From NCBI RefSeq assembly GCF_009931435.1, contig NZ_CP043414.1: a stretch of 64,000 bases of DNA. The stretch is one strand, 5' to 3'. The position numbers were made by a program, and so were the translations under genes. Origin of the DNA: Escherichia coli (lineage in GTDB: Bacteria > Pseudomonadota > Gammaproteobacteria > Enterobacterales > Enterobacteriaceae). A model generated the notes under the pieces. That model made no database searches. It was not told the origin of the DNA and saw only the letters and a program-made list of their open reading frames with translations. How positions within the stretch are numbered: the first letter of the stretch is position 1; the number at the start of each line of letters is the position of its first letter. This document shows, piece by piece, positions 1-64,000 of this stretch.

Positions 1-12418: not shown

Positions 12419-15400
12419 ATGGCTTCGACAAATGCGCAGCAAATAAAAAATAATGATCAAAACTCTTTATGCGGTCTGGGTGACAAAATACGCCGCCTGG
12501 CCGCCGGAGTTTGTTTATTCACACAAATTTTTTTCCCCGTCATGGTGACGGCACAAAATGTGGTACACGCTAAACCCCAGATGACAGTTTCATCTCCTCC
12601 CCCTCTTACAGAAAATAAAACCGTACCTTACACGCTTGGCGCGCTGGAATCAGCGCAAAGTGTTGCTGACCGGTTTGGTATTTCACTGGAAGAGCTTCGT
12701 CGTCTTAATCAGTTTCGTACTTTTGCCCGCGGCTTTGATAACGTGCGTCAGGGTGAAGAACTGGATGTTCCGGCAACAACCTCGCAGAGAAGTCATGAGC
12801 TACAAAATGCCGTATCACCGGCGAATGCCGAAAACACTCTGGAGAATCAAATAGCCAGTACTTCACAGCGAGTTGGCACTCTGCTTTCACAAGATATGAA
12901 TAGTGAGCAGGCGAGCAGCATGGCGCGTGGTTGGGCGTCTTCAGAAGCCTCTGGCACGATGACTGATTGGTTAAATGACTTTGGCACCGCGAAAATCTCT
13001 CTGGGCGTGGATGAAGATTTTAGCCTGAAAAATTCGGAATTCGACTTCCTGCATCCATGGTATGACACACCCGATTATCTGCTCTTCAGCCAGCATACTC
13101 TTCACCGAACGGACGATCGCACCCAGATCAACACCGGTTTAGGCTGGCGTTACTTCACCCCCAGTTGGATGTCAGGCATCAACCTGTTTTTTGATCACGA
13201 CCTGAGCCGCTATCACTCCCGCGCGGGACTTGGCGCAGAATACTGGCGTGACTATCTGAAGTTGAGCAGCAATGCTTATATCGGCCTGACCGGCTGGCGT
13301 AGCGCACCAGAATTGGATAATGACTACGAAGCCCGCCCGGCTAACGGCTGGGATTTACGCGCAGAAGGCTGGTTACCTGCCTGGCCGCATCTGGGTGGAA
13401 AACTGGTCTATGAACAATACTATGGCGATGAAGTGGCGCTGTTTGACAAGAATGATCGTCAAAGTAATCCCCATGCTATTACCGCAGGCCTCAACTATAC
13501 CCCCTTCCCGCTTCTGACTCTCAGTGCAGAACAGCGTCAGGGGAAACAAGGTGAAAATGACTCACGGTTTGCCGTTGATCTGACCTGGCAACCCAGCAGC
13601 TCAATGCAGAAACAGCTTAACCCGGACGAAGTGGCCGGACGGCGCAGTCTGGCCGGTAGTCGTTATGACCTGATTGATCGCAACAACAACATCGTTCTGG
13701 AATACCGCAAGAAAGAGCTTATCCGCCTGAGTCTGCTGGACCCAGTGAAAGGGAAATCGGGAGAAATAAAACCGCTGGTTTCCTCGCTACAGACCAAATA
13801 TGCCCTGAAAGGCTATAAAATCGACGCTGCTGCGCTGGAATCTGCTGGAGGAAAAGTCAGCACTTCCGGAAAAGATATCACGGTCACGCTGCCTGGTTAC
13901 CGCTTCACTAACACCCCGGAAACCGATAATACGTGGCCGATAGACGTTACCGCTGAGGATGTAAAAGGTAATCTGTCACATCGTGAGCAAAGCATGGTCG
14001 TCATCCAGGCTCCGGCATTAAGCCAGAAAGATTCTCTGTTATCCGTTAATCCGCTAACCCTGGCAGCAGATAAAAAATCGACTACCACATTGACTGTGAC
14101 TGCGCACGATTCCGACGGTACCCCGGTTCCGGGGCTGGCACTGCAAACCCGCAGTGAAGGTGTTCAGGATATCACTCTGTCTGACTGGACAGATAACGGG
14201 GATGGTAGCTACACACAGATGCTGACTGCAGGAACGACTTCAGGTTCAGTAACACTGACACCGCAACTTAACGGTGAGAGTGCGGTAAAAGAATCCATCG
14301 TCGTTAATATCGTCCCTGTTGTCTCATCCCGCGACCATTCTTCAATATCCATAGATAACATATTGTATTATGCCGGAGACGACATCAAAGTCAGGGTAGA
14401 ACTGAAAGACGACAAAAATAAACCGGTTGAATATCAAGAAGACGCGTTGGTAAAAGCCGTCACTGTCGAGAACAGCAAACCTGGCGCCACGGTTGTCTGG
14501 CACGAAGAGCATCCGGGCGTTTATGCAGCGAATTATCCGGCCCATAAGCAAGGAGCAGCCCTGAGGGCACAACTTAGCCTTCACAACTGGAATACTCCTC
14601 TGCAATCGCATATTTATAATATCGAAGCAAACCAGAATAAGGCTCACGTCGCCACATTATCCGCAACGAATAATGACGTTTACGCCGATAAAAAGACGTT
14701 TAATACCATCACTATTAACGTCACTGATGAGAGTGATAATCCCCTGAGAAATCATCAGGTCACCTTTAAGAATGAGAAAGGAAGCGCGGAATTTGTAGAA
14801 CCGACGCAGCAAAATACTGATGCACATGGTGTTGCCACAATCAACATGATAAGTCAGGTTGCGGAAGAAAATACGATTAGCGCTACGCTGCCAAATGGTT
14901 CTACTCAACGGGTAACTGCGAAATTTGTTAGCGATTCGAATACGCCAAAACTCAAACAACTGGTTGCCGCGCCAGATACCATTAGTGCTGGTAATAGCCA
15001 GGGTAGTACCCTGACCGCCACCGTCACAGACTTTCATAACAACCCGTTAAAAGATATGAAAGTGAATTTTGTGGCACCAACTGACTCGCAACTGGACAAC
15101 ACGACCGCCACAACTGACCAGTCCGGGATTGCGCGGGTGCACCTGACCAGTTCAAAAGCAGGTAACTATACCGTCGATGCCTCGCTTGAGGCGGATAAAA
15201 ATATTCACCAGTCGGTTACGGTTACCGTGGTCCCAAACAGGGAACAATCGGTAATTATTTTGAATGCCGGATCGGGCAGTACGATTGCTAACAATACAGA
15301 TACCGTTACCCTGACTGCCAGTGTGAAAGATGTTTATGGACACTCACTACCGGATGAGGATGTGAAATTTACCTTGCCAGCATCTATGACAGGGAACTTC

Positions 15401-17659
15401 ACGCTAAGTAGTGACACCGCTCGCACCGATTCAAACGGCAATGCCGTGGTCACATTGCGAGGCACAAAAGCGGGTGAGTTTACAGTGACGGCGACACTGA
15501 GCAGAAATAATACCAGTGCTAATCAGCTAGTCTATTTTATTGGGGATACAAGCAGCGCGCAGCTCCAGCCGCTGACTGCCTCATTATATACCATAGTTGC
15601 TGGCAACAGTACGGGGAGTACCCTGACAGCAACGATCCTGGACGCTTACCAAAATCCGCTTAAAGACCAACAGGTCACTTTCCAGAGTAACGATGTCACA
15701 CTAAGCGGAACAGAAGTCACCACCAATACGCAGGGTCAAGCGACGGTAATAATGACCAGCAATATTGCCGGACAACATAACGTAGTGGTGAGCCGGAAAG
15801 CGCAATCATCCGATAATAAAACGTTTAGTTTATCAGTGCTCCCGGATGAAAGTTCGGCGAAGATAATAAGTATAACCGGAGCCGAAAAAACGATAATGGT
15901 TGGCGAAAACATCACGCTACGAATACACGTACAGGATGCGTTTAATAACGTCATAGCCGGTCAACGCGTCAGATTAAGTGCGCTGCCAACCGCTAACATT
16001 ACGATAGACGATACGGCTTACACCGATAATAACGGCTATGCGTACGTTAACCTTATCAGCACCCAGCCTGGGGTCTATCAGGTGACAGCATCGCTGGACA
16101 ATAACAGTAGTCGTAAAGTTGACGTGAGTGTGGCAAAGGGCAAACTCGAGTTAACATCATCGAAGCCAGAAACCACGGTCCATAACAGTGAAGGTATTAC
16201 ACTGACCGCAACGGCAAGAAATATTCAGGGTGAATTGATGCCGGGGCAAATTATCACCTTTAGCGTAACACCTGATGGTGCAACGCTAAGCAATACAGGG
16301 GAAATCCTGACTGATCAGTCAGGTCAGGCCAAAGTGACGCTGACCAGTGACAAAGTCAATGTATATACCGTTACGGCCACAATGGGCAAAGACGTTCCCG
16401 TTCAGAGCCAGGTGACGGTTGCGGTTAAGGCTGATGCTACAACGGCACATGTTGTGAGTGTAGTGGCTTCTCCTGACACCATAATCGCCGACGGGGTTGA
16501 TAGCAGCACCATCACTTCACGAGTAGAAGATGATTATGGATTCCCGGTTGAAGGTGTCGACGTTAGTTACAGCTTAGACACCAAAGGCAGCCCGGTGATT
16601 AATAATCCAACTACGCGTACCGATCAGTCCGGGCAAGTCACGGCGACAATAACAGGTACATTGGCAGAAGCTCTAATTGTCAATGTTCAGGTCCCTGGCA
16701 CAGTCCACAAATCCGCAGCCATTACATTGATTCCTGGTACGGCAGATGAAAGTAAATCAACATTGAAATCTAGCGTTAGCTCTTTTATGGCTGACTTCCA
16801 GGAGAGCGCGACACTTACGTTAATATTGCAAGACAAGTACGGTAACCCGATAGTGACGTCTGATCATCTGGAATTTGTCCAGTCAGGTGCCTACGTGAAC
16901 CTCCTGAAGTTGAGCAATATTGATTACAGCCAAAGAAATTATGGCGAGTACACCGTCACTGTCACTGGCGGCGTAGAGGGCAGAGCGACTCTCATTCCTA
17001 TGCTGAACGGTGTTCATCAAGCAAACTTAAGCATATCACTGGATCTTGTCCGCTCAATAAAAGACATGCACGGTCATGTAACAGTCAACAACCATACCTT
17101 CACAACGGCTACATTCCCCAGTGAAGGTTTTATAGGGGCGTACTACACACTTAATGATGACAACTTTGAAGCGGGTAAAACCGTTAGTGATTATATGTTC
17201 ACAAGTTCACAGAGTTGGGTGTCTGTCGATGCTTCAGGTAAAGTTTCTTTCACAAATACCGGCGACCAAACTTCAGTCGTAATAAGCGCTGTTCCCAGAC
17301 AAGGAGGTACAACCTACCAGACATTAATTAAGCTGAAAGGCTGGTGGGTGAATCATGGGAATCAAACCAATATCTGGCTAACTGCCAATGCGTTCTGCAA
17401 CGCGAAAAGTGATGGATATAATCTTCCTGGCGTCGCACATTTAACGTCTGGCGAAAACAAACGCACGTTGGGATCGCTATATGGTGAGTGGGGGAACGTT
17501 GGGGAGTTTTCCAGTGATTCGCAATTTACCGCGGGTGCTTACTGGACCAATCAACAGGATGATTACAATAGACACGTCTATGTGCAGATGCTGACGGGCA
17601 GGATTGGAAGCGACGCAGATTCCAGCGCTCAACTAACTGCCTGCCGTAAATCACTTTAA
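12419..17659 (+). CDS. inverse autotransporter adhesin (intimin/invasin family): LysM, beta-barrel, many Big domains, C-terminal lectin-like domain (1746 aa)
   Basis: N-terminal LysM-like segment (YTLGALESAQSVADRFGISLEELRRLNQF), repeated Ig-like modules (TISAGNSQGSTLTATVTD / TIVAGNSTGSTLTATILD), Cys-containing C-terminal domain. Confidence 0.8.
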   Translation: MASTNAQQIKNNDQNSLCGLGDKIRRLAAGVCLFTQIFFPVMVTAQNVVHAKPQMTVSSPPPLTENKTVPYTLGALESAQSVADRFGISLEELRRLNQFRTFARGFDNVRQGEELDVPATTSQRSHELQNAVSPANAENTLENQIASTSQRVGTLLSQDMNSEQASSMARGWASSEASGTMTDWLNDFGTAKISLGVDEDFSLKNSEFDFLHPWYDTPDYLLFSQHTLHRTDDRTQINTGLGWRYFTPSWMSGINLFFDHDLSRYHSRAGLGAEYWRDYLKLSSNAYIGLTGWRSAPELDNDYEARPANGWDLRAEGWLPAWPHLGGKLVYEQYYGDEVALFDKNDRQSNPHAITAGLNYTPFPLLTLSAEQRQGKQGENDSRFAVDLTWQPSSSMQKQLNPDEVAGRRSLAGSRYDLIDRNNNIVLEYRKKELIRLSLLDPVKGKSGEIKPLVSSLQTKYALKGYKIDAAALESAGGKVSTSGKDITVTLPGYRFTNTPETDNTWPIDVTAEDVKGNLSHREQSMVVIQAPALSQKDSLLSVNPLTLAADKKSTTTLTVTAHDSDGTPVPGLALQTRSEGVQDITLSDWTDNGDGSYTQMLTAGTTSGSVTLTPQLNGESAVKESIVVNIVPVVSSRDHSSISIDNILYYAGDDIKVRVELKDDKNKPVEYQEDALVKAVTVENSKPGATVVWHEEHPGVYAANYPAHKQGAALRAQLSLHNWNTPLQSHIYNIEANQNKAHVATLSATNNDVYADKKTFNTITINVTDESDNPLRNHQVTFKNEKGSAEFVEPTQQNTDAHGVATINMISQVAEENTISATLPNGSTQRVTAKFVSDSNTPKLKQLVAAPDTISAGNSQGSTLTATVTDFHNNPLKDMKVNFVAPTDSQLDNTTATTDQSGIARVHLTSSKAGNYTVDASLEADKNIHQSVTVTVVPNREQSVIILNAGSGSTIANNTDTVTLTASVKDVYGHSLPDEDVKFTLPASMTGNFTLSSDTARTDSNGNAVVTLRGTKAGEFTVTATLSRNNTSANQLVYFIGDTSSAQLQPLTASLYTIVAGNSTGSTLTATILDAYQNPLKDQQVTFQSNDVTLSGTEVTTNTQGQATVIMTSNIAGQHNVVVSRKAQSSDNKTFSLSVLPDESSAKIISITGAEKTIMVGENITLRIHVQDAFNNVIAGQRVRLSALPTANITIDDTAYTDNNGYAYVNLISTQPGVYQVTASLDNNSSRKVDVSVAKGKLELTSSKPETTVHNSEGITLTATARNIQGELMPGQIITFSVTPDGATLSNTGEILTDQSGQAKVTLTSDKVNVYTVTATMGKDVPVQSQVTVAVKADATTAHVVSVVASPDTIIADGVDSSTITSRVEDDYGFPVEGVDVSYSLDTKGSPVINNPTTRTDQSGQVTATITGTLAEALIVNVQVPGTVHKSAAITLIPGTADESKSTLKSSVSSFMADFQESATLTLILQDKYGNPIVTSDHLEFVQSGAYVNLLKLSNIDYSQRNYGEYTVTVTGGVEGRATLIPMLNGVHQANLSISLDLVRSIKDMHGHVTVNNHTFTTATFPSEGFIGAYYTLNDDNFEAGKTVSDYMFTSSQSWVSVDASGKVSFTNTGDQTSVVISAVPRQGGTTYQTLIKLKGWWVNHGNQTNIWLTANAFCNAKSDGYNLPGVAHLTSGENKRTLGSLYGEWGNVGEFSSDSQFTAGAYWTNQQDDYNRHVYVQMLTGRIGSDADSSAQLTACRKSL

Positions 17660-17676
17660 TTTCTGAAGTAGTTATT

Positions 17677-17706
17677 AAAGGATACCCTTTTGCGAGGGTA
17701 TCCTTT
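17677..17706. terminator. putative bidirectional terminator hairpin between convergent adhesin gene and kptA
   Basis: Perfect 12-bp stem AAAGGATACCCT / AGGGTATCCTTT with 6-nt loop; weak U-tract on both strands. Confidence 0.45.
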
Positions 17707-17730
17707 CAGACTCATGACAAAAGCCAAATT

Positions 17731-17755
17731 GCCTGATGCGCTACGCTTATCAGGC
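17731..17755. repeat. REP-like palindromic element
   Basis: GCCTGATGCGCTACGCTTATCAGGC. Confidence 0.5.
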
Positions 17756-17839
17756 TTACACTATCTCTCTAATATATTGAATTTTTATGCTTTTGTAGGG
17801 AGCGCAAGGCGTTTATGCCGCATCTGGCACGAGCAAACA

Positions 17840-18412
17840 TTAATCAGCTCTTTTCTTCGGGCACTCAAGAAACTCAACAGCAACCGTTGATGTCAGCCAG
17901 ACCCCGTTTTCCGCTTGCCAGAAAGGGATGCCTCGTTTCGCCATTTCCTGTGCTTTGACGGTTAAAATAACCGGCAATCCGTGTCTTGCTCCCACTTTGC
18001 GTGCCGTTGCTTCATCAGCAGAGAGATGCACGTAATGACGCTCTCCTGGAATCAGCCCTTGTTTTTTTATCTCGTCAAGAAAGCGGCTTGCCGTACCGTG
18101 GTAGAGAAACTGTGGCGGTGTTTTTTCGGCAAAGGCAATGGCGACCTGCGAAGTCGAATGCCCCTGAACCGCGCGAATGCACCTACTATCACTGGAATAA
18201 CTAAAACGCTTTTTATCGCTGGTGGCGACAACGGTATCCAGTAATGCACGGGTTAACCGCTTACCTGCTTTTTGTGCACAAAGTATGAGCTTATCAATAT
18301 CCGCCCATCCTTCACGGTCAAGTACGATACCAATCGCCTCCGGTTTATGTCGGAGAACAAAACTTAAAAACTTGCTTGTATCCGCCAGCTCTTTTTCGTT
18401 GTACTTTACCAT
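17840..18412 (-). CDS. kptA: RNA 2'-phosphotransferase (Tpt1/KptA family)
   Basis: 190-aa ORF with Tpt1-like sequence ([24 protein letters not shown]). Confidence 0.85.
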
Positions 18413-18661
18413 CGCGTTTTCGTCCCTGGATTTTCCGTTTTTATTTACTCACGTCATTGTCACTGGATTTATGAATTTTCTGCAACGAAATCCTTCGCAG
18501 CATCTTGTTCAAACAGCGTAATTTTTCCGCTATGCAAAAAACGCATAGCCAGAAACATACTTGCATTTTCCCCATACCCACATGGCTGATAAGGTTTTTC
18601 AGCTCCAGGAATTTTCCTGGCTCAAGCAACACACAAACACAAAAAAACAATGGGGATTGTT

Positions 18662-19345
18662 ATGACACAACAAGGGGATGCTGTAGCCGGGGAGCTGGCG
18701 ACAGAAAAAGTGGGCATTAAAGGGTATCTGGCTTTTTTTCTTACCATAATCTTTTTTTCCGGTGTTTTTTCCGGGACAGACAGCTGGTGGCGCGTTTTTG
18801 ATTTTTCCGTTCTGAACGGATCGTTTGGGCAACTGCCTGGTGCGAACGGAGCCACCACCTCGTTTCGCGGAGCGGGTGGCGCGGGGGCTAAAGATGGCTT
18901 TCTCTTTGCGCTGGAGCTGGCACCATCAGTCATTCTCTCTCTGGGGATTATTTCAATTACCGATGGTCTTGGTGGATTACGCGCCGCGCAGCAGTTAATG
19001 ACACCTGTGCTAAAACCATTGTTGGGCATTCCAGGAATCTGCTCGCTGGCGCTGATCGCTAACCTACAAAACACCGATGCCGCCGCCGGTATGACCAAAG
19101 AGCTGGCGCAGGAAGGTGAAATTACCGAACGCGATAAAGTGATTTTCGCCGCATATCAAACCAGCGGTAGCGCCATCATCACCAACTACTTCTCTTCCGG
19201 CGTCGCGGTGTTTGCCTTTCTGGGCACGTCCGTAATCGTACCTTTAGCCGTCATCCTGGTGTTTAAATTTGTCGGAGCCAACATTTTGCGCGTCTGGCTT
19301 AACTTCGAAGAACGTCGCAACCCAACGCAAGGAGCGCAAGCATGA
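18662..19345 (+). CDS. yjiH: nucleoside-recognition-domain membrane protein YjiH
   Basis: Hydrophobic ORF; ATG 18662 preferred over ATG 18650; stop overlaps yjiG start. Confidence 0.8.
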   Translation: MTQQGDAVAGELATEKVGIKGYLAFFLTIIFFSGVFSGTDSWWRVFDFSVLNGSFGQLPGANGATTSFRGAGGAGAKDGFLFALELAPSVILSLGIISITDGLGGLRAAQQLMTPVLKPLLGIPGICSLALIANLQNTDAAAGMTKELAQEGEITERDKVIFAAYQTSGSAIITNYFSSGVAVFAFLGTSVIVPLAVILVFKFVGANILRVWLNFEERRNPTQGAQA

Positions 19346-19803
19346 CAACTCAGGTCCGCAAAAATGTCATGGATATGTTTATCGATGGCGCACGCCGTGG
19401 CTTTACTATCGCCACCACCAACCTGCTGCCGAACGTGGTGATGGCATTTGTCATCATTCAGGCGCTGAAAATTACCGGCCTGCTCGACTGGGTGGGGCAT
19501 ATCTGTGAACCCGTAATGGCGCTGTGGGGATTGCCCGGTGAAGCGGCAACCGTCCTTTTAGCCGCATTAATGAGTATGGGCGGCGCAGTCGGTGTTGCCG
19601 CCAGTCTGGCAACCGCCGGCGCATTAACCGGCCACGATGTCACTGTTTTACTGCCTGCAATGTATTTAATGGGCAACCCGGTGCAAAATGTCGGTCGCTG
19701 CCTGGGGACAGCCGAAGTGAATGCCAAATATTACCCGCACATCATTACGGTCTGCGTCATTAACGCATTGCTGTCGATCTGGGTTATGCAGCTTATTGTT
19801 TAA
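19342..19803 (+). CDS. yjiG: membrane protein YjiG (SpmB-like)
   Basis: 153-aa hydrophobic ORF; ATGA overlap with yjiH stop. Confidence 0.8.
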   Translation: MTTQVRKNVMDMFIDGARRGFTIATTNLLPNVVMAFVIIQALKITGLLDWVGHICEPVMALWGLPGEAATVLLAALMSMGGAVGVAASLATAGALTGHDVTVLLPAMYLMGNPVQNVGRCLGTAEVNAKYYPHIITVCVINALLSIWVMQLIV

Positions 19804-19815
19804 CAAGGAGTTATC

Positions 19816-20988
19816 ATGATTGATTATTCCGCAGCCGGTTTTACCCTGCTGCAGGGAGCGCATTTGTATGCGCCGGAAGATCGGGGAATTTGCGATGTCC
19901 TCGTCGCTAACGGCAAAATTATCGCAGTTGCCAGCAATATCCCTTCTGACATCGTACCTGACTGCATGGTCGTCGATCTCCGCGGGCAGATCCTCTGCCC
20001 TGGTTTTATTGATCAACACGTCCATTTGATTGGCGGTGGCGGAGAAGCTGGCCCCACTACGCGTACGCCGGAAGTGGCGTTAAGTCGTCTGACAGAAGCG
20101 GGCGTCACGTCAGTGGTTGGACTGCTGGGCACCGACTCTGTCTCTCGCCACCCGGAATCCCTGCTCGCCAAGACCCGTGCGCTCAATGAGGAAGGCATCA
20201 GCGCCTGGATGCTGACCGGCGCTTATCATGTACCTTCCCGCACCATTACAGGTTCCGTGGAAAAAGACGTGGCAATTATCGATCGCGTGATTGGCGTGAA
20301 ATGCGCTATCTCTGATCACCGCTCTGCCGCACCGGACGTTTATCACCTGGCCAATATGGCGGCGGAATCCCGCGTTGGCGGTTTGCTCGGCGGTAAGCCT
20401 GGCGTCACTGTGTTCCACATGGGCGACAGCAAAAAGGCATTGCAGCCTATCTATGACCTGCTGGAAAACTGCGATGTTCCCATCAATAAGTTGCTGCCGA
20501 CCCACGTTAACCGCAACGTACCGTTGTTTGAACAGGCGCTGGAGTTTGCGCGCAAAGGCGGTACCATCGACATCACCAGCAGCATTGACGAACCAGTCGC
20601 CCCTGCCGAAGGTATTGCCCGCGCCGTTCAGGCCGGTATTCCGCTGGCACGCGTCACCCTCAGCTCTGACGGCAACGGTAGCCAGCCGTTCTTCGATGAC
20701 GAAGGGAATTTAACCCATATCGGTGTTGCAGGTTTTGAAACGTTGCTGGAAACCGTGCAGGTTCTGGTCAAAGACTATGATTTCAGTATCAGCGATGCCC
20801 TGCGCCCGCTCACCAGTAGCGTAGCCGGTTTCCTTAACCTGAGCGGGAAAGGCGAAATTCTGCCAGGCAATGACGCAGACTTACTGGTCATGACGCCAGA
20901 ACTGCGCATTGAACAGGTATACGCCCGCGGCAAACTGATGGTTAAAGACGGCAAAGCCTGCGTGAAAGGAACGTTTGAAACGGCATAA
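19816..20988 (+). CDS. iadA: isoaspartyl dipeptidase (amidohydrolase superfamily)
   Basis: 390-aa ORF with metal-dependent hydrolase motifs (HVHLIGGGGE); RBS AAGGAG upstream. Confidence 0.9.
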   Translation: MIDYSAAGFTLLQGAHLYAPEDRGICDVLVANGKIIAVASNIPSDIVPDCMVVDLRGQILCPGFIDQHVHLIGGGGEAGPTTRTPEVALSRLTEAGVTSVVGLLGTDSVSRHPESLLAKTRALNEEGISAWMLTGAYHVPSRTITGSVEKDVAIIDRVIGVKCAISDHRSAAPDVYHLANMAAESRVGGLLGGKPGVTVFHMGDSKKALQPIYDLLENCDVPINKLLPTHVNRNVPLFEQALEFARKGGTIDITSSIDEPVAPAEGIARAVQAGIPLARVTLSSDGNGSQPFFDDEGNLTHIGVAGFETLLETVQVLVKDYDFSISDALRPLTSSVAGFLNLSGKGEILPGNDADLLVMTPELRIEQVYARGKLMVKDGKACVKGTFETA

Positions 20989-20994
20989 ACGGTT

Positions 20995-21039
20995 GTCAGC
21001 CGCCCGAATGGACGTAGAATGCCCGCAAGGGCGGCTGAC
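20995..21039. other. long-loop palindrome between iadA and hypT (possible terminator or protein-binding structure)
   Basis: 11-bp perfect arms GTCAGCCGCCC (20995-21005) / GGGCGGCTGAC (21029-21039) with 23-nt loop. Confidence 0.35.
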
Positions 21040-21052
21040 AGAGTAAAACGTA

Positions 21053-21964
21053 ATGGATGACTGTGGTGCGGTTTTGCATAATATTGAAACAAAATGGCTT
21101 TATGATTTTCTGACCCTGGAAAAATGCCGCAACTTTTCCCAGGCGGCAGTCAGTCGCAACGTCTCACAACCCGCATTTAGCCGTCGCATCCGCGCGCTGG
21201 AACAGGCAATTGGCGTTGAATTGTTTAACCGCCAGGTGACGCCTCTGCAACTCTCGGAACAAGGGAAAATCTTCCATTCGCAGATCCGCCATCTGCTGCA
21301 ACAGTTAGAGAGCAACCTTGCAGAACTGCGTGGCGGCAGCGATTACGCGCAACGTAAAATCAAGGTAGCCGCTGCACACTCTCTTTCTCTCGGTCTTTTA
21401 CCGTCAATTATCAGCCAGATGCCGCCGCTCTTTACCTGGGCGATTGAAGCCATTGATGTTGATGAAGCGGTCGATAAACTGCGTGAAGGGCAAAGCGACT
21501 GTATTTTTTCCTTTCATGACGAAGATTTGCTGGAAGCGCCGTTTGACCACATTCGCTTATTTGAATCTCAATTGTTCCCCGTCTGCGCCAGTGACGAACA
21601 CGGAGAAGCACTTTTTAACCTCGCACAGCCACACTTTCCGTTACTGAATTACAGCCGCAACTCCTACATGGGGCGATTGATTAACCGTACCCTGACGCGC
21701 CACAGTGAGTTAAGTTTCAGCACCTTTTTTGTCTCGTCGATGAGCGAGCTTTTAAAGCAGGTTGCCCTCGACGGCTGTGGGATTGCCTGGCTGCCGGAGT
21801 ACGCCATCCAACAAGAAATTCGCAGCGGGAAGCTTATCGTTCTGAATCGGGACGAACTGGTGATCCCGATTCAGGCCTATGCATACCGGATGAACACCCG
21901 TATGAATCCCGTGGCCGAACGCTTCTGGCGCGAACTGCGCGAGCTGGAGATTGTGCTTAGCTGA
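21053..21964 (+). CDS. hypT: LysR-family transcriptional regulator (hypochlorite-responsive HypT/YjiE)
   Basis: 303-aa ORF with N-terminal LysR HTH ([23 protein letters not shown]). Confidence 0.85.
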
Positions 21965-22349
21965 CATTCTCCAGCGTCGCACTACACCAACCGCCACTAT
22001 CCCAGACCAGATCAAACGTTAGCGGTTCATCGTCGTGGTGCAGCATTATCTCAAGGCTGATCGCCAGCGTGTGGCTGTACGCTTCTTTCAAATTGACCTG
22101 CAACGCCGCAATCCGAGGCTCATGAAATAACAGTGCAGAACGTAGTTGACGGCAATACCAGCTCTGGAGATGTTTGTCGCTCTGGTTATGCACTTGCCAC
22201 TCAGGCATACCTGAAACAAGTAATGAAGGTAATGCCGAATGAGGAGAATTAAAAAGAGTGAGGAGATCGCTGCATACCGATTTACGCAGTGATAACGTTT
22301 TATTGCCTGAAATTTCAGGTGAAACAGCCTGAAGTGATTGGCGCATCAT
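21957..22349 (-). CDS. iraD: anti-adaptor protein IraD (130 aa)
   Basis: ORF convergent with hypT, 3' ends overlapping by 8 nt; start taken at second ATG cluster (MMRQSL). Confidence 0.75.
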
Positions 22350-23020
22350 TTTGCGCACTCCTGACGTTTAGCAACATATGTGGCTTGCCCTGAATACCGG
22401 GCACCACTGTATTGATGCTCATTTTCCATAGCCATTCCCTTTTGTTCATTACATCCATGTCAGTCTGAGACAGGCCTGAATCCTGTCAGCAAAGTATAAA
22501 ACCTTACTTGCCTATGAATATCTACTGACTTTTCAGGAAAAAAGTCATGATTTGATAAAAATCATCAAACTCAAAAAAAAACTGCTAGTATATTCTGAAT
22601 ATTCCGAATAGTTACGTAGATGAAAATACTTGTCACCGCCGCTACTTAATCCCGGCGGGACATTATTTATTTTCGTATAATCAACCATGTATTACTTGAA
22701 ACAATTAGTTTGTAAATAATATAAATTGATAACATATCAAATACATCAAAAACACCATTCACAGGCATTATTAATATAGACATCAATATAACAACATCAA
22801 ATTCCAATTAGTAATAAGATATGCTTTTTAATTGCATGCAAATAATTTTAAATGAGCGTTTTTTGATACTTTAGAGTGTTTCCCACCCTTTCATATGACC
22901 GTGTAGAGTTGATATCACTACAACAGAAACATGCATGTCATTTGTTTACTTCTCTTTTTACTACAGAAAAATTTATCTATTTTTCTAAGCATCAGTGAAA
23001 TACTCATAAAGGTAATTAAT

Positions 23021-23842
23021 ATGTCTATGCCAATAAGCAATGCCGCTAACAACAAAATTTTTACAGATAATCATTTCGCTCATCATCCAAATGCCGATAA
23101 AGAATTAGCAGACAGTATGCCCTCGCATCTTAACTCGGAAAACATCTATGTCAGACCTCTTGTTCGTGGAAATAACCATAACTATGATGGGGGAAGTGTT
23201 GTCGAAATTAGACAGCTTGAAATTGGTAAACAAGGGTATTGGCCATTCAATTACGTAACAGCCGCATGTAAAGAATCCGATGGTATTTCAATCACAGGAA
23301 ACATACGCTGTGGTACCTGGAAGGCCAGCTCAGTATTAGACGGAATATACGGTGGAGTATGTAAAAAGGCGCATGTTTCCGCAGCGTTAGAAGCTGGTCT
23401 ACGGTTTAACCTAACTATGGATTCTAAAATTCCAAACACGATACATGAAATAACCCTAGGCCCTGGTTGCAATGTTCCAGGCTATGCGGGAACCACGATA
23501 GGATACCTGGCAACACTCCCCCTTGAAAAGGTTGAAAATTGGCAAGATACAACACTGCCAAGAATTGATATCTATATTGATCAGATAATGACTGTGTCAG
23601 GGGTAGCAAATTCTTCCGGATTCGCCCTTGCTGCATTACTTAATGCTAATATTGGAATGGGAAATGACCCAATAATTGGTATAGAAGCCTATCCTGGTAC
23701 CGCTGAGATCCACGCTAAGATTGGATATAAAGTTATCCCCGGGGATGAAAATGCACATGTCAAACGTATGACTCTGCAACCGTCATCTCTCCCAGAACTG
23801 TTTGAATTAAAAAATGGTGAATGGAATTATATTGGTAAATAA
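23021..23842 (+). CDS. yjiC: hypothetical protein YjiC
   Basis: AT-rich ORF; ATG 23021 with AAAGG RBS preferred over upstream ATG 22931. Confidence 0.7.
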   Translation: MSMPISNAANNKIFTDNHFAHHPNADKELADSMPSHLNSENIYVRPLVRGNNHNYDGGSVVEIRQLEIGKQGYWPFNYVTAACKESDGISITGNIRCGTWKASSVLDGIYGGVCKKAHVSAALEAGLRFNLTMDSKIPNTIHEITLGPGCNVPGYAGTTIGYLATLPLEKVENWQDTTLPRIDIYIDQIMTVSGVANSSGFALAALLNANIGMGNDPIIGIEAYPGTAEIHAKIGYKVIPGDENAHVKRMTLQPSSLPELFELKNGEWNYIGK

Positions 23843-23982
23843 CCACGGGGAAGAATGAGTACTAACATTCAGGTTATACAGATATTTAAACAATACCCTG
23901 CAATTTACAAAGTAATACTCATTGCAACTTCTTAATTTAAGAAAGCGCAAGGAACGTTTACCCTTGCGCTTATCATAATAAG

Positions 23983-24756
23983 TCAGGCGTCGACTTTATC
24001 CAGCGGCCATGAATCAAACAGATAGCCGTCAAAATAAATATCGTCAACGTTCGAGAATTCCAGCAGACGTTGTTTAACGTTTTCCAGATGCTGCCACATT
24101 GCCAGCTTCGCCGCTCGGGCGTCTTTTTTGATTAACGCGGCGAGGATCTGTTTGTGATCGCCCAACCACTCTTTGCGATACAGGCTGTCATCCAGATGGC
24201 TGTGCAATTGGATCCACATTGGATTGTTTTCCCGCCACTGCCAGGACTGACGGAATAACTCCACCAGCATGCTGTTATGCGTTGCTTCGGCAATGGCGAG
24301 ATGGAACTGCATATCACCGCTTTCGCTGCTACCCGGCGCGCTGGAAGCCAGTTCACGCTCTTCCAGTTGCAATGCCTGACGCATTTTGACGATATCTTCG
24401 CGGGTAGCCTGCAGGGCGGCAAATTCCGCGATGTTACTTTCCAGTAACTGACGCGCCTGTAACAGCTCAAAAGGACCCGCATCATTGCAAACGTTGGCAT
24501 CCGGACCGTCTGTGTTGTGGCTGTCTGAGCTATCAAGAACATAAATACCGGCACCCCGGCGCACTTCCACCAGCCCTTTGATCTCCAGCATGATCAGCGC
24601 TTCACGTACCACCGTCCGCGTGACATCAAGCATTTCTGCAATTTCACGCTCCGGCGGCAGCCGTTCGCCAGGATTGTACGGCGTCTTTATGATCAGATCG
24701 CGGATCATCGCCCCGACTTCCTGGTAAGGTCTTTGCGCAGAAGTGGCAGATTTCAT
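23983..24756 (-). CDS. uxuR: GntR/FadR-family repressor of hexuronate utilisation
   Basis: 257-aa ORF with N-terminal GntR HTH and FadR C-domain. Confidence 0.9.
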   Translation of the reverse strand: MKSATSAQRPYQEVGAMIRDLIIKTPYNPGERLPPEREIAEMLDVTRTVVREALIMLEIKGLVEVRRGAGIYVLDSSDSHNTDGPDANVCNDAGPFELLQARQLLESNIAEFAALQATREDIVKMRQALQLEERELASSAPGSSESGDMQFHLAIAEATHNSMLVELFRQSWQWRENNPMWIQLHSHLDDSLYRKEWLGDHKQILAALIKKDARAAKLAMWQHLENVKQRLLEFSNVDDIYFDGYLFDSWPLDKVDA

Positions 24757-24793
24757 GGTGTTGTGTCCGTTAGGTGCAGTTAATCAAATTTTT

Positions 24794-24827
24794 GCCGGAT
24801 GCGGCGTGCACGCCTTATCCGGCCTAC
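24794..24827. repeat. REP element
   Basis: GCCGGATGCGGCGTGCACGCCTTATCCGGCCTAC. Confidence 0.6.
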
Positions 24828-24970
24828 AACGGGCGATTTTACGGCACCCGTCAATCTCAAACTATACCATTAGCACTGGAAGTTGGCACGTACAGGTGGG
24901 CAAAAAAACGAAAAATGGTCAACCAAATATTATTTTGATTGACCAGTAAGTCTGTTGGGTAATCAGTCAG

Positions 24971-26431
24971 TTACAGCGCAGCCACACACTCGCGCGCGCC
25001 GCGTTCACACAGTTGCTGATATGCCGCCGTCACCGCGCCAACAAAGTCGGCATTTTGCGGCAGATCATCGGCAAAAATACCGCTCAGGCCCAGCAGCGCT
25101 TTCACGCGGTCTGCGCCCTGATACTGCGCATTGATCTTCTGGAACTCCGCCAGCATCGGGTCGACCACATCAATGGCATTCCCCTGCTCATCCACCCCCT
25201 GGGTGTAACGCATCCAGCCAGCCACGCCGAGCGCCAGGTGACGCCAGCTACCGCCGTTTTGCAGGTGCAGACGCACCGGGTCCAACAGGCGCTGCGGTAA
25301 CTTCTGGCTGCCGTCCATCGCAATCTGCCAGGTACGGTGACGCAGAGACGGGTTGCTGAAACGCTCGATCAGCAGCGTCGCATAGGCGTTCAGGTCCGTA
25401 CCTTCCGGCATCGACAGCGTTGGCGCTTGTTCCTGCATCATCAGGGCAAAGGCCGCTTTGCGATAATCCGGGTTAGTCATGGTGTCGGCAATAGTTTCAT
25501 AGCCGCCGAGGTAACCGAGGTACGCCAGGAAAGAGTGGCTGCCGTTCAGCATACGCAGTTTCATCATTTCGAACGGCACAACGTCTGCAACGAACTGTGC
25601 GCCCACTTTATCCCAGTCCGGGCGACCATTAACGAAGTTATCTTCAATGACCCACTGACGGAATGGTTCGCAGGCAATGGCGCACGGGTCGTAAACGCCC
25701 AGCTGGTCAGCAATTTCCTGCAACGTTTCTGGGGTAGCTGCCGGAACGATGCGGTCAACCATGGTGCACGGGAAGGTGACGTTCTCTTCAATCCATGCCG
25801 CCAGTTGCGGATCACGCGCCTGAGCCAGCCCCAGAACGGCAACTTTCGCTACATGGCCGTTTTCACGCACGTTGTCGCAGGACATCACCGTAAACGCTTT
25901 CAACCCTTTCTCACGACGCAGGCGCAAGGCTTCGACGATGTAACCAATCGCCGACTTCGGCGCAGTCGGGTTTTCCAGATCGTGCTTAATCAGCGGATTA
26001 TTGAGATCCAGCTGACCGCTTGCCGCATCGGCGCAGTAACCTTTTTCCGTGACCGTCAGGGAGACAATCGCCGTCTGCGGACGCGCCATCGCGTTGAGAA
26101 TACCTTCACAACCGTCGATTTCCGGGTGCAGCGCTTCTTTCATCGAGCCAATAATTTTCAGCTCGGTGCTTTCTGCGCCTTTTTCCGCTACGGTGTACAG
26201 CAGTTGCTGTTTTTTCAGGTTTTCGATCAGCACACGGTCGTTGCCTGGCATCAGGTTAACTTCGCAGATCCCCCAGTCGCTATCCGTGCTTTCCAGCAGG
26301 TGATGGGTGTACAGCGCCTGGTGCGCGCGGTGAAACGCCCCGCAACCGAGATGCACAATGCGTGATTCCAGACGAGAATGATCCCATGACGGGCGGGCAA
26401 CCGGCAGATTGCTGTCAACAATAGTAGTCAT
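24971..26431 (-). CDS. uxuB: D-mannonate oxidoreductase (fructuronate reductase)
   Basis: 486-aa mannitol-dehydrogenase-family ORF (HLGCGAFHRAHQ NAD-binding N-terminus). Confidence 0.9.
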   Translation of the reverse strand: MTTIVDSNLPVARPSWDHSRLESRIVHLGCGAFHRAHQALYTHHLLESTDSDWGICEVNLMPGNDRVLIENLKKQQLLYTVAEKGAESTELKIIGSMKEALHPEIDGCEGILNAMARPQTAIVSLTVTEKGYCADAASGQLDLNNPLIKHDLENPTAPKSAIGYIVEALRLRREKGLKAFTVMSCDNVRENGHVAKVAVLGLAQARDPQLAAWIEENVTFPCTMVDRIVPAATPETLQEIADQLGVYDPCAIACEPFRQWVIEDNFVNGRPDWDKVGAQFVADVVPFEMMKLRMLNGSHSFLAYLGYLGGYETIADTMTNPDYRKAAFALMMQEQAPTLSMPEGTDLNAYATLLIERFSNPSLRHRTWQIAMDGSQKLPQRLLDPVRLHLQNGGSWRHLALGVAGWMRYTQGVDEQGNAIDVVDPMLAEFQKINAQYQGADRVKALLGLSGIFADDLPQNADFVGAVTAAYQQLCERGARECVAAL

Positions 26432-26511
26432 CGTAAACTCCAGAATCCGTCTTCAGAGAGTGACGGCAAGGAAGAAGGAACCGGCACGGCGCGCAGCCAT
26501 GCCGGTGGATA

Positions 26512-27696
26512 TTAACGGCTAAAGAAAGCGCGCTGGATCGCCATTTCGACACCGCGAACTTCGGCCAGGCCTTTCAGACGACCAATCGCGGAGTAACCTG
26601 GGTTGGTTTTCTTCTTCAGGTCGTCCAGCATCTGATGACCGTGGTCCGGACGCATCGGGATCAGGTCTTCTTTGCCTTCCGCTTTACGACGGTGTTCTTC
26701 TTCAACAATCGCTTTCACCACTTCGTACATATCAACGTCACCGTTCAGGTGCGCCGCTTCGTGGAAGGTTTTCGGGTTATCTTCACGCATGGTGGAACGC
26801 AGATGGGTGAAGTAAATACGCGGACCGAACTGCTTGATCATATCAACCAGATCGTTGTCAGCACGCACGCCGTAGGAACCGGTGCACATGGTGAAACCGT
26901 TCGCCATGCTGTTTACGGTATCAACCATCCACTGCATATCTTCAATGGTGGAAACGATACGCGGCAGGCCGAGGATTGGGCGCGGCGGATCGTCCGGGTG
27001 AACAGCCATACGCACGCCAACTTCTTCCGCAACTGGAATGATCGCCTTCAGGAAGACCGCAAAGTTTTCGCGCAGTTTGGCTTTGTCGATATCTTTGTAC
27101 AGCTCCAGGTGCTTACGGAACTGGTCAAGGGTGTAGCCTTCTTCCGCGCCCGGCAGACCGGCAATGATGTTACGGGTCAGACGCGCTTTGTCTTCGTCGC
27201 TCATAGTGGCGAAGCGTTCAGCGGCCTGAGCAATTTCTTCTTCGGTGTAATCCGCTTCCGCGCCTGGACGCTTGAGGATGTGCATTTCAAACGCAGCAAA
27301 TTCGATCTGGTCGAAGCGCAGAGCTTTGGAGCCATCTGGCAGCACGTATTCGAGGTCAGTACGGGTCCAGTCGAGCACCGGCATGAAGTTGTAGCACACG
27401 GTGCGAATGCCGCACTGCGCCAGATTGCGCAGAGTTTGCTGATAGTTAGCGATCCACTGCTCGTAGTTGCCAGTATGAGTTTTGATATCTTCGTGAATTG
27501 GCACGCTTTCTACGACAGACCACACCAGGCCTGCGTCTTCAACGATCGCCTTGCGTTTGAGGATCTCTTCTACGGACCATACTTCCCCGTTCGGGATATG
27601 GTGCAAAGCGGTAACCACGCCAGTCGCGCCCGCCTGACGGACATCAGCTAAAGTGACCGGATCATTAGGGCCGTACCAGCGCCAGGTCTGTTCCAT
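26512..27696 (-). CDS. uxuA: mannonate dehydratase (394 aa)
   Basis: UxuA-family sequence ([14 protein letters not shown]); ATG 27696 preferred over 27732. Confidence 0.9.
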
Positions 27697-28035
27697 GATT
27701 TTTCCTCTTTCACATAGTGGGTTCCACAGCAAAGAGACGCGGAACCCTGGAGTTGTTTAGGTATCCGGATGAACAACCAGACCGCAGCCGTGGCATTGCA
27801 TCGGATGAGATGGCGTATAAGTTCTACCTTTTGGTAAGACATGTCAACCCGAATTCTAAAATTGGTTAACCACATCACAAGATTTTCACGCGCACGCTCG
27901 TTGCTGCAAATTGCAGCAACGGGTAATTGATAGTTATTAATCAGAGGGTGTGACATTCATCGCAACAATGGTTGACCAATTTACATAACATGTCGCCCAA
28001 AATAACAACGGTTCAACCAGGTAAGGTAAAACGTT

Positions 28036-29379
28036 ATGCATGTGCTTAACATTCTTTGGGTAGTATTCGGTATCGGCCTGATGCTGGTACTGAATTTGAA
28101 GTTCAAAATCAATTCAATGGTGGCTTTGCTAGTGGCGGCGCTGTCCGTCGGGATGTTGGCGGGCATGGATTTGATGTCGCTGCTGCACACCATGAAAGCG
28201 GGCTTCGGCAACACGCTGGGGGAACTGGCAATCATTGTTGTGTTCGGTGCGGTCATTGGTAAATTGATGGTCGACTCCGGCGCGGCGCACCAGATAGCGC
28301 ATACGCTGCTGGCGCGTCTCGGCCTGCGCTATGTCCAGATATCGGTGATTATCATCGGCCTGATTTTTGGTCTGGCGATGTTCTATGAAGTGGCCTTTAT
28401 CATGTTAGCGCCGCTGGTTATCGTCATTGCCGCCGAAGCTAAAATTCCGTTCCTGAAACTGGCTATTCCGGCAGTAGCGGCTGCTACCACCGCACATTCA
28501 CTTTTCCCTCCGCAGCCGGGTCCGGTGGCGCTGGTGAATGCTTATGGTGCAGATATGGGGATGGTTTATATCTATGGCGTACTGGTGACGATCCCAAGTG
28601 TCATCTGCGCAGGTCTGATCCTGCCGAAGTTCCTCGGCAATCTTGAGCGCCCAACGCCATCATTCCTGAAAGCAGATCAACCGGTAGATATGAATAATCT
28701 GCCCTCTTTCGGCGTTTCGATTCTGGTGCCGCTGATCCCGGCAATCATTATGATCTCCACCACCATCGCCAATATCTGGCTGGCCAAAGACACCCCTGCG
28801 TGGGAAGTCGTTAACTTTATAGGTTCATCGCCGATTGCAATGTTTATTGCGATGGTGGTTGCATTCATACTCTTTGGCACCGCGCGTGGTCATGACATGC
28901 AGTGGGTGATGAACGCCTTTGAAAGCGCGGTAAAAAGCATTGCGATGGTGATTCTGATCATCGGTGCGGGTGGCGTGCTGAAGCAGACCATCATCGATAC
29001 CGGCATTGGTGACACCATTGGCATGTTGATGTCACACGGCAATATCTCGCCGTACATCATGGCGTGGCTGATCACTGTGCTAATTCGTCTGGCGACGGGT
29101 CAAGGTGTGGTTTCGGCGATGACTGCCGCCGGGATTATCAGTGCTGCAATCCTTGATCCAGCAACCGGTCAACTGGTTGGCGTGAATCCGGCGCTGCTGG
29201 TGCTGGCGACAGCTGCAGGTTCCAACACCCTCACCCACATTAATGATGCCTCATTCTGGCTGTTCAAAGGTTACTTTGACCTGTCAGTAAAAGACACGTT
29301 GAAAACATGGGGTCTGCTGGAGCTGGTCAACTCCGTGGTTGGGCTGATTATTGTGTTGATTATTAGCATGGTAGCGTAA
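28036..29379 (+). CDS. gntP: GntP-family gluconate/fructuronate transporter
   Basis: 447-aa polytopic ORF; divergent from uxuA. Confidence 0.9.
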
Positions 29380-29444
29380 AAGAACACCAGAGCCTGCCAA
29401 TGGCAGGCTCAGTTCGGATTGTCGGCAAAGTGCGCTTTGTTTAT

Positions 29445-29480
29445 GCCAGATGCGACGCTGACGCGTCTTATCTGGCCTAC
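29445..29480. repeat. REP element
   Basis: GCCAGATGCGACGCTGACGCGTCTTATCTGGCCTAC preceded by the same GGCAAAGTGCGCTTTGTT motif seen at 1025. Confidence 0.6.
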
Positions 29481-29552
29481 AAAGGGCTAACGTGCAGGTT
29501 TTTAGCTTCAGGCAATATTGCGTACCAGCATTAGCAATGTTCTGTGATTTCT

Positions 29553-30455
29553 TTATTGATAAACAAAAGTCACGCCAATAATCGATTGCACATTCCCTGC
29601 AGTCACCTGCCCTCCGGTACGTGCGTAATTTGCCGTTAATCCCAGACTTACCGCCGAAGTCCCTACTGCTCCTAACGATACCGTGTTATTCGCTGGAATA
29701 ATCGTACCGTTGCGCGTTAACTGTACGCCGACGCCCTGTGCTGGTGAAAACGACGCGGTATTGGTGAAAATCGAATTGCCCGCATCTGCGGTTGTGCCGG
29801 AGAGGTAATACCCCAGGTTCTGGCTTTTCGCACAATAAACGGTAAGAGGAATAGGTACCGAACCGGGATAGTCCGGCAGAGTCACGGTGACATCACGAGC
29901 AGAAACATCACAGCCACCAGTGGGCACCACCACATCATTATTGGCGTAAATATTCCACACAAACTGGAAATCATCGCTGTTATAGTTATTGGTCTGTCGC
30001 AAAATAAGCACGGCAATTAATGAGCCAGCTTTAATCGCCACCCCGCCCGCACTGCTCACAGGCGTCAAATAAAGCGCCACCGGCCACGGCTTATCCGTTC
30101 TCGAATTATAAACAACGCGCGGCGTTTCGCTGGTGGTAGGAAATGGATAGCTACTGCCACTATATTTTACGGTCCCGGAAAAATGAGATAACACGCCGCC
30201 ATAAGCCGAACCTCGTTGCAGTGTGACATAGTCTGTAATGGTTTCCGGGTAATCGTTATGGCAAAAGATTTGCGTCGAAAGATCTACGACCAGGTTTTGC
30301 CCCACATTCACGGCGGGCGCAAGGTTTACATAAACATTGGCGCTGCCACCGCCAATAGGGATAGCGGTGCCATTGGCGGTTTTACAGGCGAATGACCAGG
30401 CATTTACCGACCAGCCCATCAGCAGTACAGCAAACAGGGTAATAACTCGTTTCAT
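29553..30455 (-). CDS. fimH: type 1 fimbrial tip adhesin (mannose-binding), 300-aa precursor
   Basis: FimH sequence (MKRVITLFAVLLMGWSVNAWSFACKTANGTAIPIGGGSANVYVNLAP); last gene of fim operon. Confidence 0.9.
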   Translation of the reverse strand: MKRVITLFAVLLMGWSVNAWSFACKTANGTAIPIGGGSANVYVNLAPAVNVGQNLVVDLSTQIFCHNDYPETITDYVTLQRGSAYGGVLSHFSGTVKYSGSSYPFPTTSETPRVVYNSRTDKPWPVALYLTPVSSAGGVAIKAGSLIAVLILRQTNNYNSDDFQFVWNIYANNDVVVPTGGCDVSARDVTVTLPDYPGSVPIPLTVYCAKSQNLGYYLSGTTADAGNSIFTNTASFSPAQGVGVQLTRNGTIIPANNTVSLGAVGTSAVSLGLTANYARTGGQVTAGNVQSIIGVTFVYQ

Positions 30456-30474
30456 TACAATCATCTCTTCGGAT

Positions 30475-30978
30475 TCAGCTGTAGGTATAGGTGATGCTAA
30501 TCACTGCCTGAATGGTTCCCTGAGTGGCTCCGCCATTTACCGTCAATGCTCTGACCTGTAACGGGAAGTGCGCTGATTGTGAGGAATCATCCACCTGAAC
30601 TGTTTTGGTTGCGCCAGTATTCAATGTGTTGCCACTGTCATCTTGCAGCTCTAACTGGATGTTTTGCGCGGTCCCCTGGTTTTTATAATATCCCGTACTA
30701 TCGGCTGCCCCGCTGAAGCTGGCGGTGACCCTCGATGTTCCCACCGGACAATGAGTCAACTCTAACGCAACATCATGCCAGGCCGATGCCGCACCGGCAG
30801 ACACGAGACTGAAAGAATAAAGATCGCCGAGATCAACCGTGGCATTAGTGGTGGAAACCGTGCACGGTTTGGCGACGACCTTACCGTTCACGGTGATCGT
30901 GACATCGGCTGCCTGTAGCGTCGCACTTACGAGCGTCAACATTGCCGCCAATAAACACCCACGTTTGCGCCATTTCAT
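30475..30978 (-). CDS. fimG: type 1 fimbrial minor subunit
   Basis: Pilin-like ORF between fimF and fimH. Confidence 0.85.
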   Translation of the reverse strand: MKWRKRGCLLAAMLTLVSATLQAADVTITVNGKVVAKPCTVSTTNATVDLGDLYSFSLVSAGAASAWHDVALELTHCPVGTSRVTASFSGAADSTGYYKNQGTAQNIQLELQDDSGNTLNTGATKTVQVDDSSQSAHFPLQVRALTVNGGATQGTIQAVISITYTYS

Positions 30979-30990
30979 GAGCATCTCCAG

Positions 30991-31524
30991 TTACTGATAT
31001 TCAAGAGTGAAGGTAGCCGTGGCATTGATATGCCCCGCAGTGACCGGCACCTGTGTCGCCATTAACCGGGCGTAAAAATTCAGCGTATTTGGTTTACCCG
31101 GCGTCAGGGTCGTCCACGAAATCGCGGAGGATGGCGCATTAAGGGGGATCTGATTTTGTTGCTCATTCAGAAGCTGTATTCCCAGCCCCGCAGCCGCTGA
31201 CACCGTATTTTCAAGTGCAAGCAGGTTGGCATTGTGTCTATCTGCAACGCCGGTAAACCCAACCTTTACGGCAGAAACGGCATTACCACAGGGTGACAGC
31301 AAAATACGAAATGGAACGACAGGAGTCGTCGCGCCAATGTTGTTAAATTGCTTCGCCGCGTTTTCCATCAGATCAACAGTAAAATTGGTTGATTCAGCGG
31401 CCACACTACAGCCGTTATCTCTGACATAGCCGCGGATAGTAATCGTGCTATCCGCAGCCAAAGCGTGACTTACCGCCAGCCACAAAAAAGCGCACAGAAG
31501 ATAAAAAGGTTTGCTTTTCATCAC
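30991..31524 (-). CDS. fimF: type 1 fimbrial minor subunit
   Basis: Pilin-like ORF downstream of fimD. Confidence 0.85.
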
Positions 31525-31530
31525 GCCCCC

Positions 31531-34167
31531 TTAACGACATTCAGCTGATAGCTGGGTTAATAACTGCTGCTGACTCTCTGGTGGCAGTTGATAATTGGCG
31601 ACACAGTGAGCATTTTCCTCTTCTCCCCATTTCACCTGAACTTTTCCCGCTAAAGGCATCCCGCTGAGATAAACCTGACCATTATCCGCAACAATGCCGC
31701 TACTCTGGCTACTCTCTGATGTGACCATCGCCCCAAACGGCAGCGGCTTATTATTATGGGTTAGCGTCATGAGCAGTTTTATCCCAACACGCGCTTTAAA
31801 CTCTGCTCGCACAATTGCCCCACGGGTGGGAACAACGTTAGCGACCGCGTTATCTAAATCGACGTTATCAGCCAGGGTATTGGTATCCAGCGCCACTCTA
31901 TTTTCCCGATATTCTGTGGCATAAGGCAGCACGGCATAGCCGCGCCAGTCGGTACGCACCCCCGTCTGGTTTTCAACTTTTGCATCTTTTGCGCCGGGCG
32001 CTTTAACAAGCACCACCGTATCGTTTAACGGCTGCCCCAGCGTTACGCCATTGGCATGAGCCAATACCCCACCGCTGATTCCGTAATAGAGCTGCTTAAT
32101 ATCATCGCTATGGCTGTAACCAATGTTGGCATTGCCGTAGCCACCGCGATAATTCAGCGCGGCGTAGCCTGTACTTCCGCTATTACCATCGCCTCCCCCG
32201 GCATAGCCGGTTTGCACGCTATAGCTGAGGTTATTGTCTTCCAGCAACGTACCGTATACGCCCGCAAGGTTGGTCATCCGACCGTTGAGATCGTGTGACA
32301 TGCTGTAGCTGGCACTGGCATGTCGCCACTGAGATTTACTGTCAGAACGCAGCCAGTGGCTGAAAGGAATATTGACGTTAAGAGCCAACATCTGATCCCG
32401 TCCTTTTTGCCACGCGTTTTTCGTCAGGCTATAGCTGAGCGTCCAGTTGATATCTTCGAAAGCAGTATTTAATCCAGCCTGGAATTGCTCATCGACATTA
32501 CTCGTTCCCCAATAAGTTTGATGGCTACCACTCAAATACAGTGTTGATGTGCGTCCGAGTTGCTGAGTAACAGTGAGCTGTAATTTCCCGCGTTTGTTAT
32601 AAGCGAGATTGTAATAGTCGGTAAATTTCGGCTTAACCTGAATAACACCATCCTGTGTTTCGATGTTGTAGCCACTCATTCGGCTGTATGTTGTATCAGC
32701 AAAATTAAAATACCCGCTGGTCGAGTAACGGTAACCCACTAACTGAAAATTCGTACCTGACTCATTGAGCGATTTGTTATAGAGAAAACGCACCGATTGC
32801 CCGTCATGCTGACTGTCATCAGGAAGTGTGGAATTAGCCTGCGTCATATCCACAGACAGAGCGCCCAGTGCCCCCATGTTTTTCCCGATACCGAAATTAA
32901 AAGCGCGATAACGATCCGCCAGTTGCGTTCCACCATATATTGTCCAGCCAGCCGGAAGGCCGTGGAGTAATGTACTCTGGAAAAAACGGGGTTTATCCTG
33001 TTGCGCATTTCCACTACGGTATTCTCCTGCCGTAATGGAATAACGTGTATGCCCTTCACGTTGCAAAAGCGGGACTGACGAATAGGGTACGGTAAAAATC
33101 TGCGTGCTGCCGTCAGCCTCTTTAATCGTTACCTGCAAGTCACCACTATTACCTGCGGCATAGATATCGTTGATGGTAAAAGGCCCCGGTGGCACCGTAC
33201 TATTATAAATGTCATACCCATTTTGTTTAATAGTGACCTGTGCAGTACCACGAGCAATACCGTGGATCACCGGGGCAAATCCTCTTTGGCTATCGGGTAA
33301 CATATTGTCATCTGAGGCCAATTGTGCGCCGCGGAAGTTAATACCATCAAAAATATCGCCCTGAGTATAACTATCACCCAGCGTCAGCCGGGAACGCAAC
33401 GGTATTATGTCTCGCTCAAGCCAGGTATTGATATGTTGCCATTTATTTTTGCTACCTGATGAACTGTCGCTACTGTTATAACTCCAGGTGGTATTGTCGC
33501 GTAAACGCCATGCACCAATATTTAACCCACTCTGTAGGTTTAAATATGCATAATGGCTGTTACCACCAATCCGATTCTGTACACTATTTCCGCTGAAATT
33601 ATAATTGAGCAATCCGGCATTAATACCGGGGTCCCATAACTCTGGAGGAATATAACCACGCGCGCGATTACTCATAAATGCCTGAGGGATCGTCAGGTTG
33701 AGTCGCTGCTGACCAACATCTAAATGCGCAGTAGCGTCATGGATCATTGTAGTTAATGGCACGCAGGCATCATCCGCCAGCAAATTCATACCGGAGACAG
33801 AAGCCGTATTCAGCCCCATACTGGCAAGTTGAGCGCGCGTCAGGCAGGGAACAATCCCTTGTTCACTGTCGCCCGTATTAAAGGTGACATCACGCGTTGC
33901 CATATAACCATTATTCAAATAGATATCGACGCGATACGTCCCAGGTGGTAATTCTTGACCATTCTCAAAACGCGATAAATCAGCCACAGCCTGGGGATCA
34001 TCCGCTAAAAAACGCGGGTTAAAATAGAGTTCGGCAGATGACAAAGGTGCCTGTGTGGCAAAAACACAGGCAACAGAGAGCCGAACAAAAAAACCAGCCA
34101 GACGAGGCTTACGAATATGCAAGCATTGTGTGTTTCGCTGGTAAAGTCTTAAATTCAGATATGACAT
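31531..34167 (-). CDS. fimD: type 1 fimbrial outer-membrane usher (878 aa)
   Basis: Usher-family ORF of expected length. Confidence 0.9.
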   Translation of the reverse strand: MSYLNLRLYQRNTQCLHIRKPRLAGFFVRLSVACVFATQAPLSSAELYFNPRFLADDPQAVADLSRFENGQELPPGTYRVDIYLNNGYMATRDVTFNTGDSEQGIVPCLTRAQLASMGLNTASVSGMNLLADDACVPLTTMIHDATAHLDVGQQRLNLTIPQAFMSNRARGYIPPELWDPGINAGLLNYNFSGNSVQNRIGGNSHYAYLNLQSGLNIGAWRLRDNTTWSYNSSDSSSGSKNKWQHINTWLERDIIPLRSRLTLGDSYTQGDIFDGINFRGAQLASDDNMLPDSQRGFAPVIHGIARGTAQVTIKQNGYDIYNSTVPPGPFTINDIYAAGNSGDLQVTIKEADGSTQIFTVPYSSVPLLQREGHTRYSITAGEYRSGNAQQDKPRFFQSTLLHGLPAGWTIYGGTQLADRYRAFNFGIGKNMGALGALSVDMTQANSTLPDDSQHDGQSVRFLYNKSLNESGTNFQLVGYRYSTSGYFNFADTTYSRMSGYNIETQDGVIQVKPKFTDYYNLAYNKRGKLQLTVTQQLGRTSTLYLSGSHQTYWGTSNVDEQFQAGLNTAFEDINWTLSYSLTKNAWQKGRDQMLALNVNIPFSHWLRSDSKSQWRHASASYSMSHDLNGRMTNLAGVYGTLLEDNNLSYSVQTGYAGGGDGNSGSTGYAALNYRGGYGNANIGYSHSDDIKQLYYGISGGVLAHANGVTLGQPLNDTVVLVKAPGAKDAKVENQTGVRTDWRGYAVLPYATEYRENRVALDTNTLADNVDLDNAVANVVPTRGAIVRAEFKARVGIKLLMTLTHNNKPLPFGAMVTSESSQSSGIVADNGQVYLSGMPLAGKVQVKWGEEENAHCVANYQLPPESQQQLLTQLSAECR

Positions 34168-34233
34168 TATTCCTCCGGTTTAAAATTACCCGGCAGTCAA
34201 TTCTTTTTATTCAGGCGAAAAATTCCCCCTGCG

Positions 34234-34959
34234 TTATTCCATTACGCCCGTCATTTTTGGGGTAAGTGCGCCATAATCATTTATTGTTCGGTAAGTAATA
34301 TTGCTTCCTGCATCAGAAGGCAATTTAACCGTGCTTTCGCCCATTGGAGGCACCAAGGCATTTTCAAGAACCCGGGCTCCGGCATTCAACTCTGTTACCG
34401 TCAGGTAATAGGGTGTCGGGTTAATCAGCGTCAGAGAATTCGCGCTACGACGAAATCTTAACTTTTCTGCGGCCTGATCGGGTGGCAACGCTAATTTAGC
34501 CGGGCGATAGTACAATTTAATGCGGCTGATAATTGCGAGCTGTAGCGTATTCTCAGTCAATTTTGATTTATCCATTGACGGAATCGCTTTAACGTTCATC
34601 CAGAATAAACTTTCCCGATCCTGTGGCAATTGGTTATTTGTGGCATCAAGAATACGCAAGGTATTCTCTTTTTTTCCCTTCATCGCAAACAGAGGAGGCG
34701 TCACGATAAAACGACCATCCTTTACACCATCGGCATTTTCTACCCATGATTGAATTAAATAGGTGCTATTTTCATCATTATTTGTCACGGCAAGTTGTAC
34801 TTGTTTTTGCCCTGCCGGATAAATAACGCGAGTCGCACCTAAGGCCACTCCTGCTTCCGCGCGTCCGGCAGCCATCATTGCCATGATCATCAGGATACCT
34901 GCCAGCAAGCAGAATGTTATTTCCTGCAATTTCCTTACATTGACGTTTTTATTACTCAC
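34234..34959 (-). CDS. fimC: type 1 fimbrial periplasmic chaperone (241 aa)
   Basis: PapD-like chaperone ORF. Confidence 0.9.
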   Translation of the reverse strand: MSNKNVNVRKLQEITFCLLAGILMIMAMMAAGRAEAGVALGATRVIYPAGQKQVQLAVTNNDENSTYLIQSWVENADGVKDGRFIVTPPLFAMKGKKENTLRILDATNNQLPQDRESLFWMNVKAIPSMDKSKLTENTLQLAIISRIKLYYRPAKLALPPDQAAEKLRFRRSANSLTLINPTPYYLTVTELNAGARVLENALVPPMGESTVKLPSDAGSNITYRTINDYGALTPKMTGVME

Positions 34960-34995
34960 TGTCCTGTTCCTGTTATCACATTATCTGCTGAACAA

Positions 34996-35535
34996 TTACT
35001 GATAGGTTAAAGAGAACCAGGCCTGAGCATTGGCGATGCCGCCAGTAACCCGACGCCCGGTAGCACGATATTTGGCGATGAAATGTAACGACGTAGAGCC
35101 TGAGTAAAGTCGTTTCCAGTTTGCTGGAGGACGATTAATCGGTACAAGGTTTCCTTCATCATCAAACAACGCTACGCCAATATTGGTGGCAATCCCTGGC
35201 CCCTCTCCCACGGAAAGCACATCCGGATTTTTACCATCCGCGACACCGTGAAACGCCACACCCACACGTTCACTCACCACCGTGCTACATTCCCGTAAAT
35301 GAATAACAAAAGGCACCGGTGCGCTATCTTCCCCAACCGCATGAAACCGGTTACTGCTGATTTGCCCCATATTGACCGTCATTTGTTTATCACCAGCTTC
35401 AATCCGGCAAGCTTCTGCAATAATGACGCCCTGAAATTGCATATTTCCGCCGGGCAACGTGGTGTTCCATTTATTTCCGGCCAGAGCAAACATTGGCAGC
35501 AACGACGCTAATAGAAATAATCTCTTCCTTTTCAT
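34996..35535 (-). CDS. fimI: fimbrin-like protein FimI (179 aa)
   Basis: Pilin-like ORF; internal ATG (MKRKRLF) at 35535 chosen. Confidence 0.8.
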
Positions 35536-35599
35536 CGTTATTTTTATCGCACAAGGGTGGGCATCCCTGCCCGTAATGACGTCCCTGAACCTGGGTAGG

Positions 35600-36148
35600 T
35601 TATTGATACTGAACCTTGAAGGTCGCATCCGCATTAGCAGCACCTGGGGTTGCGGCACCGGTTGCAAAGTAACGCGCCTGGAACGGAATGGTGTTAGTAC
35701 CGTTATTCAGGGTTGATTCTGCACTAAATGTCGCACCGTCCAGCGCCAGCGCAGCACCGGTTCTGTCCAGAATTTGCACACCAACGTTTGTTGCGCTACC
35801 TGCAGCAGAACTCTGCAGAGCCAGTACATCAGTATGCGTAGCATCAATTGCCGTACCTAAGAAGGCAACAGCGGCTTTTGTAGCAACAGTGGTATCGCAA
35901 TCATTCAGCTGAATGTTAAAACCAACGGCAGAGCTGGTTGCTCCAGTCTGCTTCAGGCTAGCGGTACGAACCTGTCCTAACTGAACGGTTTGATCAGCAG
36001 AGCCTGCATCAACTGCGCAAGCGGCGTTAACAACTTCCCCTTTGAAGTGAACGGTCCCACCATTTACCGTCGTAGTATCGGCCAGAGCCGCTGCGGAACT
36101 GAGGGACAGAGCCGACAGAACAACGATCGCCAAAGTTTTAATTTTCAT
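35600..36148 (-). CDS. fimA: type 1 fimbrial major subunit (182-aa precursor)
   Basis: [23 protein letters not shown] signal peptide followed by FimA sequence; start at 36148. Confidence 0.9.
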
Positions 36149-36266
36149 GCTGCTTTCCTTTAAAAAAACTGTTTCTAAATCGACATGGGCAGTCGTTCTG
36201 TACACTTTGTTTTGAAACGAATTGGACTGCCAACACTGCACAGTTTTCCCCCAAAAGATGAAACAT

Positions 36267-36580
36267 TTGGGGCCATTTTGACTCATAGAGGAAAGCATTA
36301 CGCACGAACTTTCTTAGTTTATTATTTGGATTTATATTCTATTAATACATTATTTTATAGATTTTTATATTGAACACGGTGGTTTTTGGAGAGATGAATG
36401 AGGAAGTTGCTTCGAGACACAGAAACGTTAGCTTTACCTATAGCGGAGGTGATGTGAAATTAATTTATAAGAGAAACAATTTACATATCAAACAGTTAGT
36501 TGCTTTATGTCGTTTTTTTATATTTTTATGCTTGAGAACAAATACAAAACTTTTTTATGATATGGACAGTTTGGCCCCAA
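36267..36580. promoter_or_regulatory. fimS: fimS invertible phase-variation switch (314 bp) bounded by 9-bp inverted repeats
   Basis: TTGGGGCCA at 36267-36275 and its reverse complement TGGCCCCAA at 36572-36580, between fimE and fimA; AT-rich interior. Confidence 0.85.
36532..36562 (+). promoter_or_regulatory. sigma70-type promoter inside fimS (-35 TTGAGA, 18-bp spacer, -10 TATGATA), reading toward fimE and away from fimA
   Basis: Hexamers at 36532-36537 and 36556-36562 on the plus strand next to the fimE-proximal inverted repeat. Confidence 0.5.
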
Positions 36581-36627
36581 TTGTCTTATATTTCCTTATC
36601 TTTTCATATTATTATCAATAAGTTACA

Positions 36628-37224
36628 TCAGGCATCTTCTCTTTTTAATTTTTCGTTTATGAGATTATTTCTTTCCCATAATCCGGCAAAACGTGCAGCA
36701 TTACTGGCGGTATAACGCACAGTATGGCGAATATTTCGATGCCCGAGATAATCCTGAATTAAACGGGTATCTGCACCACGCTCCGCCAGTTCATAACCGC
36801 AAGCATGCCTTAACATATGAGGATGAGTCTGCGTCACGGTTCCAGCTTCAATACCGGCATCGCGAATAATGCGATAGGCCTGCTGGCGAGAAAGTCGACT
36901 CCCGCGGCGAGAAATAAATATGGCGTCGGTCTGGTCAGCGCCTTTCCAGTTAATACGTTCCTGGGTCCAGCGCTCCACAGCTTCACGCTCATCAAAACGT
37001 AACGGGTGAACGGTAGAAAATCCGTTCTTCAGTCGGCGAATATTTATTCGACCTTCGTTAAGGTCAAGATCCTGATAATGCAGATCAAGCAGTTCACTAA
37101 TACGCATCCCATGCCGATATGCCAACAAAATTAGGCAATAATCTCTGGCTCCCGTTGCCCCGTAACAAACCGCCTGCATCATGTCCTGAACTTCTTTACC
37201 GGTAAGATAACGACGTTTACTCAC
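36628..37224 (-). CDS. fimE: tyrosine recombinase, fim switch regulator (ON-to-OFF bias), 198 aa
   Basis: Phage-integrase-family ORF adjacent to fimS. Confidence 0.9.
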   Translation of the reverse strand: MSKRRYLTGKEVQDMMQAVCYGATGARDYCLILLAYRHGMRISELLDLHYQDLDLNEGRINIRRLKNGFSTVHPLRFDEREAVERWTQERINWKGADQTDAIFISRRGSRLSRQQAYRIIRDAGIEAGTVTQTHPHMLRHACGYELAERGADTRLIQDYLGHRNIRHTVRYTASNAARFAGLWERNNLINEKLKREDA

Positions 37225-37701
37225 AATAGTAGTACTCCTGACTGAGATATATTTGAATGAATACCTATAGGAAACCTCGATCGGTTAAAATTAGCCCAAT
37301 AGATAAAAAGATAACCGCACAGGAAGTTATGTGGCTATCAGTCAATTACATTAAATATCATACAAAAATAAAATATCACTGATGTGACAACATCTATTTT
37401 CATTGATTTGATTCAATATAACAATAGATTGCAGCGGATTAACTTCCAGTTGCTTAAAAAATAAAGAAAAAAGTGCAGAAACAGGAGAGCTTGAGTGATG
37501 TGTAAATTTATGAATGATTTTGTTTATTTATTTTGAAGAACATAAACCATTGTATTTTGTATGGATATGGTTAACTTAATGTTTATTATGATAATTAAGA
37601 ATCACACTTACAATAACATCAATTAATAAATAGTTAATCATTTTTGATATATCGTAAGAATAATGTATTTTTTAACACCATCCCTGGTATCTCATCTATC
37701 T

Positions 37702-38304
37702 CTATAAAACAGCGTGATGCTGTCGTCCTCTGGCTCTATCCCAGATGCCGTAAAAACGCCCTGCATTGCTGGCGGTATACCAGACAGTATGACGAATATT
37801 GCGATGCCCAAGATAATCCTGGATAAGTCGTGTATCTATTCCCATATTCGCCAAAGCAAAACCACACGAATGGCGTAACATATGCGGATGAATCTCCAGT
37901 GATAACCCAGCATTACCACCAGAAGTCGAGATAATATGGTAAAACTGTTGCCGAGAAAGCGGGTTCCCCTTACGTGATAAAAATACCCACTCGCTCTCAG
38001 CATGCGGATAAGAAGTACGTATACTCAACCAGTTTTTTAAAGCCTGAACTTCTTTGTTCAATAGCGGGTGCGTTGTTGAAAAGCCTTTTTTTAATCGATG
38101 GATATAGATACACTTTGCCTTAAGATCAATATCCGAAATCCTCAATCGGCAAATTTCACTCGCCCGGAAACCATGAATAAAACAAAGCAAAGTCAGACAA
38201 TAATTACGTGCTGCATGAGGCCCGGTATTTGCTGCTTTAAGGAGTGACTCGATTTCACTATGGGTCAGGAAGTTCCTTTTTTTGTTATCAGCCTTATTCT
38301 TCAT
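37702..38304 (-). CDS. fimB: tyrosine recombinase, fim switch regulator, 200 aa
   Basis: Paralog of fimE (HPHMLRH.CG..LA..G.DTRLIQDYLGHRNIRHTV). Confidence 0.9.
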   Translation of the reverse strand: MKNKADNKKRNFLTHSEIESLLKAANTGPHAARNYCLTLLCFIHGFRASEICRLRISDIDLKAKCIYIHRLKKGFSTTHPLLNKEVQALKNWLSIRTSYPHAESEWVFLSRKGNPLSRQQFYHIISTSGGNAGLSLEIHPHMLRHSCGFALANMGIDTRLIQDYLGHRNIRHTVWYTASNAGRFYGIWDRARGRQHHAVL

Positions 38305-39328
38305 CGTTTTCCCTTATAATTACAGACGCGCACTAGCTGTGCTGGGTTAGCAATAATCCAACATTTTAATCCTGATTATGTTTATAAAAGCGAACGTTTG
38401 CTTAATAACTAACGTAAGTGGACCAGTTCTTCTGAGTGAACTTAAATGGAGTAGCGATAGTTACTTATAATAACTTTGCCATACAAACGCCATGCTCTTG
38501 CATGCTATGTACCTTTATATATTTATCAATCTGATACGAATCTAATAATAACCCTCATCATTAATGCAACTAATCTTATCTATATATCATGTGATATGTT
38601 CTGTAACAAGTAAAATCAACATAAAAAATTCAGCAAAATTTAATATTCGTTCAACTAGCCGTCTCACATATGACATTATTAGTCAACTGCATTTGCCACA
38701 AAATGGCTATTTCATGGAACGCAGTAATTTCTTAGCGTCTATTATCATGCTAATTCTTAGGTCCCTAGCGATTATTCCTGCCTGGTTCGTCAGCTTACGC
38801 CATGAGATTGCTACATTCCTTTTTATCCTGGAGATATGGGGGAACGCAGGCGACGCTTTTTCATCTACATTCATTGGTAAATATGGCTTTGGTCACTACG
38901 TCTTAAACCTTCTTCAATCACAGCTATTCGCCGGGCGATACGGCAAACAAACTAAGTGAAGCATCATCCTGAAAACACCAATGCGTACTGAACATCAACA
39001 AGCCTCTCCTGATCGACTTCAGAAGTGACCAGTTACAAGCCACAAACCTAGAAACATATTTCATGATGAGAATTATGCTCAGCCTGATGGCGGGTAAACG
39101 CTTATTTTCACCACGCTCACTGAGTTAGCCAGCAAAGCGCCCCTTGTTTAGAGCGCAAATAAATAACATATAAAACAAATAGTTAATCAAATATCTTTGA
39201 TTTGTGAAGGCCATCATAAGTGTTCGTCTGACTTCACATGGCATCTTCTTCATAGAAAAATATAGACATATTTTGTGACACGAATTGCAAATCTGGTTTT
39301 GTTATATGGATTGTGTGATTTTTGATCT

Positions 39329-39351
39329 GGTATAACAGGTATAAAGGTGTA
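39329..39351. promoter_or_regulatory. NanR-type operator (three GGTATA-like repeats) upstream of nanC
   Basis: GGTATAACAGGTATAAAGGTGTA, about 380 bp upstream of nanC start. Confidence 0.55.
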
Positions 39352-39731
39352 CCGCAGTAGTCAATGAGACTGAGCATCTCGCAATCTATGACAAACATCA
39401 CTTCAGTCTGAAAGGAATATGAAAATGAGATCAACAGACACTCTATTTTATGACTCAGGATAAAATGGATTGAGTAAGTGATATAGCTTACGAACATTCA
39501 AATCAATTAAACATCAGAAGAGATTTTATACTCAGGTATTTAATCTGGTTCTCTGTTTATTTAAATAATGTGGAAGAGAATTTTCACAGGAGACCTTATA
39601 CAAAAAATATAAAATACAGCTACCCGTTACCAAAGACACTATAAGCCTGGCAAAAATATTACACAACATAAATGCTAATTGTTTATGCGGGCTTTGTATT
39701 GCTTTCTGTATCCTACAAATGAGTGAAATTT

Positions 39732-40448
39732 ATGAAAAAGGCTAAAATACTTTCTGGCGTATTATTACTGTGCTTTTCGTCACCATTAATTTCTCAAGCT
39801 GCGACACTGGACATACGTGGTGGATATCGTAGTGGAAGCCACGCCTATGAGACTCGACTCAAAGTCAGTGAGGGATGGCAAAATGGATGGTGGGCAAGCA
39901 TGGAAAGTAATACCTGGAATACCATTCATGATAATAAAAAGGAAAATGCCGCACTCAATGATGTTCAGGTTGAAGTTAATTACGCGATTAAACTTGATGA
40001 TCAATGGACGGTGCGCCCGGGAATGTTAACGCATTTTAGCAGCAACGGCACACGCTACGGACCCTACGTAAAACTGTCCTGGGACGCGACAAAAGATCTT
40101 AATTTTGGCATTCGCTATCGTTACGACTGGAAAGCTTACCGACAACAAGACTTATCCGGTGATATGTCTCGTGATAACGTTCATCGTTGGGATGGATATG
40201 TCACTTACCATATTAATAGTGATTTCACCTTCGCATGGCAAACGACGCTATACAGCAAACAAAACGATTATCGCTATGCAAACCATAAGAAATGGGCGAC
40301 GGAAAATGCATTTGTTCTACAATACCATATGACGCCTGATATTACGCCATACATAGAATATGACTACCTTGACCGTCAGGGTGTTTATAACGGCAGAGAT
40401 AATTTATCAGAAAACAGTTATCGCATTGGTGTGTCATTTAAACTGTAG
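39732..40448 (+). CDS. nanC: N-acetylneuraminic acid outer-membrane channel (KdgM family), 238 aa
   Basis: Signal peptide plus beta-barrel porin-like ORF; ATG 39732. Confidence 0.85.
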   Translation: MKKAKILSGVLLLCFSSPLISQAATLDIRGGYRSGSHAYETRLKVSEGWQNGWWASMESNTWNTIHDNKKENAALNDVQVEVNYAIKLDDQWTVRPGMLTHFSSNGTRYGPYVKLSWDATKDLNFGIRYRYDWKAYRQQDLSGDMSRDNVHRWDGYVTYHINSDFTFAWQTTLYSKQNDYRYANHKKWATENAFVLQYHMTPDITPYIEYDYLDRQGVYNGRDNLSENSYRIGVSFKL

Positions 40449-40467
40449 TAGACAGGAGACAGTCACA

Positions 40468-41574
40468 ATGAATAAAACAATAACGGCGCTTGCTATCATG
40501 ATGGCTTCATTTGCCGCAAACGCGTCTGTATTACCGCAAACTCCGGTGCCTTTTAAAAGTGGTACCGGAGCAATTGATAACGACACTGTCTACATTGGTT
40601 TAGGTAGCGCAGGTACAGCATGGTACAAGCTGGATACACAGGCCAAAGATAAAAAATGGATAGCGTTAGCTGCATTCCCTGGTGGACCGAGAGATCAAGC
40701 AACCTCTGCATTTATTGATGGCAATCTGTATGTGTTTGGCGGCATTGGCAAAAACAGCGAGGGCTTGACTCAGGTATTTAATGACGTACACAAATACAAC
40801 CCCAAAACCAATAGCTGGGTTAAATTGATGTCGCACGCACCGATGGGCATGGCGGGCCATGTGACTTTTGTACACAACGGCAAGGCTTATGTTACTGGCG
40901 GTGTTAACCAGAATATCTTCAATGGCTATTTTGAAGATCTCAACGAAGCTGGAAAAGATCCAACCGCTATAGAGAAAATCAACGCCCACTATTTTGACAA
41001 ACAAGCAGAAGATTATTTCTTCAATAAGTTTCTGTTGTCTTTTGATCCCTCAACACAGCAATGGAGTTACGCTGGCGAATCTCCCTGGTACGGGACGGCT
41101 GGTGCAGCGGTTGTGAATAAAGGCGATAAAACCTGGCTTATTAATGGTGAAGCCAAACCAGGACTACGAACGGATGCCGTATTTGAACTTGATTTCACCG
41201 GTAATAATTTAAAATGGAATAAACTTGCTCCCGTCTCATCACCAGATGGCGTCGCTGGCGGTTTTGCGGGGATAAGCAATGACTCACTTATATTTGCCGG
41301 GGGGGCCGGATTCAAGGGGTCGCGGGAAAATTATCAGAACGGTAAGAACTATGCGCATGAAGGCCTGAAAAAATCATATAGCGCTGATATTCATCTTTGG
41401 CATAACGGGAAATGGGATAAATCGGGCGAATTATCGCAAGGTCGGGCCTACGGAGTATCATTGCCCTGGAATAATAGTCTATTGATTATTGGCGGTGAAA
41501 CTGCAGGCGGCAAAGCGGTGACGGATTCAGTTTTGATCTCTGTGAAGGATAATAAAGTCACAGTACAAAACTAA
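40468..41574 (+). CDS. nanM: N-acetylneuraminate mutarotase (Kelch-repeat), 368 aa
   Basis: Signal peptide (MNKTITALAIMMASFAANA) and Kelch-like repeats; AGGAG RBS at 40454. Confidence 0.85.
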   Translation: MNKTITALAIMMASFAANASVLPQTPVPFKSGTGAIDNDTVYIGLGSAGTAWYKLDTQAKDKKWIALAAFPGGPRDQATSAFIDGNLYVFGGIGKNSEGLTQVFNDVHKYNPKTNSWVKLMSHAPMGMAGHVTFVHNGKAYVTGGVNQNIFNGYFEDLNEAGKDPTAIEKINAHYFDKQAEDYFFNKFLLSFDPSTQQWSYAGESPWYGTAGAAVVNKGDKTWLINGEAKPGLRTDAVFELDFTGNNLKWNKLAPVSSPDGVAGGFAGISNDSLIFAGGAGFKGSRENYQNGKNYAHEGLKKSYSADIHLWHNGKWDKSGELSQGRAYGVSLPWNNSLLIIGGETAGGKAVTDSVLISVKDNKVTVQN

Positions 41575-41638
41575 TGCTTCAGGGCCCCAGTAAAGGGGCT
41601 CTGCTATCAATTTGCCATTTCAATTACGCGAAAATTAT

Positions 41639-42619
41639 ATGAACGCAATAATATCGCCCGATTATTACTATGTTCTTACCGTTGCCGGTCAGTCTAATGC
41701 CATGGCGTATGGCGAAGGACTGCCATTACCGGACAGGGAAGATGCGCCTCATCCCAGGATTAAACAATTAGCGAGATTCGCGCATACGCATCCCGGAGGC
41801 CCCTCATGTCACTTTAACGACATTATTCCACTGACTCACTGCCCACACGATGTTCAGGATATGCAGGGTTATCACCATCCTCTGGCAACGAATCATCAAA
41901 CACAGTACGGCACCGTTGGCCAGGCACTGCATATTGCACGGAAATTACTGCCCTTTATTCCTGATAATGCAGGGGTTCTCATCGTTCCGTGTTGCCGTGG
42001 CGGATCGGCTTTTACCGCGGGCAGCGAAGGGACATATTCAGAACGGCACGGAGCCAGCCATGATGCTTGTCGTTGGGGAACGGATACTCCGCTATACCAG
42101 GATTTAGTCAGCAGAACGCGAGCCGCACTGGCAAAAAATCCGCAGAACAAATTCCTCGGCGTATGCTGGATGCAAGGCGAATTTGACCTAATGACCAGTG
42201 ACTACGCGTCACACCCTCAACACTTTAATCATATGGTTAAAGCCTTTCGTAGGGATCTAAAACAATACCATTCTCAGCTTAATAAAATTACTGACGCGCC
42301 GTGGTTTTGCGGCGATACCACCTGGTACTGGAAAGAAAATTTCCCTCATGCGTATGAAGCTATTTATGGCAATTATCAAAATAATGTTTTAGCCAATATT
42401 ATTTTCGTCGACTTCCAGCAACAAGGTGCAAGAGGACTGACGAACGCGCCTGATGAAGATCCAGACGATTTAAGCACGGGATATTTCGGTTCAGCGTACC
42501 GGTCAGCGGAGAACTGGACGACGTCACTGCGAAGCAGTCATTTCAGCTCAGCAGCCCGTCGGGGGATTATTTCTGACAGATTTGTAGAAGCAATTTTGCA
42601 GTTTTGGCGCGAAAGGTGA
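41639..42619 (+). CDS. nanS: 9-O-acetyl-N-acetylneuraminate esterase (326 aa)
   Basis: ORF following nanM; ATG 41639. Confidence 0.8.
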   Translation: MNAIISPDYYYVLTVAGQSNAMAYGEGLPLPDREDAPHPRIKQLARFAHTHPGGPSCHFNDIIPLTHCPHDVQDMQGYHHPLATNHQTQYGTVGQALHIARKLLPFIPDNAGVLIVPCCRGGSAFTAGSEGTYSERHGASHDACRWGTDTPLYQDLVSRTRAALAKNPQNKFLGVCWMQGEFDLMTSDYASHPQHFNHMVKAFRRDLKQYHSQLNKITDAPWFCGDTTWYWKENFPHAYEAIYGNYQNNVLANIIFVDFQQQGARGLTNAPDEDPDDLSTGYFGSAYRSAENWTTSLRSSHFSSAARRGIISDRFVEAILQFWRER

Positions 42620-42672
42620 GCGTTCATTAATTTGATTTATTTGCATCCATCAACGCTTTTAACTGCTCCGGC

Positions 42673-43430
42673 GTGCGGCACTATAATGGTTTTCACAACA
42701 AGGAGCCATTTTCTTATACCACTTTCAGAGACCATCCGCTTATGCCACCGCCCTCTACGCAACTGTTTGCAGAGCACCTTCCCACCGAGTGGATACAGCA
42801 CCTCCTGACGCTTTCTGCTCATGCGACTATTTGTCGTCTTAACCTGAGCGCGGATGGCGAAGCGGGGATTAGCCTGCTGGCCCGCAGCGCTGTCACCCAG
42901 GAGCGCCAGCGCGTGGGGGCCCCCTGGTGGAATGGCTCTTCCGCCAGACCGCACAGACATGGGGCGCGGAACGTTACCTGAAGGATGACTGGCACGGCCT
43001 GCAACTTTTTGCCATTGATGGCGCACAGTTCAGGACACCTATGAACCTGAGTTGCGTGAATATTATGGCTCTGCCAACACATCCACTGAGCGGCAGAGCG
43101 CCTACCCGGTCATGCGTCTGGTGGCGTTAATGAATCTGGGAATCACATTCTGCTGAATGCCATGACCGCGGCCTACCGGCGGAGCGATACAGCGTGAGGC
43201 AACTAAAGCGGCGTCAGAAATCAGCTTTAAGTTCGCATTCCAGTTTATCGTGACAGAAATGATAGTGCAGGGAAATACGGCGTCACCAGGAACCATCCCG
43301 AAACGGCTGGAGCATCTGCGGGGTGCTCTGGAAGCGGTGTTCCCACGACTATCAAGGCCGAGGGCTGTTAAGGTATCAAAAACCCGTTATCCGGTGAAAC
43401 ACAGTGCTGCCCCGCTTAAGTGACGGCATT
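42673..43430 (+). pseudogene. IS4-family transposase remnant, frameshifted and internally deleted (N-terminal and C-terminal parts only)
   Basis: Broken frames carrying segments that resemble, as recalled, N- and C-terminal parts of IS4 InsG (FRQTAQTWG...LQLFAIDGAQFRTP; PVMRLVALMNL; ASPGTIPKRLEHL...FPRLSRPRAVK); no intact DDE core. Confidence 0.6.
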
Positions 43431-43593
43431 GTGTTTCTGACTGGCCTTAACTTTCCCTGAATCTCTGACGATCCTCACCATTGATATTTTCTTCATTCCT
43501 CACCAGAGAAATAAAAAATCACTATACTCATCAAAATATGATGATCACCTTTATTCAGGTGATCACCTTACTATTTTATACGGAAAATAAATC

Positions 43594-44244
43594 ATGAATA
43601 TCCGTCAATCATTACATGACCGAATCTATGCAGAATACCCTCAACAGGCTAAAGATATATTACTGTATTTCCCCACTTATGAAATTATGCCATCGACCAT
43701 AAAAATGGTTATGATTAATGAGGTGGTAGCTATAACACCGCAAGAAGATTTTTATACACCAGAGTCTGGTTATTTTACGACTGTCGCCCGACAGTTAGCG
43801 CTGGCTGGATTATCGGCAAGTAGTGGCGAAGTCTTACTCAACCATGGTATCTACCTGACCTCCGCACTGAAACTACCTAAAACACAGATCACAGCCACAC
43901 CCGCGGAGATCATTCTCTGGTCACCTATTGTAGAATGGGAGCTCGAACTCTTTGCCAATATAAAAGTTATTTTCGTTGGCGGCGATATCGCGCGAAAATG
44001 CCTTAACATCATCGCGAAAAAGCAAACACGTAAACATGCCATCCCTTCAACTCCGACGTACAAACTGATGAATAGCGAATTAGTCTGGAAAGGAATAAGC
44101 ATACTTCCTGGATATATTCTTACCGGAAAAAACCTGCTCATTGAAAAGTCAAAAATCGAAATGAATGTCGAGCAATTAAGAAAAGGAATTGCGATTTATC
44201 GCAATAGTAACAGTAACCATACGAATAATTCAGTTCATGAATAA
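43594..44244 (+). CDS. hypothetical protein (216 aa), AT-rich orphan gene
   Basis: Clean ORF in an AT-rich stretch, convergent with the helicase operon; no family recognised. Confidence 0.5.
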   Translation: MNIRQSLHDRIYAEYPQQAKDILLYFPTYEIMPSTIKMVMINEVVAITPQEDFYTPESGYFTTVARQLALAGLSASSGEVLLNHGIYLTSALKLPKTQITATPAEIILWSPIVEWELELFANIKVIFVGGDIARKCLNIIAKKQTRKHAIPSTPTYKLMNSELVWKGISILPGYILTGKNLLIEKSKIEMNVEQLRKGIAIYRNSNSNHTNNSVHE

Positions 44245-44757
44245 GAGATGAATCATTAATAACAAGAAATCACTGACAAACCACCTGTAAAAGGTCAATC
44301 ATTTTAGTTCAATTTCCTTTGTCATGATTATATTTTTATCGTCCTGACGATACTATTAACAATTACAATATTTATACCCTCCCCTGAACAAACAGAAAAG
44401 AACTCATACATTCGTTTATAATTCTGGTAATCCTGGCATCATACGTTTAAAATTTAAGGTGTTTGTTTTATAATCATGGTTCCAAAGACTATTGGTCACC
44501 AGAAAATGCCAGCCTTTTCGTGCCAGCTATATTTGTCCAGTGTGTTACCCCATCCAAAAATCATCCACATCCTGATGTTATGTTAGATATAGAGAAAACA
44601 GGTTGTACTGTGCAATATGCTAACCGCATAAGCGAATATAATTTCTAAGCTGATATTGTCTGGCTGTTGGGAGCTAAACAATATAAATATCGCCAGTTGC
44701 CAGAACGGTTATATAGACCAGGAGCGTTTCGGCTCCTGGTCTGTTTCGGACATATTA

Positions 44758-46872
44758 TTAATCAGCCACTAATAGCGGACTAGGGATACCAGATGATGAA
44801 ACAAACAGCCCTTTTACGGCACGGGTTGCAGCCACATGCAGTAACGCGCGCTCATTAAATAATGCATCACGCTGTTCAACGGGATCATCGGATGCTAATG
44901 CTTTTATTTCCGGCACAACGCCTTCGTTAATCCCCACCAGGAACACATACTGGAACTCAAGCCCTTTAATACGGTGCATCGTTGCAACTCGCACGCCTGG
45001 GCGTGCATCGCTGTCACCGCTATCATTGCCTAAATTAAATGTCTCAATTCCGGCGTCATTGAGTGCTGATGCGTAGCGGTCACAAGCATGTTTAGTACGC
45101 GCAGTAATGCAGATATCCTGAGAACGAACCTGATTCGCCAGCAATGCCTGAATTTGCTTGACGAGTGTTGCAGCCTCTTCTTTGAAATCTGCCGCATGCG
45201 TAATCATGGGCTTTTCCCCGTGCAGTAATGACAAATAATCATTACTGGTATCCGCTTCGCCATCGAGGTTATCAACCTTCACACCAGTTAACAGCCCAAC
45301 AGCAAATTGACGCGTCTCTTCTGTGGTCCGATAGTTAATCTTCAATTTTTTACTGCGACGACCACGGACGTTAATACCACACTGACCAAGAACGACCTTA
45401 TTGCGATAAATACGCTGATGCCCATCCCCGACAATAAACAGATCGTTGGGCGACTCGGGAACCAGGCTGCGAATAAGAGTAAATGCCGGGGCACCGATAT
45501 CTTGAGCTTCATCGACGACAATACTGCTATAAGGTAGTTGGACCTGCTTTTCTTTAAACAGAACAATAGCCTCATGCATGGCATCGCCCATTTCGCGCAG
45601 TTTGGCACGCGCCATTTGTGCTCTGAATTCTTCGAAAACTGGCCAGATTTTCGCCCGTTGAATACGGGATAACGCTGTACCACGTCCAACCCGGCTGACT
45701 TTGAGGTATTCCTCCCGGGTGTAAACCGCATTTGGCTGGACAACGCGTTGCCACTCTTCAGCATAGAAATTGTCAGGTAGCCCCAGTTCGGCAGGTGCCT
45801 GCTGCAAGGCATAGTTCCAGCATTTACGTCGCCCTTCATCGCTGTCGTATACCACGCGGAAATCATAACCGTGGCGTTTTAGTTGGTCGCTCATCCAGGC
45901 ATCAATGTTAACGACGTCAATACGCGCCATCTCTTCTCGCGTACACAACCGCTGGAGATTAGCGCGAATATCTGCCGCCAGGTTACGCGTAAAGGTCGTG
46001 AAAAGTACCTTCTTACCGGGTTTATCTACCAGACGCTGAGATAACCACCGCGCACGGTGCATTGCAACAACCGTTTTCCCTGTACCTGCACCGCCCAGTA
46101 CTCGTACCGGACCATTAGCGGGCGACTCCACCAGTTTTCGCTGGCTCGGGTGCAGAAATACACGCCATTTTTCTAAAGGCGCATTAAGCATCTGCAATAG
46201 TTCCTGTTCATTTTCAACGACATGGAAGCGACGTTTACTTCGTTCAATCGCCTCCATAAAGTCGTTGGTATCAACAGGCTCATCACGATGATCGTTAAAC
46301 TCTTCCAGCACTTCCTGGTAATCCAGCCCTTCTGCCAGCCAGTGCAGAGGTTCCCAGGCTTCTGCTGGCATTATGCTTTCAAGTTGATTAAGCCCGGCTT
46401 CATCGGTAAGCGCCATCACCTGATCAATAAAGACAGGCGGCACACCCAGGGCCAGAATCTGTTCCGCGCTGTAAGCTGCGAAGAGTTTCGGTTTATCAAC
46501 CACCGTTTCCGCTGCCGGTTTGATATAGCTAATATCAATGACCTGAATCGCGCCAGTAACCGGGTGAATCGAACAATCATGCCGCCGCGCCCAGTCATAT
46601 GCTTCGTCGTGTTTATCCACCCACATCAGCATATACAGAGCACCCTGTTCAGGTTTCAGAACAATGCCGCGATAAGTTTGATCGATTCGCACCGAATGGA
46701 CATTTTTACTGCGCGCATCGTGGATCTTTTCATAGTTAAGTCCATTACTGGTCGGGTCCTGACGGAATTTGGAGATGAATTCCTGCACCTTTTTTTGCTG
46801 TGCTTTTGGGATCCGCGCGAATGCGCCCAGAAAACCATCAGAAAGTGCCACCTTGGGCGTTTGCACCGTCAT
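44758..46872 (-). CDS. UvrD/Rep-like superfamily 1 helicase (704 aa), last gene of defence-like operon
   Basis: Q-motif and Walker A (LHPSQRKLV...GGAGTGKT), VVDEAQD, GDGHQRIY, YRTTEE, MHRIKGLEF; ATG overlaps upstream stop (ATGA). Confidence 0.8.
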   Translation of the reverse strand: MTVQTPKVALSDGFLGAFARIPKAQQKKVQEFISKFRQDPTSNGLNYEKIHDARSKNVHSVRIDQTYRGIVLKPEQGALYMLMWVDKHDEAYDWARRHDCSIHPVTGAIQVIDISYIKPAAETVVDKPKLFAAYSAEQILALGVPPVFIDQVMALTDEAGLNQLESIMPAEAWEPLHWLAEGLDYQEVLEEFNDHRDEPVDTNDFMEAIERSKRRFHVVENEQELLQMLNAPLEKWRVFLHPSQRKLVESPANGPVRVLGGAGTGKTVVAMHRARWLSQRLVDKPGKKVLFTTFTRNLAADIRANLQRLCTREEMARIDVVNIDAWMSDQLKRHGYDFRVVYDSDEGRRKCWNYALQQAPAELGLPDNFYAEEWQRVVQPNAVYTREEYLKVSRVGRGTALSRIQRAKIWPVFEEFRAQMARAKLREMGDAMHEAIVLFKEKQVQLPYSSIVVDEAQDIGAPAFTLIRSLVPESPNDLFIVGDGHQRIYRNKVVLGQCGINVRGRRSKKLKINYRTTEETRQFAVGLLTGVKVDNLDGEADTSNDYLSLLHGEKPMITHAADFKEEAATLVKQIQALLANQVRSQDICITARTKHACDRYASALNDAGIETFNLGNDSGDSDARPGVRVATMHRIKGLEFQYVFLVGINEGVVPEIKALASDDPVEQRDALFNERALLHVAATRAVKGLFVSSSGIPSPLLVAD

Positions 46873-49800
46873 TTGTCACCTCCGGACAGATGTTGCAATG
46901 TATTTTCGTCAATTGGCCCGAATGCAACGTGCCAACCCCTGGTTGTGAATAATGGAATAAATTCTTGATTATCAATAATCAATGCCCATTTTTGTGATGG
47001 CCAGGCGAGATCGGCTTCCGCAATAATTTCACCTTCATCATTTTGCAATTCGTAGCCGAGAGTCGGCGCAGAGAGAGAATGAGACTGAAGCAACGCGATC
47101 TCTTCAGCGCTTAATAAGCCAAACTCAATAATCTCAGCCCAACTTTCATCAGTCTCTGGTACTGCCTCTGGCGTTGCCGTAACTTTAACGTCAACGCTTT
47201 CCTGCGGTAAATGTACGGCTTTACGGCTGGTAAAGGTCATATCCGGCAGGAACTGTAACAGGTTTACCAGTCGCCAGAAGCCATTGAGTCCCGCTTCATA
47301 ACCGTCATCCTGCGTATAGCGATCGTCAAAACAGATATGCAAACGCAGCCAGCTGCGCATTTGTGCGACACTGGTCGTCGGTTTAATGGCTTGTTGTGGC
47401 AACACCGAAGCCAGCTCAATAAATTGCTGCGATGAGTTACAGCTATCGAGTAAACCACCAAAGACAAACGGTTCGTCTGGCAAAAGCTCTGCTAGCCGCC
47501 AGTCTGGCGCGTTTTCCTGCATTTCATAGGCATACTTTTGTTTCGTTCCCGCGTCCTGTGACTTCTTCACATCCAACCACACCCAGGCATGTGCAGCAGC
47601 CATTTTCTGCCATAACTGCGTTCTTCCTCCCGGCTCGGCGAGATAATCCAGCAGCAGTGCAAAACTGTTGCGTTCCCGGAACGACGCTTCAAGGGCCGCA
47701 AAGTTGGTATCGTGAAACAGGTTATAAAACTTAGGCTGTTTCATATCCGGGTTATGCCCAAGCCCCAGGACATCCTGAACATGTTTAAGCCCAGGCTCTT
47801 TGAGATCGGCCCACGTGACTGTCCACACCCAGAAATTACCGCTATCCCGAATCGCCTGGCGTTTTTGCACATCCTCTGCGACGCTATTTTTGTGAAACGC
47901 AAAGCCATCAAGGAAAATAGCTACCGGTTTAATGGCATCAGACTGCATAAGCGGATATAGCACGTAATCCGGGCGACAAGGGATCCCCACAGCCTCTTTA
48001 GCGCCTAAATCCACCTGAGCTTTAAGATGCCAGCTCATCATCGGTTCGCTGCGGGTGTTAATAATCCACCCAGCGCCCTGATGCGCGTAACTGCGACTGA
48101 CAATCAGGTTTTTATTTTCTTGCAGGCAGCTAATAAACCGTTTTTCCAGCTCACTGCCCATCATGGCTTCGAGGGAAATGTTTTTGATGGAATCAATTAC
48201 CCGTATCGAATCTCTTGCCTGCAAAATTTTCGCCAGCAAGAGACGCGCCTGATCGCGGGAGACATACTTCATGCGCCCACGGTCACGGTAAGCGTAAACG
48301 CAACGATAACAACCATCTTTATGCGTATCATGGTTGCAACTGCATTCCACTATCGCCTGATAGGCCAGTTCAAGTAATTTCAGCAAATTGTCGGGAGTGC
48401 GCATCAGCTCTTTAAGAGAACCAGTCCCCCCCGGGACGGTATCGTAAATCACCAGATACTGCCGCCAGGATTCGCCTTCATTTTCCGGCTCGCGGTACAC
48501 AACGCCTTTCAGGTGATCGACATTCCCCTTGAAGTAATGTTTAAGGCCGAGCTGGATCGCCGCCCCAAGAGAAGCCTCCACGACACGGTCATTACTGTAA
48601 CTGCTTACCGGGAGCAGAATTCGCAACGCTTCTGACTCCAGCTGGCGATAGAGATAGAGATAATCTTCGAACTTCGCCTTTTCCGGTTCCGTGCGATATT
48701 TGCAGCTCAAATCATGACGTGGTTCATGATCGCGAGGACGCTGTACCATGCCGCACCCCAGGCAAACTTTAAACCCGGTTCGCTTCTTCGCTTCTCCGGC
48801 AATCATCAACTCATTGGCATCATCCGCCATTTTGCCGAAGTTGATATCCCGCAGGGTGACTTTGCTTAAAAATTCAAAACCAAACGGAACTTCGCCTTCC
48901 TCAATCGCGTATGCCGCCGATACATCTTCTTTTTCGAAACTAACCAATAGCTGACGCTGGAAGAAAGCAGGTTCACGGCTGTCGCTCTCGTCGCTGATCT
49001 GGCTATCACGTGCGCTGGCGCGGGCATACACCTGGCGAAGTTTCAGCAGCGTGGTTTTTTGTCCGGCGTCGGCCCACCCCGGTGTGCCACATTTCGGGCA
49101 ATATTTATGCTGGTCGCCCGTCTGGTCGATATTTTCGCTGTAGTTACAGTGGCTACAGATACGCCAGTTCTCCGGCTCAGAGACCTTCAGGTCTATCTGC
49201 TCAATTTCAACTTTATGCCCACCGGCATAGAAATTATTCAGCGGAGCCAGCTCAGCCAGCGCCGTTGATGCCGGGCGTTCATATTCGAAAGTGGTGTTTT
49301 GATATTCACGCGCTTCCCCGCCTTCTTTACGCCGCCAGAGCACAGAACGTAACGTAATACCGGCTTCCGGGAAGGCGTAGTTAGGCAGCAGACCTTCATC
49401 CGTGAGGAAATTCAGCGTCTGCTTATTGTTGATTTGATTGACTAGCGCCATCAGCGCCTGCCGTTCTGAAGTTAACTCGCGCATATCGCTGTCAAAGTTT
49501 TGATCGCGCGGCGCGTTCTCCAGCTTATCGATACTGCGCTTGAGTTTATCGATGCGTGAACGCAGAGATTTGCGATCTTCCACCAGCAGTTTTAACGCCT
49601 CTTCGATACGCTGCACCAGAGAGCGTTGTCCTGGCGCGCCCTGAAGATAAGACAACAACTGTTGGCGAGTTTCTGCGGCAAGATCGGGGAAGATCGCCGT
49701 AAATTGTGCAGCAATCTCCGCATGATGCTGTTCGATATATCTCAGTAAGTTATACGGAAAACCCGATTTACGCCCGAACTCCAGCTCATCCAGCATCTGT

Positions 49801-52800
49801 TTGACGTTTTTACAGATAGCGGATTCTGGTACACCGGTTTTCACCCAGTTATCCATACAAAAAGCTGCCAGCTGGCGTTCGAGAATAGCCGTTGCATTGA
49901 GGAAGACGCCAGGAGCCTGCACCTGGCCCTGCATCATCTCCAGCGGTTCTTCAAAGAAAAACTGATCGTGCGGGTTCCCTTCTGCCACGGTAATGTTTAA
50001 CGCGTTACCATCTTTACGACCGGCGCGACCAATACGCTGCAAGTAGTTGGCCTGAGCAGGTGGGACAGAACAGAGTAAAACGGTGGAAAGATCCCCAACG
50101 TCAATACCCATCTCCAGCGTCGGTGTTGCCGACAACAGGTTGATATTCCACGGTTGGTTGCCACGGTAGAACGATTTTTCGGTGGCTTCGCGATCTTCAC
50201 GGCTAAGCAGCCCCGTGTGTTCTGCGCCCTGCACGCGCGCGATGTCCATGTTCTCCCAACGCCAGGTCGCCATATTGTCGACTTCCTGGTAACGACCTTC
50301 ACAACGTAAAGAGAGACAAGGCGCATTACGCCACTGCCAGCCTTGATCGGCCGGAGCCCGGACAACCTCACGGCAACATGAGCAATTAAGCTGAACGACG
50401 TCACGGCTCACCACCAGCGCCGAAGGCACCAGTCCCCAGGCTTCACGCCCTTTGGTGTCAAAATCTTTTACTACTCCGGCTATTTTCAACGCCGTAAACA
50501 GGCGTCGTAACACTGTTTCCGCAACGCTACTGATAAACAGATTATTGCCGTTACTCAGCGTGCGATTGATCCAATGCTGATACCAACTGGGGTTAGACTT
50601 CGCGCCAATCAGGCGATGGAAACCATTAATTTTTTCAAACGACGCATAAGCCGGTTTACGCGTTTTCGGACCGATAGAAGGCATATAGCGCGATGTACGC
50701 TCTTTTTGCGTCATCATAAAGGTCGTGCCATCACGGCGATAACTTTCGAACGCCGGATGCATAACGGCCCCGGCCTGGCGTTGATACCAGATAACCCCCA
50801 GCGCCAGGTGCGCTACCTGCTCGACGCTCACACCGGACATCTCATCACCCAGCTCTTCACAAAGCTGTTGATGCAGGGCGGTAATTGCCGGATTAAAGCG
50901 TTCTTTATCCACTCCGGCAACGGCATAACCGGTGGCTTCCAGCGTACGTCCGATACGCGCGCGCAGGGTAAATTCGCTGTACACCTCCCAGTCGAGGCGC
51001 AGGGAAACCAGCTCCGGCAGATCGGAGTTCTCCGCCAGTTTGCCTTCATTTTTCAGTGTCTGATAATCATTCAGCCACTGCATATTTGGTGCGATGAAGT
51101 TCGCTGCAAAATGAGCATCGTCCGGTGAACGTTCACGCGTTTGTTGGCAAACACGCGCCGCGAACGCATCCAGCGGTAATGTCTCTTTTTCGCCAAGAAC
51201 ACTGGCGATTTGCCCACGAATCATCAGCGGCCAGGTTCGGGCAGTAAAAAAGCTGGCACGATGCGCGGCGTCTTGTACCGAGTCAGAAAACGTAATCAGC
51301 TTTTTATGTTCGTTGAACTGGCTGCCATAAAGCTGGTGAATCATCACCGCCGACAAACTGGCAGCCCGTGACCCCAGAATCGAAATCCCCTGTTTGCTGT
51401 TGCAGTACGGGCATTCATTAGCAAACTCCAGCTCGTCCTTACGCTCTTTGAGCATATCCGGGATCAGTACCTGCAACAGTTCCGTATGACCGCAATGTCC
51501 ACACTGGACGCTGGACTGTCGGTTCAGTTTCAGACAGGTAGGGCACAGTTTCTGGTGTGCGCCACTGACCGCTTTTTCGTTGTTATCCGGGAAAGCAAGG
51601 ACGATGGAGCGCCCTTTTTCAAAGAACTGGCGATAAATGCCGTCGAGGTCTGTTTCCAGCTGAACGCTTTGCCCATGACGCAGGCTGGCCCAGCCAGTTG
51701 CGTGGCAGTCACGGCAGTGGATAACCGGCAAATAGTGTTCGCGGTCTTCCACCGCCACATCATCGGCAAACACCAGTCTCGGCGTTTTCGCCACGCTGGC
51801 GACCAGACGACGCATCTCACGAAGCCACAACTGGGAGCGCAGTTGCACAAACGGCAGCACCGGGCGCGCTTTCTTCGCCTGGAGACGTTTTTGCCGATCG
51901 TGTTCCATTTCCGGTACTTCGAGACGTGCCTGTGCGATCAGCGCCAGAATGCTTTGCAGCACGCGTCGGGCATGGTCGGCGCTTTCTGCCAGCATAACCT
52001 GGAGATTTTCCAGACACTCTCGTTCAGAGAGGATCCCGCCTTGCAGATCATGGAGTAAGACATGCATCACGCTGTGGCGGCGTAACAGTGACCCCAGCGC
52101 AATACGCTTTTCACGCCCGTCGTCGCTCTCCAGATCGTCCGGGAGTTGCAAGTCGCTGTCGGGGAACCACAAAGGGATTTGCCCGTTAAGATACGCTACC
52201 GGGGTAGCGTAACTCTGCGGGTCCAGGGCCGAAGCGACCTCCTGCCCCGGATACTGACTGTACGCAATGGCGTAATCCTGCAAGTACTCCGCTGCCGTGT
52301 AGCGATCTTCGCGAATAACGGCGTCATCGGTAAACGGCTGGTCAAAGATTGTTTTTGCGTAATCGAGCAGTTGCCCCAGTTCGTCGCCGACGGTCGCTGA
52401 TGTCCCGACACAGGCGAATCGTTGGTTATCCACACCTATGTGATGCTTCAGACGTCGCACCAGACAGGCCAGATCCGACCCTTGCGCGCCATCAAACGTA
52501 TGCAATTCATCCACGACCAGGTAGCGCAATGAACCGGGCTGGTTGTAACGCCAGAGCGGCTGATCGCCAGGGCGCATCAGCAGGTAGTCGAGCATTTTGT
52601 AGTTGGTCAACAGGATGTCCGGCGGGCTTTCGCGCAGCGTGTGCTTGCAGGTAATGACCTTTTCTGCCGACATTTTTTTGCTGGGTTCGATTTCGCTGTC
52701 GCCGACAAACAGGCCGACGGTCACCTTGCCATGCAGTTGTGGATCGCTGGCGATGGTTTTGGCGAAACGGCTGGCCTGATCGGTTGCCAGGGCGTTCATC

Positions 52801-53210
52801 GGGTAGATGATAATCGCTTTAACCCCGGCTTGTGACGCGCCCGCGCAGTGGTTGAGCAGCGGGAACATAAAACATTCTGTTTTACCGGAGCCGGTACCGG
52901 TAGCGACCAGTGTCGGCTGTGGCGCGTCGCTTCCCAGACGCTGAAATGCCCGGGCCTGATGCGCGTGCGGCGGGAACGGCAGCGTCAGATTAGGGAAAAA
53001 ATTCAGCGGTAAGTCACTTTTACGAAACGGCAACTGGGCGGAAAGGTATGGTCCTTTCAGCAGCGTTTCCGGCTGGGCCAGAAATTGCTCCAGCATTGAG
53101 ACATTATCGTTATTCTCACCGTTAAACAGCGGGCTGTTTAGCGGGAACGCCGCCCGTAAAAAGGCGGCAACGCTGTCGGCGACCTGCCGACTGACAACGG
53201 ACGGCAACAT
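46869..53210 (-). CDS. giant DExH-box helicase with Zn-ribbons, DUF1998 (MrfA-like) domain and C-terminal Vsr/DUF559-like nuclease fold (2113 aa)
   Basis: Motif I GTGSGKT (~aa 105), motif II DELH (~234), TSAT (~270), motif VI QRIGRAGR (~1057); DUF1998-type IYDTVPGGTGS...CSCNHDTHKDGCYRC (~1590-1640); RPDYV...VAIFLDGFAFH...D..KRQAIRDSGNFWVWTVTWADL (~1745-1805). Confidence 0.8.
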   Translation of the reverse strand: MLPSVVSRQVADSVAAFLRAAFPLNSPLFNGENNDNVSMLEQFLAQPETLLKGPYLSAQLPFRKSDLPLNFFPNLTLPFPPHAHQARAFQRLGSDAPQPTLVATGTGSGKTECFMFPLLNHCAGASQAGVKAIIIYPMNALATDQASRFAKTIASDPQLHGKVTVGLFVGDSEIEPSKKMSAEKVITCKHTLRESPPDILLTNYKMLDYLLMRPGDQPLWRYNQPGSLRYLVVDELHTFDGAQGSDLACLVRRLKHHIGVDNQRFACVGTSATVGDELGQLLDYAKTIFDQPFTDDAVIREDRYTAAEYLQDYAIAYSQYPGQEVASALDPQSYATPVAYLNGQIPLWFPDSDLQLPDDLESDDGREKRIALGSLLRRHSVMHVLLHDLQGGILSERECLENLQVMLAESADHARRVLQSILALIAQARLEVPEMEHDRQKRLQAKKARPVLPFVQLRSQLWLREMRRLVASVAKTPRLVFADDVAVEDREHYLPVIHCRDCHATGWASLRHGQSVQLETDLDGIYRQFFEKGRSIVLAFPDNNEKAVSGAHQKLCPTCLKLNRQSSVQCGHCGHTELLQVLIPDMLKERKDELEFANECPYCNSKQGISILGSRAASLSAVMIHQLYGSQFNEHKKLITFSDSVQDAAHRASFFTARTWPLMIRGQIASVLGEKETLPLDAFAARVCQQTRERSPDDAHFAANFIAPNMQWLNDYQTLKNEGKLAENSDLPELVSLRLDWEVYSEFTLRARIGRTLEATGYAVAGVDKERFNPAITALHQQLCEELGDEMSGVSVEQVAHLALGVIWYQRQAGAVMHPAFESYRRDGTTFMMTQKERTSRYMPSIGPKTRKPAYASFEKINGFHRLIGAKSNPSWYQHWINRTLSNGNNLFISSVAETVLRRLFTALKIAGVVKDFDTKGREAWGLVPSALVVSRDVVQLNCSCCREVVRAPADQGWQWRNAPCLSLRCEGRYQEVDNMATWRWENMDIARVQGAEHTGLLSREDREATEKSFYRGNQPWNINLLSATPTLEMGIDVGDLSTVLLCSVPPAQANYLQRIGRAGRKDGNALNITVAEGNPHDQFFFEEPLEMMQGQVQAPGVFLNATAILERQLAAFCMDNWVKTGVPESAICKNVKQMLDELEFGRKSGFPYNLLRYIEQHHAEIAAQFTAIFPDLAAETRQQLLSYLQGAPGQRSLVQRIEEALKLLVEDRKSLRSRIDKLKRSIDKLENAPRDQNFDSDMRELTSERQALMALVNQINNKQTLNFLTDEGLLPNYAFPEAGITLRSVLWRRKEGGEAREYQNTTFEYERPASTALAELAPLNNFYAGGHKVEIEQIDLKVSEPENWRICSHCNYSENIDQTGDQHKYCPKCGTPGWADAGQKTTLLKLRQVYARASARDSQISDESDSREPAFFQRQLLVSFEKEDVSAAYAIEEGEVPFGFEFLSKVTLRDINFGKMADDANELMIAGEAKKRTGFKVCLGCGMVQRPRDHEPRHDLSCKYRTEPEKAKFEDYLYLYRQLESEALRILLPVSSYSNDRVVEASLGAAIQLGLKHYFKGNVDHLKGVVYREPENEGESWRQYLVIYDTVPGGTGSLKELMRTPDNLLKLLELAYQAIVECSCNHDTHKDGCYRCVYAYRDRGRMKYVSRDQARLLLAKILQARDSIRVIDSIKNISLEAMMGSELEKRFISCLQENKNLIVSRSYAHQGAGWIINTRSEPMMSWHLKAQVDLGAKEAVGIPCRPDYVLYPLMQSDAIKPVAIFLDGFAFHKNSVAEDVQKRQAIRDSGNFWVWTVTWADLKEPGLKHVQDVLGLGHNPDMKQPKFYNLFHDTNFAALEASFRERNSFALLLDYLAEPGGRTQLWQKMAAAHAWVWLDVKKSQDAGTKQKYAYEMQENAPDWRLAELLPDEPFVFGGLLDSCNSSQQFIELASVLPQQAIKPTTSVAQMRSWLRLHICFDDRYTQDDGYEAGLNGFWRLVNLLQFLPDMTFTSRKAVHLPQESVDVKVTATPEAVPETDESWAEIIEFGLLSAEEIALLQSHSLSAPTLGYELQNDEGEIIAEADLAWPSQKWALIIDNQEFIPLFTTRGWHVAFGPIDENTLQHLSGGDK

Positions 53211-56200
53211 CAGGCGCTCTCCTTATCTTGTGCAAAGAACGCCCAGGCCACTTTGTAGTCGTCTTCGCGATCCGGCTTGATAAACGGTGCCTGCCAGGTG
53301 ACGGTACGGCGCTCGCCTTCGTCGCTGCGGGTATAGTCATCAAAGGTGACGCTGACGGTACCGGTTTGCAAATGTTTGACATCATCCCAACCGATGGCTT
53401 GATCGGTGCAGTCACCGCCGGTCCACTCCGGGCTGTCGACGTTAAAGACAAAGCCGTTTTTCAGGTCAGCTTTACGCGCGGTGCGAGGCAAGCCAACGCC
53501 CACCAACCCTTTGCTTGGGGTAAAGATGATGCGGCCGTTTTGGTCGTACCAGGTGTCCGCTTCGTACTGACGCATCACCGGGAACTGTACACGGTAAATG
53601 GTAAGCAGCTCTTCGAGGGTTAACCCCAGCGCCTGTGCCACCAGAACGTCGATTTCCACCAGCGCCTGACGACGACTGTAGTCGGAGCGTAAGGCACAGT
53701 TACGCTGCCACTCTGGGGTCAGATTGGCGAAGAAATCTTGTGGGAGCTGCGGGAGATCGCGGCTCCAGCGTTGGGTATTGAAGTCTGGGGTGTAGCAGGA
53801 TTGCCAAAGGCCAGCATATACATCATTTACAGAATTTAATGATAATACTAAGCAGTATAATAATGCCTTTTGTCTCGGATTGAATAATACGTATGAGAAA
53901 CCATCAAGCATCTGATGTAAGTTTGCCTTGCCAGTAGATTTACAAATAAAATCAAAAGGTAAAGAAAAACACATACCTGAATGTTCGAGTAACTGATTCT
54001 GTGAGCTATAGCAGTAAGAACGTACTGCGTTCATGTGACTTATTTCTGGCGGATAAATAGCACTAATTAGTGTACGTTCCCCCGATTGAGCCAACATGGC
54101 TCTGATAGCTAAGCGATAATAATCTGTTACCTTCTTCGGTTCATCTTCAGCCAGTTCAGTCCATGTAACGCATGGAGTACGTTTGGCATACTCCTGTGCA
54201 TCACAGGCTGGAATATAGTTAGTGCGCGGCAAATAGTCGTCGGGCAGAGTTAGCAAGTCTAGGTTATCGTATGCTTTATTCGTGTCACAAACCGCTCTAG
54301 GCGTATTGTAGAAAGGATTGCCAACAAAAAAATGAGGGCCAGACAAAACCCATTGTGATGCTTCTTCCGGGAACTGTGTATGTCGCTCAATTGTACCATC
54401 GCTTTGCTGATTAGTTTCATGCCACATTTCTAGAGAATAATATTGCCCCTGCAAATCACCTAATCGCCTAGGTTGTTTCGCAAACTTTTCAAGTACTGTA
54501 ACTAATTGTGTAGCATGCAACGCAGGAAGACGGGCTTCCTGGGCAGGAGTTCCGACAACATCATAAAGACGCGCAAAAAGACCCAACTGTTTTAAATTTA
54601 TAGGCACGACTCGATCGAAATGTCCCTGGAAATTCCATTTAACTTTTACTTTGCCATCGATTTCAGTTTCTTCTTTTATCCCCGGGACAATGCCTTCCCC
54701 TTTATGTTCAAAACACGCGTCAATAGTTTGAGGAATAAATAAATTTGCTATATTTGAGAATGCCACTATCTGAGAATAGGGGCCATATACATTGATGCTA
54801 AATCTAGTGTGATTATCTACTTCAGCAAATATTTTAACTTCATTGGCAAATTGAAAATGCGCCCTCAACCTCGGGTACACTGCCGCACGCAACTGCCCAC
54901 CTTTCGGGTCATCATAAATCCCTTCCGGGTGCAGGAAGCCTGCCACGCCTTTCTCTGCCCCTAAGCGCCATGCCTGCGGCAGGAAGCATTTATACAAGTT
55001 GGTCTGCACCCCGCGCAGTACCGGGTAGTTTTGCTGCGCATTGAGGAAGTTTTGCATCCCTTCACAGCCTTCATACTCGCTGCGCCAGGCCGCTTCCAGC
55101 GCTGGGATCTGGTTAAAGGTATCAACACGCAACGTTGCCAGCTTCGATGCACTCAGCTTACGCAGCACAAATTCCGGCTCGTAATCACCCAGCACGCCCG
55201 CTTCCTGCCATTCCACTTTTAGCCACGGCGGGTTTCCGAGCATCAGGTCAAAACCGCCGCGCTCGGCAAACAAGTCGCAGAACTCCAGATCCCAGTGGAA
55301 GAAACGGTGCTGCTTTCTCAGGGCATCGACAATCGCCAGACGCGGCAAATGGCGGAACAGCACATCGGTTTTCAGACGACCAGCAACGGAAAACAGCGAA
55401 GACTCTTCTCGCAGCAGGCCTTCTTCGGCAAACAGATCGCCAGTGGTGTGATCCGCAACTTCAGTGACTTTTTCCGTGATTACAATCCCGTCGAGCAGGG
55501 TTTCAATCTCAAACAACCAGGTACCGCGATCCGGTAGCTCATCAGCTTTGTCGATCGGCCAGAACCACAGCGCGCACCAGTAGTCCATCACCCAACGCAG
55601 CTTCTGGTAGGCGCTGTTATCTTCAAGACGACCGCTAAAGGTTTCATCTTTACTGCTCAGCGAAGAACGTGTCTGCTCGCTGTTTTCTGCCGGCCACACC
55701 GGGTAGCTGTCGGCGGTTTTCAGACGTTCTGCTTTAAGTTGCTGGCGATAGGTGTTCCACAGTGCTTCCACCTTTTCGCTGATACGCTGCACATCAGCAA
55801 TCTCATGCCCGGCAAAGCTTTTAATAAACTCTTTGCGCCAGCTGTCCAGCGCTTTGAAGTCATCCGGATAACGCTGCTTAACAGTTTTATCGCTGTAATT
55901 AGCCATACCGCCGTCGGGCAGCAGGAAGTGGAAAATCTGCGTCTCTTCACGCGGCGTGTTCATCGCCAGTTCGACCGGCTCGCTGTTAAGCCAGCTCGGA
56001 TCTTTGACTTTTTTGTAGGTCAGTTCGCTCTTGTTGAACACCTGACGGCGCGCGCCCACCAGCGAGTTACCGCAGTGCAGCTGGTAACCAAACCACGGTA
56101 CAAAGGCATCGCCACTGATGGCGTTCAGCCACAGTGACACTTCCGCCAGCTCCACCGCCACCGGGTTTAAGTCCACGCCGAAAACGTTGTTGTCGGCAAT

Positions 56201-64000: not shown

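Follow-up and report, generated by a model that had tools for sequence, protein, structure and literature searches.

A reading frame between yjiJ and kptA in Escherichia coli is very probably an intact minority allele of the inverse autotransporter gene iatD

The window analyzed here is a stretch of 64,000 nucleotides from the Escherichia coli chromosome, within which positions 12419 to 17659 of the plus strand form an open reading frame of 1,746 codons plus a stop, free of any interruption, as an original prediction made from the sequence alone had proposed. A Shine-Dalgarno-like GGAAGG (12408 to 12413, plus strand), read directly from the sequence, precedes the ATG by 5 nucleotides (nt). The frame lies between yjiJ and kptA, the chromosomal position of the IatD orthologous group, and its neighbors are an espX6-like gene, yjiK, yjiJ, kptA, and yjiH. 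Genes that are 99.6 to 99.8% identical to it are annotated as iatD in RefSeq, with equal boundaries and likewise between yjiJ and kptA; the exact 1,746-amino-acid (aa) protein is present in NCBI under the name IatD; and the identical protein occurs on 14 independent contigs. The product aligns without gaps to IatD of strain SMS-3-5 (EcSMS35_4876; 1,746 versus 1,746 aa), with which the window copy shares the yjiJ-iatD-kptA locus and the order of its domains. There is little doubt that the frame represents an undisrupted iatD allele. This chromosomal gene, which varies in occurrence among strains, encodes an E. coli inverse autotransporter adhesin that belongs to the type Ve secretion system. 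The NCBIfam hits of the product include no IatD model, the best being a subcutoff match to the N-terminal model of IatC, so the RefSeq name must have been assigned on other grounds. The original prediction of an accessory adhesin had the class right, along with the lack of the gene in K-12, but did not recognize it as iatD; that reading was correct but ordinary, given that the gene was named, and its SMS-3-5 product tested, in 2019 (Goh et al. 2019, PMC6714894).

Residues 1 to 51 (12419 to 12571, plus strand) read in translation as a Sec signal peptide, with a long N-region, the motif KIRR, the hydrophobic stretch LAAGVCLFTQIFFPVMVTA, and a predicted cleavage site at VHA/K; the segment is conserved among N-terminal homologs. 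A periplasmic LysM domain occupies residues 68 to 118 (12620 to 12772, plus strand). The Pfam LysM model, searched against residues 1 to 150, gave a subthreshold E value of only 0.055, so this part of the original prediction was checked through a structure model and through identity to a paralog, both of which support it: the AF2 model has a beta-alpha-alpha-beta fold (pLDDT of 84 to 88), LysM-domain structures, with intimin 2MPW among them and probabilities as high as 1.0, account for almost all of the 50 best Foldseek matches, and 46 of the 51 residues (90%) are identical to those of the LysM domain of K-12 YeeJ. The predicted inverse autotransporter beta-barrel is backed by the domain search, in which residues 148 to 423 (12860 to 13687, plus strand) match Pfam PF11924 (IAT_beta) with an E value of 1.6e-107, and by matches to the solved barrels of invasin (4E1T, E = 2.6e-80) and intimin (4E1S, E = 2.4e-67). 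The barrel precedes all of the Ig modules, which constitutes the inverted topology, and together with the LysM domain, the Ig stalk, and the invasin-like tip, it supports the reading of the product as an inverse autotransporter adhesin.

The barrel is followed by an Ig-like stalk spanning residues 440 to 1534 (13736 to 17020, plus strand), delimited by Pfam and by sequence matches to PDB entries for FdeC, intimin D0-D1, InvD, and InvE. The passenger comprises about 12 Ig-like modules overall, bearing out the predicted long run of such modules. Nine of them, within residues 537 to 1534, have Pfam support as Big_1/Invasin_D3 (residues 537 to 631, 745 to 837, 848 to 938, 952 to 1040, 1053 to 1135, 1164 to 1237, 1244 to 1333, 1346 to 1437, and 1443 to 1534), and a D4-like module is additional to these; no Pfam match was obtained for the D00-like module (440 to 536) or for the module at residues 640 to 744. 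The modules had been described as near-identical repeats that may recombine, but their pairwise amino acid identity reaches a maximum of 45%, with a median of 25%. At the DNA level, blastn of iatD against itself yields no off-diagonal match at an E value of ≤1e-3, exact direct repeats reach 13 nt at most, Tandem Repeats Finder detects a 20-nt trace only, and a repeat search recovers just three short pairs that are 70 to 83% identical. The k-mer, tandem-repeat, and self-blastn searches thus gave nothing meaningful, and the idea of recombination among repeats was dropped. Because the modules are strongly diverged and Goh et al. found no variation in the repeat number of IatD (PMC6714894), repeat-mediated recombination is unsupported.

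The C-terminal tip consists of an invasin D4-like Ig module (residues 1554 to 1624; 17078 to 17290, plus strand; Pfam Invasin_D4, E = 0.0011) and a C-type-lectin-like, invasin D5-like domain (residues 1625 to 1746; 17291 to 17656, plus strand) recognized by alignment to invasin 1CWV. The Pfam Intimin_C model reached an E value of only 0.22 on the tip, and the lectin-like assignment was therefore examined by searching solved structures with the sequence and with a profile. The tip matches the D4-D5 part of invasin 1CWV with an E value of 5.4e-8 by sequence alone, and a profile aligns to the D3-D5 part with an E value of 2e-55, reaching position 465 of the 492 in the chain. The best fold matches of the tip are invasin 1CWV and intimin 1F00; however, the AF2 model, built from a 9-sequence alignment, has a mean pLDDT of 67 and falls below 50 for residues 1666 to 1737, which make up most of the lectin-like domain, such that it is chiefly the Ig and D4 parts that carry the fold match. 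The homolog search returned mostly short or frameshifted fragments, which left the alignments shallow. Cys1660 and Cys1742, the sole cysteines outside the signal peptide, are both conserved in homologs and, by analogy with the family, presumably form a disulfide. The predicted cysteine-containing, lectin-like tip is thus upheld by homology to invasin D4-D5.

Stable hairpins flank iatD on both sides, as predicted, but their description as the gene's own terminators holds only in part. The upstream hairpin (12271 to 12292, plus strand; GC-rich 8-bp stem, −17.5 kcal/mol, z = −3.7) lies 63 nt past the yjiJ stop codon and is for this reason more naturally ascribed to yjiJ than to iatD; it is probably the yjiJ terminator and would isolate transcription of iatD from that of yjiJ. 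The downstream hairpin (17679 to 17704; 11-bp stem, −21 kcal/mol, z = −4.1) starts 20 nt past the iatD stop codon, between the convergent iatD and kptA, and has a short U-run on either strand, but it was not called by the terminator scan. A canonical U-tract is missing from both hairpins, and the region contains 5 terminator-like sites, versus 5.8 expected in shuffled sequence. A palindrome, GCCTGATGCGCTACGCTTATCAGGC, lies at 17731 to 17755 and recurs with one mismatch at 1117 to 1141, with no copies expected by chance; it resembles the REP consensus sequences of E. coli and is taken to be a REP-like element. Upstream of iatD, the promoter scan detected no convincing promoter, with promoter-like sites occurring at the level of chance, and a search of Rfam over positions 7000 to 19000 returned no match, leaving the surroundings of the gene without a known regulatory RNA.

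The yjiJ-kptA interval is empty in K-12, as had been stated in the original prediction: in MG1655, only 12 bp separate the stop codons of the two genes. The predicted insertion of the adhesin gene between them is right as to position, but a simple insertion is rejected by the alignment to K-12, which shows divergence over the whole of 7408 to 17861. Outside these limits the window is ~96% identical to K-12, whereas identity is 81% across yjiK-yjiJ, and nothing aligns over the espX6-like gene or iatD. The block, of ~10.4 kb, contains in order the espX6-like pentapeptide-repeat gene (7771 to 9861), a divergent yjiK (10121 to 10963), a divergent yjiJ (10997 to 12208), and iatD. Records are nearly equal in number for iatD (640), the window-type yjiK-yjiJ (640), and the espX6-like gene (637). 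Because yjiK and yjiJ are only 81% identical to those of K-12 and because these counts are so close, the entire segment is, as read from these comparisons, an alternative haplotype carrying the espX6-like gene, yjiK, yjiJ, and iatD. The gene is carried by ~640 of 5,426 complete genomes and is missing from ~88% of complete E. coli genomes. Each iatD allele travels in a fixed block with the espX6-like gene, which is of the type III secretion system effector type, and with divergent yjiK and yjiJ.

Among iatD copies, that of the window belongs to a minority allele differing by ~10% from the version tested in SMS-3-5. The window-type allele (at least 99% identity) is represented by 14 records, versus 625 for the common, ~91%-identical type that includes SMS-3-5. 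The window and SMS-3-5 alleles are 90.4% identical in amino acids and 91.3% in nucleotides overall, with identities of 100% in the LysM domain, 97% in the barrel, 86% in the D4-like module, and 82% in the tip. IatD copies were reported to be >98% identical by amino acid (Goh et al. 2019, PMC6714894), a level that the window copy falls short of; the discrepancy reflects the small sample of 7 genes available in 2019. Between the two alleles, dN/dS is 0.185 (0.07 in the barrel) across a dS of 0.26, a sign that both have long been under purifying selection.

Copies of iatD are often lost, inactivated by insertion sequence (IS) elements or by frameshifts: IS2, IS3, or IS66 insertions interrupt the gene in 5 of the 13 records that carry the nearest allele, and the copy in O157:H7 strain F6667 has a +1 frameshift at nt 178. 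These inactivated copies, the rarity of the gene among complete genomes, and the chance-level promoter signals upstream of it would all accord with iatD being a silent or decaying relic that is intact in this strain yet unexpressed and without contribution to fitness. We consider this unlikely, in that the 1,746-codon frame is intact at its reference length and free of gaps, the same protein recurs unchanged on independent contigs, and the low dN/dS denotes selection sustained over a considerable divergence.

The proposed mechanism of IatD follows that of its family. Its long N-terminal signal peptide would direct Sec export, the LysM domain would remain in the periplasm and bind peptidoglycan, and the beta-barrel (residues ~148 to 430) would insert in the outer membrane. 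The C-terminal passenger would then thread out through the barrel to form a rod of the diverged Ig-like modules, ending in a disulfide-stabilized, lectin-like tip resembling invasin D4-D5 that may contact a putative ligand. When produced, IatD may promote surface colonization and biofilm formation. IatD of SMS-3-5, for which a LysM domain, a barrel, Big1 domains, and a C-type lectin domain were predicted, is surface exposed by immunofluorescence and confers biofilm formation on K-12 when overexpressed (PMC6714894). These experiments employed IPTG-induced overexpression only, under which IatD caused no autoaggregation and did not bind extracellular matrix proteins (PMC6714894). Surface display and biofilm formation by the window allele are expected by analogy with the SMS-3-5 allele under overexpression.

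The tip raises the alternative that IatD is primarily an invasin-like adhesin binding a host receptor (e.g., integrin), with biofilm formation a side effect of overexpression. Besides the profile alignment to the integrin-binding D4-D5 superdomain of invasin, the top fold match to invasin 1CWV, and the conserved pair of cysteines, two independent alignments place Asp1665 opposite an invasin Asp four residues past the first cysteine. The aligned invasin residue is presumably Asp911, which is critical for integrin binding, and the corresponding position in YeeJ-like and Yersinia aldovae homologs is Asn or Gly. But sequence identity in the structural alignment with invasin is ~23%, the loop containing the aligned Asp has an indel, the AF2 model is of low confidence exactly around it, and the overexpressed SMS-3-5 protein bound no matrix proteins, making this a decidedly improbable account. 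It is similarly improbable that the two diverged alleles recognize different receptors, with the tip serving as an invasin-like host-receptor module rather than as a generic biofilm factor; were this true, the block would represent an ancient, horizontally exchanged colonization module.

The intended comparison with intimin, invasin, FdeC, YeeJ, and SinH identifies each of them as a relative of IatD. YeeJ (b1978 of K-12) is the closest paralog, likewise composed of a LysM domain, a barrel, a Big_1 stalk, and a lectin-like tip; the two proteins are 86% identical in the barrel but 45% in the tip and 49.8% overall, and YeeJ is longer (2,339 aa), contains more Ig modules, and is encoded at another locus (beside asnT and mtfA in K-12). 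The iatD and yeeJ genes are 77% identical over nt 199 to 1928. YeeJ promotes biofilm formation, and its LysM domain binds peptidoglycan (PMC5595812). IatC, FdeC, and SinH have a barrel and a Big_1 passenger in common with IatD but differ in locus and size, and against IatD all fall short of the cutoffs of their families; the N-terminal IatC model matches IatD residues 12 to 839 below its cutoff, and the FdeC structure 4E9L matches with an E value of 3.2e-28. NCBIfam scores against their cutoffs are 1135/2400 bits for IatC, 386.8/1400 for intimin, and 299/999 for SinH. Intimin of enteropathogenic and enterohemorrhagic E. coli (1F00, 4E1S, 2MPW) is built like IatD from a LysM domain, a barrel, Ig modules, and a lectin-like tip, but the IatD stalk is much longer, and iatD lacks the LEE context and has no Tir partner nearby; on this evidence and the intimin score, identity with intimin was rejected. 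Invasin of Yersinia pseudotuberculosis (1CWV, 4E1T) shares the barrel, the D3-D5 region, and the cysteine pair of the tip; integrin binding, a property of invasin, is for IatD a candidate function only. Invasin has only four Ig domains before its lectin-like domain and is not known to have a LysM domain. That the frame is a mislabeled copy or ortholog of YeeJ, IatC, or intimin, as the high identity of its LysM domain and barrel to those of YeeJ, the DNA similarity to yeeJ, and the leading IatC match could suggest, is refuted by the comparisons of locus, length, and identity. NCBIfam scores that all lie far under the curated cutoffs, the second matching place in some genomes that contain a full-length iatD match, and the co-occurrence of yeeJ, iatC, and iatD in SMS-3-5 (PMC6714894) also speak against it.

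The 2019 publication already covered iatD itself, the layout of its domains, its variable distribution among strains, and its biofilm phenotype, and what the window copy contributes is modest. The diversity of IatD exceeds the earlier figure, in that a minority allele exists that is ~10% different, with the greatest divergence at the presumed binding tip. As part of an alternative haplotype of ~10.4 kb, the gene is inherited along with divergent copies of yjiK and yjiJ and an espX6-like gene. Inactivation of iatD by IS elements or frameshifts is frequent.

An uninterrupted open reading frame of 1746 amino acids, iatD (window 12419..17659, + strand), was borne out by the ORF listing at the position originally predicted. 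It lies between yjiJ, a 403-aa MFS transporter ORF (10997..12208, +), and a 190-aa minus-strand ORF (17840..18412) that encodes the RNA 2'-phosphotransferase KptA (NCBIfam, 412 bits versus a cut-off of 233). GGAAGG stands 5 nt ahead of the start ATG, and the G+C content of the gene (45 to 52%) does not differ markedly from that of its flanks. Among 5,426 complete E. coli genomes, Megablast recovered the 6-kb iatD region at 99.2 to 99.6% identity in 13 records, in which RefSeq labels the gene "iatD: inverse autotransporter IatD" between yjiJ and kptA. Entries for the exact 1746-aa protein, named "inverse autotransporter IatD", already exist in NCBI, UniRef, and other sources (14 contigs).

Goh et al. 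(2019, mSphere; PMC6714894) gave IatD its name and tested it, with EcSMS35_4876 of strain SMS-3-5 (5,241 bp) as the type gene. The SMS-3-5 protein was predicted to contain a LysM domain, a beta-barrel, Big1 repeats, and a C-type lectin cap; it was surface localized by immunofluorescence, and its overexpression in K-12 led to strong biofilm, with neither autoaggregation nor binding to extracellular-matrix proteins seen (PMC6714894). A complete iatD occurred in 6% of 126 genomes in that study (PMC6714894), and a 2020 review places IatD among the type 5e biofilm factors. Because the gene was named and tested in 2019 and the exact protein is in databases, the feature is already known; the original prediction is right in substance, yet two of its components, near-identical internal repeats and simple insertion, are corrected here.

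Domain searches support the proposed architecture. The beta-barrel (residues 148 to 423) matches Pfam IAT_beta (PF11924, E = 1.6e-107) and the solved barrels of invasin (E = 2.6e-80) and intimin (E = 2.4e-67). The long run of Ig-like modules comprises nine Big_1/Invasin_D3 modules by Pfam (residues 537-631, 745-837, 848-938, 952-1040, 1053-1135, 1164-1237, 1244-1333, 1346-1437, and 1443-1534) and a weakly matching Invasin_D4 module (1554-1624). No Pfam match was obtained for segments 440-536 and 640-744, which are nevertheless of Ig-module size, and we infer that they are Ig-like. Pfam detects the LysM segment only at E = 0.055 (21 of 43 model positions) and phmmer matches to LysM structures are weak (4UZ2, E = 0.0016), but AF2, with a 16-sequence alignment, models residues 68-118 as beta-alpha-alpha-beta (pLDDT 84 to 88), and LysM-domain structures, including the periplasmic LysM of intimin (2MPW), account for nearly all of its 50 best Foldseek matches. 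Moreover, 46 of 51 residues are identical to the LysM of K-12 YeeJ, whose binding to peptidoglycan has been shown experimentally (PMC5595812).

For the predicted lectin-like tip, the last 246 residues match the D4-D5 part of invasin 1CWV (phmmer, E = 5.4e-8), and a nine-homologue profile of the tip matches 1CWV at E = 2e-55 (chain positions 137-465). An AF2 model of the tip, of low confidence at residues 1666-1737, has invasin 1CWV (E = 1.9e-12) and intimin 1F00 (E = 1.4e-9) as its best fold matches; Pfam Intimin_C reaches only E = 0.22. The only two cysteines of mature IatD, Cys1660 and Cys1742, lie in the tip and are conserved in homologues, and the pair matches a disulfide known in invasin and intimin.

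Comparison with known inverse autotransporters upheld family membership. The curated NCBIfam models for the IatC N-terminus, YrIlm, Ilp, intimin, SinH, Inv, and YchO all scored below cut-off against IatD. The closest paralogue, YeeJ, shares 49.8% identity across residues 20-1482 (tip, 45%); it comprises 2339 aa, as opposed to 1746, and is encoded at a different locus. [quoted passage not shown]

The internal repeats are not near-identical. Pairwise amino acid identity among Ig modules is at most 45% (median, 25%), sensitive self-blastn of iatD gave no off-diagonal matches, no exact direct repeat is longer than 13 nt, and Tandem Repeats Finder and a second repeat search returned trivial matches only. 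Given these diverged modules and the lack of DNA self-matches, the suggested recombination between repeats is unsupported, in agreement with Goh et al., who reported no evidence of varying repeat number (PMC6714894).

Hairpins do flank iatD, at 12271-12292 (-17.5 kcal/mol, z = -3.7) and 17679-17704 (-21 kcal/mol, z = -4.1). The first lies 63 nt past the yjiJ stop and more plausibly terminates yjiJ. The second, between the convergent iatD and kptA, is without a proper U-tract and was not called by a terminator scan, in which terminator-like sites overall were at chance level. It is followed in the spacer by a REP-like palindrome (GCCTGATGCGCTACGCTTATCAGGC, 17731-17755), a second copy of which lies at 1117-1141.

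The interval is indeed empty in K-12, with 12 bp between the yjiJ and kptA stops of MG1655, but iatD is not a clean insertion. Identity to K-12 is 95.6 to 96% left of window position 7407 and right of 17862 but only 81% over yjiK-yjiJ (10126-12163), and nothing aligns across 7408-10125 and 12164-17861. In the genome collection, iatD at at least 80% identity occurs in 640 records, the window type of yjiK-yjiJ at at least 90% in 640 (versus 4,706 with the ~81% K-12 type), and a pentapeptide-repeat gene (7771-9861, +) in 637, a set nearly equal in size to that of iatD. The alignment breaks and record counts therefore place iatD in an alternative haplotype of ~10.4 kb, present in about 12% of complete genomes. 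Its boundary (~17862) falls inside the 3' end of kptA, so the KptA C-terminus differs between haplotypes.

Several neighboring features were also observed. KptA has 190 aa in the window versus 184 aa in K-12 (555 bp), and kptA is annotated as frameshifted in O157:H7 strain F6667. The 696-aa pentapeptide-repeat protein, missing from K-12 and annotated espX6 in O157:H7 genomes, resembles type PipB/PipB2/SopA T3SS effectors; it contains an internal TSA/TSD and P-rich repeat, and its gene lies in a stretch of low G+C (33 to 39%). For the housekeeping-looking yjiK (SdiA-regulated domain protein) and yjiJ (10121-12208, +; 81% DNA identity to K-12), two deeply diverged haplotypes coexist in E. coli. 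Over 42600-64000, the window departs from its closest iatD-region relative, strain RMDEC465, after about 42673. The cluster that follows probably represents a defence island; it encodes DEAD/DEAH helicases of very large size, a UvrD-like helicase, and a class I SAM-dependent DNA methyltransferase. A similar gene set in SMS-3-5 is annotated beside Zorya and Wadjet defence genes, and the corresponding variable region in RMDEC465 adjoins tRNA-Leu.

IatD has the architecture of a type Ve autotransporter. Going by what is established for intimin, invasin, and YeeJ, it would be exported by Sec, with its periplasmic LysM bound to peptidoglycan, its barrel in the outer membrane, and its C-terminal passenger threaded outward. 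Asp1665 aligns with the invasin Asp four residues past the first Cys, which we take to be Asp911, critical for integrin binding; the loop contains an indel and is poorly modeled, and Asp1665 as an invasin-like integrin-binding residue is a lead only. Surface display and biofilm promotion have been shown for the SMS-3-5 allele (PMC6714894).

The window and SMS-3-5 proteins align without gaps at 90.4% amino acid (91.3% nucleotide) identity, which is 100% in LysM, 97% in the barrel, 90% in the stalk, 86% in the D4-like module, and 82% in the tip. The window allele occurs at at least 99% identity in only 14 records, versus 625 for the common type (~91% identical), to which SMS-3-5 belongs. Between the two alleles, dN is 0.048, dS 0.26, and dN/dS 0.185 (Nei-Gojobori; barrel, 0.07; tip, 0.25), and this low ratio over such divergence indicates that both have long been under purifying selection. 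Disrupted copies of iatD are also common: among the 13 closest records, 5 have IS2, IS3, or IS66 within the gene, and an additional G at nt 178 causes a +1 frameshift in O157:H7 strain F6667, suggesting recurrent inactivation. The IatD copies reported in 2019 were >98% identical (PMC6714894), and these two alleles are more divergent than that.

What the first reader, a model, noticed from the sequence alone, without database searches (positions are those of the whole stretch)
20995..21039. Perfect 11-bp inverted repeat with a 23-nt loop between iadA and hypT
This is too long-looped for a classical terminator and lies 14 bp upstream of the hypT start, so it may be a regulator-binding palindrome or an attenuator-like structure.
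Basis: seen in the sequence. Interest (0 to 1): 0.25.

Follow-up and report, generated by a model that had tools for sequence, protein, structure and literature searches.

The report
Conserved hairpin enclosing the hypT promoter
The inverted repeat between iadA and hypT is real, single-copy and conserved across several enterobacterial genera with compensating base changes, and it most likely encodes an RNA hairpin that forms only in transcripts reading through from iadA, while hypT's own predicted promoter sits between the hairpin's two arms.

Summary
The repeat is real and slightly longer than reported. It has 12 perfect base pairs (20994-21005 / 21029-21040) with 23 nt between, inside the 64-nt iadA-hypT spacer. 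It occurs once per genome in 5,389 of 5,426 complete E. coli genomes.

It is strongly conserved in Salmonella, Citrobacter and Pluralibacter. The outer 9 bp of each arm are 17-18/18 identical, while hypT four-fold synonymous sites are only 34-48% identical. Three inner stem pairs and one loop-internal pair change on both sides and stay paired. Hafnia and Edwardsiella hoshinae have different arm sequences at the same place. This favours a folded nucleic acid over a sequence-specific protein site.

It is not an intrinsic terminator, because there is no U-tract. It is not a dispersed repeat and has no Rfam match.

The -35 hexamer overlaps the left arm, the -10 hexamer lies in the loop, and the right arm falls at about +3 to +14.

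My best reading is that only read-through transcripts from iadA form the hairpin, which abuts the hypT ribosome-binding site. This would insulate hypT from the upstream operon, as in IS10/IS50 fold-back inhibition. No transcript-end data were found, so the mechanism is inferred.

The parts
19816..20988 (+). iadA coding sequence (upstream, same strand; last gene of the annotated yjiHG-iadA unit)
   Evidence: ORF list; RefSeq annotation of matching E. coli records; transcription unit named yjiHG-iadA in PMC3946193 and PMC6469107
20993..20998 (+). -35-like hexamer TTGTCA; overlaps the left arm
   Evidence: Promoter scan, 10 of 12 matches with a 16-nt spacer; the same site is found in Citrobacter, Pluralibacter and Salmonella; invariant in alignment A4
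20994..21005 (+). Left (5') arm TGTCAGCCGCCC
   Evidence: the repeat finder pair I2, 12 nt, 100% complementary; outer 9 nt invariant across four genera
21006..21028 (+). 23-nt segment between the arms. It contains a small inner helix (21009-21011 with 21023-21025; 21013 with 21021), the -10 hexamer, and a GAATG direct repeat (21006-21010 and 21017-21021).
   Evidence: RNAalifold consensus; the inner helix is 91% paired, with one G-C to C-G switch
21015..21020 (+). -10-like hexamer TAGAAT, close to the centre of the palindrome
   Evidence: Across genera only hexamer position 3 varies (G or A), which is the least constrained position of sigma-70 -10 elements (established knowledge)
21027..21028 (+). 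Predicted hypT transcription start (A/A, 7-8 nt after the -10 hexamer). This is an inference; no experimental start site was found.
   Evidence: Position follows from the promoter match. It corresponds to about 4558315-4558314 (minus strand) in NC_000913.3, using the mapping.
21029..21040 (+). Right (3') arm GGGCGGCTGACA; would be about +3 to +14 of a transcript from the nested promoter
   Evidence: conserved; ends 11-12 nt before the ATG in all core genera
21040..21044 (+). Weak Shine-Dalgarno region (AGAGT here; AGGA or AGGT in other genera); it starts at the last base of the right arm
   Evidence: Read from the sequence and alignment; the assignment as a Shine-Dalgarno site is an inference
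21053..21964 (+). hypT (yjiE/qseD) coding sequence

Best explanation
The inverted repeat encodes an RNA hairpin: a 12-13 bp G+C-rich stem plus a small inner helix, about -29 kcal/mol. The hairpin can form only in transcripts that begin upstream of 20994, that is, in read-through from the co-directional yjiHG-iadA genes. No terminator separates those genes from hypT.

hypT's own sigma-70-type promoter is nested inside the repeat. The -35 hexamer overlaps the left arm, the -10 hexamer lies in the loop, and the predicted start is near 21027. The hypT-specific mRNA therefore carries only the right arm and has a short, open 26-nt leader.

In read-through RNA the closed stem ends exactly where the hypT Shine-Dalgarno region begins and 12 nt before the ATG. 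It would occupy the 5' part of the ribosome docking site and lower hypT translation from foreign transcripts. The hairpin would thus act as a transcript-origin-specific insulator, working like the fold-back inhibition of IS10 and IS50.

Shown here: the repeat, its single-copy status, its conservation and covariation, the conserved promoter-like hexamers and spacer, and the fixed distance to the ATG. Inferred: that the promoter fires, that read-through occurs, and that the hairpin lowers translation.
For: 1. Purifying selection. The outer 9 bp of each arm are 18/18 identical to the window in 12 of 13 other species (17/18 in S. diarizonae). hypT four-fold synonymous sites are only 34-48% identical in Salmonella, Citrobacter and Pluralibacter. 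Within E. coli, 78% of genomes match the window's 68-nt spacer exactly, against 0.2% and 2.3% for the adjacent 68 nt of iadA and hypT.

2. Pairing is what is conserved. The 13-pair helix is 96.7% paired, against 24-53% when the 3' partners are slid. Three pairs changed on both sides (C-G to U-A, with U-G intermediates), and the covariation score was reached by 0 of 500 shuffles. An inner helix has a G-C to C-G switch. Salmonella arizonae extends the stem to 15-16 bp. Hafnia has a 15-bp stem built from different arm sequences (z = -3.2). E. hoshinae has an 11-bp repeat whose right arm covers GGAG.

3. Nested promoter. TTGTCA, 16 nt, TAGAAT/TAAAAT scores 10 of 12 at the same position in Escherichia, Salmonella, two Citrobacter groups and Pluralibacter. 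The spacer length is invariant, whereas a 1-nt indel is tolerated downstream of the -10 hexamer.

4. Position is tied to hypT, not to iadA. The arm-to-ATG distance is 11-12 nt in all core genera, whereas the iadA-stop-to-arm distance ranges from 5 to 62 nt.

5. The repeat goes with a co-directional upstream gene. It is present behind iadA in most genera (but see Entomohabitans below) and behind a co-directional 164-aa ORF in E. hoshinae. It is not conserved in the E. anguillarum/piscicida/ictaluri group, where the sequence upstream of hypT reads as the start of a divergent gene (my reading).

6. Predicted cost of opening the ribosome site. Opening -20..+15 costs 9-18 kcal/mol more in read-through RNA than in nested-promoter RNA in all seven lineages tested. 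The Shine-Dalgarno unpaired probability falls to 0.00-0.21 in C. amalonaticus, Hafnia and E. hoshinae.

7. No terminator-like site lies between iadA and hypT.
Against: No experimental 5' or 3' end was found for this spacer in any supplement I could search.

In E. coli itself the Shine-Dalgarno region and ATG remain about as accessible in the read-through fold as in the short transcript: unpaired probability 0.65 against 0.62, and only 4 kcal/mol extra to open -15..+15. Any effect would therefore depend on standby-site or steric hindrance.

The scan finds no nested promoter in Hafnia or E. hoshinae, only -10-like hexamers that I read in the loop.

Wobble asymmetry does not settle the RNA strand. 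About three + strand-compatible U-G states stand against three C-A or A-C states. The fixed ones favour the + strand and the singletons do not.

Entomohabitans has iadA upstream but has lost the outer stem.

The left arm is also the -35 hexamer, so its invariance cannot be assigned to pairing alone.

The RpoD-holoenzyme SELEX table in PMC3946193 does not mention yjiE.
Confidence: 0.45

Rival explanations
1. Intercistronic mRNA stability barrier. The hairpin forms in the read-through transcript. After cleavage in the A/U-rich stretch just downstream (GAGUAAAACGUAAU), it would protect the yjiHG-iadA part from 3'-to-5' exonucleases, so iadA outlasts hypT on the same primary transcript. This is not mutually exclusive with the best explanation.
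For: A stable, conserved stem-loop (-28.9 kcal/mol) lies directly after the upstream cistron with no terminator. The databases treat yjiHG-iadA as a unit that ends at iadA. Stem covariation fits any RNA role.
Against: The hairpin keeps a fixed distance of 11-12 nt to the hypT ATG, but a variable distance of 5-62 nt from the iadA stop. Salmonella has a separate extra hairpin right after the iadA stop and still keeps this one. E. hoshinae keeps a comparable repeat behind an unrelated upstream ORF. No 3' end for iadA or hypT appeared in the held supplements of the 3'-end mapping study.
Confidence: 0.2
2. DNA operator. The two arms would be symmetric half-sites for a protein, either HypT itself (autoregulation typical of LysR-type regulators) or another factor. 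The protein would contact the -35 region and the +3 to +14 region and repress or remodel the hypT promoter.
For: The outer 9 bp of both arms are invariant in sequence, not just in pairing, across four genera. TGTC...GACA is shared even with Hafnia. The outermost hexamers are about 41 bp apart, roughly four helical turns, so they face the same side of the DNA (my calculation). HypT shifts a 158-bp 'hypT promoter' fragment in a gel-shift assay (PMC3792123). The conserved GAATG in the promoter spacer is otherwise unexplained.
Against: The half-sites lie 35 bp apart centre to centre, which is not the 15-bp T-N11-A dyad of LysR-type sites. The inner arm positions change symmetrically, through T/G intermediates, as expected for base pairing. 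A loop-internal helix also covaries. Hafnia and E. hoshinae have different arms, although the HypT helix-turn-helix ([13 protein letters not shown]) is identical in Hafnia. The gel shift used 6 uM protein and 20 nM DNA, and no site was mapped.
Confidence: 0.15
3. Leader structure. hypT would be transcribed only from a promoter upstream of the left arm (inside iadA or at yjiH). The hairpin would then be a constant part of the hypT 5' leader, acting as a translational damper or a binding site for an RNA-binding protein or nuclease. The -35/-10 match would be incidental.
For: Hafnia and E. hoshinae keep the hairpin without a scan-level nested promoter. In those two the stem covers part or all of the Shine-Dalgarno region.
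Against: The loop sequence TA(G/A)AAT, the TTGTCA hexamer and the exact 16-nt spacing are conserved as a promoter would be, and a terminal loop has no other reason for that pattern. No other promoter-like site lies on the + strand within 500 nt upstream in the window.
Confidence: 0.1
4. Intrinsic terminator or classical attenuator ending iadA transcription before hypT.
For: A G+C-rich stem lies immediately after a stop codon.
Against: No U-tract follows on either strand (GAGUAAAACG on the + strand; ACCGUUUAUGCC on the - strand). The terminator scan finds 0 sites. The arms are separated by 23 nt. There is no leader ORF, and the competing GCCC-GCAA-GGGC mini-hairpin is not kept in Citrobacter.
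Confidence: 0.03

Closest known systems
Fold-back inhibition of IS10 (Tn10) and IS50 (Tn5) transposase genes. Recalled from memory: Davis, Simons & Kleckner 1985, Cell 43:379; Krebs & Reznikoff 1986; Schulz & Reznikoff 1991. These papers were not held in the library.
   Same: A gene's own promoter lies between the two arms of an inverted repeat. Transcripts entering from outside carry both arms and fold; the gene's own transcript carries only the 3' arm. The 3' arm lies at the translation initiation region. The purpose is to uncouple the gene from upstream transcription.
   Different: In IS10 and IS50 the fold covers the ribosome-binding site or start codon. In E. coli hypT the stem stops at the first base of the Shine-Dalgarno region, 12 nt before the ATG; it covers the site only in Hafnia, C. 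amalonaticus and E. hoshinae. This is a single-copy chromosomal regulator gene, not a mobile element. No experiment has been done on this locus.
IS200 left-end hairpins (PMC4513863)
   Same: [quoted passage not shown]
   Different: IS200 uses two separate repeats: a true bidirectional terminator, and a stem inside the gene's own 5' UTR. Here there is one repeat, no terminator, and the predicted start lies inside the repeat.
Intercistronic stabilising stem-loops, such as the REP elements between malE and malF (recalled from memory: Newbury et al. 1987, Cell)
   Same: A stable stem-loop between two co-directional genes with no terminator; expected to give unequal expression of the two genes.
   Different: This element is not a REP. 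It is single-copy in 5,389 genomes, and its sequence is unrelated to the REP-like elements seen at 17727-17835. Its position is fixed relative to the downstream start rather than the upstream stop.
LysR-type regulator autoregulatory operators (T-N11-A dyads; recognition and activation sites)
   Same: It lies at the promoter of a LysR-family gene. It has overall two-fold symmetry spanning about 47 bp, similar in size to a tetramer footprint.
   Different: The arms are not 15-bp dyads. There are no convincing inner half-sites (my inspection). The arm sequence is not conserved where the DNA-binding helix is conserved.

Membership tests
Rho-independent (intrinsic) terminator | G+C-rich stem with a short loop (3-8 nt) | tested here: not met
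   The stem is G+C-rich, but 23 nt separate the arms. The consensus scan finds 0 terminator-like sites in 20500-21500.
Rho-independent (intrinsic) terminator | Run of U immediately 3' of the stem | tested here: not met
   The + strand tail is GAGTAAAACGTA and the - strand tail is ACCGTTTATGCC. The orthologues also lack a T-run.
Dispersed extragenic repeats (REP/BIME, ERIC, MITE-like) | Many copies per genome | tested here: not met
   Median of 1 place per genome in 5,389 E. coli genomes, always between iadA and hypT. The arm 12-mer occurs only at these two places in the window.
Curated RNA families (Rfam 15) | Match to a covariance model | tested here: not met
   No match in 18000-24000 overlapping the element, even at E <= 10.
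Sigma-70 promoter | -35 and -10 hexamers with 16-18 nt spacing | tested here: met
   TTGTCA, 16 nt, TAGAAT; 10 of 12 matches. About 0.5 such sites are expected per 1 kb on both strands.
Sigma-70 promoter | Conservation of hexamers and spacing in orthologous positions | tested here: met
   The same 10-of-12 site is found in Salmonella, two Citrobacter groups and Pluralibacter. It is not found in Hafnia or E. hoshinae.
Sigma-70 promoter | Mapped primary transcription start | not testable with these tools
   The held supplements of six of the seven transcriptome or promoter studies were searched and none mentioned yjiE, hypT or iadA; Conway 2014 has no supplement held as text.
Fold-back inhibition element (IS10/IS50 type) | The gene's own transcription start lies between the two arms, so only external transcripts carry both | tested here: inconclusive
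   Met by prediction only: the promoter match places the start at about 21027, between the arms. No experimental start site is available.
Fold-back inhibition element (IS10/IS50 type) | The 3' arm sequesters the ribosome-binding site or start codon | tested here: inconclusive
   E. coli: the stem ends at the first Shine-Dalgarno base, and the unpaired probability is 0.65 against 0.62. Hafnia, C. amalonaticus and E. hoshinae: the unpaired probability falls to 0.00-0.21. Opening -20..+15 costs 9-18 kcal/mol more in read-through RNA in all seven lineages.
Fold-back inhibition element (IS10/IS50 type) | Co-directional upstream transcription can enter (no terminator in between) | tested here: met
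   iadA is on the same strand, 64 nt upstream, with no terminator-like site. Actual read-through was not measured.
Fold-back inhibition element (IS10/IS50 type) | Read-through transcripts are translated less than own-promoter transcripts | not testable with these tools
   This needs reporter fusions with compensatory arm mutations.
LysR-type regulator operator | About 15-bp interrupted dyad with T-N11-A | tested here: not met
   The arms are 23 nt apart (35 bp centre to centre). By my inspection neither arm has a convincing partner half-site 11 bp away.
LysR-type regulator operator | Bound by the cognate regulator | not testable with these tools
   HypT shifts a 158-bp hypT promoter fragment at 6 uM protein, with no site mapped (PMC3792123).
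Intercistronic mRNA-stabilising stem-loop | Position tied to the 3' end of the upstream cistron | tested here: not met
   The stop-to-stem distance is 5-62 nt across genera, whereas the stem-to-ATG distance is 11-12 nt.

The most novel reading that the evidence does not exclude
A host chromosomal stress-regulator gene would use a dual-purpose DNA/RNA element. The same 47 bp would serve as its promoter in DNA and, in RNA made from upstream, as a hairpin that marks the transcript as foreign and blocks hypT translation. This would be the first fold-back insulation described outside mobile elements, conserved across Enterobacterales with lineage-specific arm sequences.

A further, unexcluded twist concerns regulation. 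The promoter's 16-nt spacer and G+C-rich discriminator (GCCCGC) resemble growth-rate and ppGpp-sensitive promoters (established knowledge). The hairpin would then keep hypT low in stationary phase, when the Crl/sigma-S-activated yjiHG-iadA genes (PMC6469107) are read.
Probability: 0.3. Interest if true: 0.55.

Novelty: new member of a known kind. Interest (0 to 1): 0.35.

Why it matters
HypT (YjiE/QseD) is the hypochlorite-specific regulator of E. coli, and I found no mapped promoter, operator or leader structure for it in the literature I could reach.

If the model holds, it explains how a regulator gene packed 64 nt behind an unrelated operon, with no terminator in between, keeps its own expression level. 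It would also show that a trick known from insertion sequences is used by ordinary chromosomal genes. That would make nested promoter-in-hairpin arrangements worth searching for at other tightly spaced co-directional gene pairs.

If instead the operator reading is right, the repeat gives the first candidate binding site for HypT. Either way, the element gives well-defined targets for mutagenesis.

Tried and rejected
**Transcript ends in the literature.** I searched the held supplementary files of Adams 2021 (3' ends), ROSE 2023, Romero 2014, SMRT-Cappable-seq 2018, Cho 2014 and Mendoza-Vargas 2009 for yjiE, hypT, iadA and coordinates, and found nothing. Conway 2014 has no supplement held as text. 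Thomason 2015, Gebendorfer 2012, Habdas 2010 and the two other Drazic papers are not held.

**Rfam.** No family matches the element.

**Dispersed repeat.** Rejected, because it is single-copy.

**Competing mini-hairpin.** GCCC-GCAA-GGGC (21021-21032) could act as an alternative fold, but it is not maintained in Citrobacter (G-A, G-G and C-A cells), so I dropped it.

**Long-range pairing.** The single-sequence fold pairs the iadA 3' end with hypT codons 4-8. This is absent from the consensus fold, so I dropped it.

**Wobble asymmetry.** I used it to try to choose the RNA strand, and it was inconclusive.

**Metagenome scan.** I scanned with a loop-anchored pattern that left the arms free. It gave 56 hypT-type hits, all E. 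coli-like, with only two arm variants. No new lineages were found, and the other 64 hits were chance matches.

**Edwardsiella anguillarum group.** Its G+C-rich repeats are not conserved (absent in E. ictaluri) and fold with z = -0.5, so I treated them as chance.

**Cruciform extrusion in DNA.** I considered this unlikely because of the 23-nt spacer (established knowledge). It was not tested.

Full report
**What is there.** The window matches the E. coli chromosome around yjiH-yjiG-iadA-hypT-iraD. The identity is 95-96% to most E. coli and 99.6% to one goat isolate. iadA ends at 20988 and hypT starts at 21053, both on the + strand, which leaves a 64-nt spacer. Inside it, TGTCAGCCGCCC (20994-21005) is perfectly complementary to GGGCGGCTGACA (21029-21040), with 23 nt between the arms. 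T20993/G21041 could add a wobble pair in RNA.

**Is it more than chance?** A perfect 12-bp repeat with a loop of 50 nt or less is expected 0.22 times per shuffled window, and the real window has two. The count alone is therefore weak evidence. The hairpin alone folds at -28.9 kcal/mol, and the 101-nt context has z = -4.1.

**What it is not.**
- It is not an intrinsic terminator. No T-run follows on either strand, and the scan finds no terminator-like site.
- It is not a dispersed repeat. There is one place per genome in 5,389 of 5,426 complete E. coli genomes, always at this junction.
- It matches no Rfam family, even at E <= 10.

**Conservation within E. coli.** 78% of genomes match the window's 68-nt spacer exactly, and 89% match the 47-nt hairpin exactly. 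Only 0.2% and 2.3% match the adjacent 68 nt of iadA and hypT.

**Conservation between genera.** A scan of species-representative genomes with HypT found the iadA-hypT arrangement in three further Escherichia species, Salmonella arizonae and diarizonae, seven Citrobacter, Pluralibacter, Entomohabitans and Hafnia. Against Salmonella, Citrobacter and Pluralibacter:
- hypT four-fold synonymous sites are only 34-48% identical to the window;
- the outer 9 bp of the two arms are 17-18/18 identical;
- the -10-like hexamer is 5-6/6 identical;
- the 12 nt between the right arm and the ATG are only 5-8/12 identical.

**Pairing is conserved, not only sequence.**
- On the 14-sequence alignment the 13-pair helix is 96.7% paired, against 24-53% when the partners are slid.
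- Three inner pairs change on both sides (C-G to U-A, with U-G intermediates fixed in one Citrobacter group). The covariation score was reached by 0 of 500 shuffles (17-sequence version).
- RNAalifold also predicts a small helix inside the loop (21009-21011 with 21023-21025; 21013 with 21021). It is 91% paired, with a G-C to C-G switch in the C. amalonaticus group.
- Salmonella arizonae turns the GAA/CAA internal loop into GAA/UUC pairs, giving a perfect 15-bp repeat.
- Hafnia (HypT 69% identical) has a 15-bp stem built from different arms around CTGTTGTCGC/GCGACAACAG (z = -3.2).
- Edwardsiella hoshinae has no iadA upstream but does have a co-directional 164-aa ORF. It carries an 11-bp repeat, CGCCACTCTCC...GGAGAGTGGCG, ending 3 nt before the ATG.
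- The HypT recognition helix is identical between E. coli and Hafnia. The differing arms therefore argue against the arms being a HypT recognition sequence.

The number of independent compensatory events is small, about four or five.

The promoter scan finds a single + strand site in 20500-21500: TTGTCA (20993-20998), a 16-nt spacer, then TAGAAT (21015-21020), scoring 10 of 12.
- The -35 hexamer overlaps the left arm, and the -10 hexamer sits near the centre of the palindrome.
- A start about 7 nt downstream, near 21027, puts the right arm at roughly +3 to +14.
- The same 10-of-12 site lies at the equivalent position in Salmonella, both Citrobacter groups and Pluralibacter.
- Across these genera the spacer length never changes, although a 1-nt indel is tolerated just downstream of the -10 hexamer.
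- The only variable hexamer position is the third of the -10 (G or A), the least constrained position in sigma-70 promoters (established knowledge). A hairpin's terminal loop has no other obvious reason to be conserved in that pattern.
- The scan does not find such a site in Hafnia or E. hoshinae, although by eye both have -10-like hexamers (GATAAT, TATACT) between the arms.

**Position.** The right arm ends 11-12 nt before the ATG in every core genus. The purine-rich Shine-Dalgarno-like bases (AGAG, AGGA or AGGT) begin at the last base of the arm. In contrast, the distance from the iadA stop to the left arm ranges from 5 nt (Escherichia, Pluralibacter) through 10-14 nt (Citrobacter) to 62 nt (Salmonella). 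Salmonella has an additional hairpin right after the stop. The element is therefore positioned relative to hypT, not iadA.

**Most likely mechanism (inference).** Transcripts that start upstream, by read-through from yjiHG-iadA, contain both arms and fold. Transcripts from the nested promoter contain only the right arm and have a short open leader.
- Opening -20..+15 around the ATG is predicted to cost 9-18 kcal/mol more in read-through RNA in all seven lineages tested.
- In C. amalonaticus, Hafnia and E. hoshinae the Shine-Dalgarno unpaired probability drops from 0.44-0.73 to 0.00-0.21.
- In E. coli itself the Shine-Dalgarno region and ATG stay open (0.65 against 0.62). Only the region upstream of -13 is closed, so any effect would have to act through the standby or docking region.

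This architecture works like the fold-back inhibition that protects IS10 and IS50 transposase genes from outside transcription (recalled from memory; those papers were not held). It also resembles the hairpins at the IS200 left end (PMC4513863). Consistent with a read-through-dependent role, the Edwardsiella anguillarum group has no conserved repeat; there the sequence upstream of hypT reads as the start of a divergent gene.

**Rivals.**
- A stability barrier protecting iadA mRNA is compatible with the RNA evidence, but it fits the positional data less well.
- A protein operator is not excluded. Both arms are invariant in sequence, their outer hexamers are about four helical turns apart, and HypT shifts a 158-bp hypT promoter fragment at 6 uM protein (PMC3792123). 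However, the spacing is unlike LysR-type dyads, and the covariation, the inner helix and the divergent arms in Hafnia all point to base pairing.
- A constant leader structure, transcribed from a promoter further upstream, would make the promoter match a coincidence.

**Weak points.**
- No 5' or 3' end data could be found.
- Wobble asymmetry does not fix the strand. U-G-compatible states are fixed in Citrobacter group 1, and also appear in Pluralibacter and in one E. coli allele (C21032T). C-A or A-C states appear in S. diarizonae, in E. coli G21037A (seen twice), and in one metagenome contig with G21002A.
- Entomohabitans has lost the outer stem.
- The left arm's conservation is confounded with its -35 role.

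**Verdict.** This is a real, conserved, single-copy structured element with a nested promoter-like site. As far as I could search, it has not been described for this locus. It most resembles known read-through-insulating hairpins. Interest is moderate, and the mechanism is unproven.

Noticed in passing
window 17677-17706 (and 17727-17835): This is the only other perfect 12-bp inverted repeat in the window: AAAGGATACCCT, 6 nt, AGGGTATCCTTT. It lies 18 nt after the stop of a 1746-aa ORF (12419-17659, + strand). With its flanking A and T runs it looks like an intrinsic, possibly bidirectional, terminator. REP-like sequences follow it (GCCTGATGCGCTACGCTTATCAGGC).
   Followed up: partly
window 12419-17659: A 1746-aa ORF sits next to kptA, where E. 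coli K-12 has yjiJ. The window therefore differs from K-12 in gene content upstream of kptA. I did not identify the ORF.
   Followed up: no
window 21006-21010 and 21017-21021: A direct repeat GAATG with an 11-nt period lies inside the loop. The first copy is in the promoter spacer and is invariant across Escherichia, Salmonella, Citrobacter and Pluralibacter. Neither the -10 hexamer nor the inner helix explains it. It could be a protein contact.
   Followed up: partly
L010 2384-2433 and L008 (Salmonella arizonae/diarizonae): These Salmonella species have about 58 extra nt right after the iadA stop. The insert folds into a separate hairpin, while the hypT-proximal hairpin stays 12 nt from the ATG.
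   Followed up: partly
window 21957-21964: The hypT 3' end overlaps the start of the convergent iraD ORF (21957-22358, - strand) by 8 nt, as in the K-12 annotation. The two transcripts must therefore overlap.
   Followed up: no
L083, L084 (E. coli O157:H7): In both O157:H7 records sampled, no hypT CDS is annotated in the 40 nt after the spacer. The repeat is kept, with two loop substitutions (G21006T and G21025C); the second removes the U-G pair of the inner helix. This may relate to the truncated QseD reported for O157:H7 (from memory).
   Followed up: no
L074 (Bacillus coahuilensis m4-4, 605-nt contig): This contig encodes a peptide 100% identical to residues 275-303 of the window's HypT. 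It is probably E. coli contamination in that assembly.
   Followed up: no
L015 2427-2500 (Entomohabitans teleogrylli): The element is degenerate here. There is a perfect TTGACA, but about 8 nt are inserted before CCGCCC, putting it 24 nt from TAGAAT. The outer stem is lost, and there is no stable fold (z = +0.9).
   Followed up: partly

Follow-up and report, generated by a model that had tools for sequence, protein, structure and literature searches.

The convergent genes hypT and iraD of Escherichia coli share 8 nt at their 3' ends. The overlap is a real, fixed, and annotated feature of the locus, and it is likely a passive structural result of how the junction is constructed rather than a regulatory device. 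Passive capture of stop codons, within unconstrained protein tails and at an indel hotspot, would yield the overlap. The window, which is the whole stretch of DNA that was analysed, is 64,000 nt long, and all positions refer to it unless an extracted locus is named.

Geometry of the junction

The two coding sequences and the bases that they share are as follows.

21053..21964, plus strand: hypT (yjiE) coding sequence, 303 aa, with a TGA stop at 21962-21964 (ORF list and RefSeq annotation)
21957..22349, minus strand: iraD (yjiD) coding sequence, 130 aa, with a TAA stop (RefSeq annotation)
21957..21964, both strands: shared stretch TTAGCTGA, 8 nt (direct sequence reading)

Read directly, the plus strand across the junction (21940-21979) is cgagctggagattgtgcttagctgacattctccagcgtcg. 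The hypT gene ends on the plus strand with the codons GAG ATT GTG CTT AGC TGA, and iraD ends on the minus strand with GAG AAT GTC AGC TAA, the complement of its stop being the TTA at 21957-21959. In the hypT frame, TTAGCTGA comprises the second and third bases of codon 302 (Leu), all of codon 303 (Ser), and the TGA stop. Read in the iraD frame, the same bases comprise the second and third bases of codon 129 (Val), all of codon 130 (Ser), and the TAA stop. hypT and iraD form a convergent overlapping pair on opposite strands, with 8 nt common to their 3' ends.

The gene names, strands, and coordinates given for hypT and iraD in the preliminary description agree with the sequence, the ORF list, and RefSeq. 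That description also held that the two stop codons overlap by 8 nt. The figure is correct for the coding sequences with their stops included; the stop codons themselves are separated by 2 nt and have no base in common. Its further statement that the transcripts must overlap stands as a geometric consequence, because a translatable mRNA must contain its own stop; its suggestion that they could interfere with each other is unsupported. A scan of 20800-23000 on both strands returned 0 terminator-like sites, so that neither strand has an intrinsic terminator in this interval.

K-12 MG1655 and R32_14_1F both have this 8-nt overlap in their RefSeq/PGAP annotation (extracted-locus 4058-4065 in both). 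Among seven aligned E. coli alleles, TTAGCTGA is unaltered in six, and the seventh has a change that removes the hypT stop. The overlap is an ordinary one, already annotated, and lies at the known variable site of GimA.

The two genes and their neighbors

Both hypT and iraD are real protein-coding genes, as indicated by equivalog matches, RefSeq, and the IraD crystal structure 6OD1. HypT is a LysR-type, hypochlorite-responsive regulator. It matches the NCBIfam equivalog NF007488 at 695 bits (cut-off 301) over residues 1-303 of 303, and the Pfam families HTH_1 (14-72) and LysR_substrate (99-297). IraD is an anti-adaptor that blocks RssB-mediated degradation of RpoS. It matches the equivalog NF010726 at 287 bits (cut-off 198) over residues 1-130 of 130 and Pfam GPW_gp25 at 20-107, and its residues 17-130 align to chain B of PDB 6OD1. 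In the annotation, iraD begins with the ATG at 22349 and encodes 130 aa; the mechanical ORF list instead has a GTG at 22358.

Upstream of iraD and of hypT, the following features were located.

22346..22429, minus strand: idlP (ORF27), the iraD leader peptide, with a translation of 27 residues (RefSeq)
22767..22800, minus strand: two overlapping sigma-70-like matches, ~420-450 nt upstream of the iraD start (consensus scan)
20993..21020, plus strand: candidate hypT promoter, sigma-70-like TTGTCA-16-TAGAAT (10/12), in the iadA-hypT spacer (consensus scan)

The idlP stop overlaps the iraD start by 4 nt, and idlP acts in CsrA-mediated translational coupling (PMC5574718). By an approximate comparison with Park et al. 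2017, the matches at 22767..22800 lie near the published position of the iraD promoter P1. In that study, the iraD leader fusion spans -138 to +20 and the P1 and P2 start sites are 280 nt apart (PMC5574718). By the consensus scan, sigma-70-like sites are no more numerous in the region than expected from shuffled sequence.

Within the iadA-hypT spacer (20989-21052), at ~20994-21042, lies a perfect inverted repeat of 12 bp, TGTCAGCCGCCC...GGGCGGCTGACA. Its fold of -31 kcal/mol is among the four most stable 61-nt folds of the window. The sigma-70-like consensus match overlaps the left arm of this repeat, and the repeat is retained in Escherichia lineages that lack hypT.

Frequency of the junction and the GimA patterns

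Of 5,426 complete E. coli genomes, 4,880 (about 90%) match a 71-nt junction query contiguously, with at least 80% of it covered. In ~247 other complete genomes, the hypT side alone matches, and the match ends at window position 21968. The E. coli reference genome has 663 overlapping pairs, of which 75 are convergent (Huvet & Stumpf 2014, PMC4161906), and the hypT-iraD overlap is one of many, neither rare nor a statistical anomaly. The overlap itself matters little: it is one of ~75 in E. coli, it is annotated, and overlapping 3' ends are the norm.

GimA is located between yjiD and yjiE, and Homeier et al. 2010 (PMC2878320) describe three patterns there: GimA+, a 342-bp remnant, and GimA-minus. 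The window, like K-12, has the GimA-minus pattern, in which iraD and hypT are contiguous and no GimA or pptE-remnant sequence lies between them. This architecture has zero intergenic DNA, and the iraD stop is the complement of hypT codons 302-303 (cTT Agc). In UTI89 (GimA+), ~20 kb separates hypT from iraD, including ptsP/pptE, dhaKL, gcl, ibeA, and nhaC. In KE51 (remnant), a truncated PEP-binding-protein gene lies between the two, as in the 342-bp pptE remnant pattern. The genes do not overlap in these GimA+ and remnant strains, and IraD is 127 aa long and ends ...WHRTMPQ*. GimA-minus IraD is 130 aa long and ends ...SATLENVS*. NCBIfam has distinct equivalog models for the 130-aa and 127-aa forms.

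Between GimA-minus and GimA-type backgrounds, the iraD alleles share ~82% amino acid identity over 121 residues. The N-terminal half of GimA-type IraD is closer to E. albertii and other Escherichia lineages than to K-12. At the level of sequence comparison, so deep a divergence is suggestive of introgression at the locus or of a polymorphism that is old.

The version of the locus in the window is itself uncommon. Over 20900-22700, 5,395 complete E. coli genomes match; only 13 of them reach 99% identity to the window, and most, K-12 included, are ~95-96% identical. The nearest strain at the locus is the goat isolate R32_14_1F (99.8%). A further match is NZ_ABFU01000118.1, filed as Bacillus coahuilensis m4-4. 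The whole 605-nt contig is E. coli hypT/iraD junction DNA, in which HypT is 100% identical over residues 275-303 and IraD is 95% identical, and is evidently, by its sequence, contamination in that assembly.

Overlap size and protein tails in related genomes

Across Escherichia, the hypT/iraD junction is a hotspot for indels, and the length of the overlap differs from allele to allele. The added value of the locus is modest and evolutionary, since it offers a natural series in which tail-to-tail overlaps form and re-form through stop-codon capture in unconstrained protein tails at the GimA indel hotspot.

In E. coli FDAARGOS_1059 (NZ_CP066032.1; extracted-locus 601-736), the hypT stop TGA is changed to AGA, and RefSeq annotates a HypT of 335 aa whose coding sequence overlaps iraD by 104 nt. 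The hypT gene of E. whittamii ends ...IEPG* (CCT GGC TGA), without the TTA that is used as the iraD stop in E. coli. Because this hypT allele has no TTA, the iraD ORF extends to a TAG inside hypT, which produces a 21-nt overlap (locus 3392-3412) and an IraD tail of ...WHSSIPGVSARFNL*. Escherichia sp. MOD1-EC7003 has a K-12-type junction with only a fragment of iraD.

In other genomes, hypT is absent and iraD converges directly on iadA. These are E. albertii, GCA_000208585.2, and the Logan assembly SRR26665273. The latter two retain the last ~22 nt of hypT (GCAGGAGATTGTATTTAGCTGA), which serve as the final codons and stop of iraD. E. albertii retains an internal hypT fragment that resembles the ...IAWLP... 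coding stretch. In another divergent Escherichia genome, GimA genes adjoin a 127-aa iraD. As read from these sequences, iraD in the GimA-minus architecture always ends in hypT-derived DNA, with the first in-frame stop setting the length of the overlap.

Outside Escherichia, HypT of Salmonella and Citrobacter has 302 aa and a C-terminus unlike that of E. coli, and the iraD probe matched none of these loci. A tight convergent neighbor of hypT is seen here too: in S. enterica subsp. diarizonae, where ORFs were listed, a racemase-like convergent gene ends 4 nt from hypT.

The bases of the overlap encode protein ends. HypT residues 298-303 are outside the LysR domain, as the Pfam LysR_substrate match ends at 297. 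The crystal structure of IraD with RssB used a construct of residues 17-130, of which only 18-124 were modelled and 125-130 were not (PMC6546054). The overlap codons (HypT 302-303 and IraD 129-130) are therefore in tails without evident constraint or structural role, which is consistent with their variability between lineages. The nearest relatives of IraD outside Escherichia are Citrobacter TssE proteins in T6SS clusters, and these end at ...GGWR; the last ~8 residues of IraD are therefore an add-on. In the sequences compared, the C-terminal tail of IraD depends on the adjoining DNA.

This arrangement has a practical consequence. Deletion or tagging at the 3' end of hypT or iraD, as in knock-outs and C-terminal fusions, also changes the last codons or stop of the partner, together with the stem-loop that spans both stops.

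A stem-loop enclosing both stop codons

The junction lies inside an inverted repeat, which is newly described here and was absent from the preliminary description.

21939..21980, both strands: inverted repeat/stem-loop of ~14 bp, with arms CGAGCTGGAGA (21940-21950) and TCTCCAGCgTCG (21968-21979)

Both stop codons are inside the loop on either transcript. The RNA folds at -25.1 kcal/mol on the plus strand (z -4.0) and -26.8 kcal/mol on the minus strand (z -3.8), placing it among the top 0.8% and 0.4%, respectively, of all 61-nt windows in the 64 kb. The window has about 25 other sites whose folds reach -27.1 kcal/mol or below and are at least as stable. Rfam covariance models gave 0 matches at E <= 1 in 20900-23000.

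With its G+C-rich stem of ~14 bp and a fold of -25 to -27 kcal/mol, the structure has the stem-loop of a bidirectional intrinsic terminator. There is no T-run or U-tract after it on either strand; the plus strand continues GTCGCACTACACC and the minus strand CGCAGTTCGCGCC. The absence of a U-tract and the empty terminator scan rule out a canonical bidirectional intrinsic terminator.

The exact 44-nt allele is present in ~2,591 of the ~4,880 junction-bearing genomes, about half. The common O157 (TCTCAAGC, C to A) and p10B (TCTCGAGC, C to G) alleles break the central G-C pair. Their change is synonymous in iraD and non-coding for hypT, and the paired site, where a change would be synonymous in hypT, has no compensating substitution. 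The resulting stem-loops are weaker, at about -19 to -21 kcal/mol. A covariation test of the hairpin is impossible, because the left arm is invariant in the sampled E. coli alleles and the sole stem variation is uncompensated. A count of pairs across junction types would be meaningless, as MAFFT put the GimA-type sequences out of register. No equivalent structure was found in GimA+ or remnant strains, E. whittamii, Salmonella, or Citrobacter. The hairpin was also considered as a conserved 3' structure of hypT itself and rejected: UTI89 folds at only -9.2 kcal/mol (z +1.1), and the other genomes just named have no equivalent.

These data bear on the possibility that the stem-loop is a selected, shared, bidirectional 3'-end element, either a terminator or a stabilizer, and that the overlap is kept because both genes need the structure. 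Its z of about -4 on both strands and its place in the top ~1% of windows, exactly on the junction, favor such an element. The right arm of E. coli (iraD strand), CTGGAGAAT, is also a better complement of the left arm than CCGGAAAAT of MOD1-EC7003 or GTGGGAAAA of GCA_000208585. Stability above ~99% of windows, combined with this greater complementarity, could reflect selection for function. U-less stem-loops moreover mark Rho-dependent ends (PMC6061677), and an excess of C over G follows on the hypT strand. On the other side, a U-tract is missing on both strands, the iraD strand has no such skew, the ~25 other sites fold equally well or better, only about half of the junction-bearing genomes have the exact allele, and the stem is disrupted in the O157 and p10B alleles with no compensating change. 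The argument that the hairpin is under selection is weak, and a selected element is an unlikely explanation of the overlap.

Transcript ends and interference

Under the preferred explanation, that of passive stop-codon capture, the stem-loop would have a simpler role. Because neither gene has an intrinsic terminator, each transcript would run antisense into the partner gene and would probably be ended by Rho. Both mRNAs would then probably be trimmed back to the stem-loop, which would act as a 3'-exonuclease barrier and set the steady-state 3' ends. These ends are predicted near 21980 for hypT and near 21939 for iraD, making the mRNAs complementary over ~40 nt. The 3'-end positions, the dependence on Rho, and the low interference discussed below are all predicted from the arrangement of the locus.

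One stretch of base composition is relevant to termination of hypT.

21965..22024, plus strand: C-rich, G-poor stretch of 60 nt directly after the hypT stop, with 24 C but only 9 G, on the strand opposite the end of iraD (base counts)

By analogy with published Rho-dependent ends, Rho could load on hypT transcripts in this candidate region. Past the iraD stop, the corresponding 60 nt hold 20 C and 18 G, with no C>G skew. In E. coli, stable stem-loops without a U-tract and with C>G downstream are the signature of Rho-dependent 3' ends (Dar & Sorek 2018, PMC6061677). A stable stem-loop lacking a U-tract is what is found at the end of hypT and iraD.

Complementary 3' ends at hypT/iraD are ordinary. 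In K-12, 276 of 370 convergent operons have them, with a mean overlap of 286 nt (Conway et al. 2014, PMC4161252), and overlapping ends are the norm. Interference between the two genes, whether by polymerase collision or by RNA duplex, is probably small, because both genes are weakly expressed. The transcript of the wild-type iraD'-'lacZ fusion was undetectable by Northern blot in a csrA+ strain, and work on iraD expression relied on 5' fusions only (PMC5574718). The supplements of a Term-seq study (Adams 2021, PMC7815308) and of the p19 dsRNA-capture study have no iraD, hypT, or yjiE entry. Both genes are poorly expressed in standard growth, and absence from these tables is for that reason weak evidence. 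The p19 study obtained 37.9-fold less dsRNA from convergent 3' overlaps than from divergent 5' overlaps.

A regulatory alternative, which follows the suggestion of the preliminary description, is antisense coupling of the excludon type, in which read-through of the partner's 3' end represses a gene by polymerase collision or by RNase III cleavage of the duplex. It predicts reciprocal expression of HypT and IraD under different stresses. Such control is conceivable, as both proteins are stress regulators (HypT for hypochlorite; IraD for DNA damage, ppGpp, and RpoS), the mRNAs are necessarily complementary, and no terminator lies between the genes. The iraD promoters are inducible (PMC5574718), and antisense transcription is able to tune expression in E. 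coli (PMC4731013). The frequency of collision, however, scales with promoter firing, and iraD mRNA is too scarce for Northern detection in the wild type. No dsRNA cluster is listed at the locus in the p19 supplements, and convergent 3' overlaps are generally poor in dsRNA. A literature search found no paper that treats the hypT/iraD pair or its overlap, and no published evidence of coupling. The comparative data weigh further against it. In ~10% of E. coli genomes (GimA+ or remnant), hypT and iraD are separated by 0.4-20 kb, hypT is missing in E. albertii and two other lineages, and the length of the overlap depends on the allele; the overlap is dispensable in many lineages. Such free variation (an overlap of 0, 8, 21, or 104 nt, or no hypT at all) speaks against a conserved role in regulation, and antisense coupling is quite unlikely.

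Combining the structure with coupling, the stem-loop would be a shared bidirectional 3'-end module of GimA-minus E. coli that ties together the stability or termination of the hypT and iraD mRNAs. Were this very improbable reading true, read-through from iraD induced by ppGpp or DNA damage would lower HypT output, or the reverse, and the hypochlorite response would be linked to the stabilization of RpoS. The O157 and p10B alleles with their stem mismatch, as well as GimA+ strains, would then differ in coupling.

Origin of the junction

The overlap could also be a scar of GimA excision or insertion, with the inverted repeat or short flanking repeats acting as the recombination site of the 20-kb GimA. 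The locus is the published GimA site (PMC2878320), and UTI89 and the window share sequence as far as the border of the right arm, 4 nt past the end of hypT (...GCTGACATT), before they diverge; at the far end of GimA, CATT is again found, just ahead of the stop of iraD. A scar is nonetheless extremely improbable: the left and right GimA junctions resemble each other no more than expected by chance (772 of 2,000 shuffles do as well), GimA has no mobility genes, tRNA, or recognized repeats (PMC2878320), both junction types occur in several Escherichia lineages so that either state may be the ancestral one, and the deep divergence of the iraD alleles (82% over 121 aa) indicates an old polymorphism, not a recent precise excision. 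Direct repeats of ~15 bp flanking GimA, with the K-12 junction as a single copy, were considered separately and are unsupported, as the same 772 of 2,000 shuffles score as well.

Comparison with known systems

Short convergent overlaps of bacteria resemble hypT/iraD in that genes on opposite strands share a few 3' bases, stops included, through movement of a stop codon. There is no essential difference, and the present case adds that related genomes keep the alternatives (overlaps of 0, 8, 21, and 104 nt, or a deleted partner).

For GimA, the same flanking genes and the same three patterns as in PMC2878320 were recovered here. The available part of Homeier et al. 2010 makes no mention of the coding-sequence overlap, the switch between 130-aa and 127-aa IraD tails, or the stem-loop.

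The 3' stem-loops of Dar & Sorek 2018 (PMC6061677) are alike in being stable, U-less, and at a gene end, with C>G following as it does after hypT. The hypT/iraD stem-loop differs in that it is made up of coding sequence of both genes, has both stops in its loop, and could, judging by its position, serve both strands. The convergent operons of Conway et al. 2014 (PMC4161252) and the excludons are alike in having complementary 3' ends without an efficient terminator. Excludons are set apart from hypT/iraD by their definition, which requires long antisense overlaps and demonstrated reciprocal expression.

IraD is related to TssE and to phage T4 gp25. It matches Pfam GPW_gp25 and, below the curated cut-off, the TssE model TIGR03357, and is 49% identical to Citrobacter TssE encoded inside T6SS clusters. 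In contrast to TssE, IraD is an orphan without T6SS neighbors, and its tail beyond ...GGWR is extra and overlaps hypT. These matches suggest that IraD is a TssE that was repurposed as an orphan gene and gained a tail at its C-terminus.

Among the Citrobacter sequences collected, metagenome contigs (extracted-locus 3001-3372) carry a genuine tssE within a complete T6SS (VipA/VipB/Hcp/TssF/TssG/ClpV).

Follow-up and report, generated by a model that had tools for sequence, protein, structure and literature searches.

Few phase-variation systems have been studied as thoroughly as the fim switch; in K-12 the fimS switch with its FimB and FimE proteins was reportedly described by Abraham et al. 1985 and Klemm 1986. 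The question raised by the present locus was in which of its two orientations the switch had been recorded in a stretch of 64,000 nucleotides of E. coli DNA (the 64-kb window, hereafter the window), and what this orientation can tell about the culture and about the allele. We are highly confident that the element in the window is the fimS switch of the type 1 fimbrial operon and that it has been recorded in the OFF orientation.

The fim region and the invertible element

We observed a complete type 1 fimbrial region on the minus strand of the window, in the order fimB, fimE, fimS, fimA-fimH. FimB, FimE and FimA were identified with NCBIfam profiles, each above the curated cut-off (Table 1), and fimI, fimC, fimD, fimF, fimG and fimH were seen as open ORFs downstream of fimA on the same strand. 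The window FimB was identical to K-12 FimB at 199 of 200 positions (R196H being the sole change), and it retained the HxxR and LGH...Y motifs. FimE was identical to its K-12 counterpart at 193 of 198 positions (5 changes), the catalytic HxxR and LGH...Y motifs again being kept, and the fimE nucleotide sequence was the same as that of E. coli N96. By homology to K-12, FimB is a predicted tyrosine-type DNA invertase that would switch in both directions, while FimE is predicted to be an invertase of the same type with a bias for ON-to-OFF.

Table 1. Features of the fim region, with positions in the 64-kb window
Feature	Position	Strand	Remarks
fimB	37702..38304	-	200-aa ORF; NF007370, 456.7 bits (cut-off 221), full length
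fimE	36628..37224	-	198-aa ORF; NF007371, 444.5 bits (cut-off 222)
IHF site I, outside the switch, next to IRL	36613..36625	+	TATCAATAAGTTA, matches the consensus WATCAANNNNTTR; identical in K-12
fimS, invertible element	36267..36580		314 bp; between fimE and fimA; called OFF
IRL, fimE-proximal 9-bp inverted repeat	36572..36580		TGGCCCCAA on the plus strand, reverse complement of TTGGGGCCA
PfimA, placed by K-12 homology	36532..36561	+	-35 TTGAGA, 36532-36537; 18-bp spacer; -10 TATGAT, 36556-36561; directed toward fimE
IHF site II, inside the switch	36486..36498	+	TATCAAACAGTTA, matches the IHF consensus
Lrp/Fis-binding part by K-12 homology	36276..36381		most diverged segment; 81% identical to K-12
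IRR, fimA-proximal 9-bp inverted repeat	36267..36275		TTGGGGCCA on the plus strand
Leader, switch to fimA start codon	36149..36266	-	118 bp; 95.8% identical to K-12
fimA, type 1 fimbrial major subunit	35600..36148	-	NF011741, 185.6 bits (cut-off 140); ATG at 36148

The element lies in a 478-bp non-coding stretch between fimE and fimA. An earlier note on this DNA had described it as a 314-bp segment at 36267-36580 bounded by perfect inverted repeats, and both the coordinates and the repeat sequences were found to be correct. IRL and IRR were invariant in all 9 switches that we aligned (the Citrobacter element included). About 25 bp inside each end of fimS was invariant as well, and the recombinase-binding sequences beside the repeats matched K-12. 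The 9-mer repeat had just two copies in the 64-kb window, against an expectation of 0.78, and two or more copies were seen in 18 of 100 shuffles; the count of the repeat pair alone is within chance expectation. The feature was accepted as real because of its homology and gene context, and not because of the 9-mer count. The window fimS could be aligned end to end with that of K-12 (88.9% identity over 314 bp, with 2 gap columns) and with that of E. coli N96 (99.7% identity), and it carried neither a deletion nor an insertion or IS element.

When the interval 36149-36627 was examined for the IHF consensus, exactly two matches were found, and these were sites I and II. The position of site I agrees with that described for IHF-1 (PMC9993118). 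The 27 bp around site II were 96% identical to K-12, and site II overlaps the GrpQ footprint in the window, as has been reported for this footprint (PMC11724981). No Rfam family and no tRNA was found when all 64 kb of the window were scanned.

The fimA promoter

The earlier note had placed the two promoter hexamers on the plus strand, pointing toward fimE, and our promoter scan located them at the same positions. The TTGAGA-18-TATGAT arrangement matched 10 of 12 consensus positions and ended 10 bp before the fimE-proximal repeat. The same note had called this the only good sigma70 promoter inside the element. We found it to be the best match lying wholly inside, but it was not the only one, since two 9/12 matches were also present (36342-36371 on the plus strand and 36491-36462 on the minus strand). 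The scan returned 4 sites in total as compared to 2.6 +/- 1.9 in shuffles, which is not above expectation. As the consensus scan was not significant by itself, the assignment of PfimA was based on homology to the K-12 switch. PfimA has been placed inside fimS (PMC2647292). Both hexamers and their spacing were identical in K-12, PCN033, E69 and the clade I genomes, with 4 substitutions in the spacer. The promoter and start positions in the window are thus putative ones, transferred from K-12 by homology, and the spacing would put the start of transcription near 36568. The primary mapping paper for the fimA promoter and transcription start is said to be that of Olsen and Klemm 1994. A literature search for the TTGAGA and TATGAT hexamers together with fimA found nothing useful.

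A further match, TGGACA-18-TATATT (36563-36592, plus strand, 10/12), straddles the fimE-proximal repeat and hence exists in the OFF arrangement only. The second hexamer at this place is TGTATT in K-12 as against TATATT in the window, and the window site is a consensus match only.

Orientation of the recorded switch

We observed that the minus strand of the window was colinear with the MG1655 record (NC_000913.3) from fimE through fimS into fimA. The state of the MG1655 record was determined from published assay definitions, with the digests performed in silico. With BstUI and the primers OL4/OL20, the MG1655 record gave 540+188 bp as recorded and 294+434 bp when flipped, the published fragments being 539+187 for OFF and 433+293 for ON (PMC9993118). 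SnaBI gave 162+440 bp as recorded and 406+196 bp when flipped; here the published sizes are 440+161 for OFF and 403+198 for ON (PMC11724981), so that the agreement of the flipped form with the published ON sizes is approximate. The HinfI digest could be applied to the window directly, because the HinfI site is conserved. With the primers CMD1258/1259 the window yielded 411+238 bp as recorded and 128+521 bp when flipped, which may be compared with 411+239 for OFF and 128+522 for ON (PMC6727828). The restriction assay, one of the checks that had been proposed, thus gave OFF with BstUI and SnaBI on the MG1655 record and with HinfI on the window, and ON for the flipped forms. The GrpQ footprint motif has been published as it reads in the phase-ON orientation (PMC11724981); it was found on the opposite strand relative to the fimE-to-fimA direction in both MG1655 and the window.

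The published assay definitions and the colinearity with MG1655 are in agreement, and the phase-OFF orientation claimed in the earlier note was borne out. Alignment against the reference switch, which had been named there as the check that could overturn the claim, supported OFF, and the overturning result was not obtained. None of our results contradicts the OFF call. The primers CMD1247/1248 (PMC6727828) converge in the OFF arrangement; the phase that they detect is unstated in the paper, and they were set aside.

The orientation would have to be read as ON if the true fimA promoter were at the other end of the element. The AT-rich element does contain the weaker matches at 36342-36371 and 36491-36462; however, the only one of these on the minus strand scores 9/12, and over 190 bp separate it from the fimA-proximal repeat. 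Under three assay definitions, published independently of one another, the arrangement is OFF, and reviews have PfimA disconnected from fimA in the recorded arrangement (PMC2647292). A promoter at the other end is therefore, in our judgement, almost inconceivable, and we retained the OFF reading.

The OFF orientation among E. coli genomes and the state of the culture

We further estimated how often this orientation has been recorded. The query was a 651-bp region and the database 5426 complete E. coli genomes, colinearity being taken as at least 80% of the query. The locus was present in 4719 of the genomes. The arrangement was colinear with the window (OFF) in 4455 of these 4719, while 245 matched the version flipped in silico (ON) and 19 fitted neither. 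Among the 4700 classifiable genomes, OFF accounted for 94.8%, so that this state is on record for about 95% of finished E. coli genomes, the K-12 reference among them. The type 1 fimS system is already known, and the state seen here is the common one. As both orientations occur among homologous switches in complete genomes, inversion is evident at the level of the family; for the window's own allele (only OFF among 14/14) inversion is inferred. E. coli E69 (CP089930.1) served as the positive control for an ON record. Its flanks and repeats were the same as in the window and its interior was homologous (88.6%); however, the interior was reversed with respect to the flanks, so that the promoter end abuts fimA. 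Among the genomes that fitted neither orientation was E. coli strain 10 (NZ_CP048330.1), in which an IS1A interrupts fimE-fimS-fimA.

A share of about 95% OFF fits with the dominance of FimE-driven ON-to-OFF switching (PMC9993118, PMC9096935, PMC2647292), most cells being OFF through the bias of FimE (PMC9993118, PMC9096935). What an assembly records is the orientation of the majority. Most cells of the sequenced culture were therefore probably OFF, and the culture probably for the most part non-fimbriate. A minority ON subpopulation is to be expected in it. E. coli grown in broth is normally OFF.

It could be argued that the orientation says little about the culture, having been picked by the assembler from a mixture or dictated by a reference-guided step. 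Inversion of fimS proceeds at measurable rates and cultures are mixtures (PMC2647292), and one path only survives in an assembly. However, the repeats are just 9 bp long, so that ordinary reads reach across the junctions and the path taken by the majority prevails, and ON does get recorded when it is dominant (as in the 245 genomes, E69 among them). Such a choice by the assembler, which we consider quite unlikely, would also be compatible with an OFF majority. We prefer to read the recorded orientation as that of most cells in the culture. The orientation of the switch can be read reliably from the junctions in an assembly, and is worth recording, since what it mirrors is the state of the culture rather than a fixed genotype. 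A strain recorded as OFF is not thereby incapable of making type 1 fimbriae.

A rare and diverged fimS allele

The allele was the one unusual feature of the locus. When the 314 bp alone were used as query, matches were found in 4693 complete E. coli genomes. Only 13 of these shared the window's allele (97.8-99.7% identity), and all others were at 90.2% or below. The neighbouring uxuR-gntP core genes also had their best matches in these genomes (97.7-98.3%), where none reached 99%. Strain 2013C-4282, one of the 13, belongs to cryptic clade I, for which the published ANI is above 98.3% within the clade and above 95.9% to E. coli sensu stricto (PMC10100065). The fimS of the window is thus probably a cryptic clade I allele, and the window probably derives from a clade I strain that is absent from the complete genomes. 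The clade I-type genomes (2013C-4282, N96, MB50, MB52, RMDEC465) resemble the window in their switches, which are recorded OFF, but differ from it in the core genes, which are 98.3% identical to those of the window at best.

In its overall build the window switch is that of K-12 MG1655: both are 314 bp long with identical 9-bp repeats, the gene order is fimB, fimE, fimS, fimA, the promoter hexamers and their spacing are the same, both IHF sites are conserved, and the MG1655 record is likewise OFF. The two differ in the interior. fimS was about 11% diverged from K-12, as compared to 2-4% for fimB (97.7% identity), fimE (96.3%) and the fimB-fimE spacer (96.9%), the fimA leader being at 95.8% and fimS at 88.9%. 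The differences were clustered in the Lrp/Fis-binding part, at the end of the element away from the promoter, and in the spacer from fimE to the repeat (36581-36627), which was 79% identical. The 135-bp K-12 probe with LRP-1 and LRP-2 maps to 36248-36382 of the window (by the primers of PMC9993118), and 20 of the 107 columns of the K-12 Lrp/Fis probe homologue that lie within fimS differed. The region of the K-12 Fis-site oligo maps to 36309-36344, with differences at 7 of 36 positions. Going by these substitutions, the switching rates and the bias of the window's allele may differ from those of K-12.

The divergence also bears on the assays. The BstUI (CGCG) and SnaBI (TACGTA) sites that are used to score the switch were absent from the window's allele (36290-36300, 36540-36550), whereas the HinfI site at about 36283 was kept. 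Because the changes in the Lrp/Fis-binding part remove sites, the BstUI and SnaBI assays would fail on this allele, while the HinfI assay would work. For the window's allele (probably that of cryptic clade I), HinfI or a junction PCR should be used rather than BstUI or SnaBI.

As can be seen from the counts, all 13 complete genomes with the window's allele were OFF, which makes 14/14 with the window itself. This raises the possibility that the switch has been locked OFF by mutation and that its orientation is fixed in the genotype, as it is in certain EPEC and O157 strains. Locked-OFF strains are known (PMC9096935), and the Lrp/Fis-binding part is strongly diverged. However, at a base rate of 94.8%, 14/14 OFF has a chance probability of about 0.47, and the count therefore does not speak for a different bias. 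The two 9-bp repeats are perfect, and next to them the recombinase-binding sequences are those of K-12. The change in FimB is a single conservative one (residue 196 of 200), the 5 changes in FimE leave the catalytic motifs in place, both IHF sites are intact, and there is neither a deletion nor an IS element. We also looked for the lesions of locked strains (the 16-bp deletion of O157:H7, IS insertions, loss of a recombinase) and found none of them, the element being of 314 bp and fimB and fimE being intact. Since the parts needed for inversion are intact, a locked-OFF lesion is very unlikely. From its repeats, IHF sites, promoter hexamers, FimB and FimE, all of which are intact, the switch looks able to invert.

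We also considered whether the divergence of the Lrp/Fis/Fur part rewires how the environment sets the ON/OFF bias in this lineage, while the ends, IHF sites and hexamers are unchanged. We hold this to be rather doubtful. If true, it would make the allele a lineage-specific regulatory variant of the classical switch, invisible to the standard BstUI and SnaBI assays.

Two short sequences were also searched against a set with one genome per species. An allele-specific 28-mer gave no match in this set, and a conserved 24-mer matched only E69, a contig of a Bacteroides MAG and Citrobacter amalonaticus S646. The Citrobacter element (NZ_PQMB01000003.1; 1929-2242 of the extracted locus) is a fim-type switch in another genus. 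It is likewise 314 bp long, and its 9-bp repeats and first 30 bp (including the -10 TATGAT) are identical to those of the window, but overall it is only about 57-62% identical. The contig CAUHML010000277.1 (3.3 kb, from the MAG of an uncultured Bacteroides) contains E. coli fimS end sequence at 3097-3120, and is most likely a binning contaminant.

Proposed working of the switch

The mechanism given here (promoter activity, terminator, recombination and FimE bias) follows what has been published on the K-12 homologue. In the OFF arrangement, PfimA would be beside the fimE-proximal repeat and fire away from fimA. The fim structural operon would be left without a promoter, and no type 1 fimbriae would be made. 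The Rho-dependent terminator inside fimS would fall behind fimE, so that the fimE mRNA would be shortened and destabilised; this terminator acts on fimE in the OFF orientation only (PMC2647292). The sRNA FimR2, which is processed from the fimA 3' UTR (PMC9723502), would also not be made. FimB or FimE, each independently, would invert the segment by recombination within the 9-bp repeats, with the help of IHF and Lrp, and the inversion would place the promoter next to fimA. FimR2 was also considered as an RNA encoded by the switch, and was rejected, since it originates from the fimA 3' UTR and not from fimS.

Other observations in the window

Outside the fim region, a 1746-aa ORF at 12419-17659 (plus strand) was an inverse autotransporter adhesin whose N-terminal part is IatC-like; its score of 1135 bits lies under the equivalog-domain cut-off of 2400. 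On the minus strand, the very large genes lined up at 44758-63802 look like an anti-phage defence island. Among them are a UvrD/GajB-like helicase (704 aa), a 2113-aa DruE-like helicase with an HNH tail, a 1644-aa type IIG restriction-methylase (954 bits), a 952-aa DrmD-like SNF2 helicase, and an 857-aa ORF whose match to DruE3 is confined to the C-terminal part (profile positions 1218-2051 of 2055).

What the first reader, a model, noticed from the sequence alone, without database searches (positions are those of the whole stretch)
38305..39731. 1.4-kb AT-rich fimB-nanC divergent control region with a NanR-type operator
An unusually long intergenic region carries a triple GGTATA repeat (39329-39351) upstream of nanC, consistent with sialic-acid-responsive control feeding into fimB. 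ORFs predicted inside it (e.g. 38564-38959) are AT-rich and probably non-coding.
Basis: partly seen in the sequence, partly recalled or inferred. Interest (0 to 1): 0.3.

Follow-up and report, generated by a model that had tools for sequence, protein, structure and literature searches.

The report
Known fimB–nanC sialic-acid control region
This is the well-studied E. coli DNA spacer between the fimbrial switch gene fimB and the sialic-acid porin gene nanC, carrying the known NanR repressor site; it is ordinary, except that this strain has a rare sequence variant of it.

Summary
Window 38305-39731 is the 1,427-bp spacer (36% GC against 49% for the window) between divergent fimB (37702-38304, minus) and nanC (39732-40448, plus). 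The repeat at 39329-39351 reads GGTATA-ACA-GGTATA-AA-GGTGTA: two perfect hexamers and one imperfect. It is unique in the window (0.01 expected by chance). It matches the K-12 nanA and nanX NanR operators at 22 of 23 bases; K-12's own nanC operator (third hexamer GGTGCA) matches them at 21 of 23.

The other K-12 elements are also in place: SlyA sites, an inferred fimB promoter inside a 104-bp invariant block, two NagC-type sites exactly 212 bp apart, and the GATC beside the NanR site. Their distances from the inferred fimB start fit the published range of about -470 to -760.

ORF 38564-38959 lies over the fimB promoter. It is truncated in 7 of 15 full-length E. coli alleles, K-12 included, and has no family match, so it is non-coding.

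The only new point is that the window carries a rare haplotype. Its core differs about 14% from K-12, it has a derived 34-bp deletion just nanC-side of the operator (7 of 5,426 complete genomes), and it lacks the GATC next to the NagC site. Any functional effect is untested.

The parts
37702..38304 (-). fimB coding sequence (tyrosine-type DNA invertase of the fim switch)
   Evidence: NCBIfam NF007370, 456 bits, full length. Colinear with annotated K-12 fimB b4312.
38305..38574 (-). Inferred fimB 5' untranslated leader (about 270 nt) ending at the inferred transcription start, 38574
   Evidence: The start is back-calculated from OSA2, published as -194 to -183 (PMC3173223) and located at 38768-38757. 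There are no indels against K-12 in between. Inference.
38581..38609 (-). Inferred fimB core promoter: -35 TTGTTA (38609-38604), 17-nt spacer, -10 TATATA (38586-38581)
   Evidence: Read directly from the reverse complement. It lies inside the longest invariant block of the spacer, 38554-38657, 104 bp identical in 15 E. coli alleles.
38564..38959 (+). 131-codon ORF, judged non-coding; it overlies the fimB promoter and the SlyA/H-NS-bound upstream region
   Evidence: Truncated by frameshifts or stops in 7 of 15 full-length alleles: K-12, O157, EC100, AHM9, Ec1119, A29, RM11911. Variable sites by codon position are 10/18/22. GC is flat across codon positions at 0.40/0.36/0.38. No NCBIfam or Pfam match.
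38742..38768 (-). SlyA operators OSA1 (38742-38753) and OSA2 (38757-38768), overlapped by H-NS sites in K-12
   Evidence: Exact matches to the published TTAGCATGATAA and CTAGGGACCTAA, 3 bp apart (PMC3173223; positions).
38980..38990 (.). 11 bp (AATGCGTACTG) present here and in the rare-haplotype strains but absent from K-12 and most E. coli
   Evidence: Alignments.
39055..39077 (.). NagC-type operator, candidate ONC2 (CATATTTCATGATGAGAATTATG)
   Evidence: Sits in a 27-bp block (39051-39077) invariant in 15 alleles and is conserved in the divergent strain E69. At -481 to -503 here (-470 to -492 in K-12) it fits 'around 470 bp upstream' (PMC3173223). It is one of only two matches to the shared pattern in 64 kb. 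The site boundary is my assignment.
39174..39186 (.). Candidate IHF site (AACAAATAGTTAA, one mismatch to WATCAANNNNTTR), near the midpoint between the two NagC-type sites
   Evidence: Read from the sequence and largely conserved in strains and in E69. That IHF binds midway between the sites is recalled from Sohanpal 2007, which is not held. Weak inference.
39267..39289 (.). NagC-type operator, candidate ONC1 (CATATTTTGTGACACGAATTGCA), overlapping a CRP-like site TGTGACACGAATTGCA (39274-39289)
   Evidence: Centre-to-centre distance to ONC2 is exactly 212 bp. Near-invariant in the aligned strains (one change in strain 2017-02-2CC) and one change in E69. The CRP-like half-site sits within one base of the same spacing in the nanA and nanX modules.
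39324..39327 (.). GATC (Dam site) 1 bp before the NanR operator
   Evidence: Position. NanR binds within 5 bp of such GATC sites at nanA, nanC and yjhB (PMC5155068).
39329..39351 (+). NanR operator ONR: GGTATA-ACA-GGTATA-AA-GGTGTA. The first repeat contains TATAAC (39331-39336), the inferred nanC -10 element
   Evidence: The first two hexamers are invariant in 16 alleles; the third varies: GGTGTA, GGTGCA, GGTATG, GATGTA, GATGCA. Two repeats suffice for high-affinity NanR binding (PMC8012715).
39399..39407 (.). Junction of a 34-bp deletion relative to K-12; a single CACTTCAGT copy remains where K-12 has two copies 34 bp apart
   Evidence: The junction is found in 7 of 5,426 complete E. coli genomes. 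The segment is retained in the outgroup E69 and in the paralogous nanX leader, so the deletion is derived.
39408..39731 (+). Conserved nanC-proximal block, the inferred nanC 5' leader
   Evidence: About 8-16% mismatch to E69 for most of its length, against 28-64% in most 25-bp bins from 38880 to 39254, apart from the conserved ONC2 block at 39055-39079 (0.12). No Rfam family.
39732..40448 (+). nanC coding sequence (N-acetylneuraminate outer-membrane channel), followed by nanM and nanS
   Evidence: 98.5-100% identical to K-12 nanC in 200-bp bins. Annotation. nanM matches NF010730 at 599 bits.

Best explanation
The region is the E. coli fimB-nanC divergent control region, and it most likely works as described for K-12.

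nanC side. Dimers of the GntR-type repressor NanR assemble cooperatively on the GGTATA repeats at 39329-39351. By homology with nanA, these repeats overlap the nanC -10 element (inference). Bound NanR shuts off nanCMS. N-acetylneuraminate releases NanR and induces the porin operon.

NagC sites. NagC, which responds to GlcNAc-6-P, occupies two sites 212 bp apart (39055-39077 and 39267-39289). It probably loops the DNA across an IHF bend. The nanC-proximal NagC site overlaps a CRP-like site centred at about -61.5.

fimB side. The same bound NanR and NagC act about 480-780 bp away as activators of the fimB promoter (inferred start 38574). That promoter is otherwise silenced by H-NS on this AT-rich DNA and is relieved by SlyA at 38742-38768. 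Host-derived sialic acid or GlcNAc therefore lowers FimB, lowers OFF-to-ON switching of the fim switch, and reduces type 1 fimbriation.

What is shown and what is inferred. Shown here: the identity, position, spacing and conservation of the sites. Taken from the literature: protein binding and the direction of regulation. Inferred: the nanC start site, the IHF site, and that this rare allele behaves like K-12.

The internal ORFs are non-coding by-products of AT-rich DNA.
For: - Orthology with annotated K-12 fimB, nanC, nanM and nanS.
- The operator is unique in the window and matches K-12 nanA and nanX at 22/23.
- The same GATC-plus-operator string sits in front of nanA in 40-odd Enterobacteriaceae species.
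- NanR SELEX peak in the nanC-fimB spacer (PMC4797297).
[quoted passage not shown] These map to -755/-777 and -481/-503 here, and 11 bp less in K-12.
- The two NagC-type 20-mers are the only matches in 64 kb, with 0 expected.
- Conservation islands coincide with the fimB promoter, ONC2 and the ONC1-ONR block, inside otherwise polymorphic DNA.
- Three NanR dimers bind (GGTATA)3, and two repeats give similar affinity (PMC8012715).
- SlyA sites are exact.
- The ORF is disrupted in 7 of 15 alleles and has no family hits.
Against: - No binding or expression data exist for this allele.
- The third hexamer is degenerate and varies between strains.
- The primary papers that map ONC1, ONC2, IHF and the nanC start (Sohanpal 2004 and 2007, Condemine 2005, Kalivoda 2013) are not held. 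The exact site boundaries and the 212-bp figure therefore rest partly on my recollection and on sequence logic.
- A review says the operators lie upstream of the putative start sites (PMC3658417). That leaves the nanC start unresolved.
- The consensus promoter scan did not pick up either promoter.
- This allele has a 34-bp deletion, an 11-bp insertion and about 14% substitutions in the core, any of which could change the output.
Confidence: 0.93

Rival explanations
1. The region is the known control region, but this rare haplotype is a functionally altered regulatory variant. The 34-bp deletion next to the operator, the loss of the GATC beside ONC1, the 11-bp insertion and the substitutions around the candidate IHF site would change how strongly sialic acid or GlcNAc controls nanC and/or fimB.
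For: - The core 39100-39480 is at least 95% identical in only 6 of 5,099 genomes.
- The deletion junction occurs in 7 of 5,426 genomes.
- The divergent patch (86% and 76.5% identity to K-12 in the 200-bp bins 39101-39300 and 39301-39466) lies between coding flanks that are 95-100% identical.
- The 34-bp segment is ancestral: it is present in E69 and in the nanX paralogue.
- K-12 has AGATCGACAT next to ONC1 where the window has ATATAGACAT.
- The 11-bp insertion moves the whole distal module about one helical turn further from the fimB promoter.
Against: - ONR, both NagC-type sites, their 212-bp spacing, the CRP-like site and the fimB promoter are all intact.
- The deletion lies on the nanC side of every mapped fimB activating site.
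- The deleted segment shows no significant RNA structure (z about 0 to +1).
- The ONC1-adjacent GATC is also missing in other common alleles (Ec1119, A29, AHM9) and in E69, so it is dispensable.
- An 11-bp change keeps helical phase.
Confidence: 0.15
2. ORF 38564-38959, or its shorter version that NCBI's pipeline annotates as a hypothetical protein in strain AZ184, is a real small protein gene embedded in the spacer.
For: - The ORF is intact at 131 codons in 8 of 15 alleles.
- A hypothetical protein, WP_001328298.1, is annotated over its 3' part in AZ184.
- There is a slight excess of variable sites at codon position 3 (22 against 10 and 18).
Against: - It is frameshifted or truncated in K-12, O157 and five other lineages.
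- It has no Pfam or NCBIfam match.
- GC is flat across codon positions.
- It starts 10 bp inside the fimB transcript on the opposite strand and covers the fimB promoter and the SlyA/H-NS sites.
- Only one of the 30 genomes sampled has any annotated feature under the match, and K-12 is not that one.
Confidence: 0.04
3. The hexamer repeat is a chance feature of AT-rich DNA with no operator function, and the spacer is merely an H-NS-coated gap between genes.
For: The region is AT-rich (36% GC), and short repeats are common in such DNA. The third hexamer is not conserved.
Against: - Only 0.01 matches are expected by chance in 64 kb.
- The GATC flank and the first 20 bases are identical to the nanA and nanX operators.
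- The first two hexamers are invariant in 16 alleles and in the divergent E69.
- Genomic SELEX places NanR on this spacer.
Confidence: 0.01

Closest known systems
E. coli K-12 fimB-nanC (yjhA) intergenic regulatory region with operators ONR, ONC1, ONC2 and an IHF site (El-Labany 2003; Sohanpal 2004, 2007; summarised in McVicker 2011, PMC3173223)
   Same: Same flanking genes and orientation. Same NanR operator position. The same two NagC-type sites 212 bp apart. The same SlyA operators and the same fimB promoter block. The spacer is 93.7% identical overall.
   Different: 1,427 bp instead of 1,455 bp. A 34-bp deletion on the nanC side of ONR, and an 11-bp insertion between the fimB promoter region and ONC2. 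The third hexamer is GGTGTA rather than GGTGCA. There is no GATC next to ONC1, and only 3 GATC sites in the spacer against 6 in K-12. The stretch from ONC2 to ONR has about 14% substitutions.
NanR (GGTATA)3 operator of nanATEK-yhcH (Kalivoda 2003; Horne 2021, PMC8012715)
   Same: 22 of 23 bases identical, including spacers ACA and AA and the upstream GATCTG. A CRP-type half-site lies about 50 bp upstream, within one base of the same spacing.
   Different: The third hexamer has one mismatch. At nanA the start codon follows the operator by 38 bp, while here nanC starts 380 bp downstream. Here the operator also serves a second promoter about 770 bp away in the opposite direction.
nanXY (yjhBC) promoter-operator-leader module of K-12
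   Same: It is paralogous to the nanC upstream region over about 290 bp (65% identity, E 4e-25), covering the CRP-like site, the operator and part of a roughly 400-nt leader.
   Different: The nanX module keeps a perfect third GGTATA and keeps the counterpart of the 34-bp segment that is deleted here. Its counterpart position fits the NagC-type pattern less well, as judged by eye from the alignment.

Membership tests
NanR operator of the E. coli sialoregulon | At least two direct GGTATA hexamers separated by 2-3 nt spacers | tested here: met
   GGTATA-ACA-GGTATA-AA-GGTGTA at 39329-39351. Two repeats suffice for nanomolar binding (PMC8012715).
NanR operator of the E. coli sialoregulon | A third perfect GGTATA hexamer, giving the (GGTATA)3 form that binds three dimers | tested here: not met
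   The third hexamer is GGTGTA. K-12 nanC itself has GGTGCA, and strains vary (GGTATG, GATGTA, GATGCA). This feature is not required for the nanC member of the family.
NanR operator of the E. coli sialoregulon | Base-for-base alignment with experimentally defined operators | tested here: met
   22/23 to K-12 nanA and nanX. One base different from K-12 nanC, in the third hexamer.
NanR operator of the E. coli sialoregulon | Located upstream of a sialoregulon operon (nanATEK, nanCMS or nanXY) | tested here: met
   380 bp upstream of nanC-nanM-nanS.
NanR operator of the E. coli sialoregulon | GATC (Dam) site within 5 bp of the operator | tested here: met
   GATC at 39324-39327. The feature is described in PMC5155068.
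NanR operator of the E. coli sialoregulon | Bound by NanR and released by N-acetylneuraminate | not testable with these tools
   Known for the K-12 orthologue only (PMC4797297 and PMC8012715). nanR is not in the window.
Distal activating module of fimB (ONR + ONC1 + IHF + ONC2) | [quoted passage not shown] | tested here: met
   With +1 inferred at 38574 from the OSA2 coordinates, ONC2 is at -481/-503 and ONR at -755/-777; both are 11 bp less in K-12.
Distal activating module of fimB (ONR + ONC1 + IHF + ONC2) | Two NagC-type 23-bp sites at a fixed spacing (212 bp, recalled from Sohanpal 2007) | tested here: met
   Sites at 39055-39077 and 39267-39289, centres 212 bp apart. They are the only two matches in the window, with 0 expected. 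Each has a TTT-N9-(G)AA core like the footprinted LEE1 NagC site (PMC5401889). The pattern was derived from the two sites themselves, so its uniqueness is only weak independent support.
Distal activating module of fimB (ONR + ONC1 + IHF + ONC2) | IHF site between the NagC sites | tested here: inconclusive
   AACAAATAGTTAA at 39174-39186 has one mismatch to WATCAANNNNTTR, lies near the midpoint and is conserved in E69. Such matches are common in AT-rich DNA.
Distal activating module of fimB (ONR + ONC1 + IHF + ONC2) | NanR and NagC activate fimB, and Neu5Ac and GlcNAc reduce it | not testable with these tools
   K-12 data only (PMC3173223).
Protein-coding gene (ORF 38564-38959) | Reading frame kept intact across strains | tested here: not met
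   Truncated in 7 of 15 alleles.
Protein-coding gene (ORF 38564-38959) | Match to a known protein family | tested here: not met
   No NCBIfam hit at E up to 0.01 and no Pfam hit at E up to 1.

The most novel reading that the evidence does not exclude
The window carries a rare natural regulatory haplotype of the fimB-nanC control region: deletion junction in 7 of 5,426 complete E. coli genomes, and a core about 14% diverged between near-identical coding flanks. It may have been imported by recombination. It would reset how sialic acid and GlcNAc tune the NanC porin and type 1 fimbrial phase switching. A 14-codon upstream ORF (39419-39463) whose length is conserved even in a divergent Escherichia lineage might add a leader-peptide layer to nanC control.
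Probability: 0.12. Interest if true: 0.35.

Novelty: already known. Interest (0 to 1): 0.12.

Why it matters
The region links host-derived amino sugars, which signal inflammation and mucus breakdown, to both sialic-acid uptake and the ON/OFF switch of type 1 fimbriae, a major colonisation and urinary-tract virulence factor. That link has been known for K-12 since 2003-2007, so finding it here adds only correct annotation. The modest added value is a catalogue of natural variation. The operators and the fimB promoter are conserved islands. The DNA between them is a polymorphism hot spot. This strain's allele, with a 34-bp leader deletion and no Dam site at ONC1, is a ready-made natural variant for testing which spacer features matter.

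Tried and rejected
- Primary papers were not obtainable. Sohanpal 2004 (DOI and PMC526197), Condemine 2005 (PMC1064066) and Kalivoda 2013 (PMC3807447) are not held. Site positions were therefore reconstructed from McVicker 2011 and from the sequence.
- The Rfam scan of 37000-41000 at E up to 1 found no RNA family.
- The consensus promoter and terminator scan gave fewer promoter-like hits than shuffles and none at the expected places, so it was uninformative.
- RNA folding of the 34-bp segment and its flanks in K-12, the window and E69 gave z-scores of +0.2 to +1.2. There is no evidence for a structured element, so the idea that the deletion removes a leader hairpin was dropped.
- My first guess was that the 34-bp segment was the NagC site ONC1. 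I rejected it once distances from the fimB start and the 212-bp pair placed ONC1 on the fimB side of ONR.
- I considered an apparent compensatory palindrome at 39183-39205, but other alleles do not keep it.
- The genome-contig scan was meant to recover other Escherichia species' fimB-nanC spacers. It returned mostly nanA operators and only one divergent nanC-type locus, E69. Because GATC was part of the search pattern, that scan says nothing about GATC conservation.
- Literature searches for the nanC start site found nothing usable.

Full report
**What is there.** ORF listing and alignment to annotated E. coli K-12 MG1655 fix the genes. The order is fimA, fimE (36628-37224) and fimB (37702-38304) on the minus strand, then nanC (ATG 39732 to 40448), nanM and nanS on the plus strand. 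The finding's interval, 38305-39731, is exactly the fimB-nanC spacer. It is 1,427 bp long, against 1,455 bp in K-12. GC is 36.0%, compared with 48.7% for the window and 42-43% for the two flanking genes. The region is found in 5,109 of 5,426 complete E. coli genomes, and K-12 has no annotated feature in it.

**The repeat.** Positions 39329-39351 read GGTATAACAGGTATAAAGGTGTA. That is two perfect GGTATA hexamers and a third with one mismatch, separated by spacers of 3 and 2 nt. It is the only match in 64 kb even when two mismatches are allowed, and shuffles give 0.01 matches.

I extracted the three K-12 operators for comparison. nanA and nanX (yjhB) both read GGTATAACAGGTATAAAGGTATA. K-12 nanC reads ...GGTGCA. 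All three are preceded by GATCTG. The window's site is therefore 22/23 identical to the canonical operator, one base closer than K-12's own nanC site.

Across 16 E. coli alleles the first two hexamers never vary. The third is GGTGTA, GGTGCA, GGTATG, GATGTA or GATGCA. Horne et al. showed that three NanR dimers assemble cooperatively on (GGTATA)3, that one repeat binds poorly, and that two repeats give similar affinity (PMC8012715). The degenerate third hexamer therefore does not argue against function. I ran that test and the repeat aligns.

**The rest of the control region.** McVicker et al. give the SlyA operators as TTAGCATGATAA (OSA1) and CTAGGGACCTAA (OSA2, at -194 to -183). [quoted passage not shown] Both SlyA sites are present as exact matches at 38742-38753 and 38757-38768.

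These coordinates put the fimB start at 38574 on the minus strand. Just upstream I read TTGTTA, a 17-nt spacer, then TATATA (38609-38581). This sits inside the longest invariant block of the spacer, 104 bp from 38554 to 38657.

Two similar 23-mers lie with their centres exactly 212 bp apart: CATATTTCATGATGAGAATTATG (39055-39077) and CATATTTTGTGACACGAATTGCA (39267-39289). They are the only two matches to their shared pattern in the window, and none is expected by chance. Each has the TTT-N9-(G)AA core of a footprinted NagC site (PMC5401889). The first is invariant and the second near-invariant across the aligned strains, and both are conserved in a much more divergent Escherichia genome, E69.

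Relative to the inferred fimB start, these sites are at -481/-503 and -693/-715, and the NanR operator is at -755/-777. In K-12 all are 11 bp closer. That fits the published 470-760 range. I therefore assign the two 23-mers as ONC2 and ONC1. The 212-bp figure and the IHF site between them come from my recollection of Sohanpal 2007, which is not held. AACAAATAGTTAA (39174-39186) is a plausible IHF site, but the evidence for it is weak.

**The nanC promoter (inference).** The upstream regions of nanA, nanX and nanC align beyond the operator. nanC and nanX are paralogous over about 290 bp (65% identity, E 4e-25). A CRP-like site (TGTGACACGAATTGCA, 39274-39289) is centred 49.5 bp before the TATAAC inside the first repeat. 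If TATAAC is the -10 element, the start is near 39343, CRP sits at -61.5, NanR covers the promoter, and ONC1 overlaps the CRP site. That arrangement would explain repression of nanC by both NanR and NagC. This step is not verified. One review places the operators upstream of the putative start sites (PMC3658417), and the mapping papers were unavailable.

**The internal ORF.** ORF 38564-38959 (131 aa) begins 10 bp inside the fimB transcript on the opposite strand. It runs across the fimB promoter and the SlyA/H-NS sites. It is intact in 8 of 15 full-length alleles. Frameshifts or stops truncate it in K-12, O157, EC100, AHM9, Ec1119, A29 and RM11911. GC is flat across codon positions, and variable sites by codon position are 10/18/22. 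It has no NCBIfam or Pfam match. One genome annotates a hypothetical protein over its 3' part.

**What is unusual about this copy.** Identity to K-12 is 95-100% in fimB and nanC. It falls to 86% in 39101-39300 and to 76.5%, indels included, in 39301-39466. For the core 39100-39480, only 6 of 5,099 genomes are at least 95% identical; 4,958 are 80-90% identical.

The haplotype has four distinguishing features:
- An 11-bp insertion at 38980-38990.
- Many substitutions between ONC2 and ONC1.
- No GATC beside ONC1. K-12 has AGATCGACAT where the window has ATATAGACAT. The spacer holds three GATC sites against six in K-12.
- A 34-bp deletion that leaves a single CACTTCAGT (39399-39407) where K-12 has two copies 34 bp apart.

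A 60-nt query across the deletion junction is covered in full in only 7 of 5,426 genomes. The divergent E69 spacer and the paralogous nanX leader both keep the segment, so the deletion is derived.

The deletion lies on the nanC side of every site implicated in fimB control, and it leaves all operators and their spacing intact. Folding the segment as RNA shows nothing beyond shuffled controls. The ONC1-adjacent GATC is also absent from several common alleles and from E69. I therefore rate a functional change as possible but unproven, at about 0.15.

**Conservation pattern.** Within E. coli, and against E69, the conserved islands are:
- the fimB promoter block;
- ONC2;
- a block of roughly 100 bp running from ONC1 through the operator;
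- most of the 330 bp before the nanC start codon.

The stretches 38955-39054 and 39130-39254 are polymorphism hot spots. This is the footprint expected of discrete protein-binding sites embedded in spacer DNA.

**Verdict.** The feature is a textbook-level known system, so novelty is 'already known' and interest is low. The rare haplotype is a minor curiosity that could serve as a natural regulatory variant.

Noticed in passing
window 39419-39463 (+): A 14-codon ORF (MKMRSTDTLFYDSG*) sits behind AAAGGAA in the conserved nanC-proximal block. It has the same length and stop in K-12 (MKMRSTDILFYDSG*) and in the divergent Escherichia genome E69 (MKMRSTNNPFYDTG*). The paralogous nanX leader does not keep it as a short ORF. 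It could be a leader peptide or chance.
   Followed up: partly
window 39229-39520; K-12 loci L001 3936-4215 and L017 3551-3838: The upstream regions of nanC and nanX (yjhB) are paralogous over about 290 bp (65% identity, E 4e-25). The shared stretch covers the CRP-like site, promoter, GATC, NanR operator and roughly 190 bp of leader. The two accessory sialoregulon operons appear to share a duplicated regulatory module, each with a spacer of about 400 nt before the start codon.
   Followed up: partly
window 44758-63802 (-): A defence-gene island follows nanS. It contains a UvrD/GajB-like helicase, a 2,113-aa DruE-like helicase with an MZB (DUF1998) domain, a 1,644-aa type IIG restriction-methylase/DrmMI-like protein, a DrmD-like SNF2 helicase, and an 857-aa protein matching the C-terminal part of DruE3. 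It looks like a Druantia/DISARM-like mix. Homology with K-12 ends at about 42657.
   Followed up: partly
window 35700-36100 and 36300-36700: fimA and the fimA-fimE spacer that holds the invertible fim switch are 86.5-90% identical to K-12, against 95-99% for neighbouring fimE and fimB. This fits the known hypervariability of fimA.
   Followed up: no
loci L007 (strain AJ5), L008 (AZ184), L011 (2017-02-2CC): Natural damage to the fimB side occurs in other strains. In AJ5 an IS1 element replaces the first ~260 bp of the spacer and fimB. fimB is annotated as a pseudogene in AZ184 and in 2017-02-2CC, and the latter carries the same rare spacer haplotype as the window.
   Followed up: no
loci L018-L066 (genome-contig scan): The string GATCTGGTATAACAGGTATAAAGG lies 30-45 bp before the nanA start codon in some 40 species of Citrobacter, Enterobacter, Buttiauxella, Lelliottia, Pseudocitrobacter, Trabulsiella, Yokenella and Salmonella enterica subsp. 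arizonae. The third hexamer varies even there (GGTATA, GGTATG, GGTACA, GGTAGG, GGTATC). Two hits, in a Bacteroides MAG and in a Methylobacterium assembly, are evidently E. coli contamination.
   Followed up: partly

What the first reader, a model, noticed from the sequence alone, without database searches (positions are those of the whole stretch)
42640..43470. Internally deleted IS4-family transposase remnant marking the island boundary
Frameshifted fragments that resemble, as recalled, the N-terminal about 240 aa and C-terminal about 50 aa of IS4 InsG, with the DDE catalytic core missing, lie between nanS and the defence locus. This is a recombination scar that may date the acquisition or rearrangement of the adjacent island.
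Basis: partly seen in the sequence, partly recalled or inferred. Interest (0 to 1): 0.45.

Follow-up and report, generated by a model that had tools for sequence, protein, structure and literature searches.

The report
Dead IS4-family insertion sequence relic
This is the decayed, immobile leftover of an IS4-family jumping gene (not IS4 itself) sitting at the left edge of a known 32-kb phage-defence island next to nanS in E. coli; it is an ordinary pseudogene, useful only as a marker of how the island was joined to the chromosome.

Summary
Window 42674-43431 (+ strand, 758 bp) is a frameshifted, internally deleted IS4-family transposase relic. It lies between nanS and the defence genes. RefSeq already annotates it as "transposase, frameshifted".

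Three details need correcting.
- It is not IS4/InsG. InsG is only 38% identical in protein, with no DNA similarity. The relic belongs to the IS type of the K-12 insZ (ISZ') pseudogene, at 91-93% nucleotide identity. Intact 445-aa relatives exist.
- About 160 of the first 195 residues and about 80 C-terminal residues survive. The first catalytic Asp is kept; the second Asp and the Glu fall in a 488-bp deletion.
- The first 41 bp, including the left inverted repeat, are missing. The start codon is ATA. The right inverted repeat ends at 43431. The relic cannot move.

The truncated left end abuts the last 14 codons of an HNH endonuclease gene (42620-42673). In 43% of complete E. coli genomes that gene continues intact. 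So 42673|42674 is the left joint of the ~32-kb O-island-172 block (ARMADA II, Druantia III, Zorya II).

The same scar occurs in about 445 of 5426 genomes, in two haplotypes about 5% apart. It therefore predates their split and has drifted at roughly the neutral rate.

Verdict: ordinary, low interest.

The parts
42620..42673 (-). 54-bp tail of an HNH endonuclease gene: the last 14 codons plus the stop at 42627-42629, then 7 bp. It is shared with genomes that lack the island.
   Evidence: Window 42627-42674 (-) translates to TPEQLKALMDANKSN*. This equals the C-terminus of the full 216-aa HNH endonuclease in L009. Strain A25 matches the window over 42250-42673 at 97.2% and its homology ends at 42673. 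The continuity from the 54 bp into HNH occurs in 2347 genomes.
42674..43431 (+). IS4-family (insZ/ISZ'-type) insertion sequence remnant: 758 bp of a roughly 1429-bp element, 5'-truncated and internally deleted.
   Evidence: Alignment A1 to three other copies. Block map: 92.5% identity to the sil-linked copy L002, 90.8% to the K-12 adhE-tdk copy and 86.9% to a ColV plasmid copy. RefSeq annotates the same stretch as a frameshifted transposase.
42673..42674 (.). Left joint: HNH codon about 202 fused to nucleotide 42 of the IS. The first 41 bp of the IS, including the left inverted repeat, are absent. There is no microhomology at the joint.
   Evidence: Alignment A2. Reference left ends were defined by target duplications.
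42716..42718 (+). Former transposase start codon, now ATA.
   Evidence: TTATACCAC here and in O157, against TTATGCCAC in the other copies.
42722..42723 (+). Joint of a 19-bp deletion (reference codons 3-9).
   Evidence: Shared with O157:H7.
42827..42828 (+). Joint of an 87-bp in-frame deletion (reference aa 45-73, inside the Nterm_IS4 domain).
   Evidence: Shared with O157:H7.
42915..43040 (+). Fragment encoding reference aa 103-144, including the first catalytic Asp (LFAIDGAQFRTP).
   Evidence: One-base deletions at 42921|42922, 43040|43041 and 43142|43143 change the frame.
43187..43188 (+). Joint of the 488-bp deletion (reference aa 194-357). It removes the second Asp and the Glu/YREK motif of the DDE domain.
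   Evidence: The same joint is present in O157:H7.
43205..43420 (+). C-terminal fragment (reference aa 370-445), with a 12-bp deletion at 43342|43343 that is specific to the window-type haplotype.
43411..43431 (+). Right inverted repeat (CCGCTTAAGTG-ACGGCATTG), intact apart from a one-base deletion. The IS ends at 43431.
43432..43593 (.). Original right-hand target flank of the IS. It is found only together with the remnant.
   Evidence: The flank is present in 448 genomes, against 441-444 with the remnant junction.
43594..44244 (+). Neighbouring 216-aa gene, annotated as a uracil-DNA glycosylase family protein. It is context only and is absent from the O157-type haplotype.
   Evidence: No Pfam or PADLOC hit.
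44758..46872 (-). armD-like UvrD-type helicase, the first gene of the ARMADA II / Druantia III / Zorya II block (context).
   Evidence: bioRxiv 10.1101/2025.09.22.677730.

Best explanation
Window 42674-43431 is an inert molecular fossil of an IS4-family insertion sequence. The element is of the type represented by the K-12 insZ (ISZ') pseudogene. The parent was about 1429 bp long, encoded a 445-aa DDE transposase, had IS4-like terminal repeats, and made 10-11-bp target duplications.

**History**
1. Inferred: the element transposed into DNA lying just beyond armD of the ARMADA II / Druantia III / Zorya II block. Its right end and right target flank are still intact.
2. Shown: its first 41 bp are gone, and nucleotide 42 is fused, without microhomology, to the last 14 codons of an HNH endonuclease gene that normally follows nanS. 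Inferred: an illegitimate recombination or deletion made this joint.
3. Shown: the start codon is lost; there are 19-, 87- and 488-bp deletions; several one-base frameshifts are present.

**Current state**
- It encodes no transposase, lacks one terminal repeat, and cannot move or be mobilised.
- The joint 42673|42674 is the left boundary of the ~32-kb defence block relative to the commonest E. coli arrangement (nanS-HNH-PT-DNA endonuclease).
- In the closest complete genomes the block ends, outside this window, with a second decayed copy of nanM 5' + nanS 3' + the same 54 bp. That copy runs on into an intact HNH gene. The block is therefore bracketed by 184-bp diverged direct repeats.
- The scar predates the split of two island haplotypes and has since drifted at about the neutral rate.
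For: **Family and parent**
- Repairing one base in the sil-linked copy gives a 445-aa ORF with Nterm_IS4 (E=6e-30), DDE_Tnp_1 (E=1e-18) and NF033592 (253 bits, cut-off 115).
- Intact 445-aa proteins at 96% identity exist in E. coli, and at about 78-90% in Salmonella, Buttiauxella and Serratia.

**Lesions and ends**
- The lesions are mapped.
- Three other copies have both inverted repeats and 10-11-bp target duplications. The window has only the right repeat.
- No other piece of the IS lies in the window or in the island of two reference genomes.

**Boundary**
- Homology with island-free genomes ends at 42673. The 54 bp encode the HNH C-terminus.

**Population**
- The remnant junction occurs in 441-444 genomes and the right flank in 448 of 5426 genomes.
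- The HNH-continuity junction occurs in 2347 genomes and the K-12-type junction in 1741.
- O157:H7 carries the same left joint and the same 19-, 87- and 488-bp deletions, but lacks four of the window's small deletions.

**Divergence between the two haplotypes**
- 5.2% in the remnant, 6.5% in the flank, and 3.7-4.4% at four-fold sites of armD and armC.

**Far end and block identity**
- The far-end repeat is shown.
- Block identity rests, and on bioRxiv 10.1101/2025.09.22.677730.
- No Rfam family matches the region.
Against: - The order of events cannot be recovered from extant sequences: IS insertion, truncation, internal deletions and island installation.
- No genome in the collection shows the right flank with an intact IS or with an empty site.
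- The far-end repeat lies beyond the window. It was seen only in genomes 98-99.5% identical to it.
- Substitutions between the two dead copies are skewed to third codon positions: 7, 8 and 20 (p about 0.01). Pure neutral decay does not predict this. It suggests either gene conversion with other IS copies or some unrecognised constraint.
Confidence: 0.9

Rival explanations
1. It is a deleted copy of IS4 proper, with the K-12 insG transposase.
For: It is the same family. InsG and the parent transposase align end to end (38% identity, E=7e-79). The first 35 bp of the parent's left end match the IS4 left end at 33 of 35 positions.
Against: IS4 DNA has no significant match anywhere in the window. 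Direct InsG tblastn on the remnant gives only E=9e-6 over 76 residues. In contrast the remnant is 91-93% identical in DNA to insZ-type copies.
Confidence: 0.02
2. It is a non-autonomous but still mobilisable derivative (MITE-like) that an intact copy elsewhere could move in trans.
For: Intact 445-aa transposases of the same type exist in some E. coli. The right inverted repeat is nearly intact.
Against: The left inverted repeat and 41 bp are missing. The remnant was seen only at this one chromosomal place, always with the same flanks: 441-448 genomes, all chromosomal. No target duplication is present.
Confidence: 0.02
3. The fragment has been domesticated. A truncated N-terminal DNA-binding protein or an RNA from the remnant regulates neighbouring genes or related IS copies.
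For: Substitutions between the two haplotypes are enriched at third codon positions (7, 8, 20). A promoter-like site (TTAACT-17-TATAAT, 10 of 12) straddles the left joint at 42659-42687.
Against: The start codon is ATA in both haplotypes. An 87-bp deletion cuts the Nterm_IS4 domain. Three frameshifts interrupt the N-terminal part in the window. The two haplotypes differ in which frameshifts they carry. Overall divergence equals or exceeds the neutral rate of neighbouring genes. There is no Rfam match. Consensus promoter matches are only mildly above shuffled expectation (6 against 3.3).
Confidence: 0.03
4. Alternative history: the 42673|42674 joint is not the joint by which the defence block was installed. 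It is a later local deletion that happened to remove the IS left end and most of a first HNH copy from an older, larger duplication.
For: The block is bracketed by two copies of nanM/nanS/54 bp that differ by 6-14%. This is compatible with an old duplication followed by decay. O157:H7 shows further deletions at the far end, so deletions are frequent here.
Against: No intermediate was found among 5426 genomes: neither a full IS, nor a longer first HNH copy next to the IS. A piece containing Zorya II plus the nanM' fragment also occurs in a tRNA-Phe island in another strain. That suggests the nanM' fragment travels with the cargo rather than being a local duplicate.
Confidence: 0.4

Closest known systems
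insZ / ISZ' pseudogene of E. coli K-12 (between adhE and tdk)
   Same: It is the same IS type, at 90.8% nucleotide identity over 704 shared positions. The right inverted repeat is the same. It is also a frameshifted, internally deleted relic. ISZ'/insZ is listed for K-12 in PMC3032704.
   Different: The K-12 copy keeps both inverted repeats and a 10-bp target duplication. Its internal deletions are different and independent. It sits at another locus.
IS4 (insG transposase) of E. coli K-12
   Same: It belongs to the same IS4 family and has the same domain order (Nterm_IS4 + DDE_Tnp_1). Length is similar (1426 against about 1429 bp). The left-end 35 bp are nearly identical, and target duplications are of similar size.
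   Different: Only 38% protein identity and no detectable DNA similarity to the remnant. By the usual ISfinder practice (own knowledge) this is a different IS, not an isoform.
ISCro3 of Citrobacter rodentium
   Same: One database record names a Salmonella protein of this cluster 'ISCro3 transposase'. That protein matches the 90%-identity Salmonella homologue P0005 outside a frameshifted stretch. ISCro3 has 14 copies in C. rodentium ICC168 (PMC3072379).
   Different: No ISCro3 sequence was available, so the relationship rests on a label only.
[quoted passage not shown]
   Same: The genes to the right of the remnant are this island: armD-like, armC-like, armB-like and armA-like genes, then druE. 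The preprint reports it in 426 of 3792 E. coli genomes. That is consistent with the 441-448 of 5426 found here.
   Different: The preprint does not mention the transposase remnant or the island's joints. The window haplotype carries an extra 216-aa gene between the remnant and armD, which O157 lacks.

Membership tests
IS4 family insertion sequence | Transposase with the N-terminal IS4 domain (Pfam PF13006) | tested here: met
   The remnant fragment hits PF13006 at E=9e-8 (32.8 bits, cut-off 25). It matches only profile positions 58-95, because 87 bp are deleted. The repaired parent hits at E=6e-30.
IS4 family insertion sequence | DDE_Tnp_1 catalytic domain with D, D, E and the Y-(2)-R-(3)-E-(6)-K motif | tested here: not met
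   The remnant keeps only the first Asp (AIDG). The second Asp and the YREK/Glu motif lie in the 488-bp deletion. The parent type has all of them: PF01609 E=1e-18, and YHSRWETEVGFRNLK. The remnant is therefore a relic of a member, not a functional member.
IS4 family insertion sequence | Match to the NCBIfam IS4-family equivalog NF033592 | tested here: inconclusive
   The parent scores 252.8 bits (cut-off 115). The remnant fragment scores 52 bits, E=6e-14. That is below the cut-off because it is partial.
IS4 family insertion sequence | Terminal inverted repeats at both ends | tested here: not met
   The right repeat is present at 43411-43431. The left repeat and the first 41 bp are absent.
IS4 family insertion sequence | Direct target duplication of about 10-13 bp | not testable with these tools
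   The left end is missing, so no pair can exist. Three other copies of the same IS show 10-11-bp duplications.
IS4 itself (insG) | Near identity to IS4 in DNA and transposase (isoform level) | tested here: not met
   38% amino-acid identity between InsG and the intact parent-type protein P0001. There is no nucleotide match of IS4 in the window.
insZ / ISZ'-type element | High nucleotide identity to the K-12 adhE-tdk copy and its relatives along all retained segments | tested here: met
   90.8% to the K-12 copy, 92.5% to the sil-linked copy and 86.9% to a ColV plasmid copy.
ISCro3 | Sequence identity to the ISfinder ISCro3 entry | not tested
   No ISCro3 or ISfinder sequence is reachable. The only evidence is a source label on one related protein.

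The most novel reading that the evidence does not exclude
The truncated IS end may be the actual illegitimate joint by which the whole three-system defence block was installed beside nanS as one cassette.

- Two possible routes are homology-facilitated illegitimate recombination, or integration of a circular intermediate that carried its own nanM'-nanS'-54-bp segment.
- The resulting 184-bp diverged direct repeats would then bracket the block and could mediate its loss or transfer between lineages.
- The scar would be a traceable marker of how a multi-system defence island moves without its own integrase.
Probability: 0.3. Interest if true: 0.35.

Novelty: already known. Interest (0 to 1): 0.1.

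Why it matters
It matters little in itself. It is a dead insertion sequence that RefSeq already flags as a frameshifted transposase, and it is of a type known as a pseudogene in K-12.

Its practical value is as a landmark. The joint at 42673|42674 defines to the base where the O-island-172 defence block (ARMADA II, Druantia III, Zorya II) meets the common nanS-HNH arrangement. The shared scar shows that the block in O157:H7, O145:H28 and phylogroup-F-like strains descends from one installation event. The repeat structure at the two ends offers a testable idea about how the block was acquired and could be lost.

Tried and rejected
- **IS4 proper.** Rejected: no DNA similarity and 38% protein identity.
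- **Degenerate left inverted repeat at about 42636-42660.** The first multiple alignment suggested one. It was rejected once island-free genomes proved to share 42620-42673, and the stretch proved to encode the HNH C-terminus.
- **Target-site duplication.** The search was not possible without the left end. The 11 bp right of the IS (TGTTTCTGACT) have no copy at the left joint.
- **Missing 41-bp left end or other IS pieces elsewhere.** Searched in the window, and at the far end of the island in two genomes. None was found.
- **Simple insertion into the HNH gene.** Rejected: the right flank has no similarity to HNH or to island-free genomes.
- **Same right junction in other species.** The scan of one genome per species for ACGGCATTGTGTTTCTGA gave 11 hits, all in unrelated taxa. 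About 9 are expected by chance for 18 bases in 298 Gb, so they are uninformative.
- **Structured RNA.** Rfam gave nothing.
- **druE interrupted in this strain.** Checked and rejected. The short ORF in the ORF list is an artefact of the window end.
- **Technical note.** Several fetched loci were not copied to the Python sandbox. Their sequences were recovered through alignment files instead.

Full report
**What is in the sequence.** The window is E. coli chromosome around fimB-nanC-nanM-nanS. The nanS reading frame stops at 42619. Translating 42600-43500 in all frames gives recognisable transposase pieces in three + strand frames. The same stretch is annotated in RefSeq genomes as "transposase, frameshifted" or "transposase domain-containing protein, frameshifted".

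**Which insertion sequence.** Megablast against 5426 complete E. coli genomes found the full stretch in 441 genomes. Partial matches at 92-93% fell on pseudogenes annotated as IS4-family transposase. Three other copies were fetched:
- one beside silE (L002);
- one on a ColV plasmid (L003);
- the K-12 copy between adhE and tdk (L004), which the literature lists as ISZ'/insZ.

A four-way alignment (A1) shows the window copy is 92.5%, 86.9% and 90.8% identical to these over shared positions. Inserting one base into L002 restores a 445-aa reading frame. That frame carries Nterm_IS4, DDE_Tnp_1 and the NCBIfam IS4-family signature. It also has the motif YHSRWETEVGFRNLK.

Intact 445-aa proteins exist at 96% identity in E. 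coli, and at about 78-90% in Salmonella, Buttiauxella, Scandinavium and Serratia. One related record is labelled "ISCro3 transposase". I could not test that label against an ISCro3 sequence.

K-12 InsG was taken from NC_000913. It is 38% identical to the intact relative over 424 residues. IS4 DNA has no match in the window. The family assignment is therefore right, and the assignment to IS4/InsG is wrong.

The ends of the two elements are nevertheless close: 33 of the first 35 bp of the left end are identical. The three reference copies have 10-11-bp target duplications. These lie in GC-rich hairpins followed by T runs.

**Anatomy of the remnant.** The following positions are mapped against the 1429-bp reference.
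- IS sequence begins at window 42674, which is reference nucleotide 42. The left inverted repeat is therefore missing.
- The start codon is ATA (42716-42718).
- 19 bp are missing after 42722.
- 87 bp (29 codons of the N-terminal domain) are missing after 42827.
- Single bases are missing at 42921|42922, 43040|43041 and 43142|43143.
- 488 bp (residues 194-357, holding the second Asp and the Glu) are missing at 43187|43188.
- 21 bp are missing at 43203|43204. This gap is also absent from the plasmid copy.
- 12 bp are missing at 43342|43343.
- The right inverted repeat lacks one base and ends at 43431.

Residues 10-44, 74-195 and 357/370-445 are represented. The first Asp (AIDG) survives.

The element cannot make transposase and has only one end. 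No other fragment of it lies in the window or in the island of two reference genomes. No Rfam family matches.

**The left joint and the island boundary.** A search with 42250-42850 shows three main arrangements downstream of nanS.
- The remnant arrangement, in 444 genomes.
- Genomes whose homology ends at 42673-42674 and continues into an HNH endonuclease gene. The junction-specific count is 2347 genomes.
- K-12-type genomes whose homology ends at 42622. The count is 1741.

Alignment A2 places the switch between 42673 and 42674 with no shared bases. On the minus strand, 42627-42674 encodes TPEQLKALMDANKSN*. This is the C-terminus of the 216-aa HNH endonuclease found intact elsewhere.

So the truncated IS is fused inside the 3' end of that gene. 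This joint is the left edge of the inserted block relative to the commonest arrangement.

**The block.** To the right lie the following genes.
- A 216-aa gene annotated as a UDG-family protein.
- A UvrD-like helicase.
- A 2113-aa YprA/DruE-like helicase.
- A 1644-aa methyltransferase.
- An SNF2 helicase.
- druE, and beyond the window druH and zorA2B2E.

This is the O-island-172 defence island of EDL933: ARMADA II armABCD, Druantia III and Zorya II. It is described in bioRxiv 10.1101/2025.09.22.677730, which reports it in 426 of 3792 genomes. That preprint does not mention the transposase remnant.

The window is 98.3-99.2% identical to L009 up to its end. In L009 the block is followed by three elements:
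- a second copy of the first 516 bp of nanM (93.8% identical);
- fused to it, the last 130 bp of nanS and the same 54 bp (85.9% including a 12-bp gap);
- then the intact HNH gene, a phosphorothioate-dependent endonuclease gene and leuX.

The ~32-kb block is thus bracketed by 184-bp diverged direct repeats. O157:H7 has the same block with further deletions at the far end. The zorE-nanM' joint occurs in 558-572 genomes. In one strain it lies in a tRNA-Phe island with an integrase, so that piece has moved between islands.

**Age and mode of evolution.** The right flank of the IS (43432-43600) occurs in 448 genomes. It never clearly occurs without the remnant. About 92 genomes are of the window type and about 356 of the O157/O145 type.

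O157:H7 shares the left joint and the 19-, 87- and 488-bp deletions. It lacks the window's 12-bp deletion and three of its single-base deletions. Divergence between the two types is as follows:
- 5.2% in the remnant;
- 6.5% in the flank;
- 2.4% in the nanS 3' end;
- 3.7-4.4% at four-fold degenerate sites of the two adjacent helicase genes.

The relic was therefore already dead before the haplotypes split, and it has changed at about the neutral rate.

One oddity remains. The differences fall 7, 8 and 20 on codon positions 1, 2 and 3 of the old frame. Several variants match other copies of the IS. This may reflect gene conversion and would disturb any clock. As a dating device, the scar gives only a minimum age for the joint.

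**Most likely history.** The following sequence is inferred, not shown.
1. The IS inserted beyond armD.
2. An illegitimate event joined its nucleotide 42 to the HNH tail next to nanS. This happened either while the block was being installed or in a later deletion.
3. Further deletions followed.
4. The block then diversified and spread.

I rate the inert-relic reading at 0.9. I rate the idea that the joint is the installation joint itself at about 0.3-0.4.

**Verdict.** The feature is real and its kind was correctly recognised. It was misnamed as IS4/InsG, its fragment sizes were misjudged, and its value for dating was overrated. It is an ordinary, already annotated pseudogene, and interest is low.

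Noticed in passing
L009 31885-32568 (would be about 74.8-75.5 kb, beyond the window end): A second, decayed copy of nanM 5' (516 bp, 93.8%) is fused to nanS 3' plus the same 54 bp (85.9%). It lies at the far end of the defence block and runs into an intact HNH endonuclease gene. The block is therefore bracketed by 184-bp diverged direct repeats.
   Followed up: partly
window 43597-44247: The 216-aa gene annotated as a UDG-family protein is absent from the O157/O145-type haplotype. The gap runs almost exactly from start codon to just past the stop and is flanked by ATGAAT repeats. The protein has no Pfam or PADLOC hit.
   Followed up: partly
window 42674-43431: Differences between the two dead haplotypes are skewed to third codon positions of the old frame (7, 8, 20). 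Some variants match other copies of the IS. This may reflect gene conversion between IS relics.
   Followed up: partly
window 43542-43565: A near-perfect palindrome, TGATCACCTTTATTCAGGTGATCA, lies about 30 bp upstream of the UDG-family gene start. It could be an operator or a terminator.
   Followed up: no
window 42548-42646 (-): A small ORF overlaps the nanS 3' end. In K-12 a small ORF annotated protein YthB lies at the equivalent position. Its start codon lies in the variable DNA past 42622, so its N-terminus should differ between island arrangements.
   Followed up: no
window 53806-54111: This segment of the 1644-aa methyltransferase (armB-like) gene does not align to the otherwise 98-99% identical genome L009. 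That fits the published remark that island diversity is concentrated in armB.
   Followed up: no
L022 15275-20569 (strain ET358): A druH fragment, Zorya II and the nanM' fragment sit in a tRNA-Phe island with an integrase and several IS elements. Part of the block has moved to another island.
   Followed up: partly
L002, L003, L004 (ends of other copies of the IS): This IS type inserts into GC-rich hairpins followed by T runs (terminator-like sites) and makes 10-11-bp duplications. The K-12 adhE-tdk copy has lost its catalytic core through a different, independent deletion.
   Followed up: partly

What the first reader, a model, noticed from the sequence alone, without database searches (positions are those of the whole stretch)
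43594..44244. AT-rich 216-aa orphan gene convergent with the defence operon
A clean ORF of markedly lower GC than its neighbours, with no family recognisable by eye, sits between the IS remnant and the 3' end of the operon. Small cargo genes in this position are often accessory defence or anti-defence factors.
Basis: inference. Interest (0 to 1): 0.45.

Follow-up and report, generated by a model that had tools for sequence, protein, structure and literature searches.

The report
Imported uracil-DNA-glycosylase-like gene beside defence island
The "orphan" gene encodes a divergent DNA base-excision enzyme (uracil-DNA-glycosylase fold) that E. coli picked up from gut anaerobes; it is an optional, often-lost passenger at the edge of a phage-defence island, not part of the neighbouring operon, and its target base is unknown.

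Summary
A 216-aa ATG ORF lies at 43594-44244 (+) at 40% GC, between an IS remnant and the 3' end of a convergent DISARM/Druantia-like helicase-methyltransferase operon (50-53% GC).

It belongs to a small uncharacterised clade found in 263 of about 100,000 species, all gut-type Bacillota or Bacteroidota at 48% identity or less. The clade lacks the family 4/5 hallmarks: Fe-S cysteines, motif-2 His and motif-3 Asn. The E. coli copy is an isolated cross-phylum import and the clade's most divergent member.

It is not an operon component. About 545 of 5,426 E. coli genomes carry the operon. Only 92 have the intact gene, 40 have an IS1-truncated copy, and about 400 lack it through an ORF-sized indel flanked by a 14-bp direct repeat.

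Outside E. coli, relatives sit beside WYL regulators, efflux pumps and housekeeping genes, not defence systems.

Best reading: a stand-alone base-excision glycosylase carried as optional cargo. A Brig-like antiphage role remains possible but untested.

The parts
43594..44244 (+). 216-aa gene for a UDG-superfamily DNA glycosylase-like protein (RefSeq WP_001026378.1-type)
43714..43731 (+). Motif 1 equivalent, I41-N42-E43-V44-V45-A46 (clade consensus INEVVP), at the end of strand beta1. E43 is conserved across the wider clade.
   Evidence: Invariant columns in A1. Key-position table over 52 representatives. Secondary structure of the model. The register against canonical motif 1 was not resolved.
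43846..43881 (+). Beta2 / motif 3 region G85-K96 (GIYLTSALKLPK; clade consensus GIYITNAVKTPK). S90 sits where family 4 and family 1 have the uracil-binding Asn. L94 replaces an Fe-S Cys.
   Evidence: Residue roles are from PMC5387724.
44107..44148 (+). Motif 2 equivalent P172-K185 (PGYILTGKNLLIEK). I175 aligns with the family 5 catalytic His and N180 with an invariant Asn.
   Evidence: Invariant columns. hhalign residue mapping.
43542..43565 (.). Perfect 9-bp inverted repeat TGATCACCT-N6-AGGTGATCA with two GATC sites, 29 bp upstream of the ATG. It could be an operator or a 5'-UTR hairpin.
   Evidence: It is also present, with one mismatch, in the allele that lacks the gene. Function is inferred only.
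43523..43528 (+). Possible -10 hexamer TATACT preceded by an A-tract. A weak Shine-Dalgarno GGA lies at 43582-43584.
   Evidence: Read directly from the sequence. The consensus scan did not call it. Inference only.
43587..43600 (+). Left copy of the imperfect 14-bp direct repeat (ATAAATCATGAATA). It contains the start codon.
   Evidence: Base-level comparison with the O157:H7 empty allele.
44248..44261 (+). Right copy of the direct repeat (ATGAATCATTAATA), 4 nt after the stop codon. The roughly 661 bp between the copies is the gene-sized indel.
43424..44757 (.). AT-rich block (35-40% GC) made of the upstream flank, the gene and the 513-bp spacer, set between the IS remnant and the helicase operon.
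   Evidence: The spacer is shared with operon-bearing genomes that lack the gene.

Best explanation
The ORF encodes a stand-alone, probably monofunctional DNA glycosylase of the UDG superfamily. It belongs to a small uncharacterised clade otherwise confined to gut-type Bacillota and Bacteroidota.

Shown:
- The fold is UDG-like.
- The protein is homologous to family 5/4 enzymes.
- The clade has its own invariant residue set: N42/E43, F53, Y87, K93, G130-D131, P172, Y174-I175, T177-G178, N180-K185.
- It lacks the family 4/5 Fe-S cysteines, motif-2 His and motif-3 Asn.
- The E. coli copy came by cross-phylum transfer.
- The gene is an optional, frequently lost module next to the DISARM/Druantia-like operon, not a part of it.

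Inferred mechanism: like other UDG-fold enzymes, it flips a non-canonical or damaged base out of DNA into a pocket. That pocket would be formed by the end of beta1 (N42-E43), the stacking F53, the end of beta2 (S90) and the motif-2 loop. An acidic or amide residue (E43 or D131) would position water to cut the N-glycosidic bond, while the N180-L181-L182 loop fills the gap, leaving an abasic site.

Substrate and regulation: the usual uracil-specific Asn is Ser in E. coli and the leaving-group His is absent. The enzyme is therefore more likely a slow, broader or altered-specificity enzyme (MUG/UDGb-like) than a fast uracil remover. In its home phyla the gene is often the second gene of an operon headed by an HTH-WYL-WCX regulator, a class that senses ssDNA and DNA damage. 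This points to a damage-inducible base-excision function. In E. coli it has lost that partner and behaves as dispensable cargo.
For: Fold:
- Foldseek top 50 hits are all UDG superfamily: 2d3y at E 1.4e-6, then 4zby, UdgX, TDG and UNG.

Sequence:
- Pfam UDG matches at E 0.003, below threshold, while the homologues carry PF03167.
- The family profile hits 2d3y at E 0.0014.
- hhalign to a family 5 alignment gives probability 95.2%, E 2.4e-8.

Clade:
- 441 clusters at 50% identity out of 1.84 billion proteins.
- 263 species; the best 80 are all Bacillota or Bacteroidota at 41-48% identity.
- The close cluster is E. coli only.

Motifs: with residue roles from PMC5387724.

Not an operon part:
- The operon is in about 545 genomes, the intact gene in 92 and an IS1-truncated copy in 40.
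- The empty allele differs by an ORF-sized indel between 14-bp repeats.
- Nonsense and frameshift alleles exist.

Linkage as cargo: the same gene, spacer and operon occur at two chromosomal sites, nanS and tRNA-Phe, at 99.4% identity.

Context in home phyla:
- A WYL regulator lies directly upstream in 23 of 80 loci, with a median gap of -4 bp.
- An MFS pump lies downstream in 14 of 80 loci.
- WYL regulators sense ssDNA and DNA damage (PMC11662680, PMC11804915, PMC10693628).
Against: - No activity has been measured for any member of the clade.
- The E. coli protein deviates at 11 of 47 positions that are invariant in the other 29 aligned members, including two arginines (R159M, R169S). It may be weakened or inactive.
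- Natural variants do not avoid invariant positions, and loss alleles are common. Selection for function in E. coli is therefore unproven.
- The register of motif 1 against canonical families was not resolved, so the catalytic residue assignment is inference.
- E. coli already has Ung and Mug (established knowledge). A plain repair role would be redundant, which leaves room for a different role such as defence.
Confidence: 0.55

Rival explanations
1. Brig-like antiviral effector. After transfer into E. coli the glycosylase was retuned to excise a phage-specific modified base (for example hmC or glucosyl-hmC of T-even phages, hmU, or other hypermodified pyrimidines). It would create abasic sites in phage DNA and act as an independent single-gene defence stacked in the island.
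For: UDG-fold enzymes Brig1, Brig2 and Brig3 do exactly this. The gene sits at the edge of a defence island in an integration hotspot and travels with it to a second site. It is AT-rich and recently acquired, as reported for Brig2 homologues. It is the most divergent member of its clade and changes the base-recognition position N90 to S, which fits a specificity shift. A uracil repair role would be redundant in E. coli.
Confidence: 0.2
2. Non-functional passenger. The gene is intact by recency only, is silent or inactive in E. coli, and is on its way to loss.
For: There are 11 deviations at otherwise invariant positions. IS1 truncation occurs in 40 of 132 carriers, and nonsense and frameshift alleles exist. 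Variants fall on invariant sites at the neutral rate. It lies in an AT-rich block with a weak Shine-Dalgarno and no consensus promoter call. Its usual WYL regulator partner is missing.
Against: All 36 columns invariant across the alignment are retained and the model folds with pLDDT 90. The ORF is intact at 99% identity or more in 92 complete genomes, and the main allele is on more than 1000 contigs. The conserved N-terminus and a spacing-compatible GGA support translation.
Confidence: 0.15
3. Accessory or anti-defence partner of the neighbouring DISARM/Druantia-like operon. The glycosylase would process DNA for the helicase-methyltransferase system or modulate its activity.
For: The gene is physically adjacent and moves together with the operon between two chromosomal sites.
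Against: About 400 of about 545 operon-bearing genomes lack it cleanly, and 40 more carry only a stub while the operon is intact. It is convergently transcribed, 513 bp away. The clade is never next to such operons elsewhere. It has no phage or PHROG relatives, as an anti-defence gene might.
Confidence: 0.04
4. Genotoxin-adduct repair. The clade removes bulky or alkylated bases made by DNA-damaging small molecules, as part of a WYL-sensor, glycosylase and efflux-pump resistance cassette. The E. coli copy is a stray member.
For: WYL-glycosylase-MFS gene order is seen in Lachnospiraceae and Clostridia. Other loci place the gene among efflux, acetyltransferase, DJ-1, GrpB and CAT-type resistance or stress genes on mobile elements. 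WYL regulators respond to genotoxic stress (PMC10693628). Self-resistance glycosylases for DNA-alkylating natural products are known in other folds (PMC4705692, listed).
Against: The association covers only 29% of loci for WYL and 18% for MFS. Many loci are plain housekeeping. UDG-fold pockets usually take small pyrimidine or purine lesions (established knowledge). No such partners are present in E. coli.
Confidence: 0.1

Closest known systems
Family 5 UDG (UDGb; Thermus thermophilus TTUDGB, PDB 2d3y)
   Different: No Fe-S cysteines. Motif 1 is INEVV(A/P), not GLAPA. The motif-3 Asn is Tyr in the clade and Ile in E. coli. The motif-2 His is Ile. Identity is only 19%.
Family 4 UDG (UDGa; T. maritima 1l9g, S. 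tokodaii 4zby, T. thermophilus 1ui0) and UdgX
   Different: There is no Fe-S cluster and no motif-2 His, which is worth about 1000-fold or more in k2 and k2/Km in Tth UDGa. E. coli has Ser instead of the uracil-binding Asn. Identity is 13-17%.
Family 2 MUG/TDG
   Different: Different motifs (GINPG, NPSGLS). Lower structural similarity. Identity about 10%.
Brig1 / Brig2 / Brig3 antiviral UDG-fold glycosylases
   Same: Single-gene UDG-superfamily proteins found in AT-rich, mobile or defence-island DNA. Brig3 uses a motif-1 Asn, a pocket Asp and a loop Asn wedge. This clade has invariant N42, D131 and N180 in the same order along the chain.
   Different: No sequence or structure was available for a direct comparison. 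Brig1 homologues are mostly Actinobacteria and Brig2 homologues mostly Pseudomonadota, whereas this clade is Bacillota and Bacteroidota. No antiphage activity is known for the clade. Its relatives are not defence-associated.
wHTH-WYL-WCX-regulated damage or defence modules (CapW, BrxR, PafBC, SiwR)
   Same: In 23 of 80 loci the clade's gene directly follows an HTH_11-WYL-WCX regulator in an apparent operon.
   Different: The regulated gene here is a UDG-like glycosylase, a pairing I did not find described. The E. coli copy has no WYL gene nearby.

Membership tests
UDG superfamily (fold level) | Alpha/beta UDG fold with a central parallel sheet; structural similarity to solved UDGs well above unrelated folds | tested here: met
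UDG superfamily (Pfam PF03167) | Score at or above the Pfam gathering threshold (24.3 bits) | tested here: inconclusive
   The E. coli protein scores 18.1 bits, E 0.003, below the cut-off. Most homologues carry a precomputed PF03167 hit, often flagged weak.
Family 4 UDG (UDGa) | Motif 2 His (Tth H155) that stabilises the leaving base | tested here: not met
   The homologous His of family 5 aligns with invariant I175. There is no His anywhere in the motif-2 region of the clade.
Family 4 UDG (UDGa) | 4Fe-4S cluster ligated by four conserved Cys | tested here: not met
   There is no conserved Cys in the 30-sequence alignment. The positions aligned to two of the cluster Cys are L94 and W109.
Family 4 UDG (UDGa) | Motif 1 GE(A/G)PG and the uracil-binding Asn at the end of beta2 (Tth N80) | tested here: inconclusive
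   E43 is conserved clade-wide, but the motif reads INEVV(A/P) and its register was not resolved. The beta2 Asn is present in most close members but is Ser in E. coli and Thr in distant members.
Family 5 UDG (UDGb) | Motif 1 GLAPA; motif 3 Asn (Tth N120); motif 2 His; Fe-S Cys | tested here: not met
   Reference alignment A2 shows these as invariant. In the query they are INEVVA, I99 (Tyr in the clade), I175, and L94/W109.
Families 1, 2, 3 (UNG, MUG/TDG, SMUG1) | Motif 1 GQDPY / GINPG / GMNPG and motif 2 HPSPLS / NPSGLS / HPSPRN (motifs from established knowledge) | tested here: not met
Brig1 / Brig3 family | Sequence or structure homology to Brig1/Brig3 and their pocket residues (Brig1 Q81, W122, Q147; Brig3 N50, E55, W100, D127, N225) | not testable with these tools
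No Brig entry appeared in the PDB searches. Only a parallel in residue order was noted.
Brig1 / Brig3 family | Neighbouring ADP-ribosyl glycohydrolase and/or BapA-type partner, as at the brig1 and brig3 loci | tested here: not met
   The neighbours are an IS remnant and the helicase operon.
Brig2 family | PSI-BLAST-level homology to Brig2 | not testable with these tools
   The Brig2 sequence is not in the held text or tables, which are truncated. The accessions of this clade were not found there, but the tables are cut. The taxon profile differs: Brig2 is mainly Pseudomonadota.
Component of the adjacent DISARM/Druantia-like system | Consistent co-occurrence and co-orientation with the system's core genes; a match to a known component model | tested here: not met
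   The operon is in about 545 genomes and the intact gene in 92. The gene is convergent with the operon. It has no PADLOC hit.
Phage-encoded UDG or anti-defence protein | Relatives in phage genomes or phage protein families | tested here: not met
   tblastn against 50,697 phage records gave no match. No PHROG family matched. BFVD gave only generic UDG-fold hits at 16% identity or less.

The most novel reading that the evidence does not exclude
The clade is a previously unrecognised UDG family: no Fe-S cluster, no catalytic His, and its own N/E-D-N residue set. In gut anaerobes it would be a WYL-controlled, damage-inducible glycosylase. The E. coli copy, the clade's most divergent member, would have been repurposed as a Brig-like single-gene antiphage effector that excises a modified phage base, stacked next to DISARM/Druantia-type systems.
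Probability: 0.18. Interest if true: 0.65.

Novelty: new variant of a known kind. Interest (0 to 1): 0.4.

Why it matters
Antiviral DNA glycosylases are a newly opened class of immunity, so uncharacterised UDG-fold genes in defence islands are reasonable candidates. This gene is easy to test: it is small, stand-alone and native to E. coli.

Whatever its role in E. coli, the clade is a compact UDG-superfamily branch that has dropped every catalytic and cofactor hallmark of its nearest families. That makes it useful for understanding how this fold achieves catalysis and specificity.

The WYL-regulator/glycosylase operon in Lachnospiraceae suggests a damage-inducible base-excision module in abundant gut bacteria, a pairing I did not find described.

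For annotation, the practical message is that the gene should not be counted as part of the neighbouring defence system.

Tried and rejected
- **Single-sequence searches.** NCBIfam, PADLOC and PHROGs gave no match. PDB phmmer gave only E 0.18.
- **Exact accession in papers.** None found.
- **Brig2 sequence from the preprint's supplements.** The tables are truncated, so no comparison was possible.
- **Rfam on the flanks.** Only a chance snoRNA hit at E 0.11.
- **K-12 yjhR as a remnant of this operon.** Rejected. K-12 shares only nanS up to window 42622.
- **P0002 as a divergent orthologue from another species.** Rejected. It is a frameshifted E. coli copy.
- **Outgroup search for the spacer in about 100,000 species representatives, to decide insertion versus deletion.** No match, so the polarity is unresolved.
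- **Decayed donor genes (WYL, MFS, DUF6194) in the AT-rich flanks.** None found. The only hits are transposase-like matches inside the IS remnant.
- **AFDB50 fold search.** The library was unavailable.
- **Pipolin UDG as the same gene.** Rejected on context, because there is no piPolB element here.
- **Suspected truncation of the DruE3-like gene at 61229-63802.** Withdrawn. The gene is intact and runs off the window end.
- **My first by-eye alignment of motif 2 (xPS = HPS).** Replaced by the hhalign register, SY-I-x-T = SY-H-P-S. The His is absent under either register.

Full report
**Observation.** The ORF is exactly as described: 43594-44244 on the + strand, ATG start, 216 aa. Its GC content is 0.402. 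It sits inside a 1.3-kb AT-rich block (left flank 0.353, spacer 0.361), between a 0.544-GC transposase remnant and an operon at 0.50-0.53 GC.

The window is E. coli chromosome at the fim/nanCMS locus. Upstream lie nanS and a frameshifted IS4-type transposase remnant. Downstream, after a 513-bp spacer, four convergent genes follow:
- a UvrD/GajB-like helicase, 44758-46872;
- a 2113-aa DruE/DrmA-like helicase with an MZB domain, 46869-53210;
- a 1644-aa DrmMI/type IIG-like methyltransferase, 53210-58144;
- a DrmD-like SNF2 helicase, 58147-61005.

A true DruE3 gene lies beyond them. Calling this a "defence operon" is therefore reasonable. The gene is real, because it has full-length homologues at E 1e-28 to 1e-40 and shares the MNIRQ(S/T)L N-terminus with them.

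**What the protein is.** It is not an orphan. Pfam gives a sub-threshold UDG hit: 18.1 bits against a cut-off of 24.3. The only PDB sequence hit is Thermus family 5 UDG, at E 0.18 for the single sequence and 0.0014 for the family profile. Newer RefSeq annotations already call it "uracil-DNA glycosylase family protein", while older ones say "hypothetical".

An AlphaFold2 model built on 30 homologues is confident, with pLDDT 90.3 and pTM 0.88.
- Foldseek against the PDB returns only UDG-superfamily entries in the top 50.

To map residues properly I rebuilt a family 5 reference alignment from four plasmid-borne genes and ran hhalign against it. The result was probability 95%, E 2.4e-8, over residues 83-191.

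**A distinct clade without the family 4/5 hallmarks.** An exhaustive profile search of 1.84 billion representatives finds only 441 clusters, many of them fragments. The family therefore does not merge with the very large families 4/5.

Within the 30-sequence alignment, 36 columns are invariant. They include:
- I41-N42-E43-V44-V45 at the end of beta1;
- F53;
- G85, Y87, A91, K93, P95, K96 around beta2;
- G130-D131;
- P172, Y174-I175, T177-G178, N180-K185.

Across the wider clade, the constants are E43, G130-D131, the P-S-Y of motif 2 and E184-K185. There is no conserved cysteine.

The hhalign mapping shows what has replaced the family 5 residues:
- two Fe-S ligands are L94 and W109;
- the motif-3 Asn (Tth UDGb N120, UDGa N89) is Tyr in the clade and I99 in E. 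coli;
- the motif-2 His is the invariant I175;
- N180 matches an invariant family 5 Asn.

According to PMC5387724, the motif-2 His is worth three to four orders of magnitude in family 4, and the Asn at the end of beta2 binds uracil N3/O4. In this clade that beta2 position is Asn in close members but Ser in E. coli and Thr in distant members. The register of motif 1 was not resolved by hhalign, so the assignment of E43 (or D131) as the water-positioning residue is inference.

On these tests the protein is a member of the superfamily but not of families 1-5.

**Where it came from.** The close cluster (183 variants, the main allele on more than 1000 contigs) is E. coli only. The next relatives are at 48% identity or less. 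A scan of one genome per species finds the family in 263 of about 100,000 species. The best 80 are all Bacillota (Lachnospiraceae, Enterococcus, Oscillospiraceae, Clostridium and others) or Bacteroidota (Muribaculaceae, Parabacteroides, Bacteroides, Prevotella). Six Enterococcus megaplasmids also carry it. No phage record, PHROG family or viral structure is close.

The E. coli protein is the outlier of its clade. It deviates at 11 of 47 positions that are invariant in the other 29 aligned members, against at most 2 for any other member. The changes include P46A, N148H, R159M and R169S.

**Relation to the neighbouring operon.** The gene, spacer and operon occur at 99.4% identity at a second chromosomal site, a tRNA-Phe island with an integrase. 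There IS1 has removed all but the last 165 nt of the gene. So the gene travels with the island as cargo. K-12 shares only nanS, up to window 42622.

The gene is nevertheless not part of the system.
- The UvrD-like gene and spacer are in about 545 of 5,426 complete E. coli genomes.
- Any trace of the ORF is in 132 of them: 92 intact and 40 IS1-truncated.
- In about 400 genomes (O157:H7 and others, 97.8% identity), homology begins 4-7 nt after the ORF's stop codon.

Base-level comparison shows that the empty allele keeps the upstream region and the spacer but lacks about 661 bp. In the window, this segment is bracketed by an imperfect 14-bp direct repeat: ATAAATCATGAATA at 43587-43600 and ATGAATCATTAATA at 44248-44261. 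O157 has a single copy, ATAAATTATGAATA. I could not decide between deletion across the repeat and insertion, because no outgroup carries the spacer. The right-hand repeat differs from the single copy at 3 of 14 positions, which fits deletion by microhomology slightly better than a target-site duplication.

A nonsense allele (161 aa, 21 contigs) and a frameshifted copy also exist. Rare amino-acid variants fall on invariant positions at the neutral rate: 2 of 13, with 2.2 expected. The gene is thus dispensable and loss-prone in E. coli, and the operon does not need it.

**What its relatives' neighbourhoods say.** Individual look-ups gave varied contexts:
- co-directional arrays of small stress or resistance genes with IS and integrase genes, in Muribaculaceae;
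- a position 14 bp downstream of a pyrimidine-nucleoside phosphorylase gene, in Clostridia;
- a WYL/MerR/AraC array beside a MobL relaxase and integrases;
- metabolic or GNAT neighbourhoods on Enterococcus megaplasmids;
- housekeeping contexts, including rimM-trmD and dpaAB-murC;
- an HXXEE array with a TetR regulator.

A systematic clustering of 1,054 neighbour ORFs from 80 species shows these recurrent partners:
- an HTH_11-WYL-WCX regulator directly upstream on the same strand in 23 loci, with a median gap of -4 bp;
- an MFS transporter directly downstream in 14 loci;
- DUF6194 downstream in 10 Bacteroidota loci;
- an ABC ATPase nearby in 16 loci.

No canonical defence system recurs. wHTH-WYL-WCX regulators bind ssDNA and switch on DNA-damage or defence genes (PMC11662680, PMC11804915, PMC10693628). 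The clade's native role therefore looks like damage-inducible base excision, sometimes coupled to efflux. No trace of these partner genes remains in the E. coli flanks.

**Expression signals (inference).** A perfect inverted repeat, TGATCACCT-N6-AGGTGATCA (43542-43565, with two GATC sites), lies just downstream of a possible -10 box TATACT (43523-43528) and 29 bp upstream of the ATG. A weak GGA Shine-Dalgarno sits 9 nt before the start codon. The repeat is also present in the empty allele, where the same ATG opens an 11-codon mini-ORF. A strong hairpin at 44717-44742 follows the helicase stop codon.

**Most likely function, and the alternatives.** I commit to a stand-alone UDG-fold DNA glycosylase that flips out and excises a non-canonical or damaged base. 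It is likely slow and of broad or altered specificity, given the missing His and the N-to-S change at position 90. It is carried as optional cargo, and its role in E. coli is unproven (confidence about 0.55).

The most interesting alternative is a Brig-like antiphage glycosylase (about 0.2). The precedents are Brig1, Brig2 and Brig3. The location and the divergence of the E. coli copy fit this reading, but the family's context, the frequent loss of the gene and the lack of any direct comparison do not add support. A silent, decaying passenger (about 0.15), a genotoxin-adduct repair enzyme (about 0.1) and a true accessory of the operon (about 0.04) complete the list.

**Novelty and score.** Fold-level identity is already in public annotation. 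What is new here:
- the clade lacks all family 4/5 catalytic and cofactor hallmarks;
- the clade is confined to gut Bacillota and Bacteroidota, with a single cross-phylum jump into E. coli;
- a WYL-glycosylase operon exists in Lachnospiraceae and Clostridia;
- the E. coli gene is a cassette-like, dispensable module and not an operon component.

I found no paper describing the clade. I rate it a new variant of a known kind, with interest 0.4. It is a well-defined and easily testable candidate, but nothing in the evidence is strongly surprising.

Noticed in passing
window 43587-43600 and 44248-44261 (compare L015 9001-9014): The presence/absence polymorphism of the gene is almost exactly ORF-sized and is bracketed by an imperfect 14-bp direct repeat that contains the start codon. 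The ORF's last 8 nt (ATGAATAA) repeat its first 7. In the empty allele the same ATG opens an 11-codon mini-ORF. Whether this is an insertion or a deletion is unresolved.
   Followed up: partly
window 43542-43565: A perfect 9-bp inverted repeat, TGATCACCT-N6-AGGTGATCA, carries two Dam (GATC) sites just upstream of the gene. It is conserved, with one mismatch, in O157:H7 genomes that lack the gene. It could be an operator or a methylation-sensitive site. No binding protein was identified.
   Followed up: partly
L030, L033, L035, L041, L056, L062, L068, L086, L088, L093, L099, L100 (around 7000-10000 in full-flank loci): In Lachnospiraceae and Clostridia the homologue forms an apparent three-gene operon: an HTH-WYL-WCX regulator (4-bp overlap), the UDG-like glycosylase, and an MFS transporter. 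I did not find this pairing described. It looks like a DNA-damage-sensing repair-plus-efflux cassette.
   Followed up: partly
L027, L036-L038, L042, L043, L052, L054, L074, L078: In Bacteroidota the homologue is followed, about 40 bp downstream on the same strand, by a DUF6194 protein (Pfam E 2e-48), an uncharacterised family that may be a functional partner.
   Followed up: no
window 42623 onward, compared with L013 (K-12) and L010 (tRNA-Phe island): The segment downstream of nanS is an integration hotspot. K-12 carries unrelated cargo there (yjhR pseudogene, topAI-yjhQ-yjhP). The same helicase-methyltransferase island is found at tRNA-Phe next to an integrase in other strains, and on a few plasmids with a different 3' flank.
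   Followed up: partly
window 44245-44757: A 513-bp, 36% GC, ORF-free spacer is conserved next to the UvrD-like gene in about 500 genomes, whether or not the glycosylase gene is present. It contains a near-consensus sigma-70-like site (TTTAAA-17-TATAAT, 44446-44474, + strand) and ends in a strong hairpin (44717-44742). Its function is unknown.
   Followed up: no
window 46869-61005 and 61229-64000: Two DruE-like giant helicases sit side by side. One (2113 aa) is embedded in a DrmD/DrmMI-like operon that ends in a UvrD/GajB-like helicase, an arrangement that fits neither textbook DISARM nor Druantia. The other is a true DruE3 (PADLOC 6e-216) that runs off the window end. RefSeq names the latter 'motility-regulating DEAH-box RNA helicase'.
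   Followed up: partly
window 43232-43387 (inside the IS remnant): The C-terminal transposase fragment shows weak similarity (40% over 53 aa, E 3e-5 per query) to small ORFs that lie about 3.3 kb downstream of the glycosylase homologue, next to a serine recombinase, in three Lachnospiraceae loci (L056, L062, L068). This may be coincidental transposase similarity.
   Followed up: no
L015 7261-7605: In the O157:H7 strain examined, nanS (sialate O-acetylesterase) is annotated as a partial pseudogene, next to the same IS remnant.
   Followed up: no
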